A stretch of 64,000 bases of DNA from Candidatus Bathyarchaeota archaeon. Its GTDB lineage: Archaea; Thermoproteota; Bathyarchaeia; Bathyarchaeales; Bathycorpusculaceae. Under the pieces are notes generated by a model, which was not told the DNA's origin, did no database searches, and saw nothing but the letters and a program-made list of their open reading frames with translations. Shown here one piece after another: positions 1 through 64,000 of the stretch (position 1 is its first letter; each line of letters starts with the position of its first letter). The stretch is taken from assembly GCA_963768425.1 (NCBI GenBank), contig CAVYHV010000022.1:32001-96000 (forward strand). Reading direction: 5' to 3'. A program made the translations under genes and the position numbers.

Positions 1-1717
1 ATTTAGTGATTTGGGTGTAAAAGATAAGGAAAACTTGCGTAGTTTTCTGAAACAGTCCATTCTCCCGTTGGTCAAAACTAAAGAAGGTTTTGATAGTGCA
101 GCGATCGAGAATCTTCACATAACTTTTTACGTAACGGGTTTTGCCGAACAAGATACCTATTTCTTAGTTGATGTCCCGACTGAAGAGTTCGGAAGGCTGA
201 TAAGAATTCCGAAAAGCGTTTACAGTCAAGAAATAGAGTATAATTATGTCTTTGTTGAAGACTTGATTGCAAGTAACTTGGATCTATTCTTCCCAAACGA
301 AAAAGACCTTACAGCGTACCAGTTTAGACTAACAAGGAATGGGGAAATAGCCATCATTATGAATGAATCAGCGGACTTCCTCTATTCCGTGAAGAAGAGC
401 TTGACAACTAGAAAAGTCGGTTTCCCAAGCAGGTTAGAATTTGAAATGACAGTGCCTGCTGACATTAAAGATAAAATAGCTGAAGCGCTAGGCTTAGCTG
501 ACAATCTAACGTATGAATTTGATGGGCCACTTGGACTTGTGGATCTTTGGCAAATGCTGAAAATAAATCGCCCCGACCTTAAAGATAAAACATATATTCC
601 AAGCATCTCGCCCCTTTTGAGCGCCGGACAGGATATTTTTGCTAGCCTGGACAAACAAGACTTCGTTTTATATCACCCATATGACAGCTTTGACGTAATT
701 ATTAATCTTCTAAAAGAAGCAGCTCAAGACAGTGGCGTTTTGGAAATATGCATGACAATGTACAGGATGGATCATAATTCGCCGGTTGTTGACGCTTTGA
801 TAGAGGCAGCTGAAAAAGGCAAAAAAGTAACGGCGATAATTGAACTTAAAGCCAAATTTGACGAAGAAAACAATATTCTCCTTGTTTCTAAACTCAGGCA
901 AGGTGGAATAAACACAGTCTACAATTTCCCCAACTTTAAAGTTCACGCAAAACTATGCCTAATTGTTAAAAAAGAAAAAGACAAAATTGTAAGGTACTCT
1001 CACATCGGGTCAGGAAACTACAACTCCGTGACAGCAAGAATCTACGCGGACATCGGTTACTTGACGTCGAATCCTGACGTAGGAAATGAACTTAACGACC
1101 TCTTTAACATCATCGTAAACGGTCTACAAGAAGAAGAATTCCAACACCTGCTTGTAGCACCAAAAACGCTAAAGAAAGAAATTCTAAAGCGAATAGAAAA
1201 AGAAATAAGTTTTCACCAAAAAACCGGGAAGGGATACCTGGCTTTTAAACTGAATAATCTTGAGGAGACAGAAATCATTCAGGCCTTGTTCAGGGCTTCA
1301 ATGGCCGGAATCAAAGTCGACCTAAACGTCAGAGGCCTTTGCTGCTTAAGACCAGGAATACAGGGAGTAAGCGACAACATTTCAGTGATATCCATCGTGG
1401 GACGCTTTCTTGAACACGCACGGATCTATTACTTCCCAGGCGACCCAGAAGATGACGTCTTAATCGGCAGTTCCGACATGATGTTTAGAAACCTCAACGA
1501 AAGAATCGAAGTCCTCTTACCAGTGCCTGACCCATATATCCGCCGCGCACTCCTTGAAATCATGCTCAAAATTGCTCTGCGCGACAACGTTAAAGCAAGA
1601 AGATTGCTGACAGATGGAACATACGAAAGAGTAAAACCTGTCAGGGGAGAGGAAATCATCGATTCTCAAGCTTGGCTGATTAAGAACAGGGGCATCTGGA
1701 ATGAAAGGCCCAGTTAA
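1..1717 (+). CDS. ppk1: Polyphosphate kinase 1 (5' end lies outside the window)
   Basis: PPK1 motifs LYHPYDSF, ELKAKFDEENNI, KVHAKL, HIGSGNYN, IVGRFLEH, SSDMMFRNLNERIE; the frame is open to the left edge. Confidence 0.95.
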   Translation, partial: FSDLGVKDKENLRSFLKQSILPLVKTKEGFDSAAIENLHITFYVTGFAEQDTYFLVDVPTEEFGRLIRIPKSVYSQEIEYNYVFVEDLIASNLDLFFPNEKDLTAYQFRLTRNGEIAIIMNESADFLYSVKKSLTTRKVGFPSRLEFEMTVPADIKDKIAEALGLADNLTYEFDGPLGLVDLWQMLKINRPDLKDKTYIPSISPLLSAGQDIFASLDKQDFVLYHPYDSFDVIINLLKEAAQDSGVLEICMTMYRMDHNSPVVDALIEAAEKGKKVTAIIELKAKFDEENNILLVSKLRQGGINTVYNFPNFKVHAKLCLIVKKEKDKIVRYSHIGSGNYNSVTARIYADIGYLTSNPDVGNELNDLFNIIVNGLQEEEFQHLLVAPKTLKKEILKRIEKEISFHQKTGKGYLAFKLNNLEETEIIQALFRASMAGIKVDLNVRGLCCLRPGIQGVSDNISVISIVGRFLEHARIYYFPGDPEDDVLIGSSDMMFRNLNERIEVLLPVPDPYIRRALLEIMLKIALRDNVKARRLLTDGTYERVKPVRGEEIIDSQAWLIKNRGIWNERPS

Positions 1718-4058
1718 GACGAAACCATGCGAAACTGACCTAAGCTACTGTAGATTCGGTTGCGAAACAATGCTAACGCAACTTGATGCTTTTGAGCAAC
1801 TAATTGATGGAGTGCTAAAAAGCAGCGACATCGAATACGTACATAGAATGCGGGTTGGTTCCCGCAGAATCAGAGCAGTGCTGCCTATTTTCAGGGTCTG
1901 CTTTCCCAAAAAAGACTATAAAAAATGGCGGCGAGAAATAAAAGAAGTGACTCGTCTTCTTTCTAACGCCAGAGACCTAGATGTTCAAATAGCTTTTATA
2001 GAGCAATACAAAGAAAACCTAAAGCCAACGGCAGGAAAAACAGGCCTTGATTTACTTCTCAGACAACATAAAGAACAAAGAAAAAGAATTCAATCGTCCG
2101 TAGTTAATGGTTTAGAAAAGCTGATTGCAAGCTGCATTTTGAAAGATATGCGAAGTTTTTGCTTACAAACCGTAAAAGAGCAAGCAAACTCAACTTTTAA
2201 CCGCGAAATTGTGCTGGAGAAAGCGCATTGGCACATATCCACCAGATTAGACGATTTCTTGGGGATGGAAGAATATGTTTACATTGAAAACGAGACTCTA
2301 AAGCACCATCAGATGAGGATATGCGCTAAAAAACTTCGTTACACACTGGAACATTTTGCGTCGCTCTACCCAAACAAGCTCGCTGGAGAAATAGAAAGAA
2401 TAAAAGCGTTTCAAGATGTACTCGGCGAAATGCATGAGTGTGACATTTGGATAGATTATATCCCAAAATTCATAACGGAAACAAAAAACAAAATACGATC
2501 GGAGAAAAACAAGAAAACAGCCCCTGCAAAAGTTGAGCTTGAACTTTCGAACTTCTTGACATTTATAAGACAAAAAAGAAAAGAGCATTATAGCCAATTT
2601 GTCCAACTTTGGAATAAAACCAAAAAAGAAGCGTTTTTTACTCAACTTAAAAAGACAACTGGCGTTGGATTAGAAATTGGAGAACAAAAAATTAGGCAGG
2701 CCCTCATGAACCCAGATATTAAAATTGCTGCCATATCCGATGTTCACGCAAACCTGCAAGCTTTAGAAAGAGTAATTCAGGATGCTGAAGAGAGGGGCGT
2801 AGATGTTTTTCTGAATGCTGGTGACTCAGTAGGGTTTGGACCTTTCCCAAACGAAGTAATTGAACTTCTTTGCGAAAAAAACGTTTTAAGCGTTGTTGGG
2901 AACTATGACCTTGAAGTTATTGAGGGCAAGACTAAAGAGAAAAACGAAAAAAACCTCGCTTTAAGATTTGCGAGAAAAGAGTTGTCAAACGCTTGTGTAG
3001 AATATCTTCATTCGCTGCCTCGCGAACTCACGTTTGAAGTCGCAGGCAAAAAACTGCTGGTGACTCATGGAAGCCCCGAGTCAATTGATGAACACATTTA
3101 CCCTGACATGCCGGTTGAGCGTTTAGAAACGCTTTCCAACACCGCCAAAGCTGAAGTAATAGTCATAGGTCACTCTCATCAACAACTAATGCGACAGGTA
3201 AATGGAACCTCATTCGTTAACCCTGGAAGCGTTGGAAGACCTGGCGACGGAAACCCGCAGGCAGCTTACGCAATATTGGAGTTTAACCCGTTCAAAGTTG
3301 AGATGATTCGGCTCGATTATGACATTTCAGCAGCCGCAGACGCTCTTCGGAAAAAATCGTTACCTGAAAGTTTCTCCCAGATGCTTCTCCAAGGCGTATC
3401 TCTTGGAACAATAATCGAAGAAGATACCACAAGAGAAAACGATGCAACCAAAAACCGCAAATATATAATCCAAGCCTGCAAAGAATTTGCGGGTGGACAT
3501 TGGGATGATTCGGAACATTATTCCCAAGTTACTAAACTTGCTTTAAAGTTCTTTGACGCTCTAACCGATGTCCATAAGTTGGGTGAGCAGGAAAGATGCT
3601 GGCTCGAATATGCTGCAATTCTGCACGATGTTGGATTATCGAAAAGTATGGGTGGTCACCATAAAGAATCAGCTAAACTCATCCTCAACGCTACCCAATT
3701 GCCCTTCTCATCCAAAGAAAGACGTATAGTAGCAAGCACCGCCCGCTATCACAGAAAAGGATTGCCCAAACAAAAACACTATAACCTCAGATCGCTAGAC
3801 CGGCACACGGTAAATACAATAAATATTTTAGCTGGTCTGCTGCGGGTTGCCGACAGCTTAGATTATGCACACCAATCAAATGTGAAAGCTTTGAATTTCA
3901 AGGTGGGTGCCAAAAAGATAATTGCCGAATGCTTATGCGAAGGGCAATCAATCTTGGAGCAGCAGGCTTTTAATAAGAAGAAAGATTTGTTTGAAAGGGT
4001 CATGGCAAAGAAATTGGTGCTATCATGCAAGACACAGCAAAAAACGCTGAACACGTAG
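1701..4058 (+). CDS. CHAD + calcineurin-like metallophosphoesterase + Ppx-type HD domain fusion (copy 1)
   Basis: CHAD (HRMRVGSRRIRA, RDLDV, HQMRICAKKLRY, QDVLGEMHE); MPP (SDVHAN, GDSVG, GNYD, HGS, GHSH, NPGSVG); HD (AILHDVG, ARYHRK, LRVADSLD); overlaps ppk1 and ppx. Confidence 0.9.
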   Translation: MKGPVKTKPCETDLSYCRFGCETMLTQLDAFEQLIDGVLKSSDIEYVHRMRVGSRRIRAVLPIFRVCFPKKDYKKWRREIKEVTRLLSNARDLDVQIAFIEQYKENLKPTAGKTGLDLLLRQHKEQRKRIQSSVVNGLEKLIASCILKDMRSFCLQTVKEQANSTFNREIVLEKAHWHISTRLDDFLGMEEYVYIENETLKHHQMRICAKKLRYTLEHFASLYPNKLAGEIERIKAFQDVLGEMHECDIWIDYIPKFITETKNKIRSEKNKKTAPAKVELELSNFLTFIRQKRKEHYSQFVQLWNKTKKEAFFTQLKKTTGVGLEIGEQKIRQALMNPDIKIAAISDVHANLQALERVIQDAEERGVDVFLNAGDSVGFGPFPNEVIELLCEKNVLSVVGNYDLEVIEGKTKEKNEKNLALRFARKELSNACVEYLHSLPRELTFEVAGKKLLVTHGSPESIDEHIYPDMPVERLETLSNTAKAEVIVIGHSHQQLMRQVNGTSFVNPGSVGRPGDGNPQAAYAILEFNPFKVEMIRLDYDISAAADALRKKSLPESFSQMLLQGVSLGTIIEEDTTRENDATKNRKYIIQACKEFAGGHWDDSEHYSQVTKLALKFFDALTDVHKLGEQERCWLEYAAILHDVGLSKSMGGHHKESAKLILNATQLPFSSKERRIVASTARYHRKGLPKQKHYNLRSLDRHTVNTINILAGLLRVADSLDYAHQSNVKALNFKVGAKKIIAECLCEGQSILEQQAFNKKKDLFERVMAKKLVLSCKTQQKTLNT

Positions 4059-5605
4059 TTGGCTTCGTGGATATCGGAACAAACGCGGTACGTCTTTTAG
4101 TGGTTAGAATAAACCCCAATTTCTCTTATACGATTATCAGCCAGGAAAAAGAAGTTATTCGACTAGGCGAGCAAGAATTCAAGGATAATATTCTTAGACC
4201 AGAAGCTATGGAGCGAGCAATCTTTGTCTGCGGAAAGTTTGTTGATCTCGCCAAGACCTACGGCGCCACCGAAATAATAGCGGTCGGGACCTCGGCTATT
4301 CGAGAAGCCGAAAACAAACTTGATTTCCTCAAAAAACTGCGAGATGCTACAGGGCTTAAGGTAAAAGTGATTTCGGGTGAAGAAGAAGCCCGCTTGATTT
4401 GTATCGGAGTGTCAAGTGGGGTAAACATCGGTGAGGAAAAAGCTATTTTCATAGATTTAGGCGGTGGAAGCACTGAAATTTGCATCGGAGACCAATTTCA
4501 ATGCTTTTACGCGAACAGTTTAAAGTTAGGGGCAATTAGGCTGACTACACAGTTTGTGGGTGAAGGATGGACAGGCCCAATCGCTGCCAGCACTTACAAG
4601 GCAATGAAACAGTATGCTTCCAGCAAAGTTCGAGTAGCAAAAGGGAAAGTGCAAGAATACGGAGTGAGGCTCGCATGGGGATCATCAGGCACAGTGATAA
4701 ACTTGGCAGAAGTAGCAAACAAATTATTCAAGAAGAACGGCAATGGAGAGGGCTTAACACTGTCAAGGAAGAACCTGAAAAAAATGGCGCCTATTCTGTG
4801 CTCTCTATCGCTTGAAGAAAGAAAAAACCTTCCCGCTATCAATCCGGATCGAGCCGACATCATAATTGCAGGGGCAGCCATAATGGAGGCGATAATGGAA
4901 GAGCTGGGCTTGGAAGAAATAAACATTAGTCGCCGGGAACTGCGGGATGGACTTCTCTTTGATTACTTATCGCATTTTGAAGGTTTCCGAGAACTCCAAA
5001 AGTCGCCTATGCGAAATCGGAGTGTCTTGCATTTGGGAAGATCTTGCAATTTTGACGAGAAACATTCCGATGCGGTGGCTTCTTTAGCGCTTCAGCTTTT
5101 CGACAGCGCAAAACAAATTGGACTGCATAACTTGGGGGAAGCGGAAAAAGAACTCTTGAAGTACGCGGCTATTCTGCATGATGTCGGAGACTTTCTATCA
5201 TTTAACGATCATCAGTTTCATTCTCAATATATTATTTGTAATGCTGAACTGCTTGGTTTTGACCGTAAAGAAATCCAAATAATGGGCAGTATCGCACGTT
5301 TTCACAGAAAAAAGTTACCTTCTAAAAAGGCGCTAAAGGCTTCAGGCTTAGACGAAAAAACCAAAGATTGCATCGCCATTCTTTCAACGTTTCTGAGGTT
5401 TGCTGAAAAACTGGACCGAAGCCATAGCGCGCTAGTGAAGAAGGCTGAATTTATTAAAGAAAATAAAGATCAAGTTTTGCTGGAGTTTTACTCAGACTCA
5501 GACTGCAGTTTTGAAGAATGGAGCATCATCCAAAATAGGCAAGCCTTCTACGAAGCCTTCGGAAAACAACTTGATGTCCATTGCCTAGTTACCCCCAGCA
5601 CCTGA
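4025..5605 (+). CDS. ppx: Exopolyphosphatase Ppx/GppA with C-terminal HD domain
   Basis: DIGTNAVRL, GTSAIREA, ISGEEEARL, DLGGGSTE, ELRDG, AILHDVG. Confidence 0.95.
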   Translation: MQDTAKNAEHVVGFVDIGTNAVRLLVVRINPNFSYTIISQEKEVIRLGEQEFKDNILRPEAMERAIFVCGKFVDLAKTYGATEIIAVGTSAIREAENKLDFLKKLRDATGLKVKVISGEEEARLICIGVSSGVNIGEEKAIFIDLGGGSTEICIGDQFQCFYANSLKLGAIRLTTQFVGEGWTGPIAASTYKAMKQYASSKVRVAKGKVQEYGVRLAWGSSGTVINLAEVANKLFKKNGNGEGLTLSRKNLKKMAPILCSLSLEERKNLPAINPDRADIIIAGAAIMEAIMEELGLEEINISRRELRDGLLFDYLSHFEGFRELQKSPMRNRSVLHLGRSCNFDEKHSDAVASLALQLFDSAKQIGLHNLGEAEKELLKYAAILHDVGDFLSFNDHQFHSQYIICNAELLGFDRKEIQIMGSIARFHRKKLPSKKALKASGLDEKTKDCIAILSTFLRFAEKLDRSHSALVKKAEFIKENKDQVLLEFYSDSDCSFEEWSIIQNRQAFYEAFGKQLDVHCLVTPST

Positions 5606-5620
5606 TGCGTGGGAAGCTGT

Positions 5621-6524
5621 TTATTCTTTTTCAAGCTCAGCTTTTGCCGTTTCCAAAGCTTCTTTTTGCTCTTTGCTCAAGGTTGGGTATTTTAAGTTCA
5701 GTTTCTTGATCTGAGACACTAGTAATTTCAGAAATCAAGGCGTGGGTAACCCATTTTTTGTCTGAAGGGATAATATACCATGGTGCCCATTCAGTGCTTG
5801 TTTCATTAACCATTTCTTCGTATGCATCCTGGTAATCGGCCCATTTTGATCGTTCTGAAAGATCAGTGGCTGAGAATTTCCAATTTTTCGTTGGGTCTTC
5901 AAGTCGCTTGAGAAAACGCTGTTTCTGCTCCTCCTTCGAGACATGTAGGAAGAATTTCAACACGACTGTGCCGTTCCGAACTAGGTGTCGCTCGAACATG
6001 GTTATGTCTTGATACCTTTGATTCCAGAATTGTTTTCCTTCCACCTCCGAAGGCAACTTTTCTCTTTCCAAAACCTCTGGGCGAACCTTAACAATCAACA
6101 CATCTTCGTAGTATGAACGGTTGAAAATTCCAATGCTTCCTTTTTCTGGGAGGGCTTTCACGTTGCGCCATAGAAAATCATGGTTCAGTTCCTCTTCAGA
6201 CGGCGTTTTGAAAGCTGTAACTTGGCATCCTTGAGGGTTTACTCCCGACAATACATGGCTGATTACGCTGTCTTTTCCTGCTGCATCCATCCCCTGAAGA
6301 ATAATCAGGAGGGAATAAATGTGACTCGCCCAAAATAACTCCTGCAACTCGATCAGTTTCTGGGTGTTTGCCTCAATGATACCTAACCCTTCTTCTTTTG
6401 CTTCCTTTTTGCCCTCTTCATCTTCCTTTTTCTTAGCCCAATCCGGAACCCAACCGGGATCAAAATCCTTAAGACTAATCTTCTTGCCAGACGGCACCTT
6501 GAAATCTTCCGAATCCATTGACAT
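5621..6524 (-). CDS. ppk2: Polyphosphate kinase 2 family (class III-like); +1 frameshift near 5723
   Basis: QGMDAAGKD, FNRSYYEDV, KFFLHVSKEEQ, WKFS, APWYIIP; the shifted frame restores a typical C-terminus LVSQIKKLNLKYPTLSKEQKEALETAKAELEKE ending at 5621. Confidence 0.92.
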
Positions 6525-6751
6525 CTAAAACAGCCCCATTGAGAATAGGTTACAGTGCCTAATAATGGCTACTCTACAGATCAGACAGCCATATCATTGG
6601 GAGCTAACCCAAAAACATGCCAAGAAAATAGTGCGTAATTGCTAAACAGCAACAAAACAAAGCAAATGTTACTTGTAAAAAGCCTATAAGAAAAAAAGAG
6701 TCTCAATAACCAAGAGAAAAAAGGAGAGAAGTAAGCTATCGGTATTTTTTG

Positions 6752-7369
6752 CTAAGTTGTCATTCCGCTGTCCGAGACATTTGCCTTTTCCGGCGTTTCT
6801 GCGGCAGTTTCCTCTTTTTTCGGCATCTCAGCTTCGGCTGAAGTTTCCAAGTTTGCCGCAGGCTTCCTTGTTGAAACGGTTTTTGGCTTTGGCTTGGGCT
6901 TTGGTCCTTTTTTGGCTTTCGGAGGAATCTTGGCTTTTAGAGCTGGAACTTCTTTGCGCCTTAAAGGAGCTTCTTTTGGTTTAACATCGAGTTTCTTTTT
7001 TGTGTTCCAGTTTGGAAGTTCGCCATGTTCAACTTTATACTTTGCAAGCAAATCCTCTTGCATAATTCTTGGTTTGTCTGTTAGAATCCAGCTTATGGTA
7101 GCTTTTTCTATGTAGCCTTGGTTGAAAAGCAGTTCATTGATCTTCTTTGTATTTTTTCCTCCGTATCCGCCCAAATATCCACCTAGTATTCTTTTGCTGG
7201 GTTTTTTTGTCCGTCCAATATACAGAATGTCAGATCCTTCTTTTCCAGAGTGTTCTTTGTCAACTATTACGATGACAGCAGCTTTGTCCGATGGCAAATT
7301 TGAAAGCGCCAATGTTTTCAGCGGCAACCATTCGGAGAATCCAGTTTCCATTAAAGTTTTAGAATTCAT
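6752..7369 (-). CDS. GIY-YIG-like domain protein with Lys/Pro/Ala-rich C-terminal tail
   Basis: ILYIGRT...R, QEDLL...ELPNWN pattern; the first GIY motif is degenerate; low-complexity basic tail (KAKKGPKPKPKPK). Confidence 0.55.
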   Translation of the reverse strand: MNSKTLMETGFSEWLPLKTLALSNLPSDKAAVIVIVDKEHSGKEGSDILYIGRTKKPSKRILGGYLGGYGGKNTKKINELLFNQGYIEKATISWILTDKPRIMQEDLLAKYKVEHGELPNWNTKKKLDVKPKEAPLRRKEVPALKAKIPPKAKKGPKPKPKPKTVSTRKPAANLETSAEAEMPKKEETAAETPEKANVSDSGMTT

Positions 7370-7523
7370 ATTTCACTAAGAACTGCTAGAAGGATTTAAC
7401 TATTTCTAAGCCTTAAAACTAGCAATTTACGCGTCGGCGATCTTGGAGTTGTTTATATCTTGATTTTGTTTTCATCGCAAAGCAACACTTTTTTGGAAAC
7501 AATAAAAAATAAACCGCTGAAGT

Positions 7524-9996
7524 TTGCCATCAACCCTCGAGGCGTTTGAGATGAACGCTTGCTTTGACCCTAACTGCGCTAGGATAGATTCAAGTTATTG
7601 CCTTTTCGGGGCTGAAGCGCTCAAGAAGCTTCTTTCAACTATTGAAGCACAAATAGGCGGAGTCGAAAAAAACGAAGACATCGAATACCTTCACAGAATG
7701 CGTGTAACTTCACGTAGAATAAGAGCAGCCATGCCGCTTTTCAAAGAATGTTTCCCAAAAAAACGCTACAAAAAATGGATAAACGAAATCAAGAATGTAA
7801 CTCAGTTCCTAGGCACCGCCAGAGATTTGGATGTCCAGATCTTGTTCATAAAAGACTACATTCAACAACTTCAAGAAACGGATCCTAAAAAGGGAATCGA
7901 GGCTTTGCTTGAAGCGCACGTTAATCAAAGAGCAGGTCTACAATCCAGCATAACTAATGGACTTGAAGAGCTTAAAAAGTCAAGAGTCCTACAGCAAACG
8001 GCAAGTTACTGCGAACAAATCGTAAAAGAATCAACCTGCACACCCTTCAATTTGTTCTCGGTTCGCGAAAAAGCCTTCTGGCAAATATCATCCAAACTAG
8101 ACGCTTTTTTAGCCATGGAGGAGTGGATCCATAAGGAAAACGAAATCCTCAAACACCATGAAATGCGGATCCGAGCTAAATGGCTCAGATATACCTTGGA
8201 AGCGTTTGCACCGCTGTATGAGCAAGAACTTTCTGAAGAAACAAAAATGATGAAGAATTTTCAAGACATTCTTGGCGAAATGCATGATTGCGACGTATGG
8301 ATTGATGGTATTCCAAAATTCATTGAGGAAACACGAAGGAAAACGGCAATAATCCCAGAAAACGAGCAAGCAGCTGCTGATCACAACCAAGATCTTTTAA
8401 GCTTCCTCGATTTTATTAAAGAAAAAAGAAAAAGTCGTTATCAAAAATTCGTCAGTTTCTGGGACGAAAACAAAAGCAAAAACGCCTTAGAGGAATTAAG
8501 GAAAAACGCGAGCGCCGGCTTTACAGCAGCGGAACATAGAACTAAAGAAGAACTGACAAATCCATACGTCAAAATTGGTGTAATTGCGGACATTCATGCA
8601 AACCTAAATGCTCTTGAAGCTGTTTTTGAAGATGCCAAACGTCGAGGAATAACCGTTTTCTTAAATGCGGGTGATTTAATAGGGTTCGGGGCTTTTCCTA
8701 ACGAAGTAGTTGAAGCCCTATACTCGAAGAATGCTTTGAGCGTGATAGGAAATCTGGATCTTGAAATTTTGGACAAGAACAAGAAGGGCAAAGGTATCCA
8801 AAAATTCTCTATAGAATTCGCCAGAAAAGAGTTGAAAAAATCTTACGAGACTTATCTTCGCGCCTTGCCTTTCAAACTCGAGCTTGAAGTCGCTCATAAG
8901 AAACTTCTTATGATTCATGGACCTCCCAACGCGGTTGACGAACATTTGTTCGATGATACGCCAATCGAAAGATTTCAGGAAATAGCAAAAACCGCGAACG
9001 CGGACATATTTATCTTTGGGCATTCGCATGATCAGTTCACAAAAGAAGTTGACGGAGTCTTGTTCATCAACCCGGGCAGCGTGGGAAGACCTGGGGATGG
9101 AAACCCTCAAGCCGCCTACGCGGAGATTACAACTAACCCCTTTTCTGTTGAGTTAATTAGAGTTAATTACGATGTGGAGGCAGCGGCTGATGGTTTGAGA
9201 AGAAGGGGCGCTTCTGAAAGTTATGCCCAAATGCTGCTCCGGGGGTTATCATTAGATAACATAATCGCGGAAGACAAAACCAAAGAACACGATATGGAAG
9301 AAAAGTGCGTTGAGATAACCAGAAGTTGCCAAACTATTTCGCAAATCTATTGGCCAGGATTTTAAGCATGCAGAGCAAGTAAGAAAGTTATCCATGGAAC
9401 TCTTTGACTCCCTGCAAGATCTGCATAAACTCGACAGGAGGGAACGGTGCTGGCTAGAATGCGCTTCAATTCTTCACGACATCGGCCTGGCACGGGGACC
9501 AAAGGCACACCAAAAGAATACACTAAAACTTATTCTAAACGAGACAAAGCTGCCTTTTACCTCAGGAGAGAGACAGGCCATAGCGAACGTAGCGCGATAT
9601 CATCGCAAGAGTTGCCCAAAAAATAAAGACTATGACTTCAAGTCGCTTAGCACTGAATTGAAACGGAAAGTCAAGATTTTAGCGGGCATTTTGCGTTTGG
9701 CTGACGGTTTAGACTTCTCTCATCAGTCAATAGTTCAAAGAGTAGAAGCCCACTTGGCTTTCGAGTACGTAACTATTGAAGCGATTGCGCTTTTAAGCCC
9801 TGTTGCAGAAGAGTTAGCTGTAAACAAGAAAAAAGAAATGTTTGAACAGTTCTTCAGAAAGAAAATTTTGCTTGCGTGGAAGCAGGCCAAACCCCTTCAA
9901 CAACAAACAAGCGAGCAAGCAGGAACGATATCACAAGAGCCAATCCCTTCAACCGATGGAAACTTGATTACACAAACCGACGGCAAAATCGATTGA
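7524..9996 (+). CDS. CHAD + metallophosphoesterase + HD fusion (copy 2); one extra G at about 9357 splits it into 7524-9365 and 9394-9996
   Basis: Collinear paralogue of 1701-4058 (HRMRVTSRRIRA, ADIHAN, GNLD, GHSH, NPGSVGRPGDGNPQAAYA, SILHDIG); removing one G gives WPDFKHAEQVRKLSMELFD. Confidence 0.88.
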
Positions 9997-10068
9997 AACC
10001 AGTCAGCCAAACTAACGCAGTAGCGTTTTTAGCCTAGAACAAACTACTCAGAAGATGAGGCTACTGAA

Positions 10069-10564
10069 GTGGCTAACTCAAATCAAATTTTTTGGCCAAG
10101 CGGTTTTGAACCAGAAAAATGTCCAATTCATGTACACAATGAACTTGCAATGGGCGCTCTTGCCGAAACAGTATGGGCGTGGCTGATACGCGCACAGCTT
10201 TGGCCAGACTTGGTACCCTAACTCAGCTAACATCCAATTTCTAAGAGGACAATCTTCCGACCTTGCTTTAGGAACAAGGTTCCGCTGGAAAACCTTCGGC
10301 GTAACCGTAGTTTCAACGGTGCTCGAGTTTGTGCCTTATGAACGCTTAGCGTGGGATGCCTATGGCAATGGACTTAGCGCTTACCATGCATGGTTGATCC
10401 AAAAAACGGAGCAAGGCTACAATGTTGTAACGGAGGAGACACAGCGTGGATGGCTCAACCGACTTGGAAATGCCTTAAGACCCAAAAGAATACAGCAGCA
10501 ACACCAAATTTGGTTGGAAGGCTTACGGGCAAAAGCTAGCAGTGGTTTGCCGCCTGCTCTGTAG
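10069..10564 (+). CDS. SRPBCC/polyketide cyclase-like protein; frameshift near 10207
   Basis: GTG start MANSNQIFWP...VHNE...VWAWLIRAQLWP joins WYPNSAN...GTRFRWKTFG...EFVPYERLAW...AYHAWLI. Confidence 0.7.
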
Positions 10565-10784
10565 GTTTCTGCTGACTGCTTTGAGCGGGTTGTTTTTTTC
10601 CGCATTCAGGACAAAACTTGGCGCTTGCAGAGATCTTATTGTTGCATCGAGGACAAATTTTCAGCAAAACTGGCTGATGCAAGAGTGCGCCGCAAAAATT
10701 GCAATAGTTAGAATTCGCTGTAACCTGCGACCCGCAATTTTGGCACCTCACATACTGTTGTCCGTAGGAGGGAACTGGAAACAT
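10536..10784 (-). CDS. Double zinc-ribbon protein
   Basis: Four CxxC pairs (CQNC, CNFC, CPRC, CPEC); ATG at 10784; the longer track ORF runs through the tRNA. Confidence 0.75.
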   Translation of the reverse strand: MFPVPSYGQQYVRCQNCGSQVTANSNYCNFCGALLHQPVLLKICPRCNNKISASAKFCPECGKKQPAQSSQQKPTEQAANHC

Positions 10785-10876
10785 AAGGTAACCTGAAAAA
10801 ATGATCCAACACCGCAATACTAGAACCAGAACTGTCTCTTTTCTCTTTTGCCTCTGAAATCGTCCGAAGAAAATTT

Positions 10877-10982
10877 TGGTGCGGTCACCGGGATTTGAAC
10901 CCGGGTTGTCAGGTTGGGAACCTTCCACAGCACGTCAGTAAGGCAATGCTTTGATGTCCTAACCAAGCTAGACTACGACCGC
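10877..10982 (-). tRNA. tRNA-Gly(CCC) with 29-nt intron (10923-10951) at non-canonical position 29/30; CCA encoded
   Basis: Acceptor GCGGTCG/TGACCGC-A-CCA; D-arm GTCT/GGAC; anticodon stem TCA^GG/CCTGA with loop TT-CCC-AA; T-arm CCGGG-TTCAAAT-CCCGG. Confidence 0.93.
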
Positions 10983-11078
10983 ATGAGTAATACTGAAATT
11001 GATTGGCTAAAATATAAAGAATGGCTCTCTCTAAGGTACAGTACGCATTACGTTGATAATGTCTTTGCTACTGGCTGA
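10983..11078 (+). pseudogene. Possible remnant of an SSV-type archaeal integrase abutting the tRNA
   Basis: MSNTEIDWLKYKEWLSLRYSTHYVDNVFATG*, in frame with the antisense tRNA reading; resemblance judged by eye only. Confidence 0.3.
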
Positions 11079-11206
11079 ATCCTTTAAACCCCAAGAACTT
11101 CTGGCTTGACAAGCCAAAAAACCAGCCAAAATGCAACTGCAGCTTCAAAGCAAGCATAATCGTTATTTCTGACATAACAGAAAGAATACCCGAGGAGAAC
11201 AACAGC

Positions 11207-12286
11207 TTGCCTAAAAACTACACTTACACCGACGCGGGCGTAAACCGGCAACAACGCGTCGAGTCAAAAAAAGTCCTAAAAGACCTGCAGGAAACCTACA
11301 AGCATAGCCACTTCGGAAACGTGATGCGCCTGCCATATGGCAACATCTTTCCAGTTGGAGAAAACACCTTTTTAGACCTTGTTATCGAAGGAGTGGGCAC
11401 CAAAGTTCTTCTGGCACAGATGGCGGGGAAATATGACACTATAGGCGTTGATGCGGTGGCGATGGCGGTGAACGATGTCATCCGTTCAGGAGCAAGACCA
11501 CTTGCAATAGCCGACAACATTCACGCGCAAGCCAGCGAACCACGCCTCGTAAGAGAGTGGCTCAAAGGAATCATTCAAGGCGCTGCAGAAGCAGAATGCC
11601 CAGTTACAGGCGGCGAAACAGGTGACGTCGCAGAAATAATAAAGGGTCTTGTCGACAACGCCGGCTTTGATATGGTCGTTGCCTCGGTCGGCACGGTTGA
11701 AAGGGAAGAAATCATCACTGGTGAAAACATCAAGCCAGAAGACCCAGTAATCGGCTTACCAAGCAGCGGATTGCATAGCAACGGTTTAACAATGGTTAGA
11801 AAAATCCTGTTCAAGCAGTGGGGAGGAAAATACATGCCGAACGATATTCCGGAAGGTTTGGAGAGGGAAGTCGTGCTTGAAACGTTGGAGCCGACAAAAA
11901 TCTATGTAAGGCCGCTTCTCAAAGTAGCGAAAAAGGTCAAAGTCAAAGCGGCAGTCCACATAACCGGCGACGCCTACATGAAATTCAACAACTTGGCAAA
12001 TTATTCGCCGGGAATAGGCTTCGAATTTACCAACTTCAAACCGCAACCTATCTTCGCACTAATCCAAAAAACCGCATCCGAACTAGGCTACTGCATTTCT
12101 GATGAGGAAATGTTCAAAACCTTCAACATGGGATGGGGCTTCGGAATAATCGTTGATAAATCTGAAGCTGACAAAGCCATGAGCATGCTAGAGCAAGAAG
12201 GCGCAAAGCCTGAAATTATAGGCAAAGTGACAGGGAAACAAAATGTTGAAATAAAGCACAAAAACAAAAAGCTTGTTTTGACGTAA
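11207..12286 (+). CDS. purM: Phosphoribosylformylglycinamidine cyclo-ligase (AIR synthetase)
   Basis: YTDAGV, EGVGTK, AMAVND, GGETG, SSGLHSNG, HITG, TFNMGWG. Confidence 0.93.
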   Translation: MPKNYTYTDAGVNRQQRVESKKVLKDLQETYKHSHFGNVMRLPYGNIFPVGENTFLDLVIEGVGTKVLLAQMAGKYDTIGVDAVAMAVNDVIRSGARPLAIADNIHAQASEPRLVREWLKGIIQGAAEAECPVTGGETGDVAEIIKGLVDNAGFDMVVASVGTVEREEIITGENIKPEDPVIGLPSSGLHSNGLTMVRKILFKQWGGKYMPNDIPEGLEREVVLETLEPTKIYVRPLLKVAKKVKVKAAVHITGDAYMKFNNLANYSPGIGFEFTNFKPQPIFALIQKTASELGYCISDEEMFKTFNMGWGFGIIVDKSEADKAMSMLEQEGAKPEIIGKVTGKQNVEIKHKNKKLVLT

Positions 12287-12345
12287 AGTTTTGCGTTTTT
12301 TATGTCGAAAGCGTTTAAATCTTGAAGCATAATTTAAAGAATTTT

Positions 12346-12594
12346 ATGAAATACCGAGCGAAAATCGAAGTAAGCCTCAAACCAGGCCACAGCAACCCTG
12401 AAGGAGAAACAACAGCCCGTCTGCTGAAGGAACTCGGCTACAAAGTAGAAGCTGTGGAAGTAAGCAAACTCTACATAGTCTCGCTTGAAGCTCAAACGGC
12501 TAAAGAGGCAAATGCCAAGGCGGAAGAAATGAGCAAACGGCTCCTCGCAAACCCAACCAAAGACAACTACACCATCATCCTTGAGGAGCAATAA
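12346..12594 (+). CDS. purS: FGAM synthase subunit PurS
   Basis: LKPGHSNPEG, LLANP; between purM and purL. Confidence 0.92.
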   Translation: MKYRAKIEVSLKPGHSNPEGETTARLLKELGYKVEAVEVSKLYIVSLEAQTAKEANAKAEEMSKRLLANPTKDNYTIILEEQ

Positions 12595-14978
12595 TGAACT
12601 CTAACATTTTCCACCCATGCAAAACAAATTATGCTCTCTACGAAGCAGTCTTAAAAGAAGCTAGCGATCAGCAACTCGCCGAACTCAATAATGAATTGGC
12701 CTTGGGATTGAGCCTTGAAGAAATGAAAAGTATCCAAGACTACTTCAAAGCAGAAGGCAGAAACCCAACTGACGTGGAGCTTCAAACCATCAGCCAAACA
12801 TGGTCCGAACACTGCTACCACAAGACCTTCAAAGGAAAAATCCTTCTCGACGGCAAAGAAATCGACAGCCTCTTCAAAACCTACATTGCAAAAGCGACCA
12901 AACAAATCAAAGCACCTTGGTGCTTTAGCGTCTTCGAAGACAATGCAGGCATCGTCCGCTTCGACCTTGGCTACGGCATAGCCGCAAAAGTCGAAACCCA
13001 TAACCACCCCTCTGCCGTAGAACCCTTCGGCGGAGCAGCCACTGGAGTCGGCGGCGTAATCAGGGACATATTAGGCGTGTGGGCTGATCCGATCGCATGC
13101 ACAGACGTTTTAGGCTTTGGACCGCTCGATTACGATTACAACAAACTTCCGGCAGGCGTGAAACATCCCAAGTACGTTTACATGGGCGTCACCGCGGGCA
13201 TAAGCGCCTACGGAAACAACATGGGGATTCCAACAGTCAACGGAGCAATTTACTTTGATGAAAGCTACACAGGCAACGTCACCGTATACTGTGGATGTAT
13301 AGGACTTCTTCCCCTTGCAAAATTTACAAAAAATGCCAAGCCAGGGCACATTTTGGTTTTGGCAGGTGGAAAAACTGGACGTGACGGTATTCACGGCGTA
13401 ACATTTGCCTCAGCGGAATTGACTGAGAAATCTGAGGAAATTTCTCGACCGGCTGTCCAAATTGCCGATCCAATTGAAGAAGAGAAAGTGAAAAGGGCGA
13501 TAATTGATATTCGCGATCTTCAACTTGCTTCCGCGACAACTGACCTTGGCGGAGGGGGATTATCATCGGCGGTAGGGGAAACAGCGGAGCGGTTCAACTG
13601 CGGAGTAACCATCGACCTCGCCAAGGTGCCGCTGAAGCATATTGGTTTGGCTCCGTGGGAGGTTTACATTTCAGAATCCCAAGAAAGAATGCTCATAACG
13701 GTTCCTCCTGAAAACCTGGAAAGGGTTATGGAGGTTTTTGAAAAAGAAGACGTGGAAGCAACGGCAATTGGCAAACTCACAACTGAACGTCGTCTGAAAC
13801 TCAATTTTAACGGCGAAAAAGTTGGTGACATGGATATGGCATTCCTGTTTAATCCATGCAGCAGCATGAAAACAGCCAGCATCGAAACTCAAACATTCGT
13901 CGAACCCCAATTTCCTGCTCCCGAGAGCTTCACCGATACTCTGCTTCAGTTGCTTGCCGCGCCTAACATCGCCAGCAAAGAAAGCGTCATACGCACATAT
14001 GACCATGAAGTTAAAGGTAACACGACACTAAAACCTCTTCAAGGAGTGTACGCTGGACCAAACGATGCCGCCGTACTCAAACCGCTTGACAATTCATGGA
14101 GAGGTCTCGCGATTTCCTGCGGCATGAACCCGAATTACGGCAAAATTGACCCATACTGGATGGCGGCTTCCGCGATTGACGAGGCGGTTAGAAACAACGT
14201 TGCTGTTGGGGGAAGAAGGATCGCTTTGCTTGATAATTTCACTTGGGGTAACCCTGAGAAGCCAGAGCGTTTAGGCTCATTGGTTCGGGCTTGTGAGGCA
14301 TGCTATGATTTCGCCGTCGAGTTTAAGACGCCATTTATCTCGGGAAAAGACAGCTTATACAATGAATCCCCGATGGGTCCCATAACGCCCACACTGCTAA
14401 TTACAGCTGTAGGCATAGTTCCCAACCTTCAATTCGTCACTTCTATGGATCTGAAGTCGCCAGGTAACTTGCTTTACATTGTAGGCGAAACCTTCAACGA
14501 ACTCGGAGGCTCAGAATACTACAAGCTCAAGGGCTACTTGGGATCAAGCGTTCCAAAAGTTAAAGGCGCCAAAGCCAAACGCACATTCAGAGCAGTAACC
14601 AAAGCCATAGATTCAGGCTTAGTCAGGTCATGCCATGACCTCTCCGAAGGTGGGTTGGCGGTCGCGGCTGCGGAGATGGCGTTTGCGGGCGGCTATGGTT
14701 TGAACTTGGATTTATGCAAGGTGCCTGGCAAAGGTCTGGAGCGCAACGATTTCGTGTTGTTTTCTGAGTCGAATAGCCGATTCCTGCTGGAAGTGTCAGA
14801 GCGGGACAAAGAAGACTTTGAGGCAAAAATGAAAGATAAGCCCTTCGCTCAAATCGGCACGGTCACTAGGGAAGAGCGGCTTGTCATTAACGGGTTGGGC
14901 AAGAAAATGGTTGTCGACGCTTCAATTGCAGAGTTGCGGAAAAGCTGGAAGAAAACGTTCGGGGTAGAAACAAAATGA
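12594..14978 (+). CDS. purL: FGAM synthase subunit PurL
   Basis: WSEHCYHK, KVETHNHPSAVEPFGGAATGVGG, DLGGGG, SESQERM, HDLSEGG, FSES. Confidence 0.97.
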   Translation: MNSNIFHPCKTNYALYEAVLKEASDQQLAELNNELALGLSLEEMKSIQDYFKAEGRNPTDVELQTISQTWSEHCYHKTFKGKILLDGKEIDSLFKTYIAKATKQIKAPWCFSVFEDNAGIVRFDLGYGIAAKVETHNHPSAVEPFGGAATGVGGVIRDILGVWADPIACTDVLGFGPLDYDYNKLPAGVKHPKYVYMGVTAGISAYGNNMGIPTVNGAIYFDESYTGNVTVYCGCIGLLPLAKFTKNAKPGHILVLAGGKTGRDGIHGVTFASAELTEKSEEISRPAVQIADPIEEEKVKRAIIDIRDLQLASATTDLGGGGLSSAVGETAERFNCGVTIDLAKVPLKHIGLAPWEVYISESQERMLITVPPENLERVMEVFEKEDVEATAIGKLTTERRLKLNFNGEKVGDMDMAFLFNPCSSMKTASIETQTFVEPQFPAPESFTDTLLQLLAAPNIASKESVIRTYDHEVKGNTTLKPLQGVYAGPNDAAVLKPLDNSWRGLAISCGMNPNYGKIDPYWMAASAIDEAVRNNVAVGGRRIALLDNFTWGNPEKPERLGSLVRACEACYDFAVEFKTPFISGKDSLYNESPMGPITPTLLITAVGIVPNLQFVTSMDLKSPGNLLYIVGETFNELGGSEYYKLKGYLGSSVPKVKGAKAKRTFRAVTKAIDSGLVRSCHDLSEGGLAVAAAEMAFAGGYGLNLDLCKVPGKGLERNDFVLFSESNSRFLLEVSERDKEDFEAKMKDKPFAQIGTVTREERLVINGLGKKMVVDASIAELRKSWKKTFGVETK

Positions 14979-15797
14979 AGCAGGAAGAAATCAAAGCCTG
15001 TGTCATGCGCGTCGGCGGAACCAATTGTGACGCTGAAACACAGCGAGCTTTCCAAGAGTTAGGCATTCAGGTTGATGTCCTGACACGTAAACGAACTGGT
15101 GAAACTGCATAACCTACTTGATTATCAAGTGCTGATTTTCCCAGGCGGCTTCTCTTTTGGAGATTACGTGCGTTCAGGTGTAATTTTTGCAAGGCATCTT
15201 AGCGCGAAGTTAGGCAAAGAAATGGAAACGTTCATCGACGAAGGCAGACCAATTCTGGGTATATGCAACGGCTTCCAAATAATGGTTGAATACGGTTTGC
15301 TACCGGGATTCAAAGGTGTAAGTTCATATCCAGAAGCCACATTGACGACAAATGAGCCTGCAGGCTTCAAGTGCCAGTGGATTTACCTTAAACATGAAAA
15401 CCGCGGAAAATGCGCCTTCACAAATAAAATCGCTCCTAACAAAGTGCTTCGAATGCCTATTGCCCATGGGGAAGGCCGGTTGCTTTTCCCGAAAGAAAAA
15501 GAGGAAGCGTTGCTGGCAGAACTCGTCGAAAACGACATGGTTGTTTTCCGTTATTGCGACAATGACGGCAACGTCGCCGACGGAAAATACCCAGTTAACC
15601 CAAACGGGTCATTCTACGACATCGCTGGCATATGCAACAGAGAAGGTAACATATTCGGACTGATGCCTCACCCAGAAAGAGCCATGTTCTGGTGGCAGCA
15701 ACCCGATTGGACGCAACAACAACAGATGCCTCACTACGGGGATGGAAAACTAATCTTCCAAAGCATAATCGATAGACTAACCAAAAAATGCCCTTAG
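14975..15797 (+). CDS. purQ: FGAM synthase glutaminase PurQ; +1 frameshift near 15082
   Basis: MKQEEIKACVMRVGGTNCDAET from 14975 joins PGGFSFGD, GICNGFQ, AHGEG, NPNGS, GLMPHPER. Confidence 0.93.
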
Positions 15798-16694
15798 ATC
15801 TTCTGAAGAAGGCAAACCCGCGCGAGCACCCATCTGCGCGACGCATCTTGAAGCAACAAAATTGCCGAAGCGCCCGCATTCGAACAGGCTTTTCTCTTTG
15901 ATTAATCCGTAAAGAAATCCAGCGCAGAAAGCATCCCCTGCACCAGTTGTGTCGACTACTTTAACTTTGAAAGGCTCAATTCTCAGCCTTTCCTCCCCAT
16001 CCGTGACGTAGCAGCCCTTTTCCCCGAGCTTGACCGCGACAATTTTGACTCCTGCATCAAGCATCAAATCTGATGCTCTGCGGATATCAGGTTCTCCGGT
16101 TAAAAGTTCAAGTTCGCCAATATTTGGCATCAAAATGTAGGAGCTTCGAATTATCGGCTCTATAGCCGCAAAACCTTTCTGTGCATACAATGAACCAGGG
16201 TCAAAGCTGATTTTGACATTTGTACTTAATGCGCCTAAGAGCTTTTTTTGCGCCCGAAAAGATTTCTCACCAACAAAGGATGAGTAATGCAGAAACTTCG
16301 TTTCAGAGGGGTATGTGTAATTGATTTCCCGAGGCTCAATCGTGTCGTTGACGCCCGGATTGACGTATAGTGCTCTTGCGCCTTTCTTGTCTACGAATCC
16401 TAAGACTGAACCGCTTTTTCCATGCTTAGCCTGAATTATACCTGCCGTGTCGACTCCTTCAGTTTTGAAACAGTCAATTTGCAGTTTGCCTTCCCTGTCA
16501 TCCGCCACTTTTCCGATGAAGCCAACTTTGCAGCCTAGTCTTGCTAACCCAACTGCAGTGTTGGCCGCTGAGCCGCCGCAGGATTCCTTGTAATCTTCAA
16601 CGAAGCTTTCTTCCTCCGCGCCAGCCAATCGTTCAACTTTCAGAAGGGTATCAACGTTAAGCGCGCCGAAACCTACAAAATCAAATTTTGTCAC
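15777..16694 (-). CDS. PfkB/ribokinase-family kinase (EhaT-like)
   Basis: GGSAANTA, FDPG, PN, KLGEKG, DTTGAGDAF; 4-bp GTGA overlap with the Ftr-like gene. Confidence 0.92.
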   Translation of the reverse strand: MTKFDFVGFGALNVDTLLKVERLAGAEEESFVEDYKESCGGSAANTAVGLARLGCKVGFIGKVADDREGKLQIDCFKTEGVDTAGIIQAKHGKSGSVLGFVDKKGARALYVNPGVNDTIEPREINYTYPSETKFLHYSSFVGEKSFRAQKKLLGALSTNVKISFDPGSLYAQKGFAAIEPIIRSSYILMPNIGELELLTGEPDIRRASDLMLDAGVKIVAVKLGEKGCYVTDGEERLRIEPFKVKVVDTTGAGDAFCAGFLYGLIKEKSLFECGRFGNFVASRCVAQMGARAGLPSSEDLRAFFG

Positions 16695-17599
16695 GAAAAT
16701 AACTCCTTCAAGTTAATTTTGTGATCGCCCAATTTGCCGCCGTAGTTTCCCGCGGAAACCTTCATCATCCCATCAACATCAAGCACAGCTTCGATTCCTA
16801 CCTTGGTTGCCCGCTTTACCGCGTCTAAAGAGACCCCGTTAAAGACTATTTCGGCTATGTAGCCCACGCCGTCGGGCACAAGGGATTCTTTGCCCAACTT
16901 CTTCTTAAGGGATGGACAGTAAAGGTGATTTGTAGTGGGTCCAATCTTGGGAAAATGGGTTTCTGGTTTAGAACCCGCTGAGCAAACATCGAAGGGTGTG
17001 ACAACGCCAGACAATTCGTGTATTGCAACTAAGGCTTTCTCACCCGCAGACTTTAGAGCTTGTTTGGTTTTACAAAGAACCCAAAAATTGCCGCCCATAA
17101 CCCCGCGAGCGTAGCCAAGGTAACGTTCAATCACGAAGTCTGGAACCATCAATGGAACCACGATTACTTCTCTACCGAACCGTTTTTCAACCCACTCATA
17201 ACCATCGCCGCAGTGTCCAACAGTCTCCATCAGGTCCAGTTTGCCCTCAGGGTTTGGCAGGGCATCATAGACGGCAGTGAAGGGCTTAACTAAGATGTCT
17301 TGGCGGATGCGGTAAGAAAGTTCAGTCTCGAATTTCTTTACGGATTGTTCAAAGGTTTTTTTAGGGTTGATTTCTCCCCAGAACTGCAGCAGCACACCCA
17401 AGCGTTGGTCTGGGGTTTCCTTTTGACTGAGATATCTTTCAACTCCGCCCTCTGTTCTGCCGATTACAACAGAAGGGGTTGCCGTCGAATCCTCAGCCGC
17501 CTTACGCAGGGTTTCCTCGTCGTCGGCGGTAACAATTACACGACAAAAAAGTCCAGTAAAAGCCTCAGCGTACGTGTCATCTATCTCCAGTTTCGCCAT
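16691..17599 (-). CDS. ftr: Formylmethanofuran:H4MPT formyltransferase-like protein (Ftr paralogue, EhaS/FtrII-like)
   Basis: IDDTYAEAF, ETPDQRLG, GGNFW, SAGSK, TTNHLYCPSL, EIVFNG, SAGNYGGKLG; divergent core RIRQDILVKPFT; ATG 1 nt after the upstream stop. Confidence 0.88.
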   Translation of the reverse strand: MAKLEIDDTYAEAFTGLFCRVIVTADDEETLRKAAEDSTATPSVVIGRTEGGVERYLSQKETPDQRLGVLLQFWGEINPKKTFEQSVKKFETELSYRIRQDILVKPFTAVYDALPNPEGKLDLMETVGHCGDGYEWVEKRFGREVIVVPLMVPDFVIERYLGYARGVMGGNFWVLCKTKQALKSAGEKALVAIHELSGVVTPFDVCSAGSKPETHFPKIGPTTNHLYCPSLKKKLGKESLVPDGVGYIAEIVFNGVSLDAVKRATKVGIEAVLDVDGMMKVSAGNYGGKLGDHKINLKELFS

Positions 17600-17600
17600 A

Positions 17601-18683
17601 TCACCCGAGTTTCCCAACTGCTACTCCTCGCACTTTCTTTCTAAACTCGCTACTTTCTTTTATTAGTATTTCCATGTTTTGGTCTGTCACTATTTTCGCT
17701 TTGGGCAACGCATCAGGATACAACTGCGAAAGCTGTTTGAGCAAAGAAGAGTCAACTTCGCTGTTGTTGAGGATTTCGTAACTCCAACCTTGAAGAGTAT
17801 TGAGAGCTTTTTCTTTCCCGAATCTGCAGAACAAATCTGCAATAACAGCTGTGACAAGGCTACTTTCTGACAAAACCGCGACTTCGGCGTTTCTAACAGC
17901 ATACCCGTTGCCGTTGAAGGAAACTGTTAATCCGCCGCTCTCGCGCACCAGCCTGAAGGCTTCCACGTCGGTGATGCTGTCACCAACGTACAAAACTTCT
18001 GATAGTTCTGAGCCCAAACGTTTCACTGTATCTCGAATTGCCTCAGCCTTTTGTTCCCCACCGACGGTTACGATGTCTGTGAGGAATTTGCCGACGAACA
18101 TCTTTGGGATTAAACTCCAGAAGATCTCATCCAAGCGTTTGATAGCTTCTTGATCAACAAATGAGAAATCTTCGATGGTTCTTGCAGATGCAGAAATATC
18201 TATTAAGGGCATTTTTGCGATTTCTTGGGCTACCTGTTTTAGGCGGTCTTTTTCGTGGGGGGTGATTCCGCATTTGTCGAGTTTAAGTTTGGTGCAGTAG
18301 GTATTTTTGTATGGGAAATCTGTGGCTTTGCAGAGTGCTTTGATGTAGTGTTCGTAGCTGGTGCTGACGATGAATGCGTCGGCGATGTCTTGCACATGGT
18401 TTATTGTGGTTTGGCTGTTGGCGATTAGGAGAATGTTGTCGGCGGAGAACTCGTCCATCTGCTTGTCTGAGAGGCTGTACGCTTTGAAAAAAGGCAAAAT
18501 AAGCTTCAGAGTGCTTCCAGCGGAGTAGCACGGTTTGTGCAGAACATCAGCAAGCACGTCGTCGTACTTGCTTATGTTTGTGAATAGCTTGTCGCCGTTG
18601 GGAATAAAATTCGCGGCTAACTCGAAGGCATTATCGTTTTTGCTTATTGGTCCCTCGCAGTCGGAAATGAACACACGTTTCAC
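17601..18683 (-). CDS. HAD-superfamily hydrolase, EhaR/COG4030-like
   Basis: SDCEGPISKNDNAFE (motif I), IVSTSY (II), K, YVGDSITD (IV), SFNGN; 4-bp overlap with the purD stop. Confidence 0.85.
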   Translation of the reverse strand: MKRVFISDCEGPISKNDNAFELAANFIPNGDKLFTNISKYDDVLADVLHKPCYSAGSTLKLILPFFKAYSLSDKQMDEFSADNILLIANSQTTINHVQDIADAFIVSTSYEHYIKALCKATDFPYKNTYCTKLKLDKCGITPHEKDRLKQVAQEIAKMPLIDISASARTIEDFSFVDQEAIKRLDEIFWSLIPKMFVGKFLTDIVTVGGEQKAEAIRDTVKRLGSELSEVLYVGDSITDVEAFRLVRESGGLTVSFNGNGYAVRNAEVAVLSESSLVTAVIADLFCRFGKEKALNTLQGWSYEILNNSEVDSSLLKQLSQLYPDALPKAKIVTDQNMEILIKESSEFRKKVRGVAVGKLG

Positions 18684-20095
18684 GCTTTGCCCCTCAAACT
18701 CTCCATGTGCCTGACCGCTTTAGCGATATGCTGCTTTGAGGCGACATCAGTTCGGCTCCACAACCCGCCGCCACTGATTGCCCGAGTACCTTCAAGGCTT
18801 ATGCTGCGTGCTTCCTCGATGTTCGCCCCTATGCCTAAAACACCAACGGCGCGGGATTTGAGCGCGAAGTTTTTGCCATCCCTCGTCTCCATCGAGCCGG
18901 GGTAGACGCGGATACGGTTGCCGTATTTCTTAGTGAGTGCCTGGGCTTTCGACAGATCAACTGAAGTGTTAGCCTCCTCCTTGTTGGCTTTGTTCGGGAA
19001 GGCTTCCGCGTAGCCTCCGTACTCAAGCGGGACTTTATATGTTAAAACTGACGCGGCATTCTCCATTTTGACGCTTGTCAAGTTTCCTTCTATCATATTG
19101 AAGCAGACGTCGACAAAGTCGTCTTTGATTAGCGCGAGAAGATTGATGATTTCTGGATCTCCTGGGCGACTGTTGTTCTCGAGAACTTTGATACCGTGGC
19201 CTGTATGCATAAAGGCAAGGTAGAGCGGGATACCTCTAAGGGCGGAGTCATCTTTGATTTTGGCTTTCCATCCTTTGAAAATCTTATTGGCCAAGGTGAG
19301 CTCCTCTTCGCGTTCAGCCGCAGTTAGAAAAGGCATTTTGTCGTCAATGTCCTTGTATGAGCCCATGCCTCCCGTGTTCGGGCCACGGTCGTCGTCAAAG
19401 GCACGTTTGTAATCGCGCGTGTCTGGAAGGGCAACGAAATGCTTGCCATCGCAGAACGCCATGAAACTGGATTCTTCCCCATCAATTTTCTCTTCGATTA
19501 TTACGCTGCCATACCTGAAGTTGGACATAAAATGCTCAAAAAGTTCCCCGCGGTTAGCGAAATGGTCGCCCCAAACGCCCACACCTTTCCCAAGTGCCGG
19601 TTTATCAGGTTTAACGACAGCCTGATTATCAAGTTCATCAAGCCAACGCCAAACAGCGCCCTTAACATCTCCAGATTCCTTGTACTCAGTGGGGCTGAAA
19701 ACTTTGAACCGCGGGTTTGCTTCCGGCGCAATCTCGTCGAAAAGGACGCGCTGCTCCACTTTGCTTACTTCTATGGCGTACTGTTGCTTTGGGCAGATAA
19801 CGGGTATGCCTGTTGATTTTTCAATTTGGTCGCGGACGCCGTCTATTATGGGTTTTTCTGACCCGACCAGGACGAAGTCGATTCTGTCTTTGTTTGCTTG
19901 GGCGAATTTGCATATCTCCTTCACATCAAGGCTAGGGATAACGGCGTGTTTTGAAGCTTTCTCAGCATTGTAGGAGTTGCGTTGTTTATCAGCGATATAG
20001 AGTTCCACTTGGTAACGTGTGCTTTGCAGCAACGCGTCGACCATGGCGACCTCTCTTGCACCGTAAGAAATTACGAGTACGCCTATTTTCTCCAT
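18680..20095 (-). CDS. purD: Phosphoribosylamine-glycine ligase (GAR synthetase)
   Basis: GARE, GKGV, IEEKIDGEE, DYKRAFDDDRGPNTGGMG, ENNSRPGDPE; probable ATG at 20095. Confidence 0.95.
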   Translation of the reverse strand: MEKIGVLVISYGAREVAMVDALLQSTRYQVELYIADKQRNSYNAEKASKHAVIPSLDVKEICKFAQANKDRIDFVLVGSEKPIIDGVRDQIEKSTGIPVICPKQQYAIEVSKVEQRVLFDEIAPEANPRFKVFSPTEYKESGDVKGAVWRWLDELDNQAVVKPDKPALGKGVGVWGDHFANRGELFEHFMSNFRYGSVIIEEKIDGEESSFMAFCDGKHFVALPDTRDYKRAFDDDRGPNTGGMGSYKDIDDKMPFLTAAEREEELTLANKIFKGWKAKIKDDSALRGIPLYLAFMHTGHGIKVLENNSRPGDPEIINLLALIKDDFVDVCFNMIEGNLTSVKMENAASVLTYKVPLEYGGYAEAFPNKANKEEANTSVDLSKAQALTKKYGNRIRVYPGSMETRDGKNFALKSRAVGVLGIGANIEEARSISLEGTRAISGGGLWSRTDVASKQHIAKAVRHMESLRGKA

Positions 20096-20142
20096 AATGG
20101 TTACACCTGTAACTGCAAGCGGCAAGAAGGTTGAGGGTTGTG

Positions 20143-21627
20143 CTATTCTTTGGGTTGGGCTTCCTCGGTTTCATAGATTCTTGATTTTTCCTCGTAGCCT
20201 TCAAGGAACCTCTTTTTCATAGCGTCAGCCATCTTTTGAGCACAGGGCGTTGGGTACTTGCCTGTGATGCAGGCCATGCATAGTTCATTTTCTGTTTGAC
20301 CTGTCGCCTTGATCAATTCTTCAATCGACTGATAGCACACTCTGTCTGCACCGATGATTTTGGCGATTCCTTCTGCATTGTGCTTGGAACCGATGAGTTG
20401 CCCGTAAGTTGACATATCAATGCCATAGAAACAGGGGCCAATGATTCTTGGGAACGTGACGAATACATAGACTTTTTTGGCTCCTGCCTTTCGGAGCTTG
20501 TCTATTATGACTTTTGTCGTGTCTCCCCGGACTATGCTGTCCTCGGTTATTATGACTCGTTTTCCGTCTACTTTGGAGCCTAGAATGTTGATTTTCTTGT
20601 CGATTGTTGAGAACCGCTCGGTGTTAAGAAGTATAAACGCGCGTTCAGTTACGTAGCGGTGCCGTCTGGAAGCCCGCTCCCATCGCAGTCCTGAGGCTTC
20701 ATGGACTCCCATAGCGGGGTCGTCGCCTGTCTCAGGCACGGACAGGATTATGTCGCTGTCTTGAACCACCTCTGGAAACTCGCGAACGATGTTCCTCCCA
20801 AAGTCCTCGCGGATTTCATAAACATATTTGCCGTCAAACCTTGAATCTGGCCTAGCAAAATAAGCATATTCAAACGCACAAAAAGCTGGACGAGGCTTCT
20901 CGATGAGTTGCATGCGTTTGAATCCGTCTTTTGAAGCAGTAACCAACTCGCCTGGGTTCAGTTCGAAGTCCCGTAAAAAGCTGTTCATGTCTAACCCAAC
21001 AGTTTCAGAGCAGAATGCAAACGTTGCTCCTTGCGGGTCGTGCCCAGCGCAAAGGGGTTTTATTCCGTGAGGGTCTTTGAAAGCGAAAAAGTCGCCGTCG
21101 CCCGTCAGCCCAGTTACGGAGAATGCGCCGTCAAGGCTTTCCATAACGGACTTAACCGCTGATGCCAAGTCTTTTCCCTGTTTAAGTCCCAGGAGCAGTT
21201 TGTGGCAGACGACGTCTGAGTCGCAGTTGAAGTAGAAGTCAGAGAAGTTTTCAGTCATTTCTCTTTTGAGAGGCAACGTGTTGACGATGTTGCCGTTGAA
21301 TGACAAAGCTAGTTTTATGTTGCCTGAGGATGCATAGACCGGCTGAGTGCCTTCGACGATTGAAGTGTCGTCGCATTTGCCTGAAGTTGTGTATCGCACG
21401 TTGCCGATGCCTACTGGACCGGGCAGACGGTCAAACCATTCATGTATCGCCTCATTTCTGAGGCGGGGAACTAAATCGAGGCTTTTGTAAACGTGAAACT
21501 TGTTGTCGTAGGTTAAGAAGCCGTGGGATTGGTGTCCTCGATGGTTTTGGGCGCGGAGACCCCAATATACATATGGGAAGACCGTTTGGTTTTCAAAGTT
21601 TTTTGCTCCGAAGATACCGCAGCCTAT
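20143..21627 (-). CDS. purF: Amidophosphoribosyltransferase; N-terminus extends beyond the track ORF, no canonical start codon (ATA at 21627)
   Basis: In-frame CGIFG...QNHRGHQSHG...GNVRYTTSG, FNGN, CAFEYAYFARPDS, EDSIVRGDT, PCFYGID, CMACITG. Confidence 0.95.
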   Translation of the reverse strand: MGCGIFGAKNFENQTVFPYVYWGLRAQNHRGHQSHGFLTYDNKFHVYKSLDLVPRLRNEAIHEWFDRLPGPVGIGNVRYTTSGKCDDTSIVEGTQPVYASSGNIKLALSFNGNIVNTLPLKREMTENFSDFYFNCDSDVVCHKLLLGLKQGKDLASAVKSVMESLDGAFSVTGLTGDGDFFAFKDPHGIKPLCAGHDPQGATFAFCSETVGLDMNSFLRDFELNPGELVTASKDGFKRMQLIEKPRPAFCAFEYAYFARPDSRFDGKYVYEIREDFGRNIVREFPEVVQDSDIILSVPETGDDPAMGVHEASGLRWERASRRHRYVTERAFILLNTERFSTIDKKINILGSKVDGKRVIITEDSIVRGDTTKVIIDKLRKAGAKKVYVFVTFPRIIGPCFYGIDMSTYGQLIGSKHNAEGIAKIIGADRVCYQSIEELIKATGQTENELCMACITGKYPTPCAQKMADAMKKRFLEGYEEKSRIYETEEAQPKE

Positions 21628-21836
21628 CTTTTGTCCCTTCTCGCCTTGATTGGGGATGTAAGTGAAAAAAGGGGTTTATCAGCTTTTAGTACATATTTAG
21701 CTCAAAAGCATGGCTTTTTGACATTTTTAAGGTTTAAAGTAAACAAGAAGCGGGAAGTGTTTTTTGGGCGTAGAATTTTGTTGTTTGTGTTTTGAGCTGG
21801 ATTCTTGATTTAGGCTTTGAGGCGTTTGCAGATTGC

Positions 21837-21911
21837 GACTCAATTTGACTCTGTTTGACTCCTTGTGACTCCTAACGACTCCAAACGACCCAATTTGACT
21901 CTAATTGACTC
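21837..21911. repeat. Array of 8 GACTC-core units at exact 10-bp period
   Basis: GACTCAATTT GACTCTGTTT GACTCCTTGT GACTCCTAAC GACTCCAAAC GACCCAATTT GACTCTAATT GACTC. Confidence 0.9.
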
Positions 21912-22059
21912 CAAGTCCTTGGCCTGGTTTCAAAACCAAGACGCTCATGCATCTCACAGAGAAAGTAATGTTCACATTGCAAGCTTCAGAAGCGCCCGCG
22001 TGCACCTTTGACAGAGATTAGGTTTCCGAACGTGAAAACACGCCTTTCAAGTATGAAAG

Positions 22060-22458
22060 TTATTTCTGCATGTACTCCAGCAAACCGAAGTGATTGCCTT
22101 CAGGGTCCAGCGCCAGTGCCCACCAGCCTAACCCGGGAATCTCCATCTTAGGCACAATAATTTTGCCGCCTAACGCCTCCACCTTCTTGCTGTATTCCTC
22201 AACTGATTCCACTGAAATGTAGTTCGTTGGCTTAGCCACCTCAGGCATAGAAGAGTCTTTCCTATTGTATAATCCGCCGTTGACTCCAGGTCGGATAGGC
22301 ATCATTGTCTTTCCATCCACGGGAACAGTCCCCACAAGATAGTAGGTTGTCGGTCCAGGGTATTTTTCCATTTTCCAACCAAACAAATCAACATAAAACT
22401 GCTTTATCTTCTCGATATCGTTGGCTGGAATCTCAAAATGCACAATCGTATGATCCAA
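22060..22458 (-). CDS. VOC/glyoxalase family protein
   Basis: IVHFEIPA, FYVDLFGW, NGGL, YISVESV, GGKIIVPK, DPEGNHFGL. Confidence 0.9.
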   Translation of the reverse strand: MDHTIVHFEIPANDIEKIKQFYVDLFGWKMEKYPGPTTYYLVGTVPVDGKTMMPIRPGVNGGLYNRKDSSMPEVAKPTNYISVESVEEYSKKVEALGGKIIVPKMEIPGLGWWALALDPEGNHFGLLEYMQK

Positions 22459-22556
22459 AGAATCACCGCAAAACCAATTCGTAGACCATAATAAAAACTT
22501 GGCGAAAACCGCTGACTAACGAAAATGTAAAGAAACAAAAAGAAAGAAAGGCTATT

Positions 22557-23978
22557 TTATGGCTGCCATTTCTCTATGAGATATTTGGGTATCTCGCTGC
22601 TGTCGCGTGGCCCGACGAGGACTTTCCAGCCGCTGAGTTCTTCGATCTCGCCGCTGATGCGTGATGCTTTGCCGGGGATTATGATTTTGCGGTGTTTGAC
22701 TTTGCTTTCTATGCCTGAGGCTTTGATTGCGTCGGCTACGCGTTCCGCGGTTAGTTTTCTTCCTGCGACTCCGCTATCGATTGCTGAGCCTTCAGTTTCA
22801 ACCACGATTAGGTACGCGTTGAGTTTGCTGCTTTCGATGTCTGAAGCGACTGTATAGTATGTTAAGGCGAAGTTTGTGGTGAACATTACTGGCGAGTTTT
22901 CGTCTGGAGTTCCGAATACTTTGAGTCCTGGAGCTACTGCAACGGGTTTGCGTGGGTCAGTGTAAATGTTCTGTCTGAGAACTGTGTCTGGCAACAGTGA
23001 CCAGCCGCTTACACTATGCATTACAAGTACGTCTGCATACCGCACTATGAGCATTCCTGCTAGGTACGCTTCACGCCATTTCAAGAGGTCTTCAGCTGTT
23101 GCTGTGTCTTCCCAAGCAACCATAGGTACGCCGATTAATGGGAAGCCTGCTAATTCTTCGCCTTCTTTACATGCAGCTCTGCGAAGCATCGTGAAGTTGT
23201 TGATTGTGTCTGGTAAGCCTTCGTGTGGGAAGGTCCCTGGGTCTAAGACCAAGTCGGTTACTCCGTAAGCCATCAACGTCTTTGCAAGTGAAACCAACGT
23301 GGTTAAGTCGTTTGGCGCGGACACAACTAGAGGGGCATCATACATCAATGCAAGTTCTGCCATGTCTTTCCAGTTGCTCTGAGTTGCTGCATAAAGCAGC
23401 GGTCGCGCTTTGGGTGCCGCCATCAAGCCTGCCTCTGCAATTGCAGGGTTCAGGGTGCAGAGTATAAGTGGCAGTTTAGTTATTTCCTCGACTTTTTTGA
23501 CAACAGCCTTGAATTTGTCTGCGTCGCCGGATGTGCATCTTACTGCAATCATATCCAATCTGAGTGTGTTGCCGATGTATTCGAATGTAAAGTTCTCTGT
23601 GTACTGTACTCGCGAGACAACTTCTTGCATTGGCATTTCGTCAGTTACATCTAAGGCGATGGCTGTGGGGTTCTTGTAAGTGAATTCGTGGCGGTACATG
23701 ACAAGTTTGCCGCCAAGTTTCTTAGCTTTATCGCCAGCGCCCACAGTAACTTCTTTTATTGCGGGTTTAAGTAGATCCTGAAGTGCAGCGTAGGCTTTTG
23801 CATTTTCTGGTTTTAGCAGTGGTTTGCAGCTATCGAGTTCTACTTCGCGGTTAACGATTTTTGTCGCAAACGCCATGCAGTTGTCTTGACCGCATTCTTT
23901 GCAGTTTGTTTTTGGTAGAAGCTTGTAAATGGTTATTGGGCTTAATTCTTTTAGTCCGCCTTTCTTTTTCTCGCTCAT
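22557..23978 (-). CDS. cdhE: CODH/ACS complex gamma subunit (corrinoid Fe-S protein, large)
   Basis: LPKTNCKECG..CMAFA, IYTDPRKP, TTNFALTY, VLVGPRDSS; probable ATG at 23978. Confidence 0.95.
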   Translation of the reverse strand: MSEKKKGGLKELSPITIYKLLPKTNCKECGQDNCMAFATKIVNREVELDSCKPLLKPENAKAYAALQDLLKPAIKEVTVGAGDKAKKLGGKLVMYRHEFTYKNPTAIALDVTDEMPMQEVVSRVQYTENFTFEYIGNTLRLDMIAVRCTSGDADKFKAVVKKVEEITKLPLILCTLNPAIAEAGLMAAPKARPLLYAATQSNWKDMAELALMYDAPLVVSAPNDLTTLVSLAKTLMAYGVTDLVLDPGTFPHEGLPDTINNFTMLRRAACKEGEELAGFPLIGVPMVAWEDTATAEDLLKWREAYLAGMLIVRYADVLVMHSVSGWSLLPDTVLRQNIYTDPRKPVAVAPGLKVFGTPDENSPVMFTTNFALTYYTVASDIESSKLNAYLIVVETEGSAIDSGVAGRKLTAERVADAIKASGIESKVKHRKIIIPGKASRISGEIEELSGWKVLVGPRDSSEIPKYLIEKWQP

Positions 23979-25216
23979 TGCTTGCCAACCCCTTGTGCTT
24001 TCATGGTTATCCAATCTGCGTATTTCGATGCATCTGCTTTTTTGCCGCTTGTCAGGTAGTTTGTGACGTCTTTGAGCGTCTTTACTGCTGCTGGATGCAT
24101 CATCATGAATAAGTCAACGCCTGCGAGCAGAAGTGTTAAGGCAGTGGTTACTTCCCAGAGTGGTCCTCGGAGTTCGCGTGGTTCCCAGTCAGCTGACATT
24201 TTCAGCCATGCTTCACGGGCAGCCCATGCGTTGGTTGTGCCGGAAGACATTGGGTGAGCAAGTTCCATGTCGCCCATTAATCCGCCGAGTCGTGCTCGCT
24301 CCATGTTGGTGAATGCGTAGTCTAAGCCGTATCCTAAGGCTGCTGTAGTTAAGTCCATAACGATGTCTTCTCTGCCGAGAAAGTCGTATAGTCTCCGGTT
24401 AAGTTCCCGTGCCAGGTTAAGGTCCATCGGAGTGAACGAAAGTGCAGCATGCCCGTTTTTCTTGACGAACTTTGCGCAGCGTTCAACATCCATATCCCTT
24501 GTTATTGAGCTTATTAGGAAACGTTCTCCTGGGAAAGCGTTACAGATTTCTTCGAAAACGTTTGCGTCTTTAACTGGGTCGCCGCAGCCGCCGATAACTA
24601 GTGGTACGTCAACGGCTTGCAGAACTTTTTCAACGGTTTTCACTGCGTCTTTCGGTGTCGCGTTCTTGAGCAAGGGGTCAATGCTGATTAAGTGGATTGT
24701 AACCATGTCGGCCTTGAATTGTTGTACTGCAAGTTTCGCCCAAGCTGCTGGATCTCCAACGACGTCCTTAACATGCATCTTGACTGCTTTGCTTAGGGGT
24801 ACTTCCATGTCGAAAACGTCAAGGGTGATGACTGGTTTGTGTGTGGTTGGTCGCTCAAAATTGTAGAATGCAGGTGATGTTTCGCCGCCGATGGTGAATG
24901 AGGTTCCACGTGTGCCGCCTTCTTTTCGTGTTGCGCCTAATTTGACTTCCGCGATTTTGTTCGGGTAGGTTTCAATTGGGGGTAAGAATGGTACTTGAAG
25001 CATTGATACAGGTTTTCCGCCTGTGACTACTGCTGGAAGCTTTAGCTTGGGCATTATTTGGCCAGCCATTCCTGGCTCAAAGAGTATCTCTAGCTCTTTG
25101 ACGTCAATCTGGAAGTCTTCGAGTTCAATTTGCTTGAACCTGGCTAAGGCATCCAGTAGATCTTGGCTGAGCTTTAGACCTTCGTTGTCTTTCTTCTTGT
25201 CGCCGTCTGTGGGCAA
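23975..25216 (-). CDS. cdhD: CODH/ACS complex delta subunit (corrinoid Fe-S protein, small)
   Basis: GATRKEGGTR, DLTTAALGYGLDY, NAWAAREAW, MMMHPAA. Confidence 0.95.
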   Translation of the reverse strand: MPTDGDKKKDNEGLKLSQDLLDALARFKQIELEDFQIDVKELEILFEPGMAGQIMPKLKLPAVVTGGKPVSMLQVPFLPPIETYPNKIAEVKLGATRKEGGTRGTSFTIGGETSPAFYNFERPTTHKPVITLDVFDMEVPLSKAVKMHVKDVVGDPAAWAKLAVQQFKADMVTIHLISIDPLLKNATPKDAVKTVEKVLQAVDVPLVIGGCGDPVKDANVFEEICNAFPGERFLISSITRDMDVERCAKFVKKNGHAALSFTPMDLNLARELNRRLYDFLGREDIVMDLTTAALGYGLDYAFTNMERARLGGLMGDMELAHPMSSGTTNAWAAREAWLKMSADWEPRELRGPLWEVTTALTLLLAGVDLFMMMHPAAVKTLKDVTNYLTSGKKADASKYADWITMKAQGVGKQ

Positions 25217-25222
25217 CTAGGT

Positions 25223-26641
25223 TCACCGCTTGTCTTTGTCGTCTTTGACAGTTTGGATTATGACTTTGTTAGCGTAGATTTTTGCGTCTTTAAGGATGAT
25301 TCTAAAGCCGCCCGCCATGATTGGCAGTGTGCCTGCAGTTGCGACCGGCATCATTGTGGCTGCTGCTTCTTCTGTGACTTGTAATGTTTGAGCTTCTGGT
25401 GCTGCTACCGGTGCTTCTTCTGCTGTCCATCTTGCTACGACTGGGTGGTTCTTGGCTTTCAGGAATGCTTTGAGTTCATCAACAGTTTTTGCGTCTTCTT
25501 CAGTGGCAACTTTGTCGACGAGTTCGGGTGGGATGAAGTCTTTGACGCGTTCTTTGACTTCTTTAGGTACCCAGACAACGCGGTTCCATCCGCCGTCTGC
25601 AGCGAAGAATTTCTTGCTTCTCATGTATTCGATGGACATTCCGTGGAATCCGTCGATTTGTCTTCCGCCTGCCGCTGAGTCTGCAATTGTGCTGAAGGGT
25701 AAGCCGTTTACTGCTGGACCTTTGAAGCTTCTGTGGACTACTGCTAATCCGTCGACTTCGGGGACGTAGAAGGTTACTGCTTCGAAGCATCCGCACGAAG
25801 TGTGTGGGTGATCGAATGCTGTGTAGAGCCAGACTTGGTTAACTTCGCCCATGCTACGTTTCTTTGCAGCTTCGTTGACACCTGAGAACTCGCCTTTTTC
25901 AGCGTTTAACATTTGTCCCCTGGGTATAGCGAAAACTGGACCTTTGGGGTCGATGCTTGCTGATGCTTTTCCGTCAAACCAGCTGATAGCGCCGCAATTG
26001 CTGTATCTTTGAGGTGTGATAACGCAGACGTGGCTTGGTGCGAATGATTGGCATAGGGCGCAGCCGTAGAATGTGTCAACATCTTCGTCTTTGAGTCCTC
26101 TTGCTTTTGCGTCACGTGATTCGTAAGCTTGGACTGCTTCTGGGTACATTTCGTCCAGTTTGGCTGTGTCTGTTATGAAGGTGATTTGTACTTTCTCAAT
26201 GATAGGCAATTCACTCTTGAATAAGCGGTACAGGACTTTTCCGATGGGGTCAAAGCTGTTTAAGCCTTTTTGGAATGATTTTTTGCCGAGGCGTATCCAG
26301 ATGTCGTAGCGTTGGTTGAGGTGCATGAATCCCTCGATGTAATTCAGGTAACCGTGAATGCGCCTTTCTATGACACCTTCAAGTCCTGCATCAAGTTTTT
26401 CGCCTGCAGCTTCAACAAGAATTCCTAGCGGGTATGCTCCGCCTTCCTTCAGGTCTTTGATGTCGGGTCCGATGATGGTGATTTTTCCGTCGTCGATTTC
26501 GCTCATGGGTTTTACTTTGGCTAACTCAAACTTCTGTTTAACTGTGGGTCCGCCGAGTTCAACTTGCATGTCGTTTCTTCTGATACGTTCTCCTTCGTAG
26601 ATTACGCCAACTTCAACAGGTATATCTTTAAACATAGACAT
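25223..26641 (-). CDS. cdhC: Acetyl-CoA synthase beta subunit
   Basis: YEGERIR, MHLNQR, FYGCALCQSFAPSHVC, CGAISW, HTSCGCFE. Confidence 0.97.
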   Translation of the reverse strand: MSMFKDIPVEVGVIYEGERIRRNDMQVELGGPTVKQKFELAKVKPMSEIDDGKITIIGPDIKDLKEGGAYPLGILVEAAGEKLDAGLEGVIERRIHGYLNYIEGFMHLNQRYDIWIRLGKKSFQKGLNSFDPIGKVLYRLFKSELPIIEKVQITFITDTAKLDEMYPEAVQAYESRDAKARGLKDEDVDTFYGCALCQSFAPSHVCVITPQRYSNCGAISWFDGKASASIDPKGPVFAIPRGQMLNAEKGEFSGVNEAAKKRSMGEVNQVWLYTAFDHPHTSCGCFEAVTFYVPEVDGLAVVHRSFKGPAVNGLPFSTIADSAAGGRQIDGFHGMSIEYMRSKKFFAADGGWNRVVWVPKEVKERVKDFIPPELVDKVATEEDAKTVDELKAFLKAKNHPVVARWTAEEAPVAAPEAQTLQVTEEAAATMMPVATAGTLPIMAGGFRIILKDAKIYANKVIIQTVKDDKDKR

Positions 26642-26644
26642 TTT

Positions 26645-27187
26645 TTATTGTCCTCCTTCAAATTTTGAAGTCATGACTTTGAGATTTGCAGCCCATTCTT
26701 CAAGGGTTGCGTTTGGGAAAGACCAGCTTGCATGCACATGGAACAAGTTGTCCAAGGTCATGGTTTTCAGGTCAGGTGCGAAGTGCTTGAGTCCACAGAG
26801 CATCAACGATTCAACGTAATAAGGTAACCCCACCATCATAACTAGGTCTGGGTGTCCTTTGCCGTCTAAGCCTTGCCATGTTGGGTCAACTACCAGGTTG
26901 CCGATCTCCATTGCATTCATGTATGCTGCTGGTTCGTATCCGCGTTTCAGAAATTCGCCGACCATATGTGCTGTGGCTACTACGGGTAGTTTTGATGCTT
27001 TTGCGAGGTCGATCAGGTATTCGATTAGTTGTTTGCCTTCCAGGTATCTTTCTGTGGCGTTGCTTCCCACAATGAGAATGGGATGTTGGGCTTTTTTCAT
27101 CATTGCTACTGCTATTTCGGGTTTTTGAATTGGGTTTGCTTTTTTAGTTGAAGCTATTTCTGCACATTGCCAGGGTTCACATGACAT
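26645..27187 (-). CDS. cdhB: CODH/ACS epsilon subunit
   Basis: EPWQCAEI, DPTWQGLDGKG..D, LKHFAP, ASWSFPN; position in the cdh operon. Confidence 0.92.
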   Translation of the reverse strand: MSCEPWQCAEIASTKKANPIQKPEIAVAMMKKAQHPILIVGSNATERYLEGKQLIEYLIDLAKASKLPVVATAHMVGEFLKRGYEPAAYMNAMEIGNLVVDPTWQGLDGKGHPDLVMMVGLPYYVESLMLCGLKHFAPDLKTMTLDNLFHVHASWSFPNATLEEWAANLKVMTSKFEGGQ

Positions 27188-27194
27188 TTCATTT

Positions 27195-29544
27195 TCACTC
27201 CTTCATTTTCCTGATCATTCTTGGAAGCAATGTTGGGTCCGGTATTACTGTTTCTTTCCAGTCGTGTGCTTCCAGTATCTTGGTGAATTCGTCTTTCATG
27301 GTCATTGGGATATCAGCCATTGTTCTCACGAATAAGTGTAAGTCGTTTGGCATAACTCCCATGTAGCGTTTGCTTAAGTCAACGTAGTGGCTTAGTTTTA
27401 TGCTGCGTCCTTTCCATGTGTCGTTTGGTCTGATGCAAAGCTTTGCGATTGCAACCATGCATTCCTCTTTGGTTTCTACTGTGTTGAAGAGGTGTTCTGG
27501 TGCGGGTCCGACTCTAACTTTGTCGCCTGTACGTGCATCGTAGACTTCGAAGTCTTCGGGGTGGTCTTCTCTGCCAAGGAGCATTCGACGGTACTTAACA
27601 CCATGCGGTCCGACGAGAACGGGTATGCCTAAGCGCCAGAATCCAGCGCCTATAGCTGCAGCTTTCTGTGAGTATGCACCCCACGCTAGACCAACAGCAC
27701 CTAAGCGGTTGTGGATGTAATCTGCGATTTCTTCGTAATTGCCGCGAAGTGGGCGTTTTGCGAATATGTTTGCTACTTTGATTGCAGCGCCTGCGATGTG
27801 GCTGTTTGCGACGCATGAGCCAACGTTAAGTACTCCTCCCGCTTCAAATCCGCCTGGAAATTCTTCGTATAGTGTTTGTCCGTCGCTGTTGCGGTAACTG
27901 CCTGCGGACATTGCTGAGCATCCTGACAGTACTACGATGTATCGTCTTAGAGCAAATTCTCGACAAATGTCGTAGACGTCTTTGCCTCCTTTTGGATAGT
28001 TGCTGCATCCTACTACTGCAACGATACCTGGGATTTCTCCGAGCACTATTGGGCTACCGACATTGCGGATTTCAACGTCTGAGACTGCGCCTCTGCCAAC
28101 GCGGCACAGGTTATCTTCAGCGAGCATTGCCTTTTCGCCTGATTTGATGATTAGACTATGAATCATGATTTTTTGCGGGCAAGCTTCTTCGCATCTTCCG
28201 CATCCAATGCAGGTCTCATAAAGATCTTCTAGTAAGGATAGGTCACCTTTTGCTGCTGCTTTGATGGCTGCTGGAATCGCGTAGTCTTGTGGGCAGTTCC
28301 GTTGGCAACTCTTGCATTGAGTGCAGGTCTTAGCGATCTGTGTAATTTCCTCTATGGTTGGAAGACTGGTCTTTCGTTTGCGTATAGGAGCAACTTTTTG
28401 GGCGACACGTACTGCGACTTCGCCGACTTTTTCTGGATCAAGAATTAGCACGCCTTTGACTTTGCCGCTAACGAGGTCAGCAACGATTTCGTCTGCTGGA
28501 TCGTTTGTACGGTTCTTGAAGCCCATGCAGTTCTTTTCGGATGCTGCAATTACTGGAGCGTTGACTTTACCGGCTTCGTCATAGACGTCTGTTCGGATAC
28601 ATTGTTCGTCAAGTACAACTACATCGGCTAAGCCTGCACGTATGAATCTTAGCTCCCAACTGATAGGTCCAACAACTCTTGCACGATTATAGTATCTTGT
28701 CATGTCGTGTGCCGTGCAACATAAGCCCGACAACTTCGATTTTCTCGTCAACTTTGTTTTCTTTTGCGTAGTCAATTATTCCGATTGATGGAACAACGTT
28801 GTGGCCAATGCACATGATGACTGGTTTTGTTCGATCAACGCTTCCGATTCCGAGTTTTACAAGAGGTGCTTCTGCGTCCGCTTTTGGATAGCCTAATGTA
28901 GAAATTTGTGCGATATCTCCGACTTCCATTCCGACATGGTCAATCATACCGACGTGAAAAGCTTTAGATTCAAAGTCTAAATTGTTGCCTTCTTGACCTG
29001 TATGTCCTACCGCGAGAATTTGGGTGATTTGCTCTTCTGTGTAAGTTAAAATATCCTCCAAGTCGCCAAGTGTTTCAGGCTTTATACCAGTAACAAGGCG
29101 GCTAACGGGCGCTTCAACTTTTATGTTCAGACCTCCAACGTCTAACGGAGTTCTGCGTCCATATTTTTCAATTAAATGGTGAAGAAGATGGCGTGAGTGG
29201 GCTGTATGGCAAGCGGCTCCAATTGCGCAAGCTAACATCACGATGCGAGATGATTGAGTCGCGATGTCTATTCCGCATGCGCCTCGTTTCCCTGCTGTCA
29301 AATCGCATTTTCCAAAAGTACATAGACAGCAAAGGTCACAGTCGGGCATGTAGAAGGGCTTGTACTTGTTTAGGAGTTTCATGTCCCAGTCTCGTAGGGT
29401 GGTCATGGAGGGCATTGGAGTTGGTCCCATGGGTTCAGTGTAGTTGTCGTTGACAACTTTGCCAATGGAGACTTCGAGGTTTTTAATAAGACCTGAGTTG
29501 GTCTTCATTTCGCCTATTTTTACGTTAACGTTTTTAGCAGTCAA
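27195..29544 (-). CDS. cdhA: CO dehydrogenase alpha subunit; frameshift near 28725
   Basis: CDLCCLCTFGKCDL, GAACHTAH, CIGHN, GLCCTAHD, DEQC, two 4Fe-4S motifs, GCSNYP, GSCVANSH, GAYSQKA. Confidence 0.95.
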
Positions 29545-29700
29545 ATTAATGACTCCTCTGTAAAGGTTTAGGTATAAGACTGCCATGATTTGTTTTTAAA
29601 CCTTTCCAGAAATCGAGGCAAAAGTCATGATCCAATTACAGAAATGTTAAGGTTCTGAGAAATTGTGTAAAGAAAGAGCCAGAGAATATATACACGCTGA

Positions 29701-30465
29701 CTACAAGTAGCCAAGCGTCTTCATGATAGCCTTCACTGAAGCATAAGCCGCGCTATTGCTAGGCAAATCAAGCAGCGATTTCCCGTTAAGCACATACTCA
29801 TCTAAGACTTCGTCCGCAACGATTTTTCCTAAATACTTGAACCCCAAGTCAGCTTCAGCCTGCTTGCCCAGCTCAAATGGAAAACGGTAGCCGCCGACCA
29901 AGTAGAAATTGTCAAACTTCATGTCAACCTCTTTAGCTATTTTGAAGGCTCTTTTCACGTGGTCCTGGGATTTCTTTGAATGATCCAAAATGTCAAAAAC
30001 GTCGTTAACAGTCGAAGTAATTCGACGGTTCAGGTTTTCAAGCCCAGCAGGAGAATCAACCAAGATGTACTTGTAATTTTTAGTCAACGACTCCAACGCA
30101 CCCTTCAACGCGGAGTTCGGCATGCAGTAGCAGCCCTCAACCCATTTGGTGCCAACCGCGAGGAAATCGAAATTTTTGCTTTCATAGAGCCCTTTTTCCC
30201 AAATGCGGCTTTCTATGCGTTCAGTTGGGGCAACTCCGACTGTGGTGCCGCCCTGCTCAATGAAGGTGCTTACTAAGAGCTCGGCGATGGTTGATTTTCC
30301 CGCTTCTCTGAGGTCTATTCCAAGCATTTCGGCTAGGTTCTGGTCTGGGTCAGCGTCAACAAGCAGAAGGGGGGCTTGGCCTGATTCGATTAGAGATTTG
30401 GTCATTAAGGCTGTGAAACTGGATTTTCCTGTTCCGCCGCGTCCGATTGTTACAAGAGTTTTCAT
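29701..30465 (-). CDS. cooC: CooC/AcsF-type nickel-insertion ATPase
   Basis: GRGGTGKS, DADPD, GCYC, DSPAGLE. Confidence 0.88.
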   Translation of the reverse strand: MKTLVTIGRGGTGKSSFTALMTKSLIESGQAPLLLVDADPDQNLAEMLGIDLREAGKSTIAELLVSTFIEQGGTTVGVAPTERIESRIWEKGLYESKNFDFLAVGTKWVEGCYCMPNSALKGALESLTKNYKYILVDSPAGLENLNRRITSTVNDVFDILDHSKKSQDHVKRAFKIAKEVDMKFDNFYLVGGYRFPFELGKQAEADLGFKYLGKIVADEVLDEYVLNGKSLLDLPSNSAAYASVKAIMKTLGYL

Positions 30466-30487
30466 AGATTAAACCTCAAAGTTAGCG

Positions 30488-31261
30488 TCATTTCTTTAGC
30501 AGAAGCTCGCATATATTATCTATGGTTTTAACGGCTTCGATTTGCATGTTTTTTAGTGGTGTTTCGCCAAGCATGTCAGCTTCTGTGACTTTCTGGTCAA
30601 AAGGCACAAAGGTAAGCAGCGGCAATCCGTTCTTTTCAGCAAATCCGCTGATTGCTTCCTTCTGAATGTCGTTCATGACCCTGTTCCCGACGAGGTAGAG
30701 CTGCTGCATCCCCGCGTCTGTAGCCATATCATAGATGTGTTTTGCAATCTCCAAAGATTTCAAGTTTGAATCAGCAACAATAAGCAACGCATCTACTTGT
30801 CGAGCGGTGCCTCTTCCAATGTGTTCAACACCGGCTTCAAGGTCCAAAACTACGGCTTCGTCACGTTCCACAACCAAGTGCCTAAGCAAGGCGCGTATGA
30901 CAGCGTTCGGCGCGCACATGCAGCCAGCACCCATCGATTGCACGGTGCCCATAACAATCAAACTTACGCCTAGTGGAGTGGGAACAGAGTACTGTTTGAC
31001 TATGTCGTCAACGGTGAAATTTAAATTGTAAACACCTGAGTACCCCGTGCTTGTTTTAGATTCAACAAGTGTCTTGTTTTCGGAAATGGGGACGATTTTG
31101 CGGGTTTCCTCCGTGGATAAACCCAAAGTTAAGCCGAGGTTTGGAGAAGAATCAGCATCAATAGCGATAGTTTTCAGCCCTCGTGCAACAAAGCCATGGG
31201 CTAAGCCGCCTGCAATGAGCGTTTTTCCAACACCGCCTTTACCTGAAACAGCGACCTTCAT
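30488..31261 (-). CDS. cooC: CooC-type nickel-insertion ATPase
   Basis: GKGGVGKT, DADSSPNL, GCMC, DLEAGVEHIGRG. Confidence 0.92.
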   Translation of the reverse strand: MKVAVSGKGGVGKTLIAGGLAHGFVARGLKTIAIDADSSPNLGLTLGLSTEETRKIVPISENKTLVESKTSTGYSGVYNLNFTVDDIVKQYSVPTPLGVSLIVMGTVQSMGAGCMCAPNAVIRALLRHLVVERDEAVVLDLEAGVEHIGRGTARQVDALLIVADSNLKSLEIAKHIYDMATDAGMQQLYLVGNRVMNDIQKEAISGFAEKNGLPLLTFVPFDQKVTEADMLGETPLKNMQIEAVKTIDNICELLLKK

Positions 31262-31461
31262 AACAACTCACATAAGAAAGAGTGGTGAGCAAGGCATTAA
31301 TTTAAGTTTCTTCTGGAAATAGAAAACACAATCGGCTTGAGGCTGATAATTGGGATTTTGGAAAACCTAACAGAGACAAAGATTCTTCAAAAATGATAAC
31401 GAAATATTTCGTCGACAGATCCAGAGAGAAATAATGATATATCAAACAGAAGCATAGGGAT

Positions 31462-32847
31462 ATGGAATTAGCATGCAGGCCGCTTGCCATGAAAGGAACT
31501 AATCGTCCTATAATTATCTTTGTAACATCTGTTTTAGCAGTATCGACGATTTTCTGTCTGCTTCTATCTTCATCGTCGATTGCATATGTCTATTCACCGG
31601 ACAATTGGCCAATGTTTCATCACGACATAGGCCACACAGGCTATTCACCCAGCTCACGAACCCCAATTCAAGACACATTGTTGTGGAACTACACAACCAA
31701 CAGCGTAGTCGGGGCTTCGCCCGCAATCGTTGACGGCCATCTTTTCATAGGTTCTGACGCGGGAGTTGCCTATTGCATCAACGCGCTGGACGGGTCCGAA
31801 GTATGGAATTTCACTGTTCCCATTAACTCACAGATTGTTCATGGCGTAGAAAGTATCGCAATCAGTTCTTCGATGGCAGTGGCTAACGGCAAAGTCTACT
31901 TTGGATGCTACGACCGCAACATTTACTGCTTAAACGCTGCAACAGGCGCTGAACTCTGGAACTTCACAACAGGAAACACCGTGGAATCATGTCCCTCAAT
32001 CGTAAATGGTTACCTGTATGTTGGGTCATGGGATGGAAACGTCTATTGCATCAATGCAGCAGATGGCACCAAAATTTGGAGTTTCAAGACGGGTGGACTT
32101 GTAGAGTCATCGCCAGCAATCGCGAATGGTTATGTTTTTGCGGGCTCCGCAGATGGCAAAGTCTACTGCTTTGATGCCGCCTCGGGTGCCGAAATTTGGA
32201 ATTACACCACTGGGAACATTGTGGAGTCTTCTCCCACCGTAATTGATAATCGCCTATATGTCGGGTCAGATGGCAATAATGTCTATTGCCTTAATGCAAC
32301 AAATGGAAACAAGATATGGAACTACCCCACTCAAAGTTGGGTTACTTCAACCCCTGCAGTCGCAAACGGCTACGTTTATGTAGGGACCGGCGAATCTGGA
32401 TCTGCCAACCCTGACAAAAACGTTTACTGCCTCAATGCAGTGACAGGAGCGAAAATCTGGAATTTTGCCACAAGTGACGGGGTGGATTCTTCCCCCGCTA
32501 TTGCAGGGGGCTTTGTCTACATCGGAGGGTGGGACGGAAATGTTTATTGCCTGAATGCTTCAAGTGGGGCAAATATATGGACATATAACACAGGGAATCA
32601 TGTAAGTTCTTCTCCAGCCGTTTGGAACGGAATCGTTTATGTAGGGTCATGGGATCATAATGTTTACGCTTTTGGCTATCCGCTGACGACTTCCACACCT
32701 TCGCCAGGAACTCAGCCAATGCTCTCCGTTACAGCAGAAATCGTTTACATAGTAGCTTTTGTAATAGTTGTTGTAGCCATCGTGGCTTCAGTAATAACAG
32801 TTCGGCACAAAAAATATTCAAGGAGCCATAAACAAGCTACACGTTGA
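31462..32847 (+). CDS. Secreted, membrane-anchored PQQ-like beta-propeller repeat protein
   Basis: Signal peptide, WPMFHHD, about 8 repeats of SSPA..NG.VYVGS.DGNVYCLNA..G..IW, Ser/Thr linker, C-terminal TM helix and basic tail. Confidence 0.9.
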   Translation: MELACRPLAMKGTNRPIIIFVTSVLAVSTIFCLLLSSSSIAYVYSPDNWPMFHHDIGHTGYSPSSRTPIQDTLLWNYTTNSVVGASPAIVDGHLFIGSDAGVAYCINALDGSEVWNFTVPINSQIVHGVESIAISSSMAVANGKVYFGCYDRNIYCLNAATGAELWNFTTGNTVESCPSIVNGYLYVGSWDGNVYCINAADGTKIWSFKTGGLVESSPAIANGYVFAGSADGKVYCFDAASGAEIWNYTTGNIVESSPTVIDNRLYVGSDGNNVYCLNATNGNKIWNYPTQSWVTSTPAVANGYVYVGTGESGSANPDKNVYCLNAVTGAKIWNFATSDGVDSSPAIAGGFVYIGGWDGNVYCLNASSGANIWTYNTGNHVSSSPAVWNGIVYVGSWDHNVYAFGYPLTTSTPSPGTQPMLSVTAEIVYIVAFVIVVVAIVASVITVRHKKYSRSHKQATR

Positions 32848-32881
32848 ACATGTCAAAAACCTATTCAATTTAATTGAAAAA

Positions 32882-33214
32882 CTAAGTGGTCCGGAAAGAA
32901 AAAATCTCCAAGTTCTCTTTTTCAAACTCTTTCTGTAAAATCGTCTTGATTTCATCTTCGTCAAGGTTATAGAGACCATTTTTGCCTTTGCGCAAAGGAA
33001 TCCCTGTTTCTCTGAGACACTGATCTTTTGGGAAAATCTAGAAAGATGTAGTAACGCTTGTCATACATCAATATTATTCTTAACGGTTGCAATTTCTTTG
33101 TTTGGTGAGAAGAGCATTTTGTTCAAGAATATAGACTATCGATTTCGGCTTCTTTTCCCCAACTAAGCGTTTGAATTTTTCCCAGCTTCTAACCCTGATA
33201 TGACCTTAACTCAA
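32882..33214 (-). pseudogene. Decayed hypothetical gene
   Basis: Protein-like fragments HIRVRSWEKFKRLVGEKKPKSIVYILEQNA / KRYYIFLDFPK / LRETGIPLRKGKNGLYNLDEDEIKTILQKEFEKENLEIFSF broken by a stop and several frameshifts. Confidence 0.5.
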
Positions 33215-33260
33215 TTTCTTCAATCTGCTTCTATCGATTAAAGAAAACAGTAAGTTGAAA

Positions 33261-33545
33261 TTAGGTTTTGCCTTCTTTTATTTTGTCGATTATCTTCTGT
33301 GTTTTCTCTTCCGAGGGATGAGTGATAGCGCAGGAAGGACAAATGTCCTCACAACCTCTGCAGAATACAACACATCTGTTTGGGTTCACCACAGTTCGTT
33401 TTTCGCCACCTTTTTCCTCTATTCTAAAGGCACTCGTATGGCAAAAATCAACACATTTCCCACATGTCACACACTTTTCATAATCGATCTTTGGGTCCCA
33501 AGGTATTTTGCCTCTGGGGATATCTTCGTATGCTTCCTCAGACAT
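33261..33545 (-). CDS. 2x[4Fe-4S] ferredoxin-family protein
   Basis: CVTCGKCVDFC and CVVFCRGCEDICP. Confidence 0.88.
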   Translation of the reverse strand: MSEEAYEDIPRGKIPWDPKIDYEKCVTCGKCVDFCHTSAFRIEEKGGEKRTVVNPNRCVVFCRGCEDICPSCAITHPSEEKTQKIIDKIKEGKT

Positions 33546-34143
33546 TTTTAGCTCTTCCCTAGTTGATTCAATGTAATAATTAATGGTAATCAATTATTTC
33601 ATGATTACTTAGTTCATAGCGGCTGGCCTTTAATTTTTCTTTGCAAAACGACAGCACTTAAGATAATAATTGAGGTAATAGTAGCTACTAATGCTAGTAT
33701 CTGAGGACTAAATTCTGAAATGCTTGGTAAAGTAGTTGAACCAAAAATGTTTGTCTCAAGATGCTGTATAAATAGGTTGATGTTATTGGCGGAGGTAGGG
33801 CTTGGGTAACAGTTTTTGACGTTGATTCCAGCAGCATTCCTAAGAGTTTGTCATAGCCATAGCGCGCATTGTGCAAGAGCTCAGACGATTTTGGCGTAAG
33901 CCCGGTCCGCCTCACTTAGGAGACGCCAAACTTGTCGAATGCATAGACCCTGTTAAAGTGAAGTTGTGGACATCCCGATTTAAGATTTGTTTATGCTGCT
34001 TTAAGCAGTAGCGGGCCCGAGCCCAAACTCTGATGGAACTTTCAAGAACATAGAGTTGAGTTGAATCAAACTTGTATCCGAGTAGTCTGATTCCTTACTT
34101 AGACGTGGTTTTCGCGGCGCTTTAGGCTCTGTCATGTTAATTT

Positions 34144-34629
34144 CTATTTACAGAATCTGCCATCATCCTTTGTTTCTTTGAGCTTGCTAATTTTGTTGCT
34201 GAACCAACCTATCTTGGTAGTTCTTCTATAATCAAACTTGGGAACATATGGCTTAATATCCAGCAGTGGCGTGCCGTCTAAAATGTCTACATCTTGAATG
34301 TACAGTATGTTGTTTTCGATTCGGATGAGGCGTACAGTAGATAGTCCTATTGCATTTGGTCTAGCAGGCGAGCGAGTAGCGAACACACCATGGAGTTTAT
34401 TATCGAGAAACGGCTTGACCAACAAAGAACATGCCTTGACTAAACTAAAATTATAAAGGAGAATAATATGAGAAAAACCTTCTAAGTCCTTTAAGCCTTC
34501 GACATATTTGGGGTTTATTTCTATACTTCCTTTAGTGCCCTTTGACGCAGAAGCTTGAATGGGTACGTTTTTAGGTTCCTTGAAAGGCGAGTGCACAACC
34601 CCAATAGACCTGTATGTTACTTCGTTCAT
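34144..34629 (-). CDS. tsaA: TrmO/TsaA-like SAM-binding protein (t6A37 N6-methyltransferase family)
   Basis: IGVVHSPFK, GLKDLEGFSH, GVFATRSPARPNAIGLS, DGTPLLDIKPY. Confidence 0.9.
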   Translation of the reverse strand: MNEVTYRSIGVVHSPFKEPKNVPIQASASKGTKGSIEINPKYVEGLKDLEGFSHIILLYNFSLVKACSLLVKPFLDNKLHGVFATRSPARPNAIGLSTVRLIRIENNILYIQDVDILDGTPLLDIKPYVPKFDYRRTTKIGWFSNKISKLKETKDDGRFCK

Positions 34630-34733
34630 CCGCTCCCTTCTTCACCGTCTCTTAGAAGAGACATTAAGAATTTAGATATACCTGAAAATAAATAAACAAA
34701 AAAGAAGAGTGGTAGAGGCGCAACTTTATGGGT

Positions 34734-34922
34734 TTAGCATTGGTTATGACCGCAACTGCAGCTTTGACTTGACGAGTTACCACCGATGTATTTTTGGGGG
34801 TTTGCTTCGAAGGATTTCTTGCATCCTGGAGCGCAGAAATAGTAGTATTTGTCTTGGTAGATTGTTTTGTACTTTGCGGTTTTCTCGTCAACTTCCATGT
34901 TGCATACCAAATCTTTAGCCAT
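34734..34922 (-). CDS. YHS/TRASH-domain metal chaperone
   Basis: DLVCNMEV, YYFCAPGCKKSF..NPQKY, Cys/His tail CSCGHNQC; next to copA. Confidence 0.85.
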   Translation of the reverse strand: MAKDLVCNMEVDEKTAKYKTIYQDKYYYFCAPGCKKSFEANPQKYIGGNSSSQSCSCGHNQC

Positions 34923-34961
34923 ACTTTTCCACCTCCAAAAACATTGCATGATTTCTTGTGA

Positions 34962-37379
34962 CTAGATTTTCGGTTTAAATCTCCTGAGGAGTGAAGCGTT
35001 GGTAACCACTGTTACTGAGCTACTCGCCATGGCCACTGCCGCGTACACCGGATTAAATAGCACATGTATAATGGGGTAGAATGCGCCTGCCGCCAAGGGA
35101 ACCAAGATGATGTTGTAGAAAAATGCCCAGAATAGATTCTGCCGAATTTTCTTCATCGCAGCCCGGCTCAACTGGATAGCTACCACTACATCCCTTAAAT
35201 CATCCTTAATTAACACTATGTCTCCAGTTTCAATTGCTACATCTGTTCCATTGCCTACAGCAATACCAATGTTTGCCTGCGCCAAAGCCGGAGCATCGTT
35301 TATTCCATCTCCAACCATGGCAACAACTTTGCCCTCGGATTGCAACCGCTTTATCTTAGTGCTTTTCTCACTGGGGAGAACCTCGGAGAACACGCTATTT
35401 ACACCCAATTGTTTTGCTATCGCGCTGGCTGTTTTTTGATTATCGCCAGTAATCATTACAACCTCTAAGCCCATTTGCTGAAGAGTTCTCACAGCCTCGG
35501 CAGAGTGTTCTTTCAGGGTGTCAGCCACAGCTATCAATCCTGCAAGCTGATTGTCTATCGCAAGGAGCATTGCGGTTTTTCCTACTTCCTCAAGCTCTTT
35601 CATCTTTAGGTCAAACGCGCCAATGTCCAAGTTGTTTACTTCCATGAGTCTGCGATTGCCTAACAATATTTTAGCGCCTTTATGCTCCACTTCCACTCCG
35701 TACCCCGGGAGGGCGTTGAAGACGTCAGGCTCATCAATCTGGAGGCCTTTCTCCTTTGCCTTTTTTACTATGGCTTCTCCAAGCGGGTGCTCTGAGTTTT
35801 TCTCCGCGATGCTGGCTAACTGCAAAAGTTGGTCTTCCTTGAACGCTTCTGTTGAGATGATATCTGTGACTTCAGGCTCGCCTTTTGTGAGTGTTCCTGT
35901 TTTATCAAAAACTACCGTTTGAAGCTTATAAGCCGCTTCCAATGTTTCGCCGTTTTTGATTAAAATTCCGTTTTCGGCTCCTTTCCCAACACCAACCATA
36001 ATTGCTGTGGGTGTAGCAAGTCCAAGAGCGCAAGGACAAGCAACAATTAACACAGCGATGAAAACAGTGAGGGCAAAAATGAAGCTTGCGCCAGCTATGA
36101 AATACCATGCCAACGCTGCGAGCGTGGCTGTTATTATGATTGTTGGAACAAAAAAACCTGACGCGATATCTGCTAGTCTTTGAATAGGTGCTTTAGAACT
36201 TAATGCATCTTCAACCATGCTTATGATCTGGGAAAGAACTGTATCTTTGCCAACTTTGGTGGCTTCGAATTTCAACACCCCAGTTTTATTCATGGTGGCA
36301 CCAACAACTTGGTCTCCGCTTTTCTTTTCAATGGGGATGCTTTCGCCGGTGATAACTTTCTCATCCACTGCTGAATATCCTTCTGTAACGATGCCGTCGA
36401 CAGGAATTTTTTCTCCTGGTCTAACGACTACGATGTCTTCTACCTGGACATCTTCAATCGGTATTTCCTCTTCTTCGCCATTCCTAATTATTCTGGCAGT
36501 TTTTGCTTGCAGACCCATGATTTTTCTGATGGCTTCTGAGGTTCTGCCTTTTGCTATGGCATCTAAGAGTTTTCCCAGCAAAATGAAGCTCATGATCATT
36601 GTAGCAGTATCGAAGAATACTCCGGCGCCTGGGAACTGGCTTGGCGCAAATGTAACTGCGGTGCTGTAGGTCCAAGCGGTGGATGTTCCCATTGCAATTA
36701 AGGTATCCATGTTGGCAGTTCTGTTTCTCAAGCCCTTGTATGTGCCAACGTAGAAGGTCCATCCGACAATGAATTGCACGGGAGTTGCCAAAATAAACAT
36801 TAAAATGTTGTTTTGTTGTTTGGGCAAAACGGGGAACAACATCAAGAGGATGATGGGGATAGTCAATGTAGTACTTGTTGCCAAAAGGATTTTTAGGCGT
36901 TGAATGTGGCGTTGGCGCTCTTTGCCTTCAGTATCCTGCAGCACTGTTTTTTCAGGTTCTATGACCTGGTACCCGACGTCCTGTATGGTTTTTTTGATTC
37001 CAGCGAAGCTTAGTTGCTCGGGGTTATATTCAACGGTGACTTTTTCTGTAGCAAAGTTAACGGTTGCATTGTAGACGCCCGCCTTGCTGTTTAATGCTTT
37101 TTCGATGCTTTGGGCGCAGTTAACGCAGCTCATGCCACCTACTTGGAGAACGATTTTCTCATGGATAACCCGGTATCCTGATTCAGCGATGGTGTTTTCT
37201 ATGGTTTTCTGGTCGACGAGGTCTGGGTTGTATTCTATAATTGCTTTTTCGGCGGCGAAGTTAACGGTGGCGTGGATTACACCATTTAGTTTAGAGAGTG
37301 CTTTTTCTATGGTCAGTGAGCAGTTTATGCAACTCATGCCGCCGATGTTGAGGGTGATTTTTTTGTTTTCTCGACTCAT
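34962..37379 (-). CDS. copA: Cu(I)-exporting P1B-type ATPase
   Basis: Two HMA GMSCxxC domains, [27 protein letters not shown] and MxxSS. Confidence 0.95.
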
Positions 37380-37393
37380 TTTGTTGCTTCCGC

Positions 37394-37963
37394 TTATAGA
37401 GAACCTTTGTAGTTACTCGTTGCTGGACAACCAACACACTTTTTGGTTTCATATCGGTTACAGGGGTCGCATTCAACATTGCACGGTGAAACTTTTTTTT
37501 CTTTATTCGCCAAGTTTTCTCTTATTTGAAGGAAAGGCGAAAAATATGTGTCGCTTACAGGGTAAAACTCCGATCTGCGGATTCCTTTGCTGCATCTTAA
37601 GGAGCATTTCTCCATCGAGATGCTTTCTAAGGTTTCTCTCGTTTCTGCAACTATAAGTGCCATCAGATTGTAGCCACCTATTGTTTTGAAAATCTGAACT
37701 ATTCTGGGGCACTCCTCGAAACGGACGAGAACATCTTGCATCGCTTCAGCGCTCTCCATTTCCAGCATCACGATGGCCAGATGCAGCCCAAGCGTAGTTG
37801 GGTTGATCAGAGCAGATATTTTAATTGTGCCGTTTTCGATGAGTTTGTCCAACCTCTTCTTTGTTCCCATGCTCGTAAAACCTGTTAGTTTGGATAAATC
37901 CTCAAGAGATGTCCTACCATCCGCTTGGAGTTGAGCTATTATTTTCTTGTCAACCTTATCCAT
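37394..37963 (-). CDS. Lrp/AsnC-family regulator with Cys-rich C-terminal extension
   Basis: N-terminal HTH ([15 protein letters not shown]), RAM-like domain, tail [21 protein letters not shown]. Confidence 0.85.
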
Positions 37964-37973
37964 GAGCGCACCA

Positions 37974-38019
37974 GTTTACTTTATAAACATAACCTATTAA
38001 TATTGTTTATCTATTAAAC
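37974..38019. promoter_or_regulatory. Two palindromic GTTTA-N5-TAAAC sites in a divergent promoter
   Basis: GTTTACTTTATAAAC (37974-37988) and GTTTATCTATTAAAC (38005-38019), 31 bp apart. Confidence 0.6.
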
Positions 38020-38051
38020 TATGTTATCATCAAAACAAAAGGTTATCAAGA

Positions 38052-38447
38052 ATGACAAAGAGAATAATGTTGCCGGTTGAAGACGAATCAGGATTAGAAG
38101 CTCAAGTAGCACATCACTTCGGAAGAGCACCCTATTTCGCCATAGTGGAACTTGACGAGAACAAAGAAATCTCGAAAGTTAAAACTGAGCCAAACAGAAG
38201 CGAACACATGGGAGGTGCCCCAGGGCATTCACATGAAAGTTTTCTGGCGCTGGAACCAAACGTTGTTATAGCTTATTCAATGGGACCTGGGGCAATGAAT
38301 ACCTTTCAAGATGCCGGCGTAACCGTTTTGGAAGCAACCGCAGACACAGTGAAAGGAAACATTGAATCCTTCAAAGAAGGCAAACTCAAAGAACTTGCAG
38401 TTGGATGCGAACACGCCCATCACCACGAACATGAACATTCACATTAA
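38052..38447 (+). CDS. NifB/NifX (dinitrogenase FeMo-cofactor-binding) family protein with His-rich tail
   Basis: HHFGRAPYF, MGPGA, tail CEHAHHHEHEHSH. Confidence 0.85.
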   Translation: MTKRIMLPVEDESGLEAQVAHHFGRAPYFAIVELDENKEISKVKTEPNRSEHMGGAPGHSHESFLALEPNVVIAYSMGPGAMNTFQDAGVTVLEATADTVKGNIESFKEGKLKELAVGCEHAHHHEHEHSH

Positions 38448-38476
38448 ACTAATAAAATATAAAAAGAGGTGAAAAA

Positions 38477-38893
38477 ACGCCAAAAATAAAAGCAAAAGCA
38501 ACATGGGTTGAAAATGTACGCTCAAAGGTTGATAATCAAAGAAACCACAGTGTAGAATGTGACCTCTCTACTGCTGCGGGCGGAACAGATTGCGGTCCAA
38601 CAGCGCTTGAACTTAGTTTAATGGCGCTTGCAGACTGTGGTGTCACAATCTTCGCTGATGTGTGCAAAAAAAGTAACATAAAACTGAAAAAAGTCGAAGT
38701 AATTGCTGAAGCTGACAAATCGCCTGATTCGCCGATGATAAGTGGCGTTACTATGAAAGTCAATGCTTCTTCTGATGCAAGGAAAGAACTGATAGAGGCT
38801 GCTTGGAGGAGAACCGAAGCAAACTGCCCAGTTTTGTTCATTTTCAAAGAACCGACTCCCGTAAAGGTTGAATTTGAAGCAAAAACAGAATGA
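38477..38893 (+). CDS. OsmC-family protein (start uncertain; ACG after GAGGTG)
   Basis: Frame opens upstream of the track ORF: KIKAKATWVENVRSKVDNQRNHSVECD...GGTDCGPTALEL..ALADC...NCPV. Confidence 0.8.
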   Translation, partial: TPKIKAKATWVENVRSKVDNQRNHSVECDLSTAAGGTDCGPTALELSLMALADCGVTIFADVCKKSNIKLKKVEVIAEADKSPDSPMISGVTMKVNASSDARKELIEAAWRRTEANCPVLFIFKEPTPVKVEFEAKTE

Positions 38894-38911
38894 AGCATTC
38901 AGGCTTGAGAA

Positions 38912-39448
38912 ATGAAAACTGCACTAATAGTCTATTGGTCTAAAACTGGTAATACAGAGAAAGTCGCCAACGCTATCAAACAAGGGTTAGAAGAAGCTGA
39001 CGTCAAGGTGACTATTAAGAAGCCTGAGGAAGCAGAAGCTCTGGATTATTTTGACTATGATTTAGTTTGCGTAGGTTGTCCATCGTACTCTTGGCATCCT
39101 CCTGAACCGATGACAAATTTTCTAAAGAAAAAATTCGCTGAAGATCGCCAGAAAGGTAATATTAAGCCTTCAGCTCCAAAAGTCTCTGGCAAAAACGCAT
39201 TAGTCTTTGTAACTTACTCAGGACCACATACAGGAATTGACGAGGCAACCCCAGTCGGCAAGGATATACGACAATGCTTTGAGCATATAGGCTTTAATGT
39301 TATCGATGAATGGTACGTTCTAAGCGAATTTCACGGCTCACTAAAGTACAGCACAATAGGCAGATTGGGTGATATTAGGGGAAAACCTACTTCTGATCAA
39401 CTGCAAGTCATTAAAGATGATTCAAGGCGCTTAGGCAGGCTGCTCTAA
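38912..39448 (+). CDS. Flavodoxin-like protein
   Basis: YWSKTGNTEKVA, VGCPSY, FVTYSG. Confidence 0.85.
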   Translation: MKTALIVYWSKTGNTEKVANAIKQGLEEADVKVTIKKPEEAEALDYFDYDLVCVGCPSYSWHPPEPMTNFLKKKFAEDRQKGNIKPSAPKVSGKNALVFVTYSGPHTGIDEATPVGKDIRQCFEHIGFNVIDEWYVLSEFHGSLKYSTIGRLGDIRGKPTSDQLQVIKDDSRRLGRLL

Positions 39449-39456
39449 CTCCGTTC

Positions 39457-39813
39457 GTGGTCATTTTGGTTAACGCTCATAATAGTTGCAGTCCAGAAGT
39501 GGCTCAGAAAATTCTGATGACAGTTCCTTATGCTCAAGGATTCAACTTCTTTATGCCAGATGGTCATTACACCGGTGAGACAGCACTGTCCCTTCGCTCA
39601 TTCTTAAGAGACATGGGAAGCGTTGATGTTCAATCGATCAAATTCCACTTTGACCGCGGCGACTTTCAGAAGTGGCTAAGAACTACAATCGGCGATGAAG
39701 AACTTGCTCAAACAATTGACAAATTAGACAAGAAAACCCCAGAAGAAAGCCTCCTGGAAAAGTTGACGGATATCGTTCAAAAAAGAATTTCAGAATTGCA
39801 GTTAACCTATTAA
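39457..39813 (+). CDS. Conserved archaeal protein (DUF5752-like)
   Basis: F.F....G.YTG.TA.SL..F......S..FH..RGDFQKW.....GDEELA pattern. Confidence 0.65.
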   Translation: MVILVNAHNSCSPEVAQKILMTVPYAQGFNFFMPDGHYTGETALSLRSFLRDMGSVDVQSIKFHFDRGDFQKWLRTTIGDEELAQTIDKLDKKTPEESLLEKLTDIVQKRISELQLTY

Positions 39814-39869
39814 ATCATCTTGGTTGCACGGCGTGGGTAATATGGTAATTTTTTTAAAGGTTGAATATT

Positions 39870-40256
39870 TCAAACACTTTTTGTTTCCCATTTTGTAAAG
39901 TATGTTTTGCCGTTTTCTCTAAAGGCACGGAGTAGTTCGCAATGCCTGAAGAAAGCAAACTCTTGTTCTAACTGCTCTGGCTTCAAATTTAGAATTTTGG
40001 CCAGATCTTCCTTGGTTATTTTATCATGTTTCTCAACTGTATCATAGATTCTTTGTTGGAGCTCGTTTAAACCTGAATTCCCAGTTTGGCCTAATTGTTT
40101 TCGAACGGATAAAGCTGAGGCTACAGCCATGGGGTCGCAAGCCTTCGGTGGATTGGTTTCATACATATAACAGTCCTCGCATAGGACTTTCCCGTGCAGG
40201 TCATAGGCTTCCTCGTCTCGTAAGGGTGCTTTGCATCTTTCACAATCCATTTTCAT
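39870..40256 (-). CDS. Zinc-finger + winged-helix protein
   Basis: CERC...LCEDC, CDP, C-terminal wHTH (ELQQRIYD..ITKEDLAKIL..LEQEFA..RHCEL). Confidence 0.75.
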   Translation of the reverse strand: MKMDCERCKAPLRDEEAYDLHGKVLCEDCYMYETNPPKACDPMAVASALSVRKQLGQTGNSGLNELQQRIYDTVEKHDKITKEDLAKILNLKPEQLEQEFAFFRHCELLRAFRENGKTYFTKWETKSV

Positions 40257-40639
40257 CAACCTTGATTCATATGGTTTTGAAAGTCTGATTCAAACCTATT
40301 AATCAGTTTGTTAAGGCTCACAGTAATCTCTCTCACTTTTTCTTTGGCATGCCCTTTAATTATAGCAGGGTTTTGAATGGAATAAACATGGTAATATCCC
40401 CCGCCCTTTAGAGTCATTGTTTGCTTATTCACAAGATTTAGGCTCACTAGTTTTGCGAGACAGCGATGCACAGAGCTGCGATCCTTTTGCAGCAATTTTG
40501 CGATCTGGTCGAGGGAGCTACCTTCATTTCTTGCAACAGCCTGAAACGCTTGGAGGTCTGCTGGTTTTAGGTTGTATAGGCAAGTTAGTAAATCGGTGCA
40601 AGAGGCTCCTTTCTTTGTGAGCTGATTTATGCTTTCCAT
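40256..40639 (-). CDS. HTH transcriptional regulator (TrmB/MarR-like, COG3355-like)
   Basis: CTDLLTCLYNL, LDQIAKLLQKDRSSVHRCLAKLV, GGYYHVY; ATG at 40639. Confidence 0.8.
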   Translation of the reverse strand: MESINQLTKKGASCTDLLTCLYNLKPADLQAFQAVARNEGSSLDQIAKLLQKDRSSVHRCLAKLVSLNLVNKQTMTLKGGGYYHVYSIQNPAIIKGHAKEKVREITVSLNKLINRFESDFQNHMNQG

Positions 40640-40750
40640 GAGAGAGTGATTGTAGTATCTTGAATATAAATAGTATTGTTTGGTGTTGTCAATACCGTAA
40701 GATATATTTGGCTGGGCTTGTAATCCATTGACATATACGGAAGTGTAATT

Positions 40751-40858
40751 ATGGAGAAAAAATTTGAATGCCCAAGAGGCATACCAGAAGAAATGTGCGA
40801 CCATGCCCCACACTGTAACGTTTGGAAACTAAGAGAGACTGCAAAGAAACAAGCATAA
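40751..40858 (+). CDS. 35-aa Cys/His-rich small protein
   Basis: MEKKFECPRGIPEEMCDHAPHCNVWKLRETAKKQA*, directly upstream of trxA; below the ORF-track cutoff. Confidence 0.5.
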   Translation: MEKKFECPRGIPEEMCDHAPHCNVWKLRETAKKQA

Positions 40859-40884
40859 GAGTCCATACACACTGGTGATAAATT

Positions 40885-41292
40885 ATGGCCGAAGAGAATG
40901 ATTTAGATCAAATTCGATTAAGAAAGATTCAAGCTTTGCATGACCAAACCAAGAACCCAGAGCAGGCTAATAATCAACCCATGATAGTAACGGACAACAC
41001 TTTTCATAAATCTGTTCAAACACATGACCTTCTGGTTGTGGATTTTTGGGCTCCTTGGTGTGGCCCCTGCCGAATGGTAGGACCCATAATTGAGACATTA
41101 TCAGCTGAATATGCCGGTAAAGTAGCGTTTGGAAAAATGAACGTTGACGAGAATCAAATGGTGCCAAGCAGCTTTGGAGTAATGAGCATTCCAACTATAA
41201 TCATCTTTAGTCATGGCAAAGAAGTTGAGAGATTAGTTGGCGCTTACCCCAAAGCGCACATCGAATCAATGATTAAACGATATCTGGCATAG
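40885..41292 (+). CDS. trxA: Thioredoxin
   Basis: DFWAPWCGPC, SIPT. Confidence 0.95.
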   Translation: MAEENDLDQIRLRKIQALHDQTKNPEQANNQPMIVTDNTFHKSVQTHDLLVVDFWAPWCGPCRMVGPIIETLSAEYAGKVAFGKMNVDENQMVPSSFGVMSIPTIIIFSHGKEVERLVGAYPKAHIESMIKRYLA

Positions 41293-41311
41293 CAGTCGCA
41301 GAGGATAGCAC

Positions 41312-41467
41312 ATGACAAATGTTGAAGAAAAAATAGACGCAGTAAAAACACGGTTTGCTGGCGGCAAAAATCTCCCAGCTATCCGCTGGAACAGCTTATT
41401 GCGCAGGCGCGAATTTGTTGTGCCAAAAAATCCTTATATGTCAATGGCTTGGAAGAGGCTGTCATGA
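41312..41467 (+). CDS. Possible 51-aa hypothetical protein
   Basis: ATG after GAGGA; stop overlaps the next ATG (ATGA); no recognisable motif. Confidence 0.25.
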   Translation: MTNVEEKIDAVKTRFAGGKNLPAIRWNSLLRRREFVVPKNPYMSMAWKRLS

Positions 41468-41943
41468 CGGAACCAAAAAACGGTCGACCAATTTTCTTCC
41501 CAGAAAAACTGGTTCTCTTTGGTAACCTAGCGCTTTTCCTATGGATTGTTCTTGATTCAGTGGCTTTCCTGCTATATGATTTCACAATCGGTATTGTGTT
41601 TTTTGTCCTAACTCTTATCTTGATTTATGGTGTACTGCATATTCTGGGTTGTCTACGTCCATGCTACAATTGCATAAAATGCACTCATGGCATGGGACGC
41701 TTGGCAGCCTTGTACTTTGGCAGACGCATCTTTAAAGACTACAAATACAACTACAAACTGCCCACAGCAATATTTTTCACAATATACATCGGAGGGTTCC
41801 CCGCAGCCTTCGCACTTTACTCAGTCATCGTAGATTTCACGACCATCAAAGCAGCGGTGTTTGTGGCTCTTTTAGTGTTTACGATCTATAGTGCTTTAAC
41901 ATGGCGACCGAGAAAACCAAAAAACACAAAAGAGGTAGTATAG
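41464..41943 (+). CDS. Four-TM membrane protein with CxxxCYxCxxC motif
   Basis: Hydrophobic helices flanking GCLRPCYNCIKCTHGMGRLA. Confidence 0.7.
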   Translation: MTEPKNGRPIFFPEKLVLFGNLALFLWIVLDSVAFLLYDFTIGIVFFVLTLILIYGVLHILGCLRPCYNCIKCTHGMGRLAALYFGRRIFKDYKYNYKLPTAIFFTIYIGGFPAAFALYSVIVDFTTIKAAVFVALLVFTIYSALTWRPRKPKNTKEVV

Positions 41944-42070
41944 CCTCGGCGGAGTTTAACGTGATTAAACGTTTGTTGCTTGTTAGCTTACAAGGAATTT
42001 CGGCGCTTGCTTCAGTCAGTCGAACCATAAATCGCAATAAAGCCTTTAGGAAACCTTCCAAGTGAGGGCT

Positions 42071-42265
42071 ATGCATAAGGCGTGTATTGATCCAGAAAGG
42101 TGCGGTCATTGTGTTGAATGTAAGGCTGCTAAGATATGCCCATACAAGGCGATTAACCGAATTGATAGCAATGAACCGAGCGTTGTTGACGCTACATATT
42201 GCAGAGGGTGTGGCGACTGCACAGCAAAATGTCCAGCTAAAGCTATAAAGTTAAAAAGTAATTGA
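42071..42265 (+). CDS. Small 2x[4Fe-4S] ferredoxin
   Basis: CGHCVEC....CP and CRGCGDCTAKCP. Confidence 0.85.
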   Translation: MHKACIDPERCGHCVECKAAKICPYKAINRIDSNEPSVVDATYCRGCGDCTAKCPAKAIKLKSN

Positions 42266-42370
42266 TTTTAGGGTACTTTTTCAAAGACCCAAGTCTTGTA
42301 AAAGTTTATTTCTGAGGGATATCAGAATAAACATGTCTGATTTTCTTTTCAGGAAAAGGGAGGTGATTGA

Positions 42371-42655
42371 ATGTTATTTGAGGCAACACATAAACACCAA
42401 GCTTCTCAGTGTCCTCTGCTGACATCTGAAGGCAAAGGCATGCTCAAAAAACTGTTTTCCGACGAGAACGTCAAGAATGCTGGAGTCAAAATAGTCGCTG
42501 GCTACATGAGCTGCCCAGCCGACACATCAATAGATCACAAAGGTTTCTTCACGATAGAGGCGGATAGCCCGCTTGCAGTTTCAAAATTCTTCGGTCAGAT
42601 GGCGGTTGAAGTGAGGCCAGTCCAACCTTTAAGCGAAGTTGCAAAAAAGCTATAG
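42371..42655 (+). CDS. Small hypothetical protein (DUF3303/GYD-like)
   Basis: GGAGGTGA SD; H.H....CP, HKGFFTIEADS, EVRPV. Confidence 0.65.
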   Translation: MLFEATHKHQASQCPLLTSEGKGMLKKLFSDENVKNAGVKIVAGYMSCPADTSIDHKGFFTIEADSPLAVSKFFGQMAVEVRPVQPLSEVAKKL

Positions 42656-42689
42656 CGAACGAAAACACAATTGACGCCTCTTCACCACC

Positions 42690-42869
42690 CCGGCGATTCC
42701 CAACTGCCCCAGTTCGTTACGTATTGATTGTGGCGGAAGTCACCGCTAAAGGGTCGCATGCGTTAGGCATATTTGTTTCGTACATGGAGCAATCTTCATA
42801 CAGAATTTTTCCATGGAGACTGTAAACTTCCTCCTCTTCGAGAGTTAAACCCCAACGTTCACACTGCAT
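42690..42869 (-). pseudogene. Degraded, truncated paralogue of the Zn-finger-wHTH gene at 39870-40256
   Basis: MQCERWGLTLEEEEVYSLHGKILYEDCSMYETNMPNACDPLAVTSA aligns with MDCERCKAPLRDEEAYDLHGKVLCEDCYMYETNPPKACDPMAVASA. Confidence 0.8.
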
Positions 42870-43002
42870 TCTGAAAACCAAAATAATGCATCATCAGTCA
42901 ACCCTTATTTTTCTTATAGTCGAAAACCAATGAATCTTTAGGCATCCATGTTTTATATTTCGATATTGTTATAGGACATCCGAGTTCTAAAGGTCAAAAG
43001 AA

Positions 43003-45430
43003 TTGCCTAAAACACGTAGTGATCAAGATTCAAAAATTCAAGCGGAAGACACGTTCAACTTGAACTATGCGAATGGCTTGAATTCTTCGGAAGCCCAAGA
43101 AAAACAAAAGTTGTACTGGCCGCAACGAGGTTGCGGAGAAACAAGCAAGTCCGATTGTGGCATTTGCAAAAAAGTTTTGGGGTTTAGCTGCTTGGATGCT
43201 TGAAGTGGCAATTGTACTCTCGGCTGTTTTAGGAAAATATTTAGACGTTTACATTATCGCGGCCCTGTTGCTTGTAAACGCCGTTTTAGGGTTTATTCAG
43301 GAACAGCAGGCAACCCGTGCGGTAAAGGCGCTTAAGCAGAAGCTCCAGTTGCAAGCAAGAGTTCTTCGGGATGGCGTCTGGCAAACTGTGAACGCCGCTG
43401 AAATTGTTCCCGGAGATGTTGTCAGGGTTAGGTCGGGCGATTTCGTACCCGCGGACTTCAAGATTCTTGATTCCGAAGTCACCGTGGACCAATCAGCCAT
43501 TACGGGGGAGTCTCTTCCAGTCGAGAAAAATGCCGGCGACGTCGTCTACTCGGGATCGCTCGTTAAGAAGGGCGAGGTAACGGGGGTTATCACTGCGACC
43601 GGGGTGCAAACAATGTATGGGAAGACAGCTCAGCTTGTGCAGTTTGCCAAACCGAAGCTGCATATGGAAGGAGTCATCTCAAATCTAATGAAGTGGCTTC
43701 TTGTCATGGTGGTTTCGCTCCTTCTTGTCGCCGCCGCAGTTTCCTGGGCGCGCGGGCTAAACCTCTTGGACTTGTTGTCTTTAGCGCTGGTTTTGCTTGT
43801 GGCTGCAATTCCTGTTGCGTTACCCACGATGTTCACAATTACAATGGCACTTGGCTCCTACGAGCTAGCGGGAAAAGGTGTTTTGGTTACTAGACTTAGC
43901 GCCTCCGAAGACGCCGCCCTCATGGACGTACTGTGTGTTGACAAAACCGGAACTATCACGGAAAACAAACTGACAGTAGCTGATACAGCTGAAATGGGCA
44001 ACTACACGGAAGAGGACACGCTCATCTTCGGCGAGTTAGCGTCTCAAAGGGCAAACCAGGACCCTATAGATTTAGCGTTCTTTGCCGCTGTCGATGACAA
44101 AAAAATAAGGCTCGATGAATTTAAACAAACGAAGTTCACGCCTTTTGACCCCTCGACAAGAAGGACTGAGGCAATAGTTGAGAAGCAAGGCCAAACATTG
44201 CGGGTTACAAAAGGAGCGGTCTCGTCGATAACAGAAGTTTGCCAACCCACAAAAGAAGAACTTGCAGAAATTAATAGCAAAACGGATGCTTTCGCAGAGA
44301 AAGGCTACAGAGTTATCGCTGTTGCCGCTGGCAAAGAATCCGGCAGAATGGATGTGGTTGGGCTGGTAGCGCTTTATGACAAGCCGAGACCTGAATCAGC
44401 AAAACTGATAACGAAACTTCGATCTCTGGGAATAGCCGTGAAGATGTTGACAGGTGATTCGCAGCCGATTGCCACACAAATAGCCAAAGAAGTAGGTTTG
44501 GGAGAAAAAATAACTCGGATGGCTGACGTTGAAAAAAACGTGGGTAACGCTGTGGTTGCCGCTGAAATCGTCGATGAAATGGACGGTTTTGCCGAAATTT
44601 ACCCTGAAGGGAAGTACCGTATCGTTAAGGGTTTGCAGGTTGAAAACCACGTTGTCGGAATGACCGGCGACGGCATAAACGACGCGGCCGCGCTTAAGCA
44701 GGCCGAAGTTGGGATAGCGGTAAGCAACGCAACGGACGTGGCCAAAGGTTCAGCCAGCGTTGTCCTCACAGAAGAGGGCTTATCCAATGTTGTGGATTTG
44801 GTTATAACAGGCAGAATGATTTACCAGCGAATCTTAACATGGATATTTAACAAAATCGTCAAAACATTCCAAGTTATCTTGTTCGTCATCGTGGCTTTTC
44901 TGCTCACGGGTCTGTTTGTTGTCGGAGCTTTCCAAGTTGTTCTATTGCTCTTCCTAGTTGACTTCGTCACTATATCACTGTCCACAGACAACGTTACGCC
45001 CTCGGAGAAACCCGAAAGCTGGAATATCTCGCCGCTCGTTAAAGGAGCCACGCTTCTGGGCGTCGCAACCGTAATTGAATCATTGGGACTTCTGTATTTA
45101 GGTCTCAACTATCTAGGACTATCGAATACAGGCATGTTGAATACATTCTCTTTTGACATGCTGCTATTCGGCGGATTATTCACCATTTTTGTTGTTCGCG
45201 AAAGAAGCAACTTTTGGAACTCAAAACCAAGCCGACCCCTCCTAACCGCTGTAGCCGTAGACATAATAATTTCATCTTTAATCTCCATTATCGGAATTCC
45301 CGGGTTAACCCCTATACCCCCACTATACGTGGCTATGGCTTTGGGATGGTTCTTCGTGTTCGCTTTGTTGTTGAATGATCAGCTGAAGACGCGTTTGTTA
45401 CTGCATAATCCTTCAAAAACGAAAGGATAA
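43003..45430 (+). CDS. P3A-type (plasma-membrane H+-ATPase-like) P-type ATPase; frameshift near 43117
   Basis: GLNSSEA...YGRNEV, DQSAITGES, IPVALP, DKTGTIT, DPID, FTPFDP, KGA, TGD, GDGINDA. Confidence 0.88.
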
Positions 45431-45516
45431 GAAACAGCTTTGATAAATCTGCATTCGAACTTGAATCGGGTTTCTTGTCTAAAATTTAAATAGAATCAGT
45501 TTCATATGCTAGTTCC

Positions 45517-46575
45517 ATGAGCTCAAATAAGGTTGGTTTTGGAAACTCTCTTTTAACTGAAGTCGTTGAAACAGGAAAATGCGCAAGCTGCGGAACATGC
45601 GTTGTAACCTGCCCCTTCGGCAGCCTTGAACTTGTTAAGGGAAAGCCCAGTTTGATCAAAGAATGCAAGGTCTGCGGCATATGCGCCCAAGCCTGCCCGC
45701 GGTACAACTTGACAATGGCAAAAGCAGAAGAATTCACCTTCGGCAAAATCAGAAATCCGCAGGAAGAATTCGGAATTTACCGCCGAATAGCTGCAGCTCA
45801 AGCCAAAACAGGCGACATCCAGAAAGCACGTCAGGACGGAGGAGCCGCAACGGCGATGCTTGTTGCCGCCTTAAAGAACGGGTTAATTGATGGAGCAGTG
45901 GTCTCAGGAAAAAGTCAAGAAAAACCTTTCCTTCCGATCCCTGTTCTCGCTACGACTCCTGAGGAAATCGTTGAGGCAGCAGGAACAAAGTACACGTGCT
46001 CGTCAGCACTTCTAGCCCTGCCAGAAGTCATAAAACAGAAGAAAACCAAGGTTGCCTTCGTAGGCACGCCCTGTCAGATTCAAGCTATCCGAAAAATGCA
46101 AATGAACAACGTGAAGAAGATGAGCGCTCCGATCAAGTATCTTGTAGGTCTTATGTGCTCTGAATGCTTTGACTACGAAGGGCTAATGGAAACCCATATC
46201 AAAGGCAAACTTGGCATCAACCTAAATGACATAATAAAAATGAACATAAAAGGAAAAATGCTAGTCACCACGCCAACAGGGACCACCGCAATACCGCTAG
46301 CCGACATAAAGCCATACGTAAGAATGAGTTGCAGCGTGTGCGAAGACTTCAGCTCTGAACTTGCAGACGTGTCTGTTGGAGGGTTGGGACTTGATGGCTG
46401 GACATTCACGATTATTCGAACTGAAAAAGGCGAAGAGCTCTTCACAAACGCTGAAAAAGCTGGAATGCTTGAGTCAAAACCTATAGAAGAAGGATCCTTC
46501 TCGAAAGGGCTGCTGCTTAAGTTGACTAAGAAGAAAAAGGACTCGGCAGCAGCAAAAGCTCAGCCGAAACAGTAG
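45517..46575 (+). CDS. FrhB/FpoF-family F420-binding subunit with N-terminal ferredoxin
   Basis: CASCGTC...CP, CKVCGIC...CP, QDGG, GTKY, VGTPCQ, GLMCSECF, C..C.DFSSELADVSVG. Confidence 0.9.
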   Translation: MSSNKVGFGNSLLTEVVETGKCASCGTCVVTCPFGSLELVKGKPSLIKECKVCGICAQACPRYNLTMAKAEEFTFGKIRNPQEEFGIYRRIAAAQAKTGDIQKARQDGGAATAMLVAALKNGLIDGAVVSGKSQEKPFLPIPVLATTPEEIVEAAGTKYTCSSALLALPEVIKQKKTKVAFVGTPCQIQAIRKMQMNNVKKMSAPIKYLVGLMCSECFDYEGLMETHIKGKLGINLNDIIKMNIKGKMLVTTPTGTTAIPLADIKPYVRMSCSVCEDFSSELADVSVGGLGLDGWTFTIIRTEKGEELFTNAEKAGMLESKPIEEGSFSKGLLLKLTKKKKDSAAAKAQPKQ

Positions 46576-46736
46576 CATCCAGGCGAATGCCCATAGTGGG
46601 CACAGGCGCGAGATTGTTTGGACTATGTCGATCTAGCCAAGTGAAATGGTCGCTTCTTATTTAAACGCTAAGAGCATACTATGCAAAAGATTTTTTAATC
46701 TTAACCCATTTAGCCTTTAGCCGAGATGAAATCTCC

Positions 46737-47462
46737 ATGAAAATACTAAACGAGTTTGTGCCAACACGTAAATTCTTAAAGCTTGCAGATGAACTCAAGG
46801 ATCTAGTTGATGGATGGAACGTAACTGACGGCGCGGCTGGTTATCCAGCTCCAAGCGGCGTAGTAGTAAGCTGCCTACTCAAATACAAGTACCCAGACAA
46901 ATACGTCTGCCCAATCTTCATTCTAAAGTATAAAGGCCCAGTTGAAGTAGGAGGCCTAGCTTTAGCATCAGACGTCATCGGATTAGATGGTTTAGCAGTC
47001 ACCATGGGAGACAACCCAAAGTTTGGTGAGCCTATAACGATGCTGCCATCGTCTGAAGCAGCCAGAGACTTCATTCGCACTCAAGTCAAAACTAAAAACC
47101 TAAAACTCGGTTGCTTGTTAACTGCAAGACGCTCCATAGAAGAAACTCTTCAAAGGGTGCGTGAGCCATGGGACTTCGTATATTTCATGAGGCTAACTGA
47201 CGACTCATTCGAGGCACTCAAGGCGGTATCGGCCGAATGCAAAAAACTAAACAAGCCGCTCTTCGCATACTTCCTAGTCGGAACCGCTAAAAACGTCGAA
47301 ACCGTAAAAATGATCGGCTGGCCAGTCGCAGCAACAATGGATACAGTTGAAGAAAAAGCTGCAAAACTAAACGGTTTGGTCGACGGCATTATCGCAACAT
47401 GCGCCGGAGACGCCGAAGGCGACAAAGAAATGTTGCGAAAACTGCAGAAATTCAGAAGCTAA
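46737..47462 (+). CDS. MetF (methylenetetrahydrofolate reductase)-like flavoprotein, short form
   Basis: LNEFVP, WNVTDGAAG and VTMGDNP resemble the MTHFR TIM-barrel motifs. Confidence 0.55.
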   Translation: MKILNEFVPTRKFLKLADELKDLVDGWNVTDGAAGYPAPSGVVVSCLLKYKYPDKYVCPIFILKYKGPVEVGGLALASDVIGLDGLAVTMGDNPKFGEPITMLPSSEAARDFIRTQVKTKNLKLGCLLTARRSIEETLQRVREPWDFVYFMRLTDDSFEALKAVSAECKKLNKPLFAYFLVGTAKNVETVKMIGWPVAATMDTVEEKAAKLNGLVDGIIATCAGDAEGDKEMLRKLQKFRS

Positions 47463-47581
47463 ACCAAAGCTTCTATTTTCTATTTTATTATTTTTTTGAT
47501 AATTTTGTTGTGAATTATTTTTTCATGCCTGTGCAAGATAACCTTTTAAAGTGTTTGTTCTTGTAGTATTAGCCTTTAAAG

Positions 47582-48355
47582 ATGAGTGAAAACTGCATGG
47601 AACCAGTGAAAGTGATAGCTGTTGAGAATCTTCCGCTGATAAAAAAGGGAGACAACCTTGGGCAACTGATTGTTCAAGCAGCAGAAAAGCAGAAAACGCC
47701 CATCCAAGAAAAAGATGTCATTGTTGTGACCCATGTGGTCGTTTCTAAAGCTGAAGGTAATATCATTAACCTTGACGACGTAGTTCCCTCACAGCAAGCT
47801 AAAGAAATGGCGTTGAAGACAAATAAAGATCCAGCCTTGGTTGAGGTTGTCCTTCAAGAAACGAAAGAAGTCGTCAGATGCAGCAGGAACAGCATAATCG
47901 TAGAAACGAAAAACGGCATTATCTGCGCTAACGCTGGAGTCGACAGATCAAACGTTTCAGGTGACAGAAATGTTGTGCCTCTGCCAAAAGAACCGAATGT
48001 TTCAGCCCAGAACATTAGGAAAGAAATAAGACGGCTGACTGGCGCCGACGTAGCGGTAATCGTCTCCGACACGCATGGAAGACCTTTCCGCATTGGTGAA
48101 ATAAACGTGGCAGTCGGTGTAGCAGGAATCATGCCGATCAGAGATAGACGTGGCGAAAAAGACCTGTTCGGGTACGTCCTTAGAGTAAAACAAACAGCTG
48201 TAGCTGACGAGTTGTCCTCGGCAGCGGAACTGGTGATTGGCCAAGCGAATGAGGGTGTCCCCGCAGCAATCATCCGCGGCTACAATTACCAAAGTACAGA
48301 CAACGCCTCGACCATAGATCTTACGCGATCCAAAGAAAAAGACCTATTCAGATAA
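47582..48355 (+). CDS. cofE: Coenzyme F420-0:L-glutamate ligase
   Basis: P.IKKGDNL, VSKAEG, CANAGVDRSN, SDTHGRPFR.G, DLFG, ADEL, EGVP. Confidence 0.95.
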   Translation: MSENCMEPVKVIAVENLPLIKKGDNLGQLIVQAAEKQKTPIQEKDVIVVTHVVVSKAEGNIINLDDVVPSQQAKEMALKTNKDPALVEVVLQETKEVVRCSRNSIIVETKNGIICANAGVDRSNVSGDRNVVPLPKEPNVSAQNIRKEIRRLTGADVAVIVSDTHGRPFRIGEINVAVGVAGIMPIRDRRGEKDLFGYVLRVKQTAVADELSSAAELVIGQANEGVPAAIIRGYNYQSTDNASTIDLTRSKEKDLFR

Positions 48356-48365
48356 ACAAAAAATA

Positions 48366-48722
48366 TTGAGTTTGAACATGATGGAAGCTAAAATACCCAA
48401 GCAATACCTGGAGGAAGTACTTCCCTGTAAATTCAAGCCCGAAAAGGCGGGGGACTTCGATGTTATTACTCAACTGAACCTAACGGGACCAAACGGCGGT
48501 TGCTGGGTGCTTACACTGAAAAACCAAACATTAAAAGTCACAGAAGGAGCCCACCCGTCGCCTAACTTGACACTGACGGTCGCCGACGCAGATTTCATGG
48601 ATCTTGTAAACGGAAAACTGAAAACAACACAGGCTTTTTTCAACGGGAAAATCCATCTTAGCGGCAACCTTGTTTTAGCCTTAAAGCTAAAGGATGCGGG
48701 GTTGTTGGATTTTGAAGCATAG
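48366..48722 (+). CDS. SCP2 sterol/lipid-binding domain protein
   Basis: QLNLTGPNGG.W, DFMDLVNGKL...AFFNGKIHLSGN...ALKL. Confidence 0.85.
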   Translation: MSLNMMEAKIPKQYLEEVLPCKFKPEKAGDFDVITQLNLTGPNGGCWVLTLKNQTLKVTEGAHPSPNLTLTVADADFMDLVNGKLKTTQAFFNGKIHLSGNLVLALKLKDAGLLDFEA

Positions 48723-48851
48723 ACGAATTTTCGCCCTTTAACAAAACCGCACTTCCAATCAAACATAGCGGAGACAGAAAGCATAATTTTAAAACTGTTC
48801 ATCGCCAAATAGATGAGATTAATTTAACTCTGGTTAATCTTTCAAAGCTGG

Positions 48852-49500
48852 TTGGACATGTCTGCATATGCCGTAGTGCCTGTAAAGACTCTTTTGAAAT
48901 CCAAGACGAGACTCTCCAACTTTTTCACCCTTCAAGAACGGCCCCTTTTCACCCTAGCAATGCTTGAGGATGTCTTGAAGGCACTAAAGTCTTCGAAGGT
49001 CGAAAGGACTGTTGTTGTAAGCTCTGACTCAACAGTCGAGTGTTTAGTGAAAAACTTTGGGATGACTTTTCTCAATGAGACAAAGGTGGGTCTGAACCAA
49101 GCGCTCAATCAAGCGGTAAAATGGTGTGTCAAGAACAAAGCGGAACAGGTTTTAGTCTTGCCTGCAGATGTCCCACTTGTAACATCAAAAGACATAGATC
49201 ACACTTGTCAAGCTGGCGGTAAACAACTCCATGGTTATTTCCCCATCGCGAAACGGCGGAACCAACGCGCTACTGCAAACGCCTCCTGGAATAGTTTCAC
49301 TCTGTTTTGGACCCGACAGCTTCAAAAGGCACGTAAGCAAAGCGCAGCGTCAGACATGTTCACACCAAAATCTACGTCTCTTCAACCATCATGTTGGACA
49401 TCGACTCTGAAACAGATTTAGAACAACTCCTCAAGGGGCGAGCACACAGTTCCAAACAGCTTCTTCAACCAAGCTTTGCTTAAGATGCAAAGCATCTTGA
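48852..49500 (+). CDS. cofC: 2-phospho-L-lactate/PEP guanylyltransferase; frameshifts near 49203 and 49345
   Basis: VPVK...SKTRLS, AMLEDV, GLNQAL, PADVP; shifted frames give GGTNALL, FGPDSFKRH, LDIDSETDL; the end coordinate is approximate. Confidence 0.85.
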
Positions 49501-49528
49501 AGGAATTGACAGTAAACGCAAAAAAACC

Positions 49529-50076
49529 TCATTTCAACTCGAGCTTTTTTACGGTTTCCAAAGGCAAGGTCGTCTTCCCCAATTTTGAAAGTCTGAGGTT
49601 CATCAATTTTCACGATAGCTCTGAGCTCTTCAGGGTCAAGTTGCTGTATTAATTGGGTTAGCTGTTTCTTGGCTACGATCGAAATGCTTCTTAAAAGCAT
49701 CTTTGTCAGCGTACAGCATGCTCGCATAAGCGCAGATTTCACTTTTTTTTAGAAACCACTCAATCTTATTGGTGTAAAAATTAATGTCAAAAGTCACTGG
49801 GCCAGCGATGCAACTTTCAGGCTTAACGGCATGAACCATACATTTTCCTGTTTTCTTGTCGAAAAAACCGCAAAAAAGAAGCCCATCAACCGAAGGGTAA
49901 GAATAGCCTTCTTTAGCAAACGGTTCTATAAAGCTGATTTTCTGTTTCTGCATGTATTCTTTTAAGATTTTTTTCCTTTTTTCGGTCAGTGGCGGTTTCG
50001 CATCTTGACAGCAGCAGACTTTGCATCGGCTGCAGACATTGAATGAATAGGTCACTCCTTTGTCGTCTTTAGGCAT
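49529..50076 (-). CDS. YkgJ-family Cys-cluster (Zn/Fe-chelating) protein; frameshifts near 49678 and 49567
   Basis: CSRC..CC, CGFFD..TGKCMVHAVKPESC..GP, C. Confidence 0.8.
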
Positions 50077-50091
50077 GGCTTTTTCGCCTTT

Positions 50092-51279
50092 TTAGAAGCA
50101 GGGTTCATTATTGGATAGGCATTTAATAAGTGTTGAATAAACATCCAAGATTGCTTCATGAAAACTGGTTTTTTCGGCGCGACGACAAACTCTGTCCAAG
50201 ATGACTTCTGATAGGCTGCCTTTTTCCAGCCGCTTCTCAACAATCCACAGATATCTTTTTTCATCTGCGTCGGCGTATTCTTTTGCTAGGTCAACGTAGG
50301 CTTGGCACACTTGTTTTGCCGTTTTGCCATTGGGATTGGAGACTTTAGCGTTTAATCCTTCCTTAATGACGGCGTTAAAGTCGTGTACCAACAGGTCGTG
50401 TGGTAAAAGCTCGGCTTTCTTCGCGGCTAACCCTCTTAGAGCTGCACGGATAAAGCAGCTCAATGCAACGTCGGATTTAATGCATTCTTGCTCATCCATC
50501 ACCCTTACTTCAAGGGCCGAACGATCAAAACGGAAAATAACGCCTCTCGAGTTAATCCACTCGCGCCAAAGAATCGTTTTTTCAGCACCGGCTTGAGCTA
50601 AATCCTCGGAGTACTGAACGATAACGTCATGTTTGTACCTGCTAAATGAGGTTGTGTACTCGGGTACAACGTCCGCTGTTATGGATGGGATTTCCTTCTG
50701 GTTAACCTTGTAAAACTGAAGCCGATTGTCCCTGTCTGGACCAGCCTTGCCCTCGTAAATGGGGGAGGAAGCGGTGATTGCGGGAAGATAAGCGCACATG
50801 TTGGCAAGCAAATTATGCATTTGAATCCCGTCTTGCTCTTTTTGATACGGCAGATTCAGGTGGAAGCTTTGGATGTTCAGCCAGCCATGCTGGTTCAGGT
50901 TAAAGATTTTGGCGAATTCATTATAGATTCTTCTGTGGTAATGAGGCCAAACAGCGGTTTCTTCCAGATTAAGCAGGGGATGCATGCCTGTTCCAAGGAG
51001 TTTGGCACCGTGTTTCTGCACGATTTGGCTAAGTGTCAAAACCCCATTCTGCATTGTCTCCTCAAACTCTCCAGGGGATCTAAAAGGAGAGTTGGCTTTC
51101 AGTTCCATTACATGCATTTGAAGTTCTTTGCCAAAGGTGAAGGTTGGTAGTTCAACGAAGTTGATGGTTTTTCCACAGTAGCCTTTGATGATTTTGTCGG
51201 ATATGGGCAAAGGTTTCAGTTCGCTATCTACGAGCGCTAATTCATGTTCTGGTCCAAAGACTTCAAGGGGTTTGTACGT
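50092..51279 (-). CDS. Glutamate-cysteine ligase family 2 (GCS2) amidoligase
   Basis: Frame extends to YKPLEVFGPEHE; KELQMHVME, GTGMHP, QSFHLN, ASSP..EG, FDRSALEVRVMD.QE; start codon damaged or non-canonical. Confidence 0.88.
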   Translation of the reverse strand, partial: TYKPLEVFGPEHELALVDSELKPLPISDKIIKGYCGKTINFVELPTFTFGKELQMHVMELKANSPFRSPGEFEETMQNGVLTLSQIVQKHGAKLLGTGMHPLLNLEETAVWPHYHRRIYNEFAKIFNLNQHGWLNIQSFHLNLPYQKEQDGIQMHNLLANMCAYLPAITASSPIYEGKAGPDRDNRLQFYKVNQKEIPSITADVVPEYTTSFSRYKHDVIVQYSEDLAQAGAEKTILWREWINSRGVIFRFDRSALEVRVMDEQECIKSDVALSCFIRAALRGLAAKKAELLPHDLLVHDFNAVIKEGLNAKVSNPNGKTAKQVCQAYVDLAKEYADADEKRYLWIVEKRLEKGSLSEVILDRVCRRAEKTSFHEAILDVYSTLIKCLSNNEPCF

Positions 51280-51385
51280 ATGGTTGTGCCTCTTTCTGTT
51301 TAGCGTTAAATTAGAATGCGAATATGGTGGTAGTTAATCTTAAATATAACTGACGAATAACGCCTTTTGATTAACCTGGTGTACC

Positions 51386-52087
51386 ATGACCGTGTTGGTC
51401 GTCTCAAACATCGACCTAACCACTAAACTTCAAGTAGTGAAGCCCACAACGTTTTTAGACTCCACAATCAAAGAGCCCACACTTAACATTAACAACGAGT
51501 ACCGTTACCTCAAAACAGGCTACTACGTTTCTATGCACGCTGAAATCTTGGGCAACCGCGTGATTCCATCATGCGAAAATATCATTGACTCAAGCAGAAC
51601 CCCAGTTTTTCTTCTCAGAGCAGCCAAAGCAGGAGTGCTAACTTTACCCGTCCTCGTCACCGACTCAGTTAAAAAAATAACCAATGAACTCGGCTTCCCA
51701 GTGCTGATTTTCGCAGTTAACCCATTCATTTACGACGGCTACAAAATAGCCGGCAACAAAAGCGCCCTTTACCGCGCCATGAAAAGCTTAGGCATGAACT
51801 ACAAATTCGCGGTATGCGCGCAACCTCTAAGGGGAGAGCTTTCCGCAGTCAAAACATACTTCGGAAAAACCGTTAACCAAGACATTGACATCCAAAAAAT
51901 CGCTGAAAAAGTATACAGAATTTTCGGAATTCCAATTTGCAAATTGTACATACAAAAAACTGTTGACAAAGCTTATCTCTGTGGACTACAACCCGTAGAT
52001 AAAGAGGAGCTTTCCGAACAGGACTTGAAAATAATATCCAAAGAGGTCTCGCTCATTTCTGAGCAGGGTGAACCCTTCGGTGTCTAA
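51386..52087 (+). CDS. RLAN (RimK-like ATP-grasp N-terminal) domain protein
   Basis: LNINNEYRYLKTGYYVSMHAE..G.RVIPS signature. Confidence 0.8.
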   Translation: MTVLVVSNIDLTTKLQVVKPTTFLDSTIKEPTLNINNEYRYLKTGYYVSMHAEILGNRVIPSCENIIDSSRTPVFLLRAAKAGVLTLPVLVTDSVKKITNELGFPVLIFAVNPFIYDGYKIAGNKSALYRAMKSLGMNYKFAVCAQPLRGELSAVKTYFGKTVNQDIDIQKIAEKVYRIFGIPICKLYIQKTVDKAYLCGLQPVDKEELSEQDLKIISKEVSLISEQGEPFGV

Positions 52088-52958
52088 GATCGCGTGCTTT
52101 GTTGAGAAATATAATTTTACTGATCCCCGGGAGGAAGGCGCTCTTCAAAACTTCAAAGCAGCCGCTGAAAAACAGGGAAGCGAATTTCATTTCCTCTTCC
52201 GAGAAGACATATCCGAAGTCCCAAAATACGACGCGGTCTTCATCAGAGCAACAACCGACCCGTTGAACACGGCTTATGTGGTTTCTAAAACCGCTTGGGA
52301 ACTGGGTTTGAAAGTCATTGACGACCCAGAATCCATCACTATATGCGGAAATAAAATCCATCAGTACGCGCTGTTTGAAAAGTACAATGTTCCACGAATA
52401 CCGACAATGTTTCTTAACAAGGATGAGTTGCACCACAAAAAAATCAGCGAAATATTTGATGCACTGGGAAAACCCGTTGTCATAAAGGCGCCTTACACAA
52501 GTTTCTCACGTTACGTTGAGAAAGCCGCCTGCGAAACAAGTTTCCGAGATGTTGCTAAACGCTTCTTCCGAAAATCCGATGTTTTAGCCATTCAAAAGTT
52601 TACGCCAACAGCTTTCGATTGGAGAGTTGGCGTTCTAAACAATGATGTACTTTATGTTTGCAAATATATGATTCCCAAAGGCAAATGGAAACACGGCGCG
52701 AAACTCCGAGGCAAACCCACAGTCATTTGGGGAAGAACGGTCAGCCTCAGAAAACGAGAGATGCCATCAAGGCTCAGGGAAGTTGCTTTGAAAGCCTGCA
52801 GCGTTGTTGGGAAAGGGCTCTACGGCGTGGACATCAAAGAAGTCGACGGCGACTACGTTGTGGTCGAAGTAAACGACAACCCAAGTATCTACGCTGGCTA
52901 TGAAGACTCATCTGACCGCGATATTTACCGAAGAATCATAAACTACCTATCAGAATAG
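52068..52958 (+). CDS. RimK-family ATP-grasp ligase (probable GTG start 52080)
   Basis: YDAVFIRATT, VIDDPESI..C.NK, KAPYTSFS, FDWRVGVL, GLYGVDIK, VEVNDNPSI. Confidence 0.9.
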   Translation: MNPSVSKIACFVEKYNFTDPREEGALQNFKAAAEKQGSEFHFLFREDISEVPKYDAVFIRATTDPLNTAYVVSKTAWELGLKVIDDPESITICGNKIHQYALFEKYNVPRIPTMFLNKDELHHKKISEIFDALGKPVVIKAPYTSFSRYVEKAACETSFRDVAKRFFRKSDVLAIQKFTPTAFDWRVGVLNNDVLYVCKYMIPKGKWKHGAKLRGKPTVIWGRTVSLRKREMPSRLREVALKACSVVGKGLYGVDIKEVDGDYVVVEVNDNPSIYAGYEDSSDRDIYRRIINYLSE

Positions 52959-53020
52959 CCCCAGTCGCTAGGCACGTATTTATTTTAATGCTTGTTAATC
53001 CAGTGCAAGGAGATCGGGTA

Positions 53021-54001
53021 ATGCCCAAAAAAGAACATAACGCGCATAAAGAAGCAGTAAAAGACTACGAGCTAACCCAAGAAATGTCTGTGGATGAGCT
53101 TGTTCGCCAAATGGATAAGGCATGGGGTTTTACTGCTGGGAAACTTGCATCTGGCGTTAGCATCATGGAATCCATGATTAACACAAAGGGCTGCGTCAAA
53201 TTTCTCTCGTTCCCCGCCGACATAGTAGCCACAGGCACCCGAGGCGTGATCAAAGAATTGGTGAAACGAAAACTCGTTGACGTCCTCATAACAACCTGCG
53301 GCACATTGGATCATGATGTCGCGCGATGCTGGAAAGACTACTACAAGGGTAGCTTCATAATGAACGATTCAAGGCTTCATCGGGAAGGCTTAAACCGCCT
53401 AGGAAATGTGATCGTGCCCAATGATAGCTACGGAATAATCATCGAACAGAAAATCCAAGGGCTCCTCCAGGAACTCTATAAGGAAGGCAAACGAGAGCTT
53501 TCAACCAGCGAACTCTCTCGGGAAATCGGGTTACGCTGCTGCAACGAGAACTCGATTCTTTACTGGGCAGCCAAAAACAATATCCCAGTCTACGTTCCAG
53601 GCATAACCGATGGTGCAGTAGGCTACCAGCTATGGTTCTTCAGCCAAGACCACCATGACTTTAGAATTAACCTGCTTAAAGATGAAGGAGACCTCAACAA
53701 CATCATTTTCGACGCTAAAAAAAGCGGCGCATTAATCGTTGGCGGCGGCATCTCCAAACATCACACGATATGGTGGAACCAATTCAAAGACGGCTTAGAC
53801 TACGTAGTCTACATTAGCACCGCAGACGAATGGGACGGCAGTCTAAGCGGTGCAAGACCACGTGAAGCAGTTTCATGGGGAAAAATCAGCGAAAAAGCAA
53901 GGCGCATAATGATTGAGGGCGACGCCACAGTAATCTTGCCAATAATGACATGCTCCCTTCTAGAAAGGCTAAGCCAAAATAAAAAGGACAAAAAAGAATA
54001 G
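53021..54001 (+). CDS. dys: Deoxyhypusine synthase (canonical-type)
   Basis: TTCG.LDHD, NRLGN, PGITDG, GGGISKHH, DGSLSGA...EAVSWGK. Confidence 0.92.
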   Translation: MPKKEHNAHKEAVKDYELTQEMSVDELVRQMDKAWGFTAGKLASGVSIMESMINTKGCVKFLSFPADIVATGTRGVIKELVKRKLVDVLITTCGTLDHDVARCWKDYYKGSFIMNDSRLHREGLNRLGNVIVPNDSYGIIIEQKIQGLLQELYKEGKRELSTSELSREIGLRCCNENSILYWAAKNNIPVYVPGITDGAVGYQLWFFSQDHHDFRINLLKDEGDLNNIIFDAKKSGALIVGGGISKHHTIWWNQFKDGLDYVVYISTADEWDGSLSGARPREAVSWGKISEKARRIMIEGDATVILPIMTCSLLERLSQNKKDKKE

Positions 54002-54089
54002 ATGCACCATCTTCGTAACACGTTTTTCCACACTCATTGAGGAAACTTCGGTTTTTGGCGTAAACCTTAATTTAATGTAAGTTTGTTCT

Positions 54090-54776
54090 TTGTCTATGCA
54101 GAGATTGCGCATTTTTCTTTTGATTCTTGCAATAACATTCATTGTTTTAGTCATCCTTGCTTCGATTTCTTGGTACCTTTCTGTTTCAGCTCCGTCATAT
54201 TACAGGTCAAGCTGGATAGGTCAAATGTGGGGAAGCGTGACGGGCAATAGCTACGGAGGAATGGGAGGCATGATGGGAAACGGCGGTTCCGCCAACTCGT
54301 CTTACTACTGGGTAATTCCTGTTGCTTTGATTGCGACTGTTGCAGTCGCCATAATTGGAGTTAGCTTCTACTTGGTTTTTCCGCAGTTGGGATATATCAA
54401 GGGTGAACAATGCAACCCAGAGAAAATAGAGCCAAATCCGAGTCTAGTCAAGACCACGATTCCTGCAGCGGCGACCGGGTCATCCATTGCCAGCAACGTT
54501 TCAGACGCAGCGAACAGTTGCGATGTGCTTTTGAAAACGATGACCGTGGAAGAGCAGAAGGTTTTCAGTGTTCTAATGGCGCACCACGGAAAATACCTTC
54601 AAAAATACATAGTTAAGGAAGCAGGACTTAGCAGGCTCAAAACGCATCGGGTGGTTGCTCGTTTTGCCCAACGAGGCATCGTGACTGTTAAGGAGTTTGG
54701 AAACACCAACGAAATACAGCTTTCCGACTGGGTCAAAGAATCAAAACCCGAGAGTACTAACTGCAGTTTAGACTGA
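54090..54776 (+). CDS. Membrane-anchored protein with C-terminal winged helix
   Basis: Two TM helices flanking GGMGGMMG; C-terminal LQKYIVKEAGLSRLKTHRVV.RF..RGIV....GNTN. Confidence 0.75.
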   Translation: MSMQRLRIFLLILAITFIVLVILASISWYLSVSAPSYYRSSWIGQMWGSVTGNSYGGMGGMMGNGGSANSSYYWVIPVALIATVAVAIIGVSFYLVFPQLGYIKGEQCNPEKIEPNPSLVKTTIPAAATGSSIASNVSDAANSCDVLLKTMTVEEQKVFSVLMAHHGKYLQKYIVKEAGLSRLKTHRVVARFAQRGIVTVKEFGNTNEIQLSDWVKESKPESTNCSLD

Positions 54777-54903
54777 TCAATGAACTGGGAACCGTCAAAG
54801 ATGCAAAATATTGGAAATCAAACGTCAGTCTTTATCTAATTCGGGCGTAATGGTAAAGTAACTCATCAATCCTAAAAATACACTTAGAAGTGCAATAGCC
54901 AAT

Positions 54904-56018
54904 TTGTCAGCGCTCAAGCATTTTTCAACCCGCAAATCTTTCTTCTTCATCTTCATAGGCCTGACTGTTTTCATCCTATACTTGTATTTCTTTGCGGGAT
55001 TCAAACAAATACTGATAGTCCTAAAGGGAATAAACCCAGGACAATACGCTTTCTTCTATTCCCTTGCTATAGGCGCAGTTTTGGTCGGCAACTTTTTTTG
55101 GCTCGCATCGTGGCGAGCAGTTCTTAAGCAAGCTCAAAGTCAAGATTAGCTTGAAAAACGCTTTCTTGTACTACTGGACCGGCTACTTCGTTGACCTTGT
55201 TGTTCCCTGCGAAACCGTCTGCGGCGAACTCACAAGATTGTACCTTGTACACAAAGAAACCAATGACAATTACGGAGTCATCGCCGCCGGAGGAATAACG
55301 AACCGCATAATAGCCTACCTGATCGTTGTAACAGGGCTTTTCACAAGCGCAGGGCTTCTCTTCCTAAAATCTAACATTCCAGCAGTCGTGTTAACTGTTT
55401 TTATTTTCATCCTTGTCGGAGCGACGGCTTACCTCGCGATTCTGCTGTATTTGGCTTTCAGCGAAAAAGCGGCAGGAAGAATTGCGAACTTAGGATTAAG
55501 GGTTCTGAAGGTTCTGCGACCTAAAAAATACCGTTCAAGCAACCTTTCATCTGAGACAAAAGAAAGTCTTAGCCGCCTTTTACTCAGGATTCAAAATCTT
55601 CCGCGAAAACCCTAGATATCTAGCAAAACCGGTCATCTATCTGACAATATCATGGTTGTTTAACCTTTCACAGTATCTTCTGGTCTTTTTCGCGCTTGGC
55701 ATCTTCAACCAATCTTTCAGCTTCTTCATCATAATCTATTTTGTTGCCGGATCCTTGACAGATGTCTCTGCCAGTTTCTCGGTGGGCACTCTTGACATAC
55801 TCTTAGCGACGATTTTTGTGCTCTACGGCTTGAACCCAGCTCTTAGCGGAATCACAGCAGCCCTTGTAAGAAGTGTAACTTTCTGGTCCCCGTTGATAAT
55901 AGGCTATGTAATAGTACAGATCGTAGGAGCCAAGAACGTACTGGCGCCGCCTCCTCGCCAAGAAAAAAGCAATATCACTGCGCCAAAAGCAGCTAGCGTA
56001 ATTCCGGGAACCGAATAG
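54904..56018 (+). CDS. Flippase-like / lysylphosphatidylglycerol-synthase TM-family protein; frameshifts near 55135 and 55575
   Basis: Three consecutive hydrophobic ORFs with W..VL, GYFV..VP....GE..R, LVRSVTFW. Confidence 0.7.
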
Positions 56019-56199
56019 TAGATTTCAACAACAACATCAACAACAATAGTTTTTTTGGTGTCGTTGTTTACCTTGAATAATCAGAGTTTTGTCGAGTTAT
56101 GGCGAATAGATTCTTTGGAATTGCTCACTAAAACTAAAAAATAGAACTTTAAAAACCGATTGTTCGGATAAAAATAGGCTTGACAATAAAGTCAAGAGT

Positions 56200-57264
56200 T
56201 TATGTTACGCCTTTGAATAGCCAGTTCATATCTGGCCCTTTCCGCTTTTCAGGCATTCTCTCGCAAAGTGCATGTGCTATCAACGGCAGCGCAATAGTGG
56301 CGTCGCAGTAGCATACTGCTCGTGTTCCTTCTTGGCTGTTGATTTTGCCCCAACTGATGGCTTCTTCTAGTGTGCAGCCACTTAAGCCGCCCCACTGCTG
56401 TGAGTCTGTTGTGATTTGTATGGCATATTTGTGCGGGTAGTAGTATTCTTGTAGGCCTTTGCGTAAGCCGCCTTTTCTTCCTTTTACTCCTTGATCCTCA
56501 GTAAGCGGTGAAACGGAGATGGCGATAAGCTGAGTAAGGTCTTTTGGTACACCACCGCCGATGTAGACGACACCTACGTCTTTAGTTTTTGTACCTATGC
56601 TGATGAACTCATCGAATTCCCTAACAGAGTCAATGTGCACGCTGTGCCCTTGGTTTTTGGCCATTAGGAATGTTTCGCCATAAGCGCTGTCAACCATAGC
56701 TGGACTGAAAATTGGAACGCCGTTGGCTGCGGCAACGGTGGAGATAGCCGGAATCTTTTTCTTGCCAAGGTACTTGCCGAGCAAATACAGAAATTCGGCT
56801 GAGGTGTAGTAGTAGTCGGTTTTAAGGGTCATAACGAAGTCTGTCACTAATTCTTCCATTTTGCGGTAATCCGTCTCTTTCCCAAAAACATCATAGTACC
56901 TGTTTACGTCGGCCTTAAGCAACGCTGAATCGTCAACCATGTGGCTTCCCTGCCAGTAACCCAAGCCCATTGCGTCAACTATGTCTTCTGAAACGTTGGC
57001 GCCGGTGGAAACCAACACGTCAATGAAGCGGTTTTCCATAAGCCAATTGATAATTGTCCATTGCCCAGCCGTGCTCATTGAGCCAGCGAAACCCATAGCG
57101 ATAGTAAGTTCTTTTTCTTTAAGCATGTTTTCCCAGACATCTACTGCTTCGCCAAGTTTGCGTCCCTGGTAAGCGGTTCTGCTCATTTCTGAAAGAAGCT
57201 GAGAAATACTTTTTTGTTTGACTTTTATTGGTTCAAGTTTCTTTTTAAAGTATGATTCGCTCAT
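56200..57264 (-). CDS. Deoxyhypusine synthase-like paralogue (homospermidine-synthase-like)
   Basis: AGSMSTAG, STGAN..ED, PAMVDS, GGGVPKD, WGGLSG.TLEEAISWGK. Confidence 0.88.
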   Translation of the reverse strand: MSESYFKKKLEPIKVKQKSISQLLSEMSRTAYQGRKLGEAVDVWENMLKEKELTIAMGFAGSMSTAGQWTIINWLMENRFIDVLVSTGANVSEDIVDAMGLGYWQGSHMVDDSALLKADVNRYYDVFGKETDYRKMEELVTDFVMTLKTDYYYTSAEFLYLLGKYLGKKKIPAISTVAAANGVPIFSPAMVDSAYGETFLMAKNQGHSVHIDSVREFDEFISIGTKTKDVGVVYIGGGVPKDLTQLIAISVSPLTEDQGVKGRKGGLRKGLQEYYYPHKYAIQITTDSQQWGGLSGCTLEEAISWGKINSQEGTRAVCYCDATIALPLIAHALCERMPEKRKGPDMNWLFKGVT

Positions 57265-57576
57265 CCGCGAACACCCCGTTTTAGATTATTCGGCTTGTAT
57301 ATGAAATTTGTCATACCAAAAAGCTCCTGACAATGCATATCCAACTGATAATGTCCTTTAAACCCCCTTAACACTCTACCCAATGACATAAAGGCACTGA
57401 TGCCGAAATCTGTTTTCTCAAAGATCCAGCTATTTATCATTGACAAGCTTAATTTGTGATGTGCCATGATGTAAGGGAAACTCTTTGCGCGACTTTTTTT
57501 CCATGGAAAAAATGCTTTTCTTAAGCAACGGTTAAAAGGCAAATGATGCACAAACTAAATAACATCATAGTAAGGT

Positions 57577-58209
57577 TTGGTCATCAAAATGCAATCTGTT
57601 AAAACAGAACAGAAGAGAAAATTCATCTCCGTTGACCCAGCTAAGTGTATCGGCTGCGGAATCTGCGAGTACGCTTGCACGGTTGAGAAAGGCGAAGCAA
57701 TCTGGAACCCTATGAGGTCAAGAATCCGTGTTGTCCGCATGGCGCCGGCTTTCAACTTTGCCCTTTCATGTCGAGGCTGCAAGGATGCGCGATGCGTTAA
57801 AGCTTGCCCCGAACATGCAATCAGGCAGACAGAAGATACTGGTTTACTTGTAATCGATAATAAAGCTTGCAAGGGCTGCGACTGGTGCGTTCAAGCCTGC
57901 GAGCACGGTGGAATTACCATTAACCCTGAAACGGGACAAGCCATCGCATGTGACCTATGTCAAGGTGAACCAAAATGCAAGGAAGCATGCCCTGAAGAAG
58001 CTTTAGAAATCGTTGAGTCTGATGAAGCCGCTGACAAACGTTTCAACGAGGCACTGGCAGGTTTGGCGGTCCAATGTGAGCAAATGACCACGATGGCGAA
58101 GAACAAAGATTGGAAACCGCTATTAGCTACTGCCGAGAAACGGTCTGAAAAGGTTTCAGCTACGCTTGAAAAGCTGAACAAGAAGACAATGGAAAAAAGG
58201 CAGAAATAA
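57577..58209 (+). CDS. 4x[4Fe-4S] electron-transfer protein (CooF/DmsB-like) with helical C-terminus
   Basis: CIGCGICEYAC, CRGC..CVKACP, CKGCDWCVQAC, CDLC..PKC..ACP. Confidence 0.88.
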   Translation: MVIKMQSVKTEQKRKFISVDPAKCIGCGICEYACTVEKGEAIWNPMRSRIRVVRMAPAFNFALSCRGCKDARCVKACPEHAIRQTEDTGLLVIDNKACKGCDWCVQACEHGGITINPETGQAIACDLCQGEPKCKEACPEEALEIVESDEAADKRFNEALAGLAVQCEQMTTMAKNKDWKPLLATAEKRSEKVSATLEKLNKKTMEKRQK

Positions 58210-58215
58210 AAGACC

Positions 58216-59079
58216 CTATTCTTTTCCTTTTACTCTGTTTTCTTCATAACCCCTTAGGAAACTATCAATATCTAAACCGACCTTTTCGCACGCATATCCG
58301 CCCTCCAAGACAAAAAAAGCTGGTTTTTTCATGTTCGCAACTCTTTTGCCGATCTCCCAGTAATCGTGCTCTATCAGCCCTAAAGTCGCCAGATCACCAA
58401 CATGAGTGTCAAAGCCGCAGGAAACCGCGACGACCTCGACTTTATCGAAATTAACCAGGCACAGGGCTTTATCAAGCGTCTTTAAGTAAAGTTCTCCTCC
58501 TGCTTGAGGAGGCAAAACATAGTTGATGCAGTTTCCCTCGGTGAAGTCGCCTGTTCCCGGGTAATTCGGTGACTGATGCAGCGAAACGTATGTTACTTTT
58601 TTGTTGTCTTGAAATATCTCTTGGGTTCCGTTTCCATGGTGCCCATCTATATCCAAAATGAGTGTTTTTTTGCATAGTTTTTCGACAGCGATTGCGATGT
58701 TGTTGAGGTAGCAGAATCCACGTGTATGGACGCCTAATGCGGCGCCGCTTCTGCCAACGTGGTGTCCCGGTGGTCGCATGAGTGAGAAACCATTAGTTTC
58801 ACTTGCTAGAACTGCTCCGCCGGCAGAAAGCCTCGCGTACTCGTAGATGTCGGCGTATGCTGGCGTATCGGCGTCTTCAACTAAACCTTTTTTTAATTTC
58901 CAGAGGTAATCGGCATCGTGAACAGCAAGTAGATCATCTTCACAGGCTGGCTTGGGCTCCAAAAAACCGTATCCTTTCTCTTTGAGGATTTCAGATGCAA
59001 CCTTGACTCTTTGCGGTCCCTCGACATGCCAGGCTCCATAGCCTAAACACTTTTCAGAATAAACTATCGTGGTTTCCAT
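58216..59079 (-). CDS. Histone deacetylase/acetylpolyamine amidohydrolase family protein
   Basis: RPPGHH, GFCYLNN, DIDGHHGNGTQ, SLH, GFD, LEGGY. Confidence 0.93.
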   Translation of the reverse strand: METTIVYSEKCLGYGAWHVEGPQRVKVASEILKEKGYGFLEPKPACEDDLLAVHDADYLWKLKKGLVEDADTPAYADIYEYARLSAGGAVLASETNGFSLMRPPGHHVGRSGAALGVHTRGFCYLNNIAIAVEKLCKKTLILDIDGHHGNGTQEIFQDNKKVTYVSLHQSPNYPGTGDFTEGNCINYVLPPQAGGELYLKTLDKALCLVNFDKVEVVAVSCGFDTHVGDLATLGLIEHDYWEIGKRVANMKKPAFFVLEGGYACEKVGLDIDSFLRGYEENRVKGKE

Positions 59080-59173
59080 CAGTTAAGGCATCCATTACAC
59101 AGATAAGTAACGATTTAACTTTAAAAGATAACGAAGCAAAGTTGCCGTCGGAATCAAACGGAGAAAAATAAGA

Positions 59174-61123
59174 ATGTTTGCTGAAAACCCGTTCGAACAA
59201 TTTCGCAGTGAATGCCAAACCGTTTTAGCGAAGGCACTGAAGAAGACCTTGCCGGAAATAAAGATGCCCAACATCACGTTGAGCAAGACACCCAACATCG
59301 AGTATGGTCAGTTAGCGTCGTCGCTTTGTTTCGAGTTGGCGAAGAAATTGAATCAGAAGCCTCTTACCGTCGCTGAGCATCTCTCCGCCGCCATCGACAG
59401 CTCGAGCTTTAACTTGATTGAGAAGGTTTCGTGCGCTGGCGCCGGCTACATCAATTTTCACGTTAACTTCGCAAAGTTCTCAGCCCTAACCTTGGAATCT
59501 GTCAAGAAGCTAAAGTTTGAGTACGGGTTCGTCAAGACCTCCAAACCTCTTAAAATCATAGTTGAACACACCAGCGTCAATCCTCTTCACCCCATCCACA
59601 TTGGACAGGCTAGGAACCCAATGATCGGCGACGCTTTGGCACGTATTTTGGAGTGCAGGGGACACACAGTTTTCCGCCACTATTACATTGACGACGTGGG
59701 AAGACAGTCGTCTGTGGTGGCTTACGGATACAAAAAGCTGGGCAGACCCAAACCCACTGAGAAACCTGACCTTTTCGTGGGTAAAATTTACACTGTTACA
59801 AGCTGCTTGGTTGAAATTAACCGTTTGAAAAGGGTTCGCGATCTTGCCGCTGCAGTTAATTCGGTGGATGATTTGGCGAAGGCGAACAAAGAAATCGACG
59901 AGTGGATGTCTATTGCTGCCGAGCTCAAAGAGAAGTATCCCGTGCTGTTTGAAGCGTTGATGAACAAGATCAGCTTGGATGAGAATCCGGAGGAAGAAAT
60001 CAACAGGCTTAACCGCGCGTACGAGGACGGGGAACCCAAGGCTAAGCAACTTATCCGTGAAGTCAGCGATTTGTGCCTTGAAGGCTTCCGAGAAACCATG
60101 AAGCGCATCGGTGTGACCTACGACAGTTGGGATTGGGAAAGCGACTTCGTGTGGAGTACTCAGGTGAAGGAGGTTTTGCAGAAGCTGAAGACCACACCGT
60201 TCGTTTATGCCGAAAAAGGCGTGCTTGAGTTTGACGCTGAAAAAGTCACTCAGGTGCTTGGCTTAAAGGATAAGTTGGGTTTGAGCGAGAACAACGAAGT
60301 CTCACCTTTAACGCTTGGGCGCGCCGACGGCACTACACTCTACACAACACGTGACATAGCATACACCCTGTGGAAGTTCAAGAAGGCACAGAAAGTCATC
60401 AACGTCATCGGCATGGAACAGTCACTCGCGCAGCTGCAGCTCAAAATCGCTCTGTACGCTTTAGGCTACGGCGAATACGCCGACGACCTCGTGCACTTCG
60501 CCTACAACCTCGTCACTTTGCCCGGCTACAAGATGAGCAGCCGCAGGGGACACTACATCACTTTTGACGCGGTCCTTGACGAAGCAATCCAACGAGCTTA
60601 CGAAGAGGTTTCGAAGCGTTCACCCTTGCTGTCCGATGATGAAAAACGTAAAATTGCCAACTTCGTCGGGTTAGGAGCAGTACGCTACGCACTTGTCGAC
60701 GTTGACTCATCGAAGCCAGTGGTCTTTACCTGGGACCGCGTGCTTAACTTTGAAACCAACAGCGCACCATACGCGCAATACACCCACGCGCGAGCCTGCA
60801 GCATCCTACGCAAAGCAGCAAAGGAACCAGAGAACCCGGGCTACGAGTTGCTAGTGGAGAAGCTTGAATGCGAGCTTGTTTTGAACCTTGCTGGTTTCCC
60901 AGATGCTTTTGTCGAAGCCACGGAATACCTAAAACCCAATATGATTGCGGACTATGCGAACGCGCTGGCTGACAAATTCAACACCTTCTACAACGCGCTG
61001 CCAGTGCTGAAGGCGGATTCAAATAGGCTCATAGATGCACGCCTGACTTTGACCCAAGCTATAGAAATTGTGATGCACAACGCCCTAACTCTCATCGGTA
61101 TTGTCGCGCCAGACAAAATGTGA
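59174..61123 (+). CDS. argS: Arginine--tRNA ligase
   Basis: EHTSVNP..PIHIGQARN, RADGTTLYTTRD, KMSSRRG, YAQYTHAR..SIL. Confidence 0.97.
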   Translation: MFAENPFEQFRSECQTVLAKALKKTLPEIKMPNITLSKTPNIEYGQLASSLCFELAKKLNQKPLTVAEHLSAAIDSSSFNLIEKVSCAGAGYINFHVNFAKFSALTLESVKKLKFEYGFVKTSKPLKIIVEHTSVNPLHPIHIGQARNPMIGDALARILECRGHTVFRHYYIDDVGRQSSVVAYGYKKLGRPKPTEKPDLFVGKIYTVTSCLVEINRLKRVRDLAAAVNSVDDLAKANKEIDEWMSIAAELKEKYPVLFEALMNKISLDENPEEEINRLNRAYEDGEPKAKQLIREVSDLCLEGFRETMKRIGVTYDSWDWESDFVWSTQVKEVLQKLKTTPFVYAEKGVLEFDAEKVTQVLGLKDKLGLSENNEVSPLTLGRADGTTLYTTRDIAYTLWKFKKAQKVINVIGMEQSLAQLQLKIALYALGYGEYADDLVHFAYNLVTLPGYKMSSRRGHYITFDAVLDEAIQRAYEEVSKRSPLLSDDEKRKIANFVGLGAVRYALVDVDSSKPVVFTWDRVLNFETNSAPYAQYTHARACSILRKAAKEPENPGYELLVEKLECELVLNLAGFPDAFVEATEYLKPNMIADYANALADKFNTFYNALPVLKADSNRLIDARLTLTQAIEIVMHNALTLIGIVAPDKM

Positions 61124-61293
61124 CTTCGCCTTTCATCAAGCTTCACGATTAAATGGCATTTTTTGGTTGGTTTTGATCATAAGATGCTAGACTAGCTCCC
61201 TGTTGATCTTTCTTTTTCGTTTTACTCTATCCTATCGGCTGTCTGAGTGGTCCAAACAGGAACAATAGGACCGAGCAACAAAAAAGAGGACTC

Positions 61294-61758
61294 TCATTTT
61301 CCAAGCTCTTTTTCCATTGCTCTTGCCAAAAGCTTCCATGCAGCCGCATCTTCTTTGCACAGTTTCTGGGCAAGCGACTCAGCACCTGTCTGCGTTTGAT
61401 AATCCATGTGCAGACCTGTGAAATCTAAAATGGAAGCTTCACCTTCAGGCGAAATTTTATAGAGGAATTGAGAATACTTGTTTGGTCCCGTCAAATGCGT
61501 GGATACCCATGATAACTGATCTGGATAAAGTTGCACGAGTTTTTCCTTTTCACTTGTGCCAGTCGCTGTATGAAAGATGTCTTTCAGAATAATTGTGCCC
61601 TCGGCAATTTTGGTTACATGCCTCCCGGCGCCTTCGTCGCCCATTAACTTGTGGTCCTGCGGGTCAAAGGTGGTACACCATTCGAAAGCCCTCTTTGCGG
61701 AAACAGCGAAACGCTGACAGAAATGGTATCTTACAGGTAACGGCATAGCGGTCGCCAA
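61294..61758 (-). CDS. Hypothetical protein (SRPBCC-like fold possible)
   Basis: AFEWCTTFDP, beta-rich middle, C-terminal helix WKLLARAMEKEL. Confidence 0.6.
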   Translation of the reverse strand: MATAMPLPVRYHFCQRFAVSAKRAFEWCTTFDPQDHKLMGDEGAGRHVTKIAEGTIILKDIFHTATGTSEKEKLVQLYPDQLSWVSTHLTGPNKYSQFLYKISPEGEASILDFTGLHMDYQTQTGAESLAQKLCKEDAAAWKLLARAMEKELGK

Positions 61759-61864
61759 CTATTAAATCAGCGAACAACCCTTAATATTTTGTCTATCTAT
61801 GCCTGTTGGTGTGGAGAAAGGTGGACTTTAGTTCAGTTAAAAAAAGAAAAAAGGATTTTTGAGA

Positions 61865-62575
61865 TCACAATTGTTTTCCGCAATTAGGGCAGAAAACTGC
61901 GTCTTGTTTTACTTGCGCGCCGCAGTAGGAGCAGTATCGTGGTGTTTGAGTTAGCGGTGCTGCAGAGGCTGTGCTGGGCGGTGACGTGTAACTGTATTGT
62001 GGTGGAGCGTTGGATTTCTGTTGTGTTGATTTCATGGCGAAGAAGCCAATTACTGCAAATATCCAAGCGATGAATATCAGAATGAAGCCAAAACCCGCTA
62101 TTATCGTCAGTATGGATCCCCACCAAAGTAATGTTGCGGTTGTTGCAAACGAGTGTTCTCCTGATTTCTGCGCGAGCGTATTGAAGGTTTGTCTTAAGTG
62201 CACTGCTGCAAGAACGTAGAATATGAAAGCAATAACAATCCCGCCTAAGAAGACTGCCAATCCGATTCCGAAGCCTGCCGTCAGTGTAAAGCTTGAATTA
62301 AATTTGAAGCCTGTTGCGCTTCCAACGCCGACCACTATTGCCGTAATGGCTACTGCCGCAGCTATCAAAGCGACTACATAGAATTTGACCCCGGTCAATG
62401 CGTTCTGGTAGATTTCGTGGTCCTGATAGTAATTTGCAATTTCCTTGAGTCCCCTCAGAAGCAATATTACCCCGATGATTCCCAATACCCATCCGACGTA
62501 AGGAACCAAACCCAGTATAAGCAGGATTGATCCTTCGCCGCATAATGTTTTGCTGTATTCAAAACTTGTACCCAT
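61865..62575 (-). CDS. DUF996-like membrane protein with C-terminal zinc ribbon
   Basis: G.VLGIIG..L.L.GLK.IA.YY....IY, F.T...L..WG.ILT, AWI.A.IGFF, CSYCG...FCPNCG. Confidence 0.8.
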   Translation of the reverse strand: MGTSFEYSKTLCGEGSILLILGLVPYVGWVLGIIGVILLLRGLKEIANYYQDHEIYQNALTGVKFYVVALIAAAVAITAIVVGVGSATGFKFNSSFTLTAGFGIGLAVFLGGIVIAFIFYVLAAVHLRQTFNTLAQKSGEHSFATTATLLWWGSILTIIAGFGFILIFIAWIFAVIGFFAMKSTQQKSNAPPQYSYTSPPSTASAAPLTQTPRYCSYCGAQVKQDAVFCPNCGKQL

Positions 62576-62638
62576 TTTGTTTTTTCCTCCTAAATTTTTT
62601 GTTTCTTGGAAAGCATACAAGTGGCCGGCGGGTTATAG

Positions 62639-62695
62639 CCCTAACATTTAGAGTTGCTACCCTAACACTTAGAGCAACGCCTCTAAGAGTTAGAG
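62639..62695. promoter_or_regulatory. Three C(C/T)CTAA-N3-TTAGAG palindromic boxes at 21-bp period
   Basis: CCCTAACATTTAGAG (62639), CCCTAACACTTAGAG (62660), CTCTAAGAGTTAGAG (62681). Confidence 0.75.
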
Positions 62696-62798
62696 TCATA
62701 AGCAAACCAGCAGACTATAGTGAAATCATGGAAAGAAAAGAGGGCTACAGAGCTTCGTTTATCTTCCCGTTATCAATTAGCTGGAGCAGTGTCTGTAA

Positions 62799-63275
62799 GT
62801 GTCAAAGCCACGTGGAATAAGCGCTGATATTCAATCGCCAAGAACAAAGCTACTGTACTTCATCTACTCTGCCCCAAACAACAGAATCAGGGCTGAACCA
62901 GGCGTCAAATCAAGCATCAGCTCAGCGTTGGGTTACAAGTCAGACGGCCACTTCCACTATGACTGGAACTACCTGTTGACAGCGGGGATGATTGAGGAAC
63001 AACACGGGTTTTACGTTGTGACGGAAGATGGAAAAAAAGAGTTCGCCCTGCACGCAACTGCCGCCAGAAGCAACTCGACAATGATTCTTATCGGAATTGC
63101 AATAATTGTTTTCACCTTTGGACTTGAACTGAAACTTGTTCCCGTGCTAAGCGTTACATTCTTCGGCGCAGCGTTAATCGTAATAGGGTCTTTATTTTTG
63201 GTTGTAAGCCGAAGAAACAAGCCGAAACTGGTACCTGAAGCCAAGGCGCTACTCAAAGAGCTAAATCACCATTAA
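62799..63275 (+). CDS. Winged-helix-like protein with two C-terminal TM helices
   Basis: KLLYFIY...L..AGMIEE..GFYVVTEDGK wHTH wing followed by two hydrophobic segments. Confidence 0.65.
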   Translation: MSKPRGISADIQSPRTKLLYFIYSAPNNRIRAEPGVKSSISSALGYKSDGHFHYDWNYLLTAGMIEEQHGFYVVTEDGKKEFALHATAARSNSTMILIGIAIIVFTFGLELKLVPVLSVTFFGAALIVIGSLFLVVSRRNKPKLVPEAKALLKELNHH

Positions 63276-63332
63276 AGTGCAAAAAAAGCGCCCGGTCAGC
63301 ATCGTTTCTCAAAAGAATTAGCGCTCGTAAGT

Positions 63333-64000
63333 CTACAAGACATTTTTTAGTAAGGGTATTCTGCGGAAAACAAAGTGTGTCGCTGCAAAGCACAATGGAA
63401 CGCAGATGAGGCAGAGAAGAAGCCATTTTGCGACTGGGTACAACACAAGCGGGCTAAGCAACAATGTAGCCGGGATAATGATCATTGGATGAAACAGGTA
63501 AACGGCAAACGAGTTATCCGACAGTGCCTTTACCAACCTGCTTTAGCTGTTAAATTTTTCCCTGAAGACAGCAATCAACCCAAAGCTCATGGCAACTGCC
63601 ACAAAGGACTCCCACGTCGAAAATGCCGCGCTCTGCCATGTCAACCCTCCCTCCAATGCAGCGGTGGTTCCGGTCGCAGTAGCTACTGCCACAATTACAA
63701 ACCAAACAAGGAAGCCCAAAGCGATGGCGCCGATTACCAATCTTTTTCCACCTCGATAGCTAATCTTTGCGAACAGATTGTTTCTGTAAGCCAATACACC
63801 TATGATGAAAAGTGCGATGTATGAGGCGAAGTAGCAAAGCTGAAAGTTCAAGATGTCTGTGCCGATCGGTTGGACGATTCTAATCAAGAAAGCAAAGACG
63901 GCAATAATCAGGGCAAGGCTAACTGCCACTCCCAATGTCGGCTTGAGCTGTTTCCAGCCGGAAGCGGGAGCGGACCTACGGGATCCCAATCGCACCAACC
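63333..64000 (-). CDS. Acyltransferase-3 (OpgC/OafA-like) membrane protein, 3' part; frameshift near 63540
   Basis: FASYIALFIIG, ESFVAVAMSFGL..FREKFN, LSDNSFAVYLFHP, RRIP. Confidence 0.8.

Follow-up and report, generated by a model that had tools for sequence, protein, structure and literature searches.

In the YgiF-type CYTH(TTM)-CHAD short-chain polyphosphatases, a CHAD domain is fused to a metal-dependent phosphoanhydride hydrolase, and the fused domain is described as raising YgiF activity (PMC6537752). The protein analysed here, P0001, likewise has a CHAD domain fused to a predicted hydrolase of this kind; however, YgiF has a triphosphate-tunnel catalytic domain with CHAD C-terminal to it, whereas P0001 has a calcineurin-like MPP domain with CHAD at its N-terminus, adds a third module (Ppx domains III–IV), and is encoded inside ppk1-ppx. 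SapH (Spr1479) of Streptococcus pneumoniae and the uncharacterised proteins 3rqz, 1nnw, and 2gju have the MPP ligand set in common with P0001, and in SapH, as in P0001, an aromatic residue replaces the His of the GNH motif (GNWE in SapH). These proteins differ from P0001 in being stand-alone, about 250 aa long, and devoid of a CHAD or Ppx module. We know of no polyP gene context for any of the four, and the substrates in the SapH study were reportedly nucleotides. The Ppx/GppA proteins (E. coli 1u6z and 2flo, D. radiodurans 8jgo, and the Y. pestis fragment 3rf0) have domains III–IV in common with P0001, as well as the operon and a layout in which a catalytic module precedes domains III–IV; in P0001, however, the ASKHA domains I–II (PF02541) are absent and an MPP domain is present instead.

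Yeast Ppn1 is an enzyme of the MPP superfamily. The second yeast enzyme that the initial annotation had invoked, PPN2, appears as an endopolyphosphatase with the table entry 'Metallophosphatase, Zn2+' (PMC11352482); thus, the broad superfamily and the proposed chemistry are common to it and P0001. Ppn1 and Ppn2 are eukaryotic vacuolar proteins without CHAD or Ppx modules, and neither was among the PDB matches of P0001. In the passages of the literature cited here endopolyphosphatases are placed in eukaryotes only, PPN1 being given as 'not found in bacteria' (PMC11352482) and the activity being assigned to microbial eukaryotes (PMC13318637). Turnover of polyP in Archaea is poorly understood apart from Ppx. 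According to a 2026 paper, archaeal polyP metabolism is little understood, and Haloferax volcanii has a Mn2+/Co2+-dependent activity that degrades polyP and to which no gene has been assigned (PMC13318637).

The window, that is, the whole stretch of 64,000 nucleotides analysed, opens within ppk1 (2..1717, + strand; its 5' end lies beyond the window edge), which was identified by the Pfam families PP_kinase, PP_kinase_C_1, and PP_kinase_C and by TIGR03705 (574.9 bits, NCBIfam). Next on the + strand, which carries all features given below unless stated otherwise, are the P0001 gene (1701..4058, ATG start, 785 aa) and ppx (4025..5605), which encodes the Ppx/GppA catalytic domains and domain III (Pfam, NCBIfam). 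The ppk2 gene (PPK2 family; 5637..6524, − strand) is convergent with ppx, was recognised by Pfam PPK2 (1.9e-65) and TIGR03709 (350.5 bits vs. a cut-off of 247.2), and belongs to the ppk1/P0001/ppx cluster.

The initial annotation had described a three-domain protein lying between ppk1 and ppx, with overlaps of 17 and 34 bp. The ORF coordinates reproduced both overlaps (1701..1717 with the 3' end of ppk1, and 4025..4058 with ppx when ATG 4025 is taken as its start), and matches to Pfam and NCBIfam upheld the architecture: CHAD (PF05235) at aa 26–252 (E 2.6e-43, 149 bits vs. a cut-off of 25.6), Metallophos_2 (PF12850) at aa 341–528 (5.9e-28, 98.3 vs. 27 bits), Ppx-GppA_III (PF21447) at aa 603–739 (3.3e-18, 66.6 vs. 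27.3 bits), and HD (PF01966) at aa 605–722 (2.4e-08, 34.7 vs. 22 bits). PF00149 scored 58.5 bits (cut-off 21.5), and TIGR00040, 'YfcE family phosphodiesterase', scored 68.6 bits (cut-off 56.25). These scores are far above chance. Structure prediction, a check suggested with that annotation, gave a model with pLDDT 80 whose folds matched CHAD, MPP, and the Ppx C-terminus in Foldseek; its pTM was 0.55, so that the arrangement of the three domains relative to one another cannot be relied on.

The CHAD domain (1776..2456) is helical to about aa 320, and residues 14–335 were modelled as all-helical, in keeping with the CHAD fold of two four-helix bundles. Its best fold matches were 6qva and 6qv7 (TMt 0.71–0.72), 3e0s (0.71), and 6qv5 (0.73); 6qva is the polyP-bound form of CtCHAD. 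Mutation of CtCHAD H253, R256, R260, R296, or R418/Y419 is described as lowering polyP binding (PMC6537752). In the alignment to 6qv7/6qva these residues correspond to H48, R51, R55, R91, R213, and Y214 of P0001, which were invariant in 27/27 aligned relatives (alignment A1). The P0001 domain is basic (pI 9.5, net charge +16). The view of CHAD as a polyP binder, taken by the initial annotation, agrees with the description of the module in PMC6537752, and with its mutationally validated contacts intact the P0001 CHAD is a predicted polyP-binding domain.

The MPP domain (2721..3284) is of the YfcE/SapH type according to Pfam, NCBIfam, and Foldseek. Its predicted metal ligands, D347, H349, D375, N401, H456, H491, and H493, form the set DxH...GD...GN...H...GHxH, and each was kept in 118–119 of 119 close relatives. 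Among 76 copies in 66 related loci, the ligands were present in 76 (D347), 75 (H349, D375, and N401), 73 (H456), 70 (H491), and 72 (H493). The shortfalls in these copies are mostly gaps from broken frames. The absence of the His of GNH[DE], pointed out in the initial annotation, was confirmed: the motif (2898..2909, aa 400–403) reads GNYD within V-V-G-N-Y-D (residues 398–403), with Tyr in place of His, and His was found at this position in 0/76 locus copies, 0/119 close relatives, and 0/115 MPP-bearing representatives. The His marks the classical MPP phosphatases (PPP, Mre11, and ApaH type), and protein phosphatases of the superfamily are known to retain it. Replacement of the His in YfcE-type diesterases, also noted there, was borne out by alignment: the equivalent motif is GNCD in YfcE (1su1) and GNWE in SapH (3qfm).

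The closest sequences in the PDB were 3rqz, 1nnw, 2gju, and SapH (2.8e-24 to 1.8e-14), and the fold matches were 1nnw, 2gju, 3rqz, and SapH (3qfm/3qfn), with TMt 0.71–0.81. SapH (E 6.5e-19 by sequence, TMt 0.77–0.80 by Foldseek against P0001) is the nearest characterised MPP relative by both sequence and fold.

The third module begins with Ppx/GppA domain III (3507..3917, aa 603–739), which carries an HD-type motif (H606, H642-D643, H653, H684, D718, D721, and H724), and is followed by a C-terminal beta-beta-alpha-beta unit in the modelled secondary structure (3882..4034, aa 728–778). Together these superpose on the C-terminal domains III–IV of Ppx (3rf0, TMt 0.76 over 201 columns; other matches were 1u6z and 2flo). 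P0001 domain III was 37% identical to domain III of the Ppx encoded in the window, and matched D. radiodurans PPX 8jgo with E 4e-16. PF02541, the ASKHA-fold catalytic domains I–II, gave no match in P0001 and 212.5 bits in the neighbouring ppx. What had been called an HD domain is the C-terminal domain III–IV module of Ppx. To our knowledge, no hydrolase activity has been assigned to Ppx domain III, and it is not known as a catalytic HD enzyme. The HD-motif residues were invariant in alignment A1, and were kept in 72/72 non-gap positions among the 76 locus copies, 119/119 close relatives, and 89–90 of 90 representatives. The Ppx of the window carries H..HD..H..H..D in its own domain III, and D. 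radiodurans PPX has HE, HHK, YHRK, and ADGLDRAH at the corresponding motifs. The module is more basic in P0001 (pI 9.3 for domain III and 9.4 for the domain IV-like unit) than in the adjacent Ppx (6.8 for domains III–IV).

The CHAD-MPP-HD protein represents a real, widespread, and abundant archaeal family. A whole-library search returned 811 representative clusters at E<=1e-30, and the best matching segments of distant relatives were 31–33% identical. The related loci span Bathyarchaeia, Methanomassiliicoccales, Thermoplasmata, Methanolliviera, ANME-1, and ANME-2. In 62/66 of them the gene immediately upstream, in the same orientation, is ppk1; of the other four, three end at the contig start (L015, L020, and L054) and one has only the second-copy type described below (L038). 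Downstream ppx was found in 57/66 loci, and ppk2 within the locus in 50/66. Split and fused forms link the CHAD, MPP, HD, and Ppx modules: the family also includes CHAD-MPP, MPP-HD, and CHAD-HD proteins, the last without any MPP domain (P0145, P0155, P0212, P0254, and P0273); ANME loci encode CHAD on its own, in a gene adjoining an MPP-HD gene; and in L048 a single 1301-aa ORF reads CHAD-MPP-HD-Ppx. As the initial annotation had supposed, a literature search found no characterised CHAD-MPP-HD protein, and all database names of the relatives were generic.

These results demonstrated the domain identities, the intact catalytic and polyP-contact residues, and the conserved operon context. On balance, we favor the view that P0001 is a binuclear-metal hydrolase that docks on polyP and attacks its phosphoanhydride bonds, polyP being the substrate that we infer from sequence and gene context. 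Its modules and its ppk1 neighbour make it a good candidate for a missing archaeal polyP-degrading activity. P0001 would be a cytoplasmic protein expressed together with PPK1, Ppx, and PPK2. Its basic CHAD and basic Ppx-type domains III–IV may grip the polyP chain or the granule surface, with the acidic MPP domain placed between these two gripping modules. A metal-bound hydroxide of the MPP domain would then attack a phosphoanhydride bond of polyP; because the leaving group would be phosphate, a general acid would be unnecessary, which would explain why, across the whole family, Tyr, Phe, or some aliphatic residue stands in for the GNH[DE] His. In partnership with Ppx, the enzyme could make internal cuts in long chains and so provide new ends, or alternatively could remove chain lengths that Ppx handles poorly.

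Several observations weigh against a polyP hydrolase. With a pI of 5.0 and a net charge of −11 (family median pI 5.7), the MPP core is acidic, and the metals and flanking domains would therefore have to steer a polyanion into it. Most loci encode a canonical Ppx alongside, so that the need for another polyphosphatase is not obvious. The PDB title of SapH (3qfm/3qfn) is 'asymmetric Ap4A hydrolase and phosphodiesterase', so the nearest characterised relative acts on nucleotides, and an aromatic residue after GN (Tyr or Phe; Trp in SapH) could stack on a base. These points lead to the main alternative, which we consider unlikely although better placed than the others: P0001 may be a SapH-type hydrolase of nucleotide polyphosphates that is tethered to granules, with CHAD and domains III–IV serving only to localise it to polyP. 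Its substrates would then be Ap4A, adenosine tetra- or penta-phosphate, NTPs, or nucleotide-capped polyP, which PPK1 and PPK2 would generate as by-products. Nucleoside oligophosphates are among the products of PPK2 enzymes. The similarity of P0001 to SapH, which likewise lacks the GNH[DE] His, fits this alternative, as do the acidic MPP surface, the presence of the diadenosine tetraphosphatases 2qjc and 9t9n among the weak PDB matches, and the aromatic residue after GN in 87/115 MPP-bearing representatives (Y in 60, F in 27). However, entire clades, and the second copy of the window, have an aliphatic V, I, or L at this position, and base stacking therefore cannot be general; moreover, two separate polyP-binding modules seem too many for localisation alone, and the Ppx-type C-terminal module replaces nothing that is nucleotide-specific.

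A bifunctional enzyme, with metal-dependent phosphohydrolase activity also, or chiefly, in the HD-type domain III and another step performed by the MPP domain, is improbable. The (nearly) invariant HD-motif residues and the Pfam HD score are consistent with it, and the CHAD-HD proteins without MPP have the layout expected of a CHAD-targeted HD enzyme; they could equally be non-enzymatic granule proteins, however, and ordinary Ppx domain III has equivalent motifs, yet catalysis in Ppx takes place in domains I–II. For the Ppx C-terminal domains, a role in forming both the dimer and the active site of the N-terminal part is described (PMC11234463). Least probable of all is that P0001 has no catalytic activity and serves as a polyP granule protein ('phosin' or scaffold), or that it is a protein phosphatase with the PPK1 phospho-His intermediate or polyphosphorylated proteins as its substrate: granule-associated CHAD proteins that are not themselves enzymes are described (PMC6537752; PMC10892726), the non-catalytic MPP protein Vps29 was among the distant Foldseek matches, and coupling to ppk1 is tighter than to ppx, but seven metal ligands kept across relatives only 31–33% identical are not expected of a scaffold, and absence of the GNH[DE] His from the family argues against a protein phosphatase.

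The initial annotation had proposed a hydrolase that either cuts polyP chains internally or cleaves polyP-linked nucleotides, and that feeds Ppx; the kinship with SapH keeps the second of these options alive. The link to polyP metabolism is strongly backed by the conserved synteny. The endopolyphosphatase reading is a tentative one: it is possible, though doubtful, that the CHAD-MPP-HD family is the first prokaryotic endopolyphosphatase, kept on the polymer by CHAD at one side of the MPP domain and Ppx-type domains at the other, cutting inside long chains and feeding Ppx and PPK2. If it were, the MPP-HD and CHAD-MPP relatives would explain non-Ppx polyP degradation in archaea and bacteria. The Mn2+/Co2+-dependent activity of Haloferax volcanii would be one such case; no haloarchaeal member of the family was seen among the relatives found. 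Linkage of the gene to ppk1 extends across several orders of Archaea, among them Bathyarchaeia and methane-cycling lineages dominant in peat and sediment. If the P0001 family degrades polyP, genome-based surveys of P cycling in which ppx alone is tallied would miss a major enzyme. The CHAD, MPP, and domain III set would then also be a natural system for examining how polymer-binding modules control endo or exo specificity.

The window contains a second copy of the gene (7524..9996), in which a shift of frame by 1 nt near 9352–9360 separates two parts, a detail absent from the initial annotation. Its CHAD-MPP part (7524..9365) was 51% identical to P0001 over 589 aa, and it reads V-I-G-N-L-D at the motif, in agreement with the GNLD reported in the initial annotation. 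The true start is likely ATG 7551, where the family N-terminal pattern MN...C..D.SYC begins. The domain III/HD part (9319..9996) lies in another frame and is listed as ORF 9394..9996, which was 45% identical to P0001. Homology of this frame begins before the ATG of the ORF; the sequence upstream of that ATG reads ...GQDFKHAEQVRKLSMELFD, and its P0001 counterpart reads ...DDSEHYSQVTKLALKFFD. Between ppk2 and the second copy is a gene for a conserved small protein (6752..7369, − strand), divergent from the second CHAD-MPP copy, with a GIY-YIG-like N-terminal domain and a Lys/Pro-rich basic tail.

The 785-aa protein P0001 is encoded by an ATG-initiated open reading frame (ORF) at 1701..4058 (+). 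The initial annotation described it as a fusion of CHAD, calcineurin-like metallophosphoesterase (MPP) and HD domains, and the Pfam search bore this out: CHAD (residues 26–252, E 2.6e-43), Metallophos_2 (residues 341–528, E 5.9e-28) and Ppx-GppA_III (residues 603–739, E 3.3e-18) were all well above their curated cut-offs, with HD (residues 605–722, E 2.4e-08) overlapping the last of these. The NCBIfam search assigned the middle domain to TIGR00040, the YfcE family phosphodiesterases (68.6 bits versus a cut-off of 56.25). Upstream of the P0001 gene is PPK1 (2..1717, truncated at the window edge), and downstream is a complete Ppx that has both the catalytic domains and domain III (4025..5605); PPK2 (5637..6524) is convergent to ppx. 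The ORF coordinates give overlaps of 17 nt with ppk1 and 34 nt with ppx, the same values as had been claimed. A promoter and terminator scan of 5400..7700, which was not built for archaeal promoters, was uninformative, with counts similar to those of shuffled sequence (3 versus 3.2 and 4 versus 2.7).

The window also contains genes for CODH/ACS and formylmethanofuran:H4MPT formyltransferase as well as F420 genes. Its nearest related locus, with 95% protein identity, is that of a Bathyarchaeia MAG (L001). When one genome per species was scanned, 548 confirmed matches were obtained, the best 80 of which yielded 66 loci; neighboring genes at these loci were located by tblastn with the window's own proteins as probes. 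In 62 of the 66 loci ppk1 was directly upstream on the same strand; the exceptions were three loci cut at the contig start (L015, L020, and L054) and one with a second-copy gene alone (L038). The ppx gene was directly downstream in 57 of 66. It was convergent on the other strand in L043; L058 runs out at the contig edge, L038 belongs to the second-copy type, and no ppx was found within the 1.3–8 kb available downstream in L045, L047, L049, L053, L065, and L066. The ppk2 gene was present at 50 of the 66 loci. By title, the loci were mostly from Bathyarchaeia, with others from Methanomassiliicoccales, Thermoplasmata, Methanolliviera, ANME-1/Methanophagales, and ANME-2; the few loci binned as bacteria had sequences near-identical to archaeal ones. 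Across several archaeal orders, the P0001 gene shows translational coupling with both ppk1 and ppx.

The domains were also found split and fused within the operon. CHAD is a separate gene in the ANME loci. One of these, L056 from Methanophagales/ANME-1 (7338–11094, +), encodes ppk1, a 525-aa CHAD protein, a ParA/MinD-type ATPase (AAA_31), an MPP-HD protein and ppx, and the presence of a partition-type ATPase inside a polyphosphate (polyP) operon suggests granule positioning. In the 525-aa protein CHAD occupies the C-terminal half, and L057 and L058 have a layout like that of L056. At the other extreme, in a Bathyarchaeota MAG (L048:8001-11906, +) a single ORF of 1301 aa runs through CHAD-MPP-HD-Ppx(I-II)-III; this could be a true fusion, or the long-read assembly may have lost a stop or introduced a frameshift.

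Structure prediction was among the proposed checks. The AlphaFold2 model of P0001, made with 27 relatives as input, had a mean pLDDT of 80 and a pTM of 0.55; the single domains of the model can be considered credible, but their mutual arrangement cannot. Up to approximately residue 320, the Foldseek matches in the PDB were CHAD structures, including the Chlorobium tepidum polyP complex 6qva (TMt 0.72). The CHAD domain was reportedly defined by Iyer and Aravind in 2002. According to a study of the C. tepidum protein (CtCHAD), CHAD is an established polyP-binding module, and mutants at H253, R256, R260, R296, and R418/Y419 had polyP affinities reduced 6- to 150-fold (PMC6537752). In a HMMER alignment (offset 204) these contact residues paired with P0001 residues H48, R51, R55, R91, and R213/Y214, all of which were invariant in the alignment of P0001 with 27 relatives. 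The P0001 CHAD domain is strongly basic (pI 9.5, net charge +16). As a separate observation, several CHAD Cys and His residues were kept in the non-gap locus copies: C17 in 64/64, C67 in 63/64, C154 in 56/62, C247 in 59/67, and H245 in 67/68. The stretch from C17 to C247 corresponds to window positions of about 1749–2441; C67, H245, and C247 have no counterpart in the aligned CtCHAD, and C17 precedes the aligned stretch. The four Cys residues and H245 may together make up a structural-metal site or a redox site.

At the C-terminus, the Foldseek matches were the C-terminal domains of Ppx proteins, namely a 199-residue Yersinia fragment (3rf0, TMt 0.76) and the E. coli structures 1u6z and 2flo. 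Because of these matches, the "HD domain" of P0001 is better described, on the predicted fold, as Ppx domain III plus a domain IV-like unit; residues 728–778 form a small beta-beta-alpha-beta unit that is the counterpart of Ppx domain IV. Residues H606, H642-D643, H653, H684, D718, D721, and H724 were invariant among the 27 relatives and nearly so in wider sets. The domain III motifs were also found in the window's own Ppx and, with HE in place of HD, in D. radiodurans PPX; the HD dyad is absent from H. pylori PPX/GppA. Domain III–IV of P0001 is basic (pI 9.3 and 9.4), and the equivalent region of the neighboring Ppx is near neutral (pI 6.8). The Ppx C-terminal domains have been described not as a hydrolase but as influencing the dimer and the active site in the N-terminal part (PMC11234463), and a review likens domain III to the SpoT HD domain (PMC12248826).

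The Foldseek matches for the middle domain were MPPs of approximately 250 aa, 1nnw, 2gju, 3rqz, and SapH (3qfm/3qfn), with TMt values of 0.71–0.81. P0001 has all seven residues of the binuclear site (D347, H349, D375, N401, H456, H491, and H493). These ligands were kept in 70–76 of the 76 gene copies at the 66 loci, the shortfalls being mostly gaps in frame-broken genes, in 118–119 of 119 close database matches, and in about 108–113 of the approximately 115 representatives possessing an MPP domain. Given an intact binuclear hydrolase with an independent, predicted polyP-binding module on each side, the coupling of the gene to ppk1 and ppx, and the splitting and fusion of the modules within the operon, the most economical reading is that P0001 is a putative polyP-docked phosphoanhydride hydrolase acting on polyP. 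CHAD and the Ppx-type domain III–IV would dock the polymer on either side of the hydrolase.

In MPP enzymes the His of the GNH(D/E) motif is the general acid. The motifs reported for this DNA, GNYD in P0001 (residues 400–403) and GNLD in the paralogue, were read as claimed, and no His followed GN in any of the 76 locus copies, 119 close matches, or 115 representatives. The residue at this position was Y in 49, F in 14, V in 5, I in 4, L in 2, C in 1, and a gap in 1 of the locus copies; Y in 98, F in 20, and C in 1 of the close matches; and Y in 60, F in 27, L in 7, V in 5, I in 3, N in 3, A, R, and D in 2 each, and T, S, W, and C in 1 each of the representatives. The aligned motif is GNCD in YfcE (1su1) and GNWE in SapH; GNHD is found at this position in 3rqz and in the diadenosine tetraphosphatase 2qjc. 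On general MPP chemistry, loss of the general-acid His would fit a substrate with a phosphate leaving group. SapH, which the middle domain resembles in fold, is titled in the PDB an "asymmetric Ap4A hydrolase and phosphodiesterase", and its substrates are reportedly nucleotides. The main rival to polyP hydrolysis is that P0001 acts at the granule on nucleotide-linked oligophosphates, much as SapH would. In favor of this rival are SapH as the nearest characterised relative, an aromatic residue after GN, and an acidic MPP surface (core pI 5.0, net charge −11); the aliphatic residues that whole clades have after GN speak against it, and we consider it doubtful.

In a full HMMER search of 1.84 billion cluster representatives, 811 matched at E<=1e-30 and 28,506 at E<=1e-3; proteins that have only a single one of the three domains will be among the weaker matches. 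Of the 150 best representatives, 35 had all three domains, 48 were MPP-HD proteins (~440–530 aa), 26 were CHAD-MPP, 28 were classed as CHAD with no aligned MPP or HD, 1 (P0145) was classed as CHAD-HD, and the remaining 12 were partial or fragmentary. The 28 must be read with care, as global-mode hmmalign under-calls the HD part of CHAD-HD proteins: Pfam found domain III/HD in all five proteins scanned, P0145 and four classed as lacking it (P0155, P0212, P0254, and P0273). The existence of CHAD-HD proteins is an argument for catalysis by the HD-type domain III itself, which we judge improbable. A purely structural role for P0001 is unlikely, because the metal ligands are conserved. Bacterial MPP-HD proteins included an Aminithiophilus ramosus record and others from Anaerolineales, Planctomycetota, and Armatimonadota MAGs.

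As a polyP-docked hydrolase, P0001 would share the CHAD-assisted polyphosphatase logic of YgiF, but its catalytic engine would be an MPP of the YfcE/SapH type, and a Ppx C-terminal module is added. Because Ppx is usually encoded next door, the two enzymes are suggested to be complementary rather than redundant; P0001 might make new ends by endo-cleavage or act on chain lengths that Ppx treats poorly. That P0001 might be an endopolyphosphatase is a hypothesis. The family has a clear, testable link to polyP. In published work, endopolyphosphatases are placed among microbial eukaryotes (PMC13318637), PPN1 is "not found in bacteria" and PPN2 is tabulated as a Zn2+ metallophosphatase (PMC11352482), and Haloferax volcanii, which lacks ppx, has a Mn2+/Co2+-dependent polyP-degrading activity whose gene was not identified there (PMC13318637). 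The view that no protein of this architecture had been characterised held: in the literature covered, on CHAD with polyP or with metallophosphoesterase, one paper bore on the family and none described a characterised CHAD-MPP enzyme, although an earlier mention in older CHAD papers is possible, and source names were all generic ("YfcE family phosphodiesterase", "putative phosphoesterase", "CHAD domain-containing protein", "metallophosphoesterase family protein", and "phosphodiesterase"). A term search found no literature linking endopolyphosphatase to metallophosphoesterase, and the text of a paper on archaeal polyP genes (PMC6864096) contains neither "CHAD" nor "phosphoesterase". We conclude that the family is large, modular, and, within the literature searched, uncharacterised.

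The second copy in the window (7524..9365, +) is 51% identical to the first over 589 aa, and its HD part is an ORF of its own (9394..9996). An ATG at 7551 is a likelier start than the TTG at 7524. The reading frame shifts by one base near 9352–9360, and homology to the first copy persists in the second frame upstream of the ATG of 9394..9996. In 8 of the 11 related loci possessing a second copy it is a single intact three-domain frame of 811–861 codons; of the other three, those in L007 and L028 have broken frames and that in L041 is truncated by the contig end. Therefore, the split in the window is a frameshift or an assembly error and not the family norm. Quick maximum-likelihood inference on the MPP region grouped the second copies, including that of the window, into a single 11-row clade (SH-aLRT 100) that is nested within Bathyarchaeia sequences, a position that places the duplication inside that lineage.

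A small protein conserved in Bathyarchaeia is encoded in the window at 6752..7369 (−) and always lies divergently to either ppk1 or the second CHAD-MPP-HD copy, with homologues of 148–214 aa (and one 32-aa fragment) in 46 loci, for example L001:5035-5541 (−) and L039:13035-13649 (−). It has a GIY-YIG-like N-terminal domain with the motif SDILYIGK.KKP.KR..GGYL.GYGGK ... EHG..P.WN and a disordered Lys/Pro/Ala-rich tail. The fold signal was weak (Pfam GIY-YIG, E 0.0094; Atlas lead, 0.95–0.97; Foldseek UvrC GIY-YIG, E 3e-3, TMt ~0.65). The protein could regulate the cluster or serve as a partner that binds a polyanion such as polyP or DNA.

Several other features of the window were recorded. Rfam detected a tRNA at 10880..10982 (−; 42.9 bits, full model, 103 nt), and ARAGORN found no tRNA in the whole window; the most probable explanation is an archaeal tRNA with an intron. 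Two ORFs that overlap, of 526 and 299 aa (27195..28775 and 28687..29586, −), encode the CODH/ACS alpha subunit (Prismane/CO dehydrogenase family, Fer4 domains), which may reflect a further assembly frameshift or a real split. Two deoxyhypusine synthase paralogues (52988..54001, +, and 56200..57264, −) lie within 3.3 kb, with RimK-like ATP-grasp genes (51386..52958) just upstream and a histone-deacetylase-family gene (58216..59079) downstream.

What the first reader, a model, noticed from the sequence alone, without database searches (positions are those of the whole stretch)
15777..20095. Phosphatase / Ftr-like formyltransferase / kinase triad coupled to purD: candidate new route for the missing GAR-to-FGAR step
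Seen in sequence: the cluster encodes purine steps 1 (purF), 2 (purD), 4 (purSLQ) and 5 (purM), but no PurN or PurT for step 3. Directly after purD come a HAD hydrolase (4-bp GTGA overlap), an Ftr-family formyltransferase (1-nt gap) and a PfkB kinase (4-bp overlap). Established knowledge (from memory, verify): the same order ehaR-ehaS-ehaT (HAD-like, Ftr-like, ribokinase-like) ends the Methanothermobacter eha hydrogenase operon with no assigned function, and some archaea lack a recognisable GAR formyltransferase. No eha genes are in this window. Inference: the triad performs pterin- or methanofuran-dependent GAR formylation, possibly by dephosphorylation to glycinamide riboside, Ftr-type N-formylation of the primary amine, then re-phosphorylation to FGAR. 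That would tie purine C8 to the archaeal C1 pool; the cdh operon is about 1 kb beyond purF.
Basis: partly seen in the sequence, partly recalled or inferred. Interest (0 to 1): 0.92.

Follow-up and report, generated by a model that had tools for sequence, protein, structure and literature searches.

The report
Candidate missing archaeal purine formyltransferase module
Three tightly linked genes after purD, a phosphatase-like protein, a divergent copy of a methanogen formyl-transfer enzyme and a ribokinase-like kinase, are the best candidate yet for the purine-synthesis step that has been missing in many archaea.

Summary
On the minus strand purF, purD, a HAD-like gene (HADl), an Ftr paralogue (Ftr2) and a PfkB kinase run with 4-bp overlaps or a 1-nt gap. 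They converge on purM-purS-purL-purQ.

The genome (91% complete) has a canonical Ftr elsewhere. It has no Formyl_trans_N (PurN) hit and no PurT, but it does have purE, purC and two purP.

Ftr2 is a separate clade from the canonical Ftr and keeps the catalytic Glu.

- **Synteny:** among 67 Ftr2 loci, 42 have the triad adjacent and 36 have purD next to it. One Asgard locus reads purF-purD-HADl-Ftr2-PfkB-purL-purQ-purM.
- **Halobacteriota (201 genomes):** 79 have Ftr2 only, 112 have PurN and/or PurT without Ftr2, 4 have both and 6 have none.
- **Bathyarchaeia (121 genomes):** the same four classes count 49, 52, 1 and 19.
- **Methanobrevibacter:** the triad ends the eha operon (EhaR/S/T).

I conclude that Ftr2 most likely supplies GAR-to-FGAR formylation from the methanofuran/H4MPT C1 pool (about 0.65). 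The dephosphorylate, formylate, rephosphorylate route is plausible (about 0.3) but unproven. HADl-PfkB pairs also occur without Ftr2.

My searches found no paper making this link. Nothing here is biochemically tested.

The parts
16691..17617 (-). Ftr2 (EhaS-like), a divergent paralogue of formylmethanofuran:H4MPT formyltransferase and the candidate GAR-level formyltransferase. The likely start is the ATG at 17599 (302 aa).
   Evidence: Pfam FTR 149.8 bits and FTR_C 178.1 bits. NF002554 scores 334 against a cut-off of 297, but TIGR03119 scores 229 against 292.6. It is 36% identical to the genome's own canonical Ftr. It falls in a separate clade, SH-aLRT 100. The catalytic Glu256 is kept, and about 14 positions are subfamily-specific.
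17601..18683 (-). HADl (EhaR-like), a HAD-superfamily protein of the AF1437 family with a DxE variant of motif I.
   Evidence: Only weak Pfam and NCBIfam HAD hits. PDB 1Y8A (AF1437) matches at E=1.6e-28. The AlphaFold model has pLDDT 95.1; its nearest folds are 1y8a (TMq 0.77), then SerB and ThrH. Invariant residues are D8, E10, K212, GDSITD and a C-terminal tail that ends the protein.
15777..16694 (-). PfkB-family, ribokinase-like kinase (EhaT-like).
   Evidence: Pfam PfkB 188 bits. The best NCBIfam match is ribokinase at 171.7 bits, below every equivalog cut-off. The nearest solved structures are ribokinases.
18680..20125 (-). purD (GAR synthetase), single copy and divergent. The likely start is the ATG at 20095.
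   Evidence: GARS_N and GARS_A are clear; GARS_C is weak. TIGR00877 scores 234.9 against a cut-off of 288. tblastn finds only one copy in the genome.
20143..21627 (-). purF (amidophosphoribosyltransferase). The canonical-start ORF begins at 21399, but the frame stays open upstream to the catalytic Cys, with ATA as the probable start.
   Evidence: TIGR01134 aligns from profile position 71. The in-frame upstream reading is K-I-G-C-G-I-F-G.
11207..15797 (+). purM, purS, purL and purQ, convergent on the triad. The end of purQ overlaps the end of PfkB by 21 bp.
   Evidence: Pfam AIRS/AIRS_C, PurS, FGAR-AT_linker and GATase_5.
22557..24014 (-). cdhD, the first gene of the CODH/ACS cluster upstream of purF. 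It is context only.
   Evidence: Pfam CdhD 426.8 bits.

Best explanation
The three genes after purD are a folate-independent replacement for PurN/PurT. Ftr2, a neofunctionalised paralogue of formylmethanofuran:H4MPT formyltransferase, transfers a formyl group from the archaeal C1 pool to the primary amine of the glycinamide moiety made by PurD. The donor would be formyl-methanofuran or N5-formyl-H4MPT. This yields the formylglycinamide unit that PurL needs.

The chemistry is inferred, not shown. It is the normal Ftr reaction with H2N-CH2-C(=O)-NH-ribose taking the place of the H2N-CH2-furan head of methanofuran, using the conserved Glu.

The HAD-like protein and the ribokinase-like kinase belong to the same module. 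The arrangement I think most likely, at about 0.3 to 0.35 of total probability, has three steps:
1. HADl removes the 5'-phosphate of GAR.
2. Ftr2 formylates glycinamide riboside.
3. PfkB rephosphorylates the product to FGAR.

This costs one ATP, as PurT does, and makes a near-isoenergetic transfer irreversible. The alternative within this explanation, at about 0.3, is that Ftr2 acts directly on GAR (see the first rival).

The stated confidence of 0.65 is for the general claim that Ftr2 provides the GAR-to-FGAR formylation.
For: 1. **The step is otherwise missing here.** PF00551 gave no match and PurT none. purF, purD, purSLQ, purM, purE, purC and two purP are present.
2. **Ftr2 is an extra copy.** A canonical Ftr lies elsewhere. 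Ftr2 forms a separate clade across a branch with SH-aLRT 100 and length 0.44. An Ftr2 profile scores Ftr2 at 327 bits or more and Ftr1 at 279 or less. The catalytic Glu and core are kept, with consistent changes such as F to C136, G to R105, W to I152 and Y to P255.
3. **Synteny.** Of 67 Ftr2-class loci, 42 have HADl and PfkB adjacent, 36 of these also have purD adjacent, and 31 have purF too.
   - Bathyarchaeal L046 reads purL-purQ-purM-purD-HADl-Ftr2-PfkB.
   - Asgard L073 reads purF-purD-HADl-Ftr2-PfkB-purL-purQ-purM. The triad sits where purN would sit, and the order matches the proposed reaction order.
   - L066 has Ftr2 beside purP and purM.
4. **Phyletic complementarity.**
   - Halobacteriota, 201 genomes: Ftr2 only 79, PurN and/or PurT without Ftr2 112, both 4, none 6.
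   - Bathyarchaeia, 121 genomes: 49, 52, 1 and 19.
   - Of 44 Ftr2-bearing genomes reached through loci, 38 lack both PurN and PurT. One Archaeoglobaceae genome without Ftr2 has PurT.
   - Methanobacteriota: 149 of 151 have Ftr2.
5. **Exceptions that resolve.** G451 has purF-purD-HADl-Ftr2 cut by a contig end. Of 10 'none' genomes tested, 4 lack PurD. Of the 6 'none' Halobacteriota, 5 still have HADl and PfkB.
6. **Co-inheritance of the triad.** HADl occurs in 78 of 83 Ftr2 genomes against 9 of 118 others. All three genes occur in 75 of 83, and no genome has Ftr2 alone. In Halobacteriota the order differs, HADl-PfkB-Ftr2. HADl was found in 0 of 5 Bathyarchaeia that have PurN or PurT-like genes.
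7. **Literature.**
   - The GAR formyltransferase is unidentified in Archaeoglobi, Methanobacteriales and M. kandleri (PMC3261824, passages).
   - These lineages and ANME-1 are the ones listed as carrying Ftr2 (PMC9012536, passages).
   - M. stadtmanae takes C8 from acetate C2 and M. smithii does not. Both fit a donor drawn from the H4MPT/MFR pool. This is my inference.
Against: - No activity has been measured, so everything rests on comparative genomics.
- Kin are not independent, and the Fisher values overstate the support.
- Ftr2 coexists with a PF00551 protein in 4 of 83 Halobacteriota genomes, 1 of 50 Bathyarchaeia genomes, and 6 of 44 locus genomes. The last group includes three Promethearchaeota with deep-branching Ftr2-like genes.
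- Adjacent HADl-PfkB pairs persist in 4 genomes with PurN and no Ftr2. This is hard to square with a role solely in an Ftr2 shuttle.
- In 25 of 67 loci Ftr2 is not next to HADl or PfkB. Its neighbours there vary: PFK, FBP aldolase, FBPase, Mtd, Mnh/Mbh subunits.
- In Methanobacteriota the triad sits in the eha operon, not with pur genes.
- Two Methanobacteriota genomes lack Ftr2, PurN and PurT.
- Six of the 10 'none' Bathyarchaeia tested do have PurD. Of these, G451 resolves as above.
- Many PF00551 hits in Bathyarchaeia score low (55-93 bits) and may not be PurN.
- PMC3261824 states that formyl-H4MPT is not believed to act as a formyl donor.
- A phosphatase-kinase detour has no precedent in purine synthesis.
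Confidence: 0.65

Rival explanations
1. Direct variant of the best explanation. Ftr2 alone formylates GAR, the 5'-phosphate form. HADl-PfkB is a separate two-gene module, for example handling a riboside, ribose phosphate or nucleotide pool. It is merely co-inherited and often co-located.
For: Adjacent HADl-PfkB pairs exist without Ftr2 in 4 PurN genomes, and the pair is the tighter unit in Halobacteriota. Ftr2 is often unlinked from them. In L093 and L094, Ftr2 arrived with only fragments of its two neighbours. Ftr2 gained a conserved Arg105 where Ftr1 has Gly, which could bind a phosphate (this reading is inference). The route also wastes no ATP.
Against: No sampled genome has Ftr2 without at least one partner, and 75 of 83 have both. 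HADl is nearly confined to Ftr2 lineages, at 9 of 118 others. The genes are translationally coupled in the window. The order purD-HADl-Ftr2-PfkB-purL in L073 matches the shuttle order.
Confidence: 0.3
2. The triad has nothing to do with purines. It serves the C1-carrier or energy-converting hydrogenase system, for instance a carrier-related side reaction tied to Eha. The complementarity with PurN/PurT only mirrors which lineages have folates.
For: The triad is co-transcribed with eha in Methanothermobacter (PMC3087415, passages). It ends an eha-type cluster in L052. Mnh/Mbh-type subunits follow Ftr2 in L062 and Mtd is its neighbour in L071. The presence/absence pattern is largely at clade level.
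Against: The triad is embedded inside pur operons in two phyla, and Ftr2 lies beside purP and purM in a third group. Within single families the pattern still holds: an Archaeoglobaceae genome without Ftr2 has PurT, and the f2 genome without Ftr2 lacks PurD. The window has no eha genes. PurT-only lineages also lack Ftr2, so folate status alone does not explain the pattern.
Confidence: 0.2
3. Ftr2 is simply a second isoenzyme of the canonical Ftr, with the same substrates and a different regulation or direction.
For: It passes the NCBIfam Ftr subfamily cut-off, 334 against 297. It keeps the catalytic Glu and core motifs. Public annotation calls it Ftr.
Against: Identity to Ftr1 is only 36%. The clade is separate, old and strongly conserved, at 82-96% identity among many Bathyarchaeia. 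Subfamily-specific replacements occur at positions that are 86-100% fixed in Ftr1. Linkage to pur genes and the anticorrelation with PurN/PurT would go unexplained. In ANME, Ftr1 is the more highly transcribed copy (PMC9012536, passage).
Confidence: 0.07
4. Ftr2 formylates free glycine, and the divergent PurD ligates N-formylglycine to phosphoribosylamine. This gives FGAR without a GAR intermediate.
For: PurD in this family is divergent. TIGR00877 scores 234.9 here and 267 in G451, against about 370 bits in Bathyarchaeia without Ftr2. GARS_C is weak.
Against: The Asgard locus with the same triad has a canonical PurD, with GARS_N 88, GARS_A 190 and GARS_C 89.5 bits. HADl and PfkB would have no role. 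Nothing else points this way.
Confidence: 0.04
5. HADl and PfkB supply precursors rather than act on GAR. HADl would be the missing phosphoserine phosphatase, giving serine, then glycine and a C1 unit. PfkB would be a ribokinase feeding PRPP.
For: After AF1437, the nearest folds of HADl are phosphoserine phosphatases. No serB above cut-off is found in the genome. PfkB is closest to ribokinases.
Against: Fold similarity to SerB is low, TMq about 0.45. HADl did not appear among the serB-profile hits. Such housekeeping roles would not track Ftr2 and vanish from PurN/PurT lineages.
Confidence: 0.05

Closest known systems
Formylmethanofuran:tetrahydromethanopterin formyltransferase (Ftr; solved structures 1FTR/2FHJ, 1M5H, 1M5S) and bacterial FhcD
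   Same: The two-lobe FTR/FTR_C architecture and length are the same. Identity to solved Ftr is roughly 35-40% (read from the alignments), with E=6.7e-53. The Glu that stabilises the oxyanion and many core motifs are conserved (mechanism from passages of PMC6926001).
   Different: Ftr2 is a separate, well-supported clade that always occurs beside a canonical Ftr. About 14 Ftr2-specific and 8 Ftr1-specific fixed positions separate them. Ftr2 is linked to pur genes and to HADl and PfkB rather than to fwd or mch genes. Its substrate has never been tested; PMC9012536 says only Ftr1 versions are characterised.
PurN (10-formyl-THF GAR formyltransferase) and PurT (formate/ATP GAR formyltransferase)
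   Same: The proposed net reaction, GAR to FGAR, is the same. The triad takes the same place in pur operons (L073). The distributions are mutually exclusive. In the shuttle version the ATP cost equals that of PurT.
   Different: There is no sequence or fold relationship. The proposed donor is a methanofuran- or H4MPT-bound formyl group, not formyl-THF or formate. Two accessory enzymes may be needed.
EhaR, EhaS and EhaT, the last genes of the Methanothermobacter eha operon
   Same: These are homologous proteins in the same order. In L052 they follow hydrogenase small and large subunit genes and two polyferredoxin genes. One source names the HADl homologue 'energy-converting hydrogenase A subunit R'. 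[quoted passage not shown]
   Different: Here the triad follows purD, and no eha gene is in the window. In the literature seen, the three are treated as hydrogenase subunits of unknown role.
AF1437 of Archaeoglobus fulgidus (PDB 1Y8A), a structural-genomics protein of unknown function
   Same: It is the closest solved relative of HADl, with E=1.6e-28 and TMq 0.77.
   Different: The literature searched assigns it no function. HADl carries an extra conserved C-terminal tail.
PurP (formate- and ATP-dependent FAICAR synthetase of archaea)
   Same: It is a precedent for folate-independent formylation in archaeal purine synthesis. This genome has two copies, and purP is a neighbour of Ftr2 in L066.
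   Different: PurP acts on a different step (C2) and belongs to a different family (ATP-grasp-like). It uses free formate (PMC3087415, passage).

Membership tests
Ftr family (Pfam FTR + FTR_C; NCBIfam NF002554) | Both lobes are present over the full length, and the score is above the curated cut-offs. | tested here: met
   FTR scores 149.8 against 27, and FTR_C 178.1 against 25. NF002554 scores 334.2 against 297.
Ftr family (Pfam FTR + FTR_C; NCBIfam NF002554) | The catalytic Glu that stabilises the tetrahedral intermediate is conserved. | tested here: met
   E256 is invariant in 48 Ftr2 and 35 Ftr1 sequences. That it equals Glu245 of the M. kandleri enzyme is recalled. PMC6926001 names Glu252 of FhcD.
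Canonical Ftr (formyl-MFR:H4MPT equivalog) | The protein belongs to the clade of characterised enzymes and scores over the equivalog cut-off. | tested here: not met
   It falls outside the Ftr1 clade, SH-aLRT 100. TIGR03119 scores 229.4, below 292.6.
Canonical Ftr (formyl-MFR:H4MPT equivalog) | Formyl transfer between methanofuran and H4MPT. | not testable with these tools
   This needs an enzyme assay.
PurN / PurT GAR formyltransferases | A Formyl_trans_N domain, or a PurT-type ATP-grasp. | tested here: not met
   None of the three proteins has these domains. Neither is found in the genome. The claim is functional analogy only.
HAD superfamily phosphatases (subfamily IB-like) | Motifs I-IV and a Rossmann-like core with a cap. 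| tested here: met
   D8-x-E10 (Glu in place of the second Asp), S107/T108, K212 and G234-D-S-I-T-D239 are invariant in 28 sequences. The fold matches 1y8a, SerB and ThrH. Sequence scores are below the curated cut-offs. The motif names are recalled.
HAD superfamily phosphatases (subfamily IB-like) | Phosphatase activity on a defined substrate. | not testable with these tools
   No assay was possible. The DxE variant is known from enolase-phosphatase (recalled).
PfkB / ribokinase family | A PfkB domain with sugar-binding and catalytic motifs. | tested here: met
   PfkB scores 188 bits. The sequence shows N13-V-D15 and D-T-T-G-A-G-D. The meaning of these motifs is recalled.
PfkB / ribokinase family | Equivalog to ribokinase or to any named kinase. 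| tested here: not met
   The best match, TIGR02152, scores 171.7 against 299.65. All 25 families scored below cut-off.
EhaR/S/T of energy-converting hydrogenase A | Position at the end of an eha operon. | tested here: not met
   This is true of the homologues in L052. In this genome the Eha-like genes lie on other contigs.

The most novel reading that the evidence does not exclude
A third, evolutionarily independent way to make FGAR, by a three-enzyme shuttle:
1. GAR is dephosphorylated by an AF1437-type HAD enzyme.
2. Its riboside is formylated by an Ftr paralogue, directly from formyl-methanofuran or N5-formyl-H4MPT.
3. The product is rephosphorylated by a ribokinase-like kinase.

Purine C8 would then be drawn straight from the Wood-Ljungdahl/methanogenic C1 carriers. 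This would hold across Methanobacteriales, Archaeoglobi, ANME-1, many Bathyarchaeia and some Asgard archaea.

It would also explain why the genes ride on the eha operon. Eha replaces the formyl-methanofuran that purine synthesis withdraws.
Probability: 0.3. Interest if true: 0.95.

Novelty: new variant of a known kind. Interest (0 to 1): 0.86.

Why it matters
The GAR formyltransferase of Methanobacteriales, Archaeoglobales, Methanopyrus and ANME-1 has been an acknowledged gap since at least 2011 (PMC3261824; repeated in 2022 in PMC9012536). These organisms make their own purines.

This finding and the comparative data gathered here give a precise, testable set of candidate genes.

If it is right:
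- It would add a third, non-homologous class of GAR formyltransferase.
- It would link purine C8 to the methanofuran/H4MPT pool in folate-free archaea.
- It would give a function to EhaR, EhaS and EhaT and to the structural-genomics protein AF1437.
- It would correct the automatic annotation of thousands of 'Ftr' genes.
- It would improve metabolic models of methanogens, methanotrophs, Bathyarchaeia and Asgard archaea.
- It would supply a rationale for the anaplerotic role of Eha.

Tried and rejected
**Structure and complex predictions**
- A single-sequence fold of HADl gave pLDDT 34 and was useless. It was replaced by an alignment-based model.
No binding claim is made.

**Fusions (Rosetta-stone idea)**
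- No long fused form of Ftr2 was found at E<=1e-30, which is weak evidence.
- Fused Ftr proteins among the representatives carry FwdA-like or FwdC-like parts and belong to the canonical type.
- The small ORF like the HADl C-terminus beside Ftr2 in L093 and L094 is a transfer remnant. A PfkB N-terminal fragment sits on the other side, and the piece is frameshifted in L094.

**Neighbourhoods of unlinked Ftr2 and of HADl-PfkB pairs**
- Neighbours of unlinked Ftr2 are heterogeneous and give no single alternative function.
- The Asd-HADl-PfkB-amidohydrolase-Usp-CBS-tRNA synthetase neighbourhood in Halobacteriota may reflect relatedness only.

**Substrate-site mapping**
- I could not map Ftr2-specific residues onto the MFR and H4MPT sites. 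No coordinates or contact lists were available, and supplements are closed. These include SI Fig. S8 of PMC6926001, the S2 Data of PMC9012536 and Additional file 1 of PMC3261824, all of which may bear on this.

**Literature**
- No paper held 'glycinamide ribonucleotide' together with 'formylmethanofuran'.
- None of the 20 papers listed held a GAR-formyltransferase term together with methanofuran terms.
- Searches gave nothing that assigns Ftr2, EhaS or AF1437 to purine synthesis.
- PMC9635834 held none of my six terms.
- PMC10579436 and PMC11915815 were read in passages and do not address the step.
- White 1997 and Fricke 2006 are not held.
- PMC3585446 was seen only as a listing.

**Statistics**
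- A phylogeny-corrected test of the anticorrelation was not possible, because no species tree was available.

Full report
**What is in the window**

The minus strand carries five genes in a run, which I give as purF-like, purD, HADl, Ftr2 and PfkB.
- purF-like: 20143-21399 from a canonical start. The frame continues upstream to the catalytic Cys.
- purD: 18680-20125.
- HADl, a HAD-like gene: 17601-18683.
- Ftr2, a gene with both lobes of formylmethanofuran:H4MPT formyltransferase: 16691-17617.
- PfkB kinase: 15777-16694.

- A GTGA overlap joins purD and HADl.
- TGA, one base, then ATG joins HADl and Ftr2.
- A GTGA-type overlap joins Ftr2 and PfkB.

purM, purS, purL and purQ converge on the run from the plus strand, and cdhD lies about 1 kb beyond purF. 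The closest relatives of Ftr2 come from MAGs titled Bathyarchaeia or Bathyarchaeota. The organism is therefore probably a bathyarchaeon.

**The step is missing in this genome**

The assembly has 2.96 Mb in 33 contigs and is 91% complete.
- It has no Formyl_trans_N match at all.
- No PurT was found. The best score is 52.7 bits against a cut-off of 502.
- Only one purD and one purF were found.
- purE, purC and two adjacent purP lie on contig C6.

The pathway is otherwise present, so a GAR formyltransferase is needed. A second Ftr lies on contig C17. It scores higher on the family model (188.9 against 151.7 bits) and is only 36% identical to the window's copy.

**Ftr2 is a distinct, conserved paralogue**

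In a tree of 96 Ftr-family proteins, one clade holds the genome's own C17 copy, the Ftr1-type copies of Archaeoglobaceae and the planctomycete FhcD-type proteins. A branch with SH-aLRT 100 and length 0.44 separates that clade from all Ftr2-like rows (a quick search, with 38 near-duplicate bathyarchaeal loci (36 of L009-L045, plus L025 and L072) left out).

A profile of seven Ftr2 sequences scores Ftr2 at 327 bits or more and Ftr1 at 279 or less in 48 genomes.

Both groups keep the Glu that stabilises the tetrahedral intermediate (E256 here), along with motifs such as TPDxRxG, GDG, GSK and TN. Ftr2 has its own fixed residues:
- G22, P48, W80, E99, G134, C182, I225 and G226.
- R105, where Ftr1 has Gly.
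- C136, where Ftr1 has Phe in 35 of 35.
- I152 for Trp, A214 for Ser, P227 for Ala, and P255 for Tyr.

This is the pattern of a paralogue that kept its chemistry and changed a substrate. Which substrate site changed I could not tell.

**Synteny**

A scan of one genome per species returned 80 loci, of which 67 are Ftr2-class.
- In 42 of the 67, HADl and PfkB are adjacent on the same strand.
- In 36 of these, purD is next to them, and in 31 purF too.
- Most are Bathyarchaeia, with Ftr2 identity down to 63%.

Three cases are independent of that block.
- L046, a distant bathyarchaeon, has purL-purQ-purM-purD-HADl-Ftr2-PfkB on one strand.
- L073, titled Candidatus Borrarchaeum (an Asgard archaeon), has purF-purD-HADl-Ftr2-PfkB-purL-purQ-purM on one strand, with canonical PurF and PurD.
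- L066 has Ftr2 beside purP and purM.

In L049 and L052 (Methanobrevibacter type) the triad follows genes for a NiFe-hydrogenase small subunit, a large subunit and two polyferredoxins. One source names the HADl homologue 'energy-converting hydrogenase A subunit R'. [quoted passage not shown]

In two Halobacteriota genomes the order is HADl-PfkB-Ftr2.

In 25 of the 67 loci, Ftr2 has neither partner beside it. Its neighbours then vary: a classic HAD, a divergent PfkB, PFK, FBP aldolase, FBPase, Mtd, and Mnh/Mbh-type subunits.

**Phyletic pattern**

| Sample | n | Ftr2 only | PurN and/or PurT, no Ftr2 | Both | None |
|---|---|---|---|---|---|
| Halobacteriota (the phylum of an ANME-1-type genome), at least 85% complete | 201 | 79 | 112 | 4 | 6 |
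| Bathyarchaeia (the window's own class) | 121 | 49 | 52 | 1 | 19 |

- **Halobacteriota.** The 112 split into 100 with PF00551 only, 10 with PurT only and 2 with both PF00551 and PurT.
- **Bathyarchaeia.** The 52 split into 46 with PF00551 only and 6 with a PurT-like hit only. By family the pattern is nearly all-or-none.
  - Families f1, f3, f5, f6, f7, f13, f20, f21 and f26 have Ftr2 in 36 of 36 genomes, and PF00551 in 1 of 36.
  - Families f8, f9, f15, f18 and f29 have Ftr2 in 0 of 44, and PF00551 in 38 of 44.
- **Genomes reached through loci.** Of the 48, 44 have Ftr2. Of those 44, 38 lack both PurN and PurT, 6 have a PF00551 protein and none has PurT. One Archaeoglobaceae genome without Ftr2 has PurT at 465.6 bits.
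- **Methanobacteriota.** 149 of 151 genomes have Ftr2. Three Ftr2-bearing ones that I tested have neither PurN nor PurT.

The Fisher values (3.7e-43 and 7.3e-17) ignore relatedness and overstate the case. The within-family contrasts are the more telling part.

**Exceptions**
- Two Methanobacteriota genomes lack all three enzymes. This is unexplained.
- Five of the six 'none' Halobacteriota still have HADl and PfkB. That suggests Ftr2 was lost to assembly gaps.
- Of 10 'none' Bathyarchaeia tested, 4 lack PurD and 6 have it.
  - G451 in fact has purF-purD-HADl-Ftr2, cut by the end of its contig.
  - G401 has a 454-aa ATP-grasp with a weak PurT_C hit between purD and purE.
  - The other four remain unexplained.
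- The PF00551 hits of families f8, f15 and f18 score only 55-93 bits and may not be PurN.
- The six 'PurT-like' hits score 239-303 bits, below the cut-off.

**The two partners**

*HADl.* It has only weak HAD hits. It is a clear relative of AF1437, PDB 1Y8A (E=1.6e-28).
- An alignment-based model (pLDDT 95.1) matches 1y8a at TMq 0.77, and then phosphoserine phosphatases and ThrH at about 0.45.
- Twenty-eight homologues share D8-x-E10-G-P, S107/T108, K212 and GDSITD.
- They also share a C-terminal FRKxVRGxAxGxLG that ends the protein.

*PfkB.* It is nearest to ribokinases and below every equivalog cut-off.

*Co-inheritance in the Halobacteriota sample.*

| Genes present | Genomes |
|---|---|
| HADl, among the 83 with Ftr2 | 78 |
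| HADl, among the 118 without Ftr2 | 9 |
| All three genes, among the 83 with Ftr2 | 75 |
| Ftr2 without either partner | 0 |
| HADl-PfkB with PurN and no Ftr2 | 4 |

In those last four genomes HADl and PfkB are adjacent. The HADl profile was found in 0 of 5 Bathyarchaeia that have PurN or PurT-like genes and no Ftr2. That call had no positive control.

**Literature**
- Passages of PMC3261824 state that no purN or purT could be found in two Archaeoglobi, four species it calls Methanomicrobiales (the species named are Methanobacteriales) and M. kandleri. M. thermautotrophicus is a purine prototroph.
- The same paper says labelling is 'inconsistent'. M. stadtmanae takes C8 from acetate C2, and M. 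smithii does not.
- Passages of PMC9012536 list Ftr2 in ANME-1, ANME-2a/b, Archaeoglobales, M. kandleri and Methanothermobacter.
  - Only Ftr1 has been characterised.
  - ANME-1 lacks PurN and PurT.
  - The enzyme is 'as yet unidentified'.
  - The two facts are not connected there.
- M. stadtmanae cannot interconvert CO2 and methyl groups, but it keeps the upper C1 enzymes, which are thought to serve purine and amino-acid metabolism (PMC7374477, passage).
- My inference is that a donor taken from the H4MPT/MFR pool reconciles the labelling. That pool is fed from serine in M. stadtmanae and from CO2 in M. smithii.
- Formate enters C2 through PurP (PMC3087415, passage).
- Eha is described as an anaplerotic source of reduced ferredoxin (PMC3585446, abstract start in a listing). 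That this replaces formyl-MFR withdrawn for purines is my inference.

**Mechanism**

Shown:
- The gene content, the paralogy and the conserved catalytic residue.
- The synteny, and the complementarity with PurN/PurT.
- The co-inheritance of the three genes.

Inferred:
- Ftr2 transfers formyl from formyl-MFR or N5-formyl-H4MPT to the glycinamide amine. That amine resembles the aminomethylfuran head of methanofuran.
- The Ftr reaction is near equilibrium, +4.4 kJ/mol for formyl-H4MPT to MFR (PMC6926001, passage). A transfer to another primary amine should therefore be about isoenergetic.
- A GAR phosphatase followed by a kinase specific for the formylated riboside would make the conversion irreversible at the cost of one ATP. 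It would also use all three proteins in the order in which they are encoded between purD and purL in L073.

My estimates:
- About 0.65 that Ftr2 provides the step.
- Of this, about 0.3 to 0.35 for the shuttle and about 0.3 for direct formylation of GAR, with HADl-PfkB doing something related but separate.
- About 0.2 that the triad is unrelated to purines.
- Small values for an isoenzyme role, a formylglycine route or a precursor-supply role.

**Novelty and limits**

My literature searches found no paper that assigns Ftr2, EhaS or AF1437 to purine synthesis. The library lacks most subscription journals, and supplements were closed. The idea would be a new function within a known enzyme family and a third kind of GAR formyltransferase.

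All the evidence is comparative.
- The samples are of species representatives, many of them MAGs.
- Absence calls depend on thresholds that I chose: 1e-90 for Ftr2, 1e-10 for PF00551, 1e-70 for PurT and 1e-45 for PfkB.

Noticed in passing
window 21399-21640 (minus strand); L007-L014, L021: purF has no ATG, GTG or TTG before its catalytic Cys. The frame reads K-I-G-C-G with ATA at 21627-21625. In L008-L012 a stop lies two codons before the Ile. L015 and L040 have Met at that position. This looks like a conserved non-canonical ATA start.
   Followed up: partly
window 21830-21930: The intergenic region upstream of purF holds about eight GAGTC-containing units at a spacing of roughly 10-12 bp. TRF reports 21867-21893 with period 10. 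It may be a regulator-binding array.
   Followed up: no
L093 (G283) 8749-9911; L094 (G260) 8939-10022: In two complete Halobacteriota genomes, an Ftr2 73-74% identical to the window's is flanked by a fragment of the HADl C-terminus. In L093 a PfkB N-terminal fragment also lies on the other side. This looks like a transfer from a Bathyarchaeia-like cluster. Full but distant HADl and PfkB homologues lie elsewhere in the same genomes.
   Followed up: partly
window 18680-20125; G451, G418, G423, G434, G484: PurD of Ftr2-bearing Bathyarchaeia is long (about 470 aa) and scores below the NCBIfam cut-off (235-267 bits). PurD of Bathyarchaeia without Ftr2 scores about 370 bits. The Asgard PurD beside the same triad is canonical.
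   Followed up: partly
window 17601-17660 (C-terminus of HADl): The HADl family ends in a conserved tail, FRKxVRGxAxGxLG, whose last residue is the end of the protein in 27 of 28 sequences. Its role is unknown. A test of binding to Ftr2 could not be run.
   Followed up: no
window 16691-17617: Ftr2 has conserved cysteines. C136, C182 and C212 are invariant in 27 triad-linked sequences, and C234 is nearly so. Ftr1 has Phe at 136 and Ala or Gly at 182.
   Followed up: no
L098-L104, L095, L097: In Halobacteriota, parts of a conserved neighbourhood recur around HADl-PfkB. An aspartate-semialdehyde dehydrogenase gene lies upstream in three loci. An amidohydrolase with adenosine-deaminase-like features follows in two, then Usp and CBS (seen by Pfam in one) and a class II tRNA synthetase (in two); other loci match only by ORF size.
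   Followed up: partly
L052: The record is titled Bacteroidaceae, but the contig carries eha-type hydrogenase genes and a Methanobrevibacter-like triad. It is probably a mis-binned contig.
   Followed up: no
G000 contig C6:100223-103398: A second pur cluster carries purE, purC and two tandem purP paralogues.
   Followed up: no
Bathyarchaeia families f8, f15, f18: These families carry a low-scoring Formyl_trans_N protein of about 230-360 aa (55-93 bits, often only profile positions 1-153). Whether it is a true PurN is open.
   Followed up: no
L106 (G401) 7326-9853; L107 (G418) 6681-9225: Two tandem purF-like genes lie next to purD in Bathyarchaeia without Ftr2. This recalls the PurF/PurF' pairs described for Crenarchaeota in PMC3261824.
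   Followed up: no
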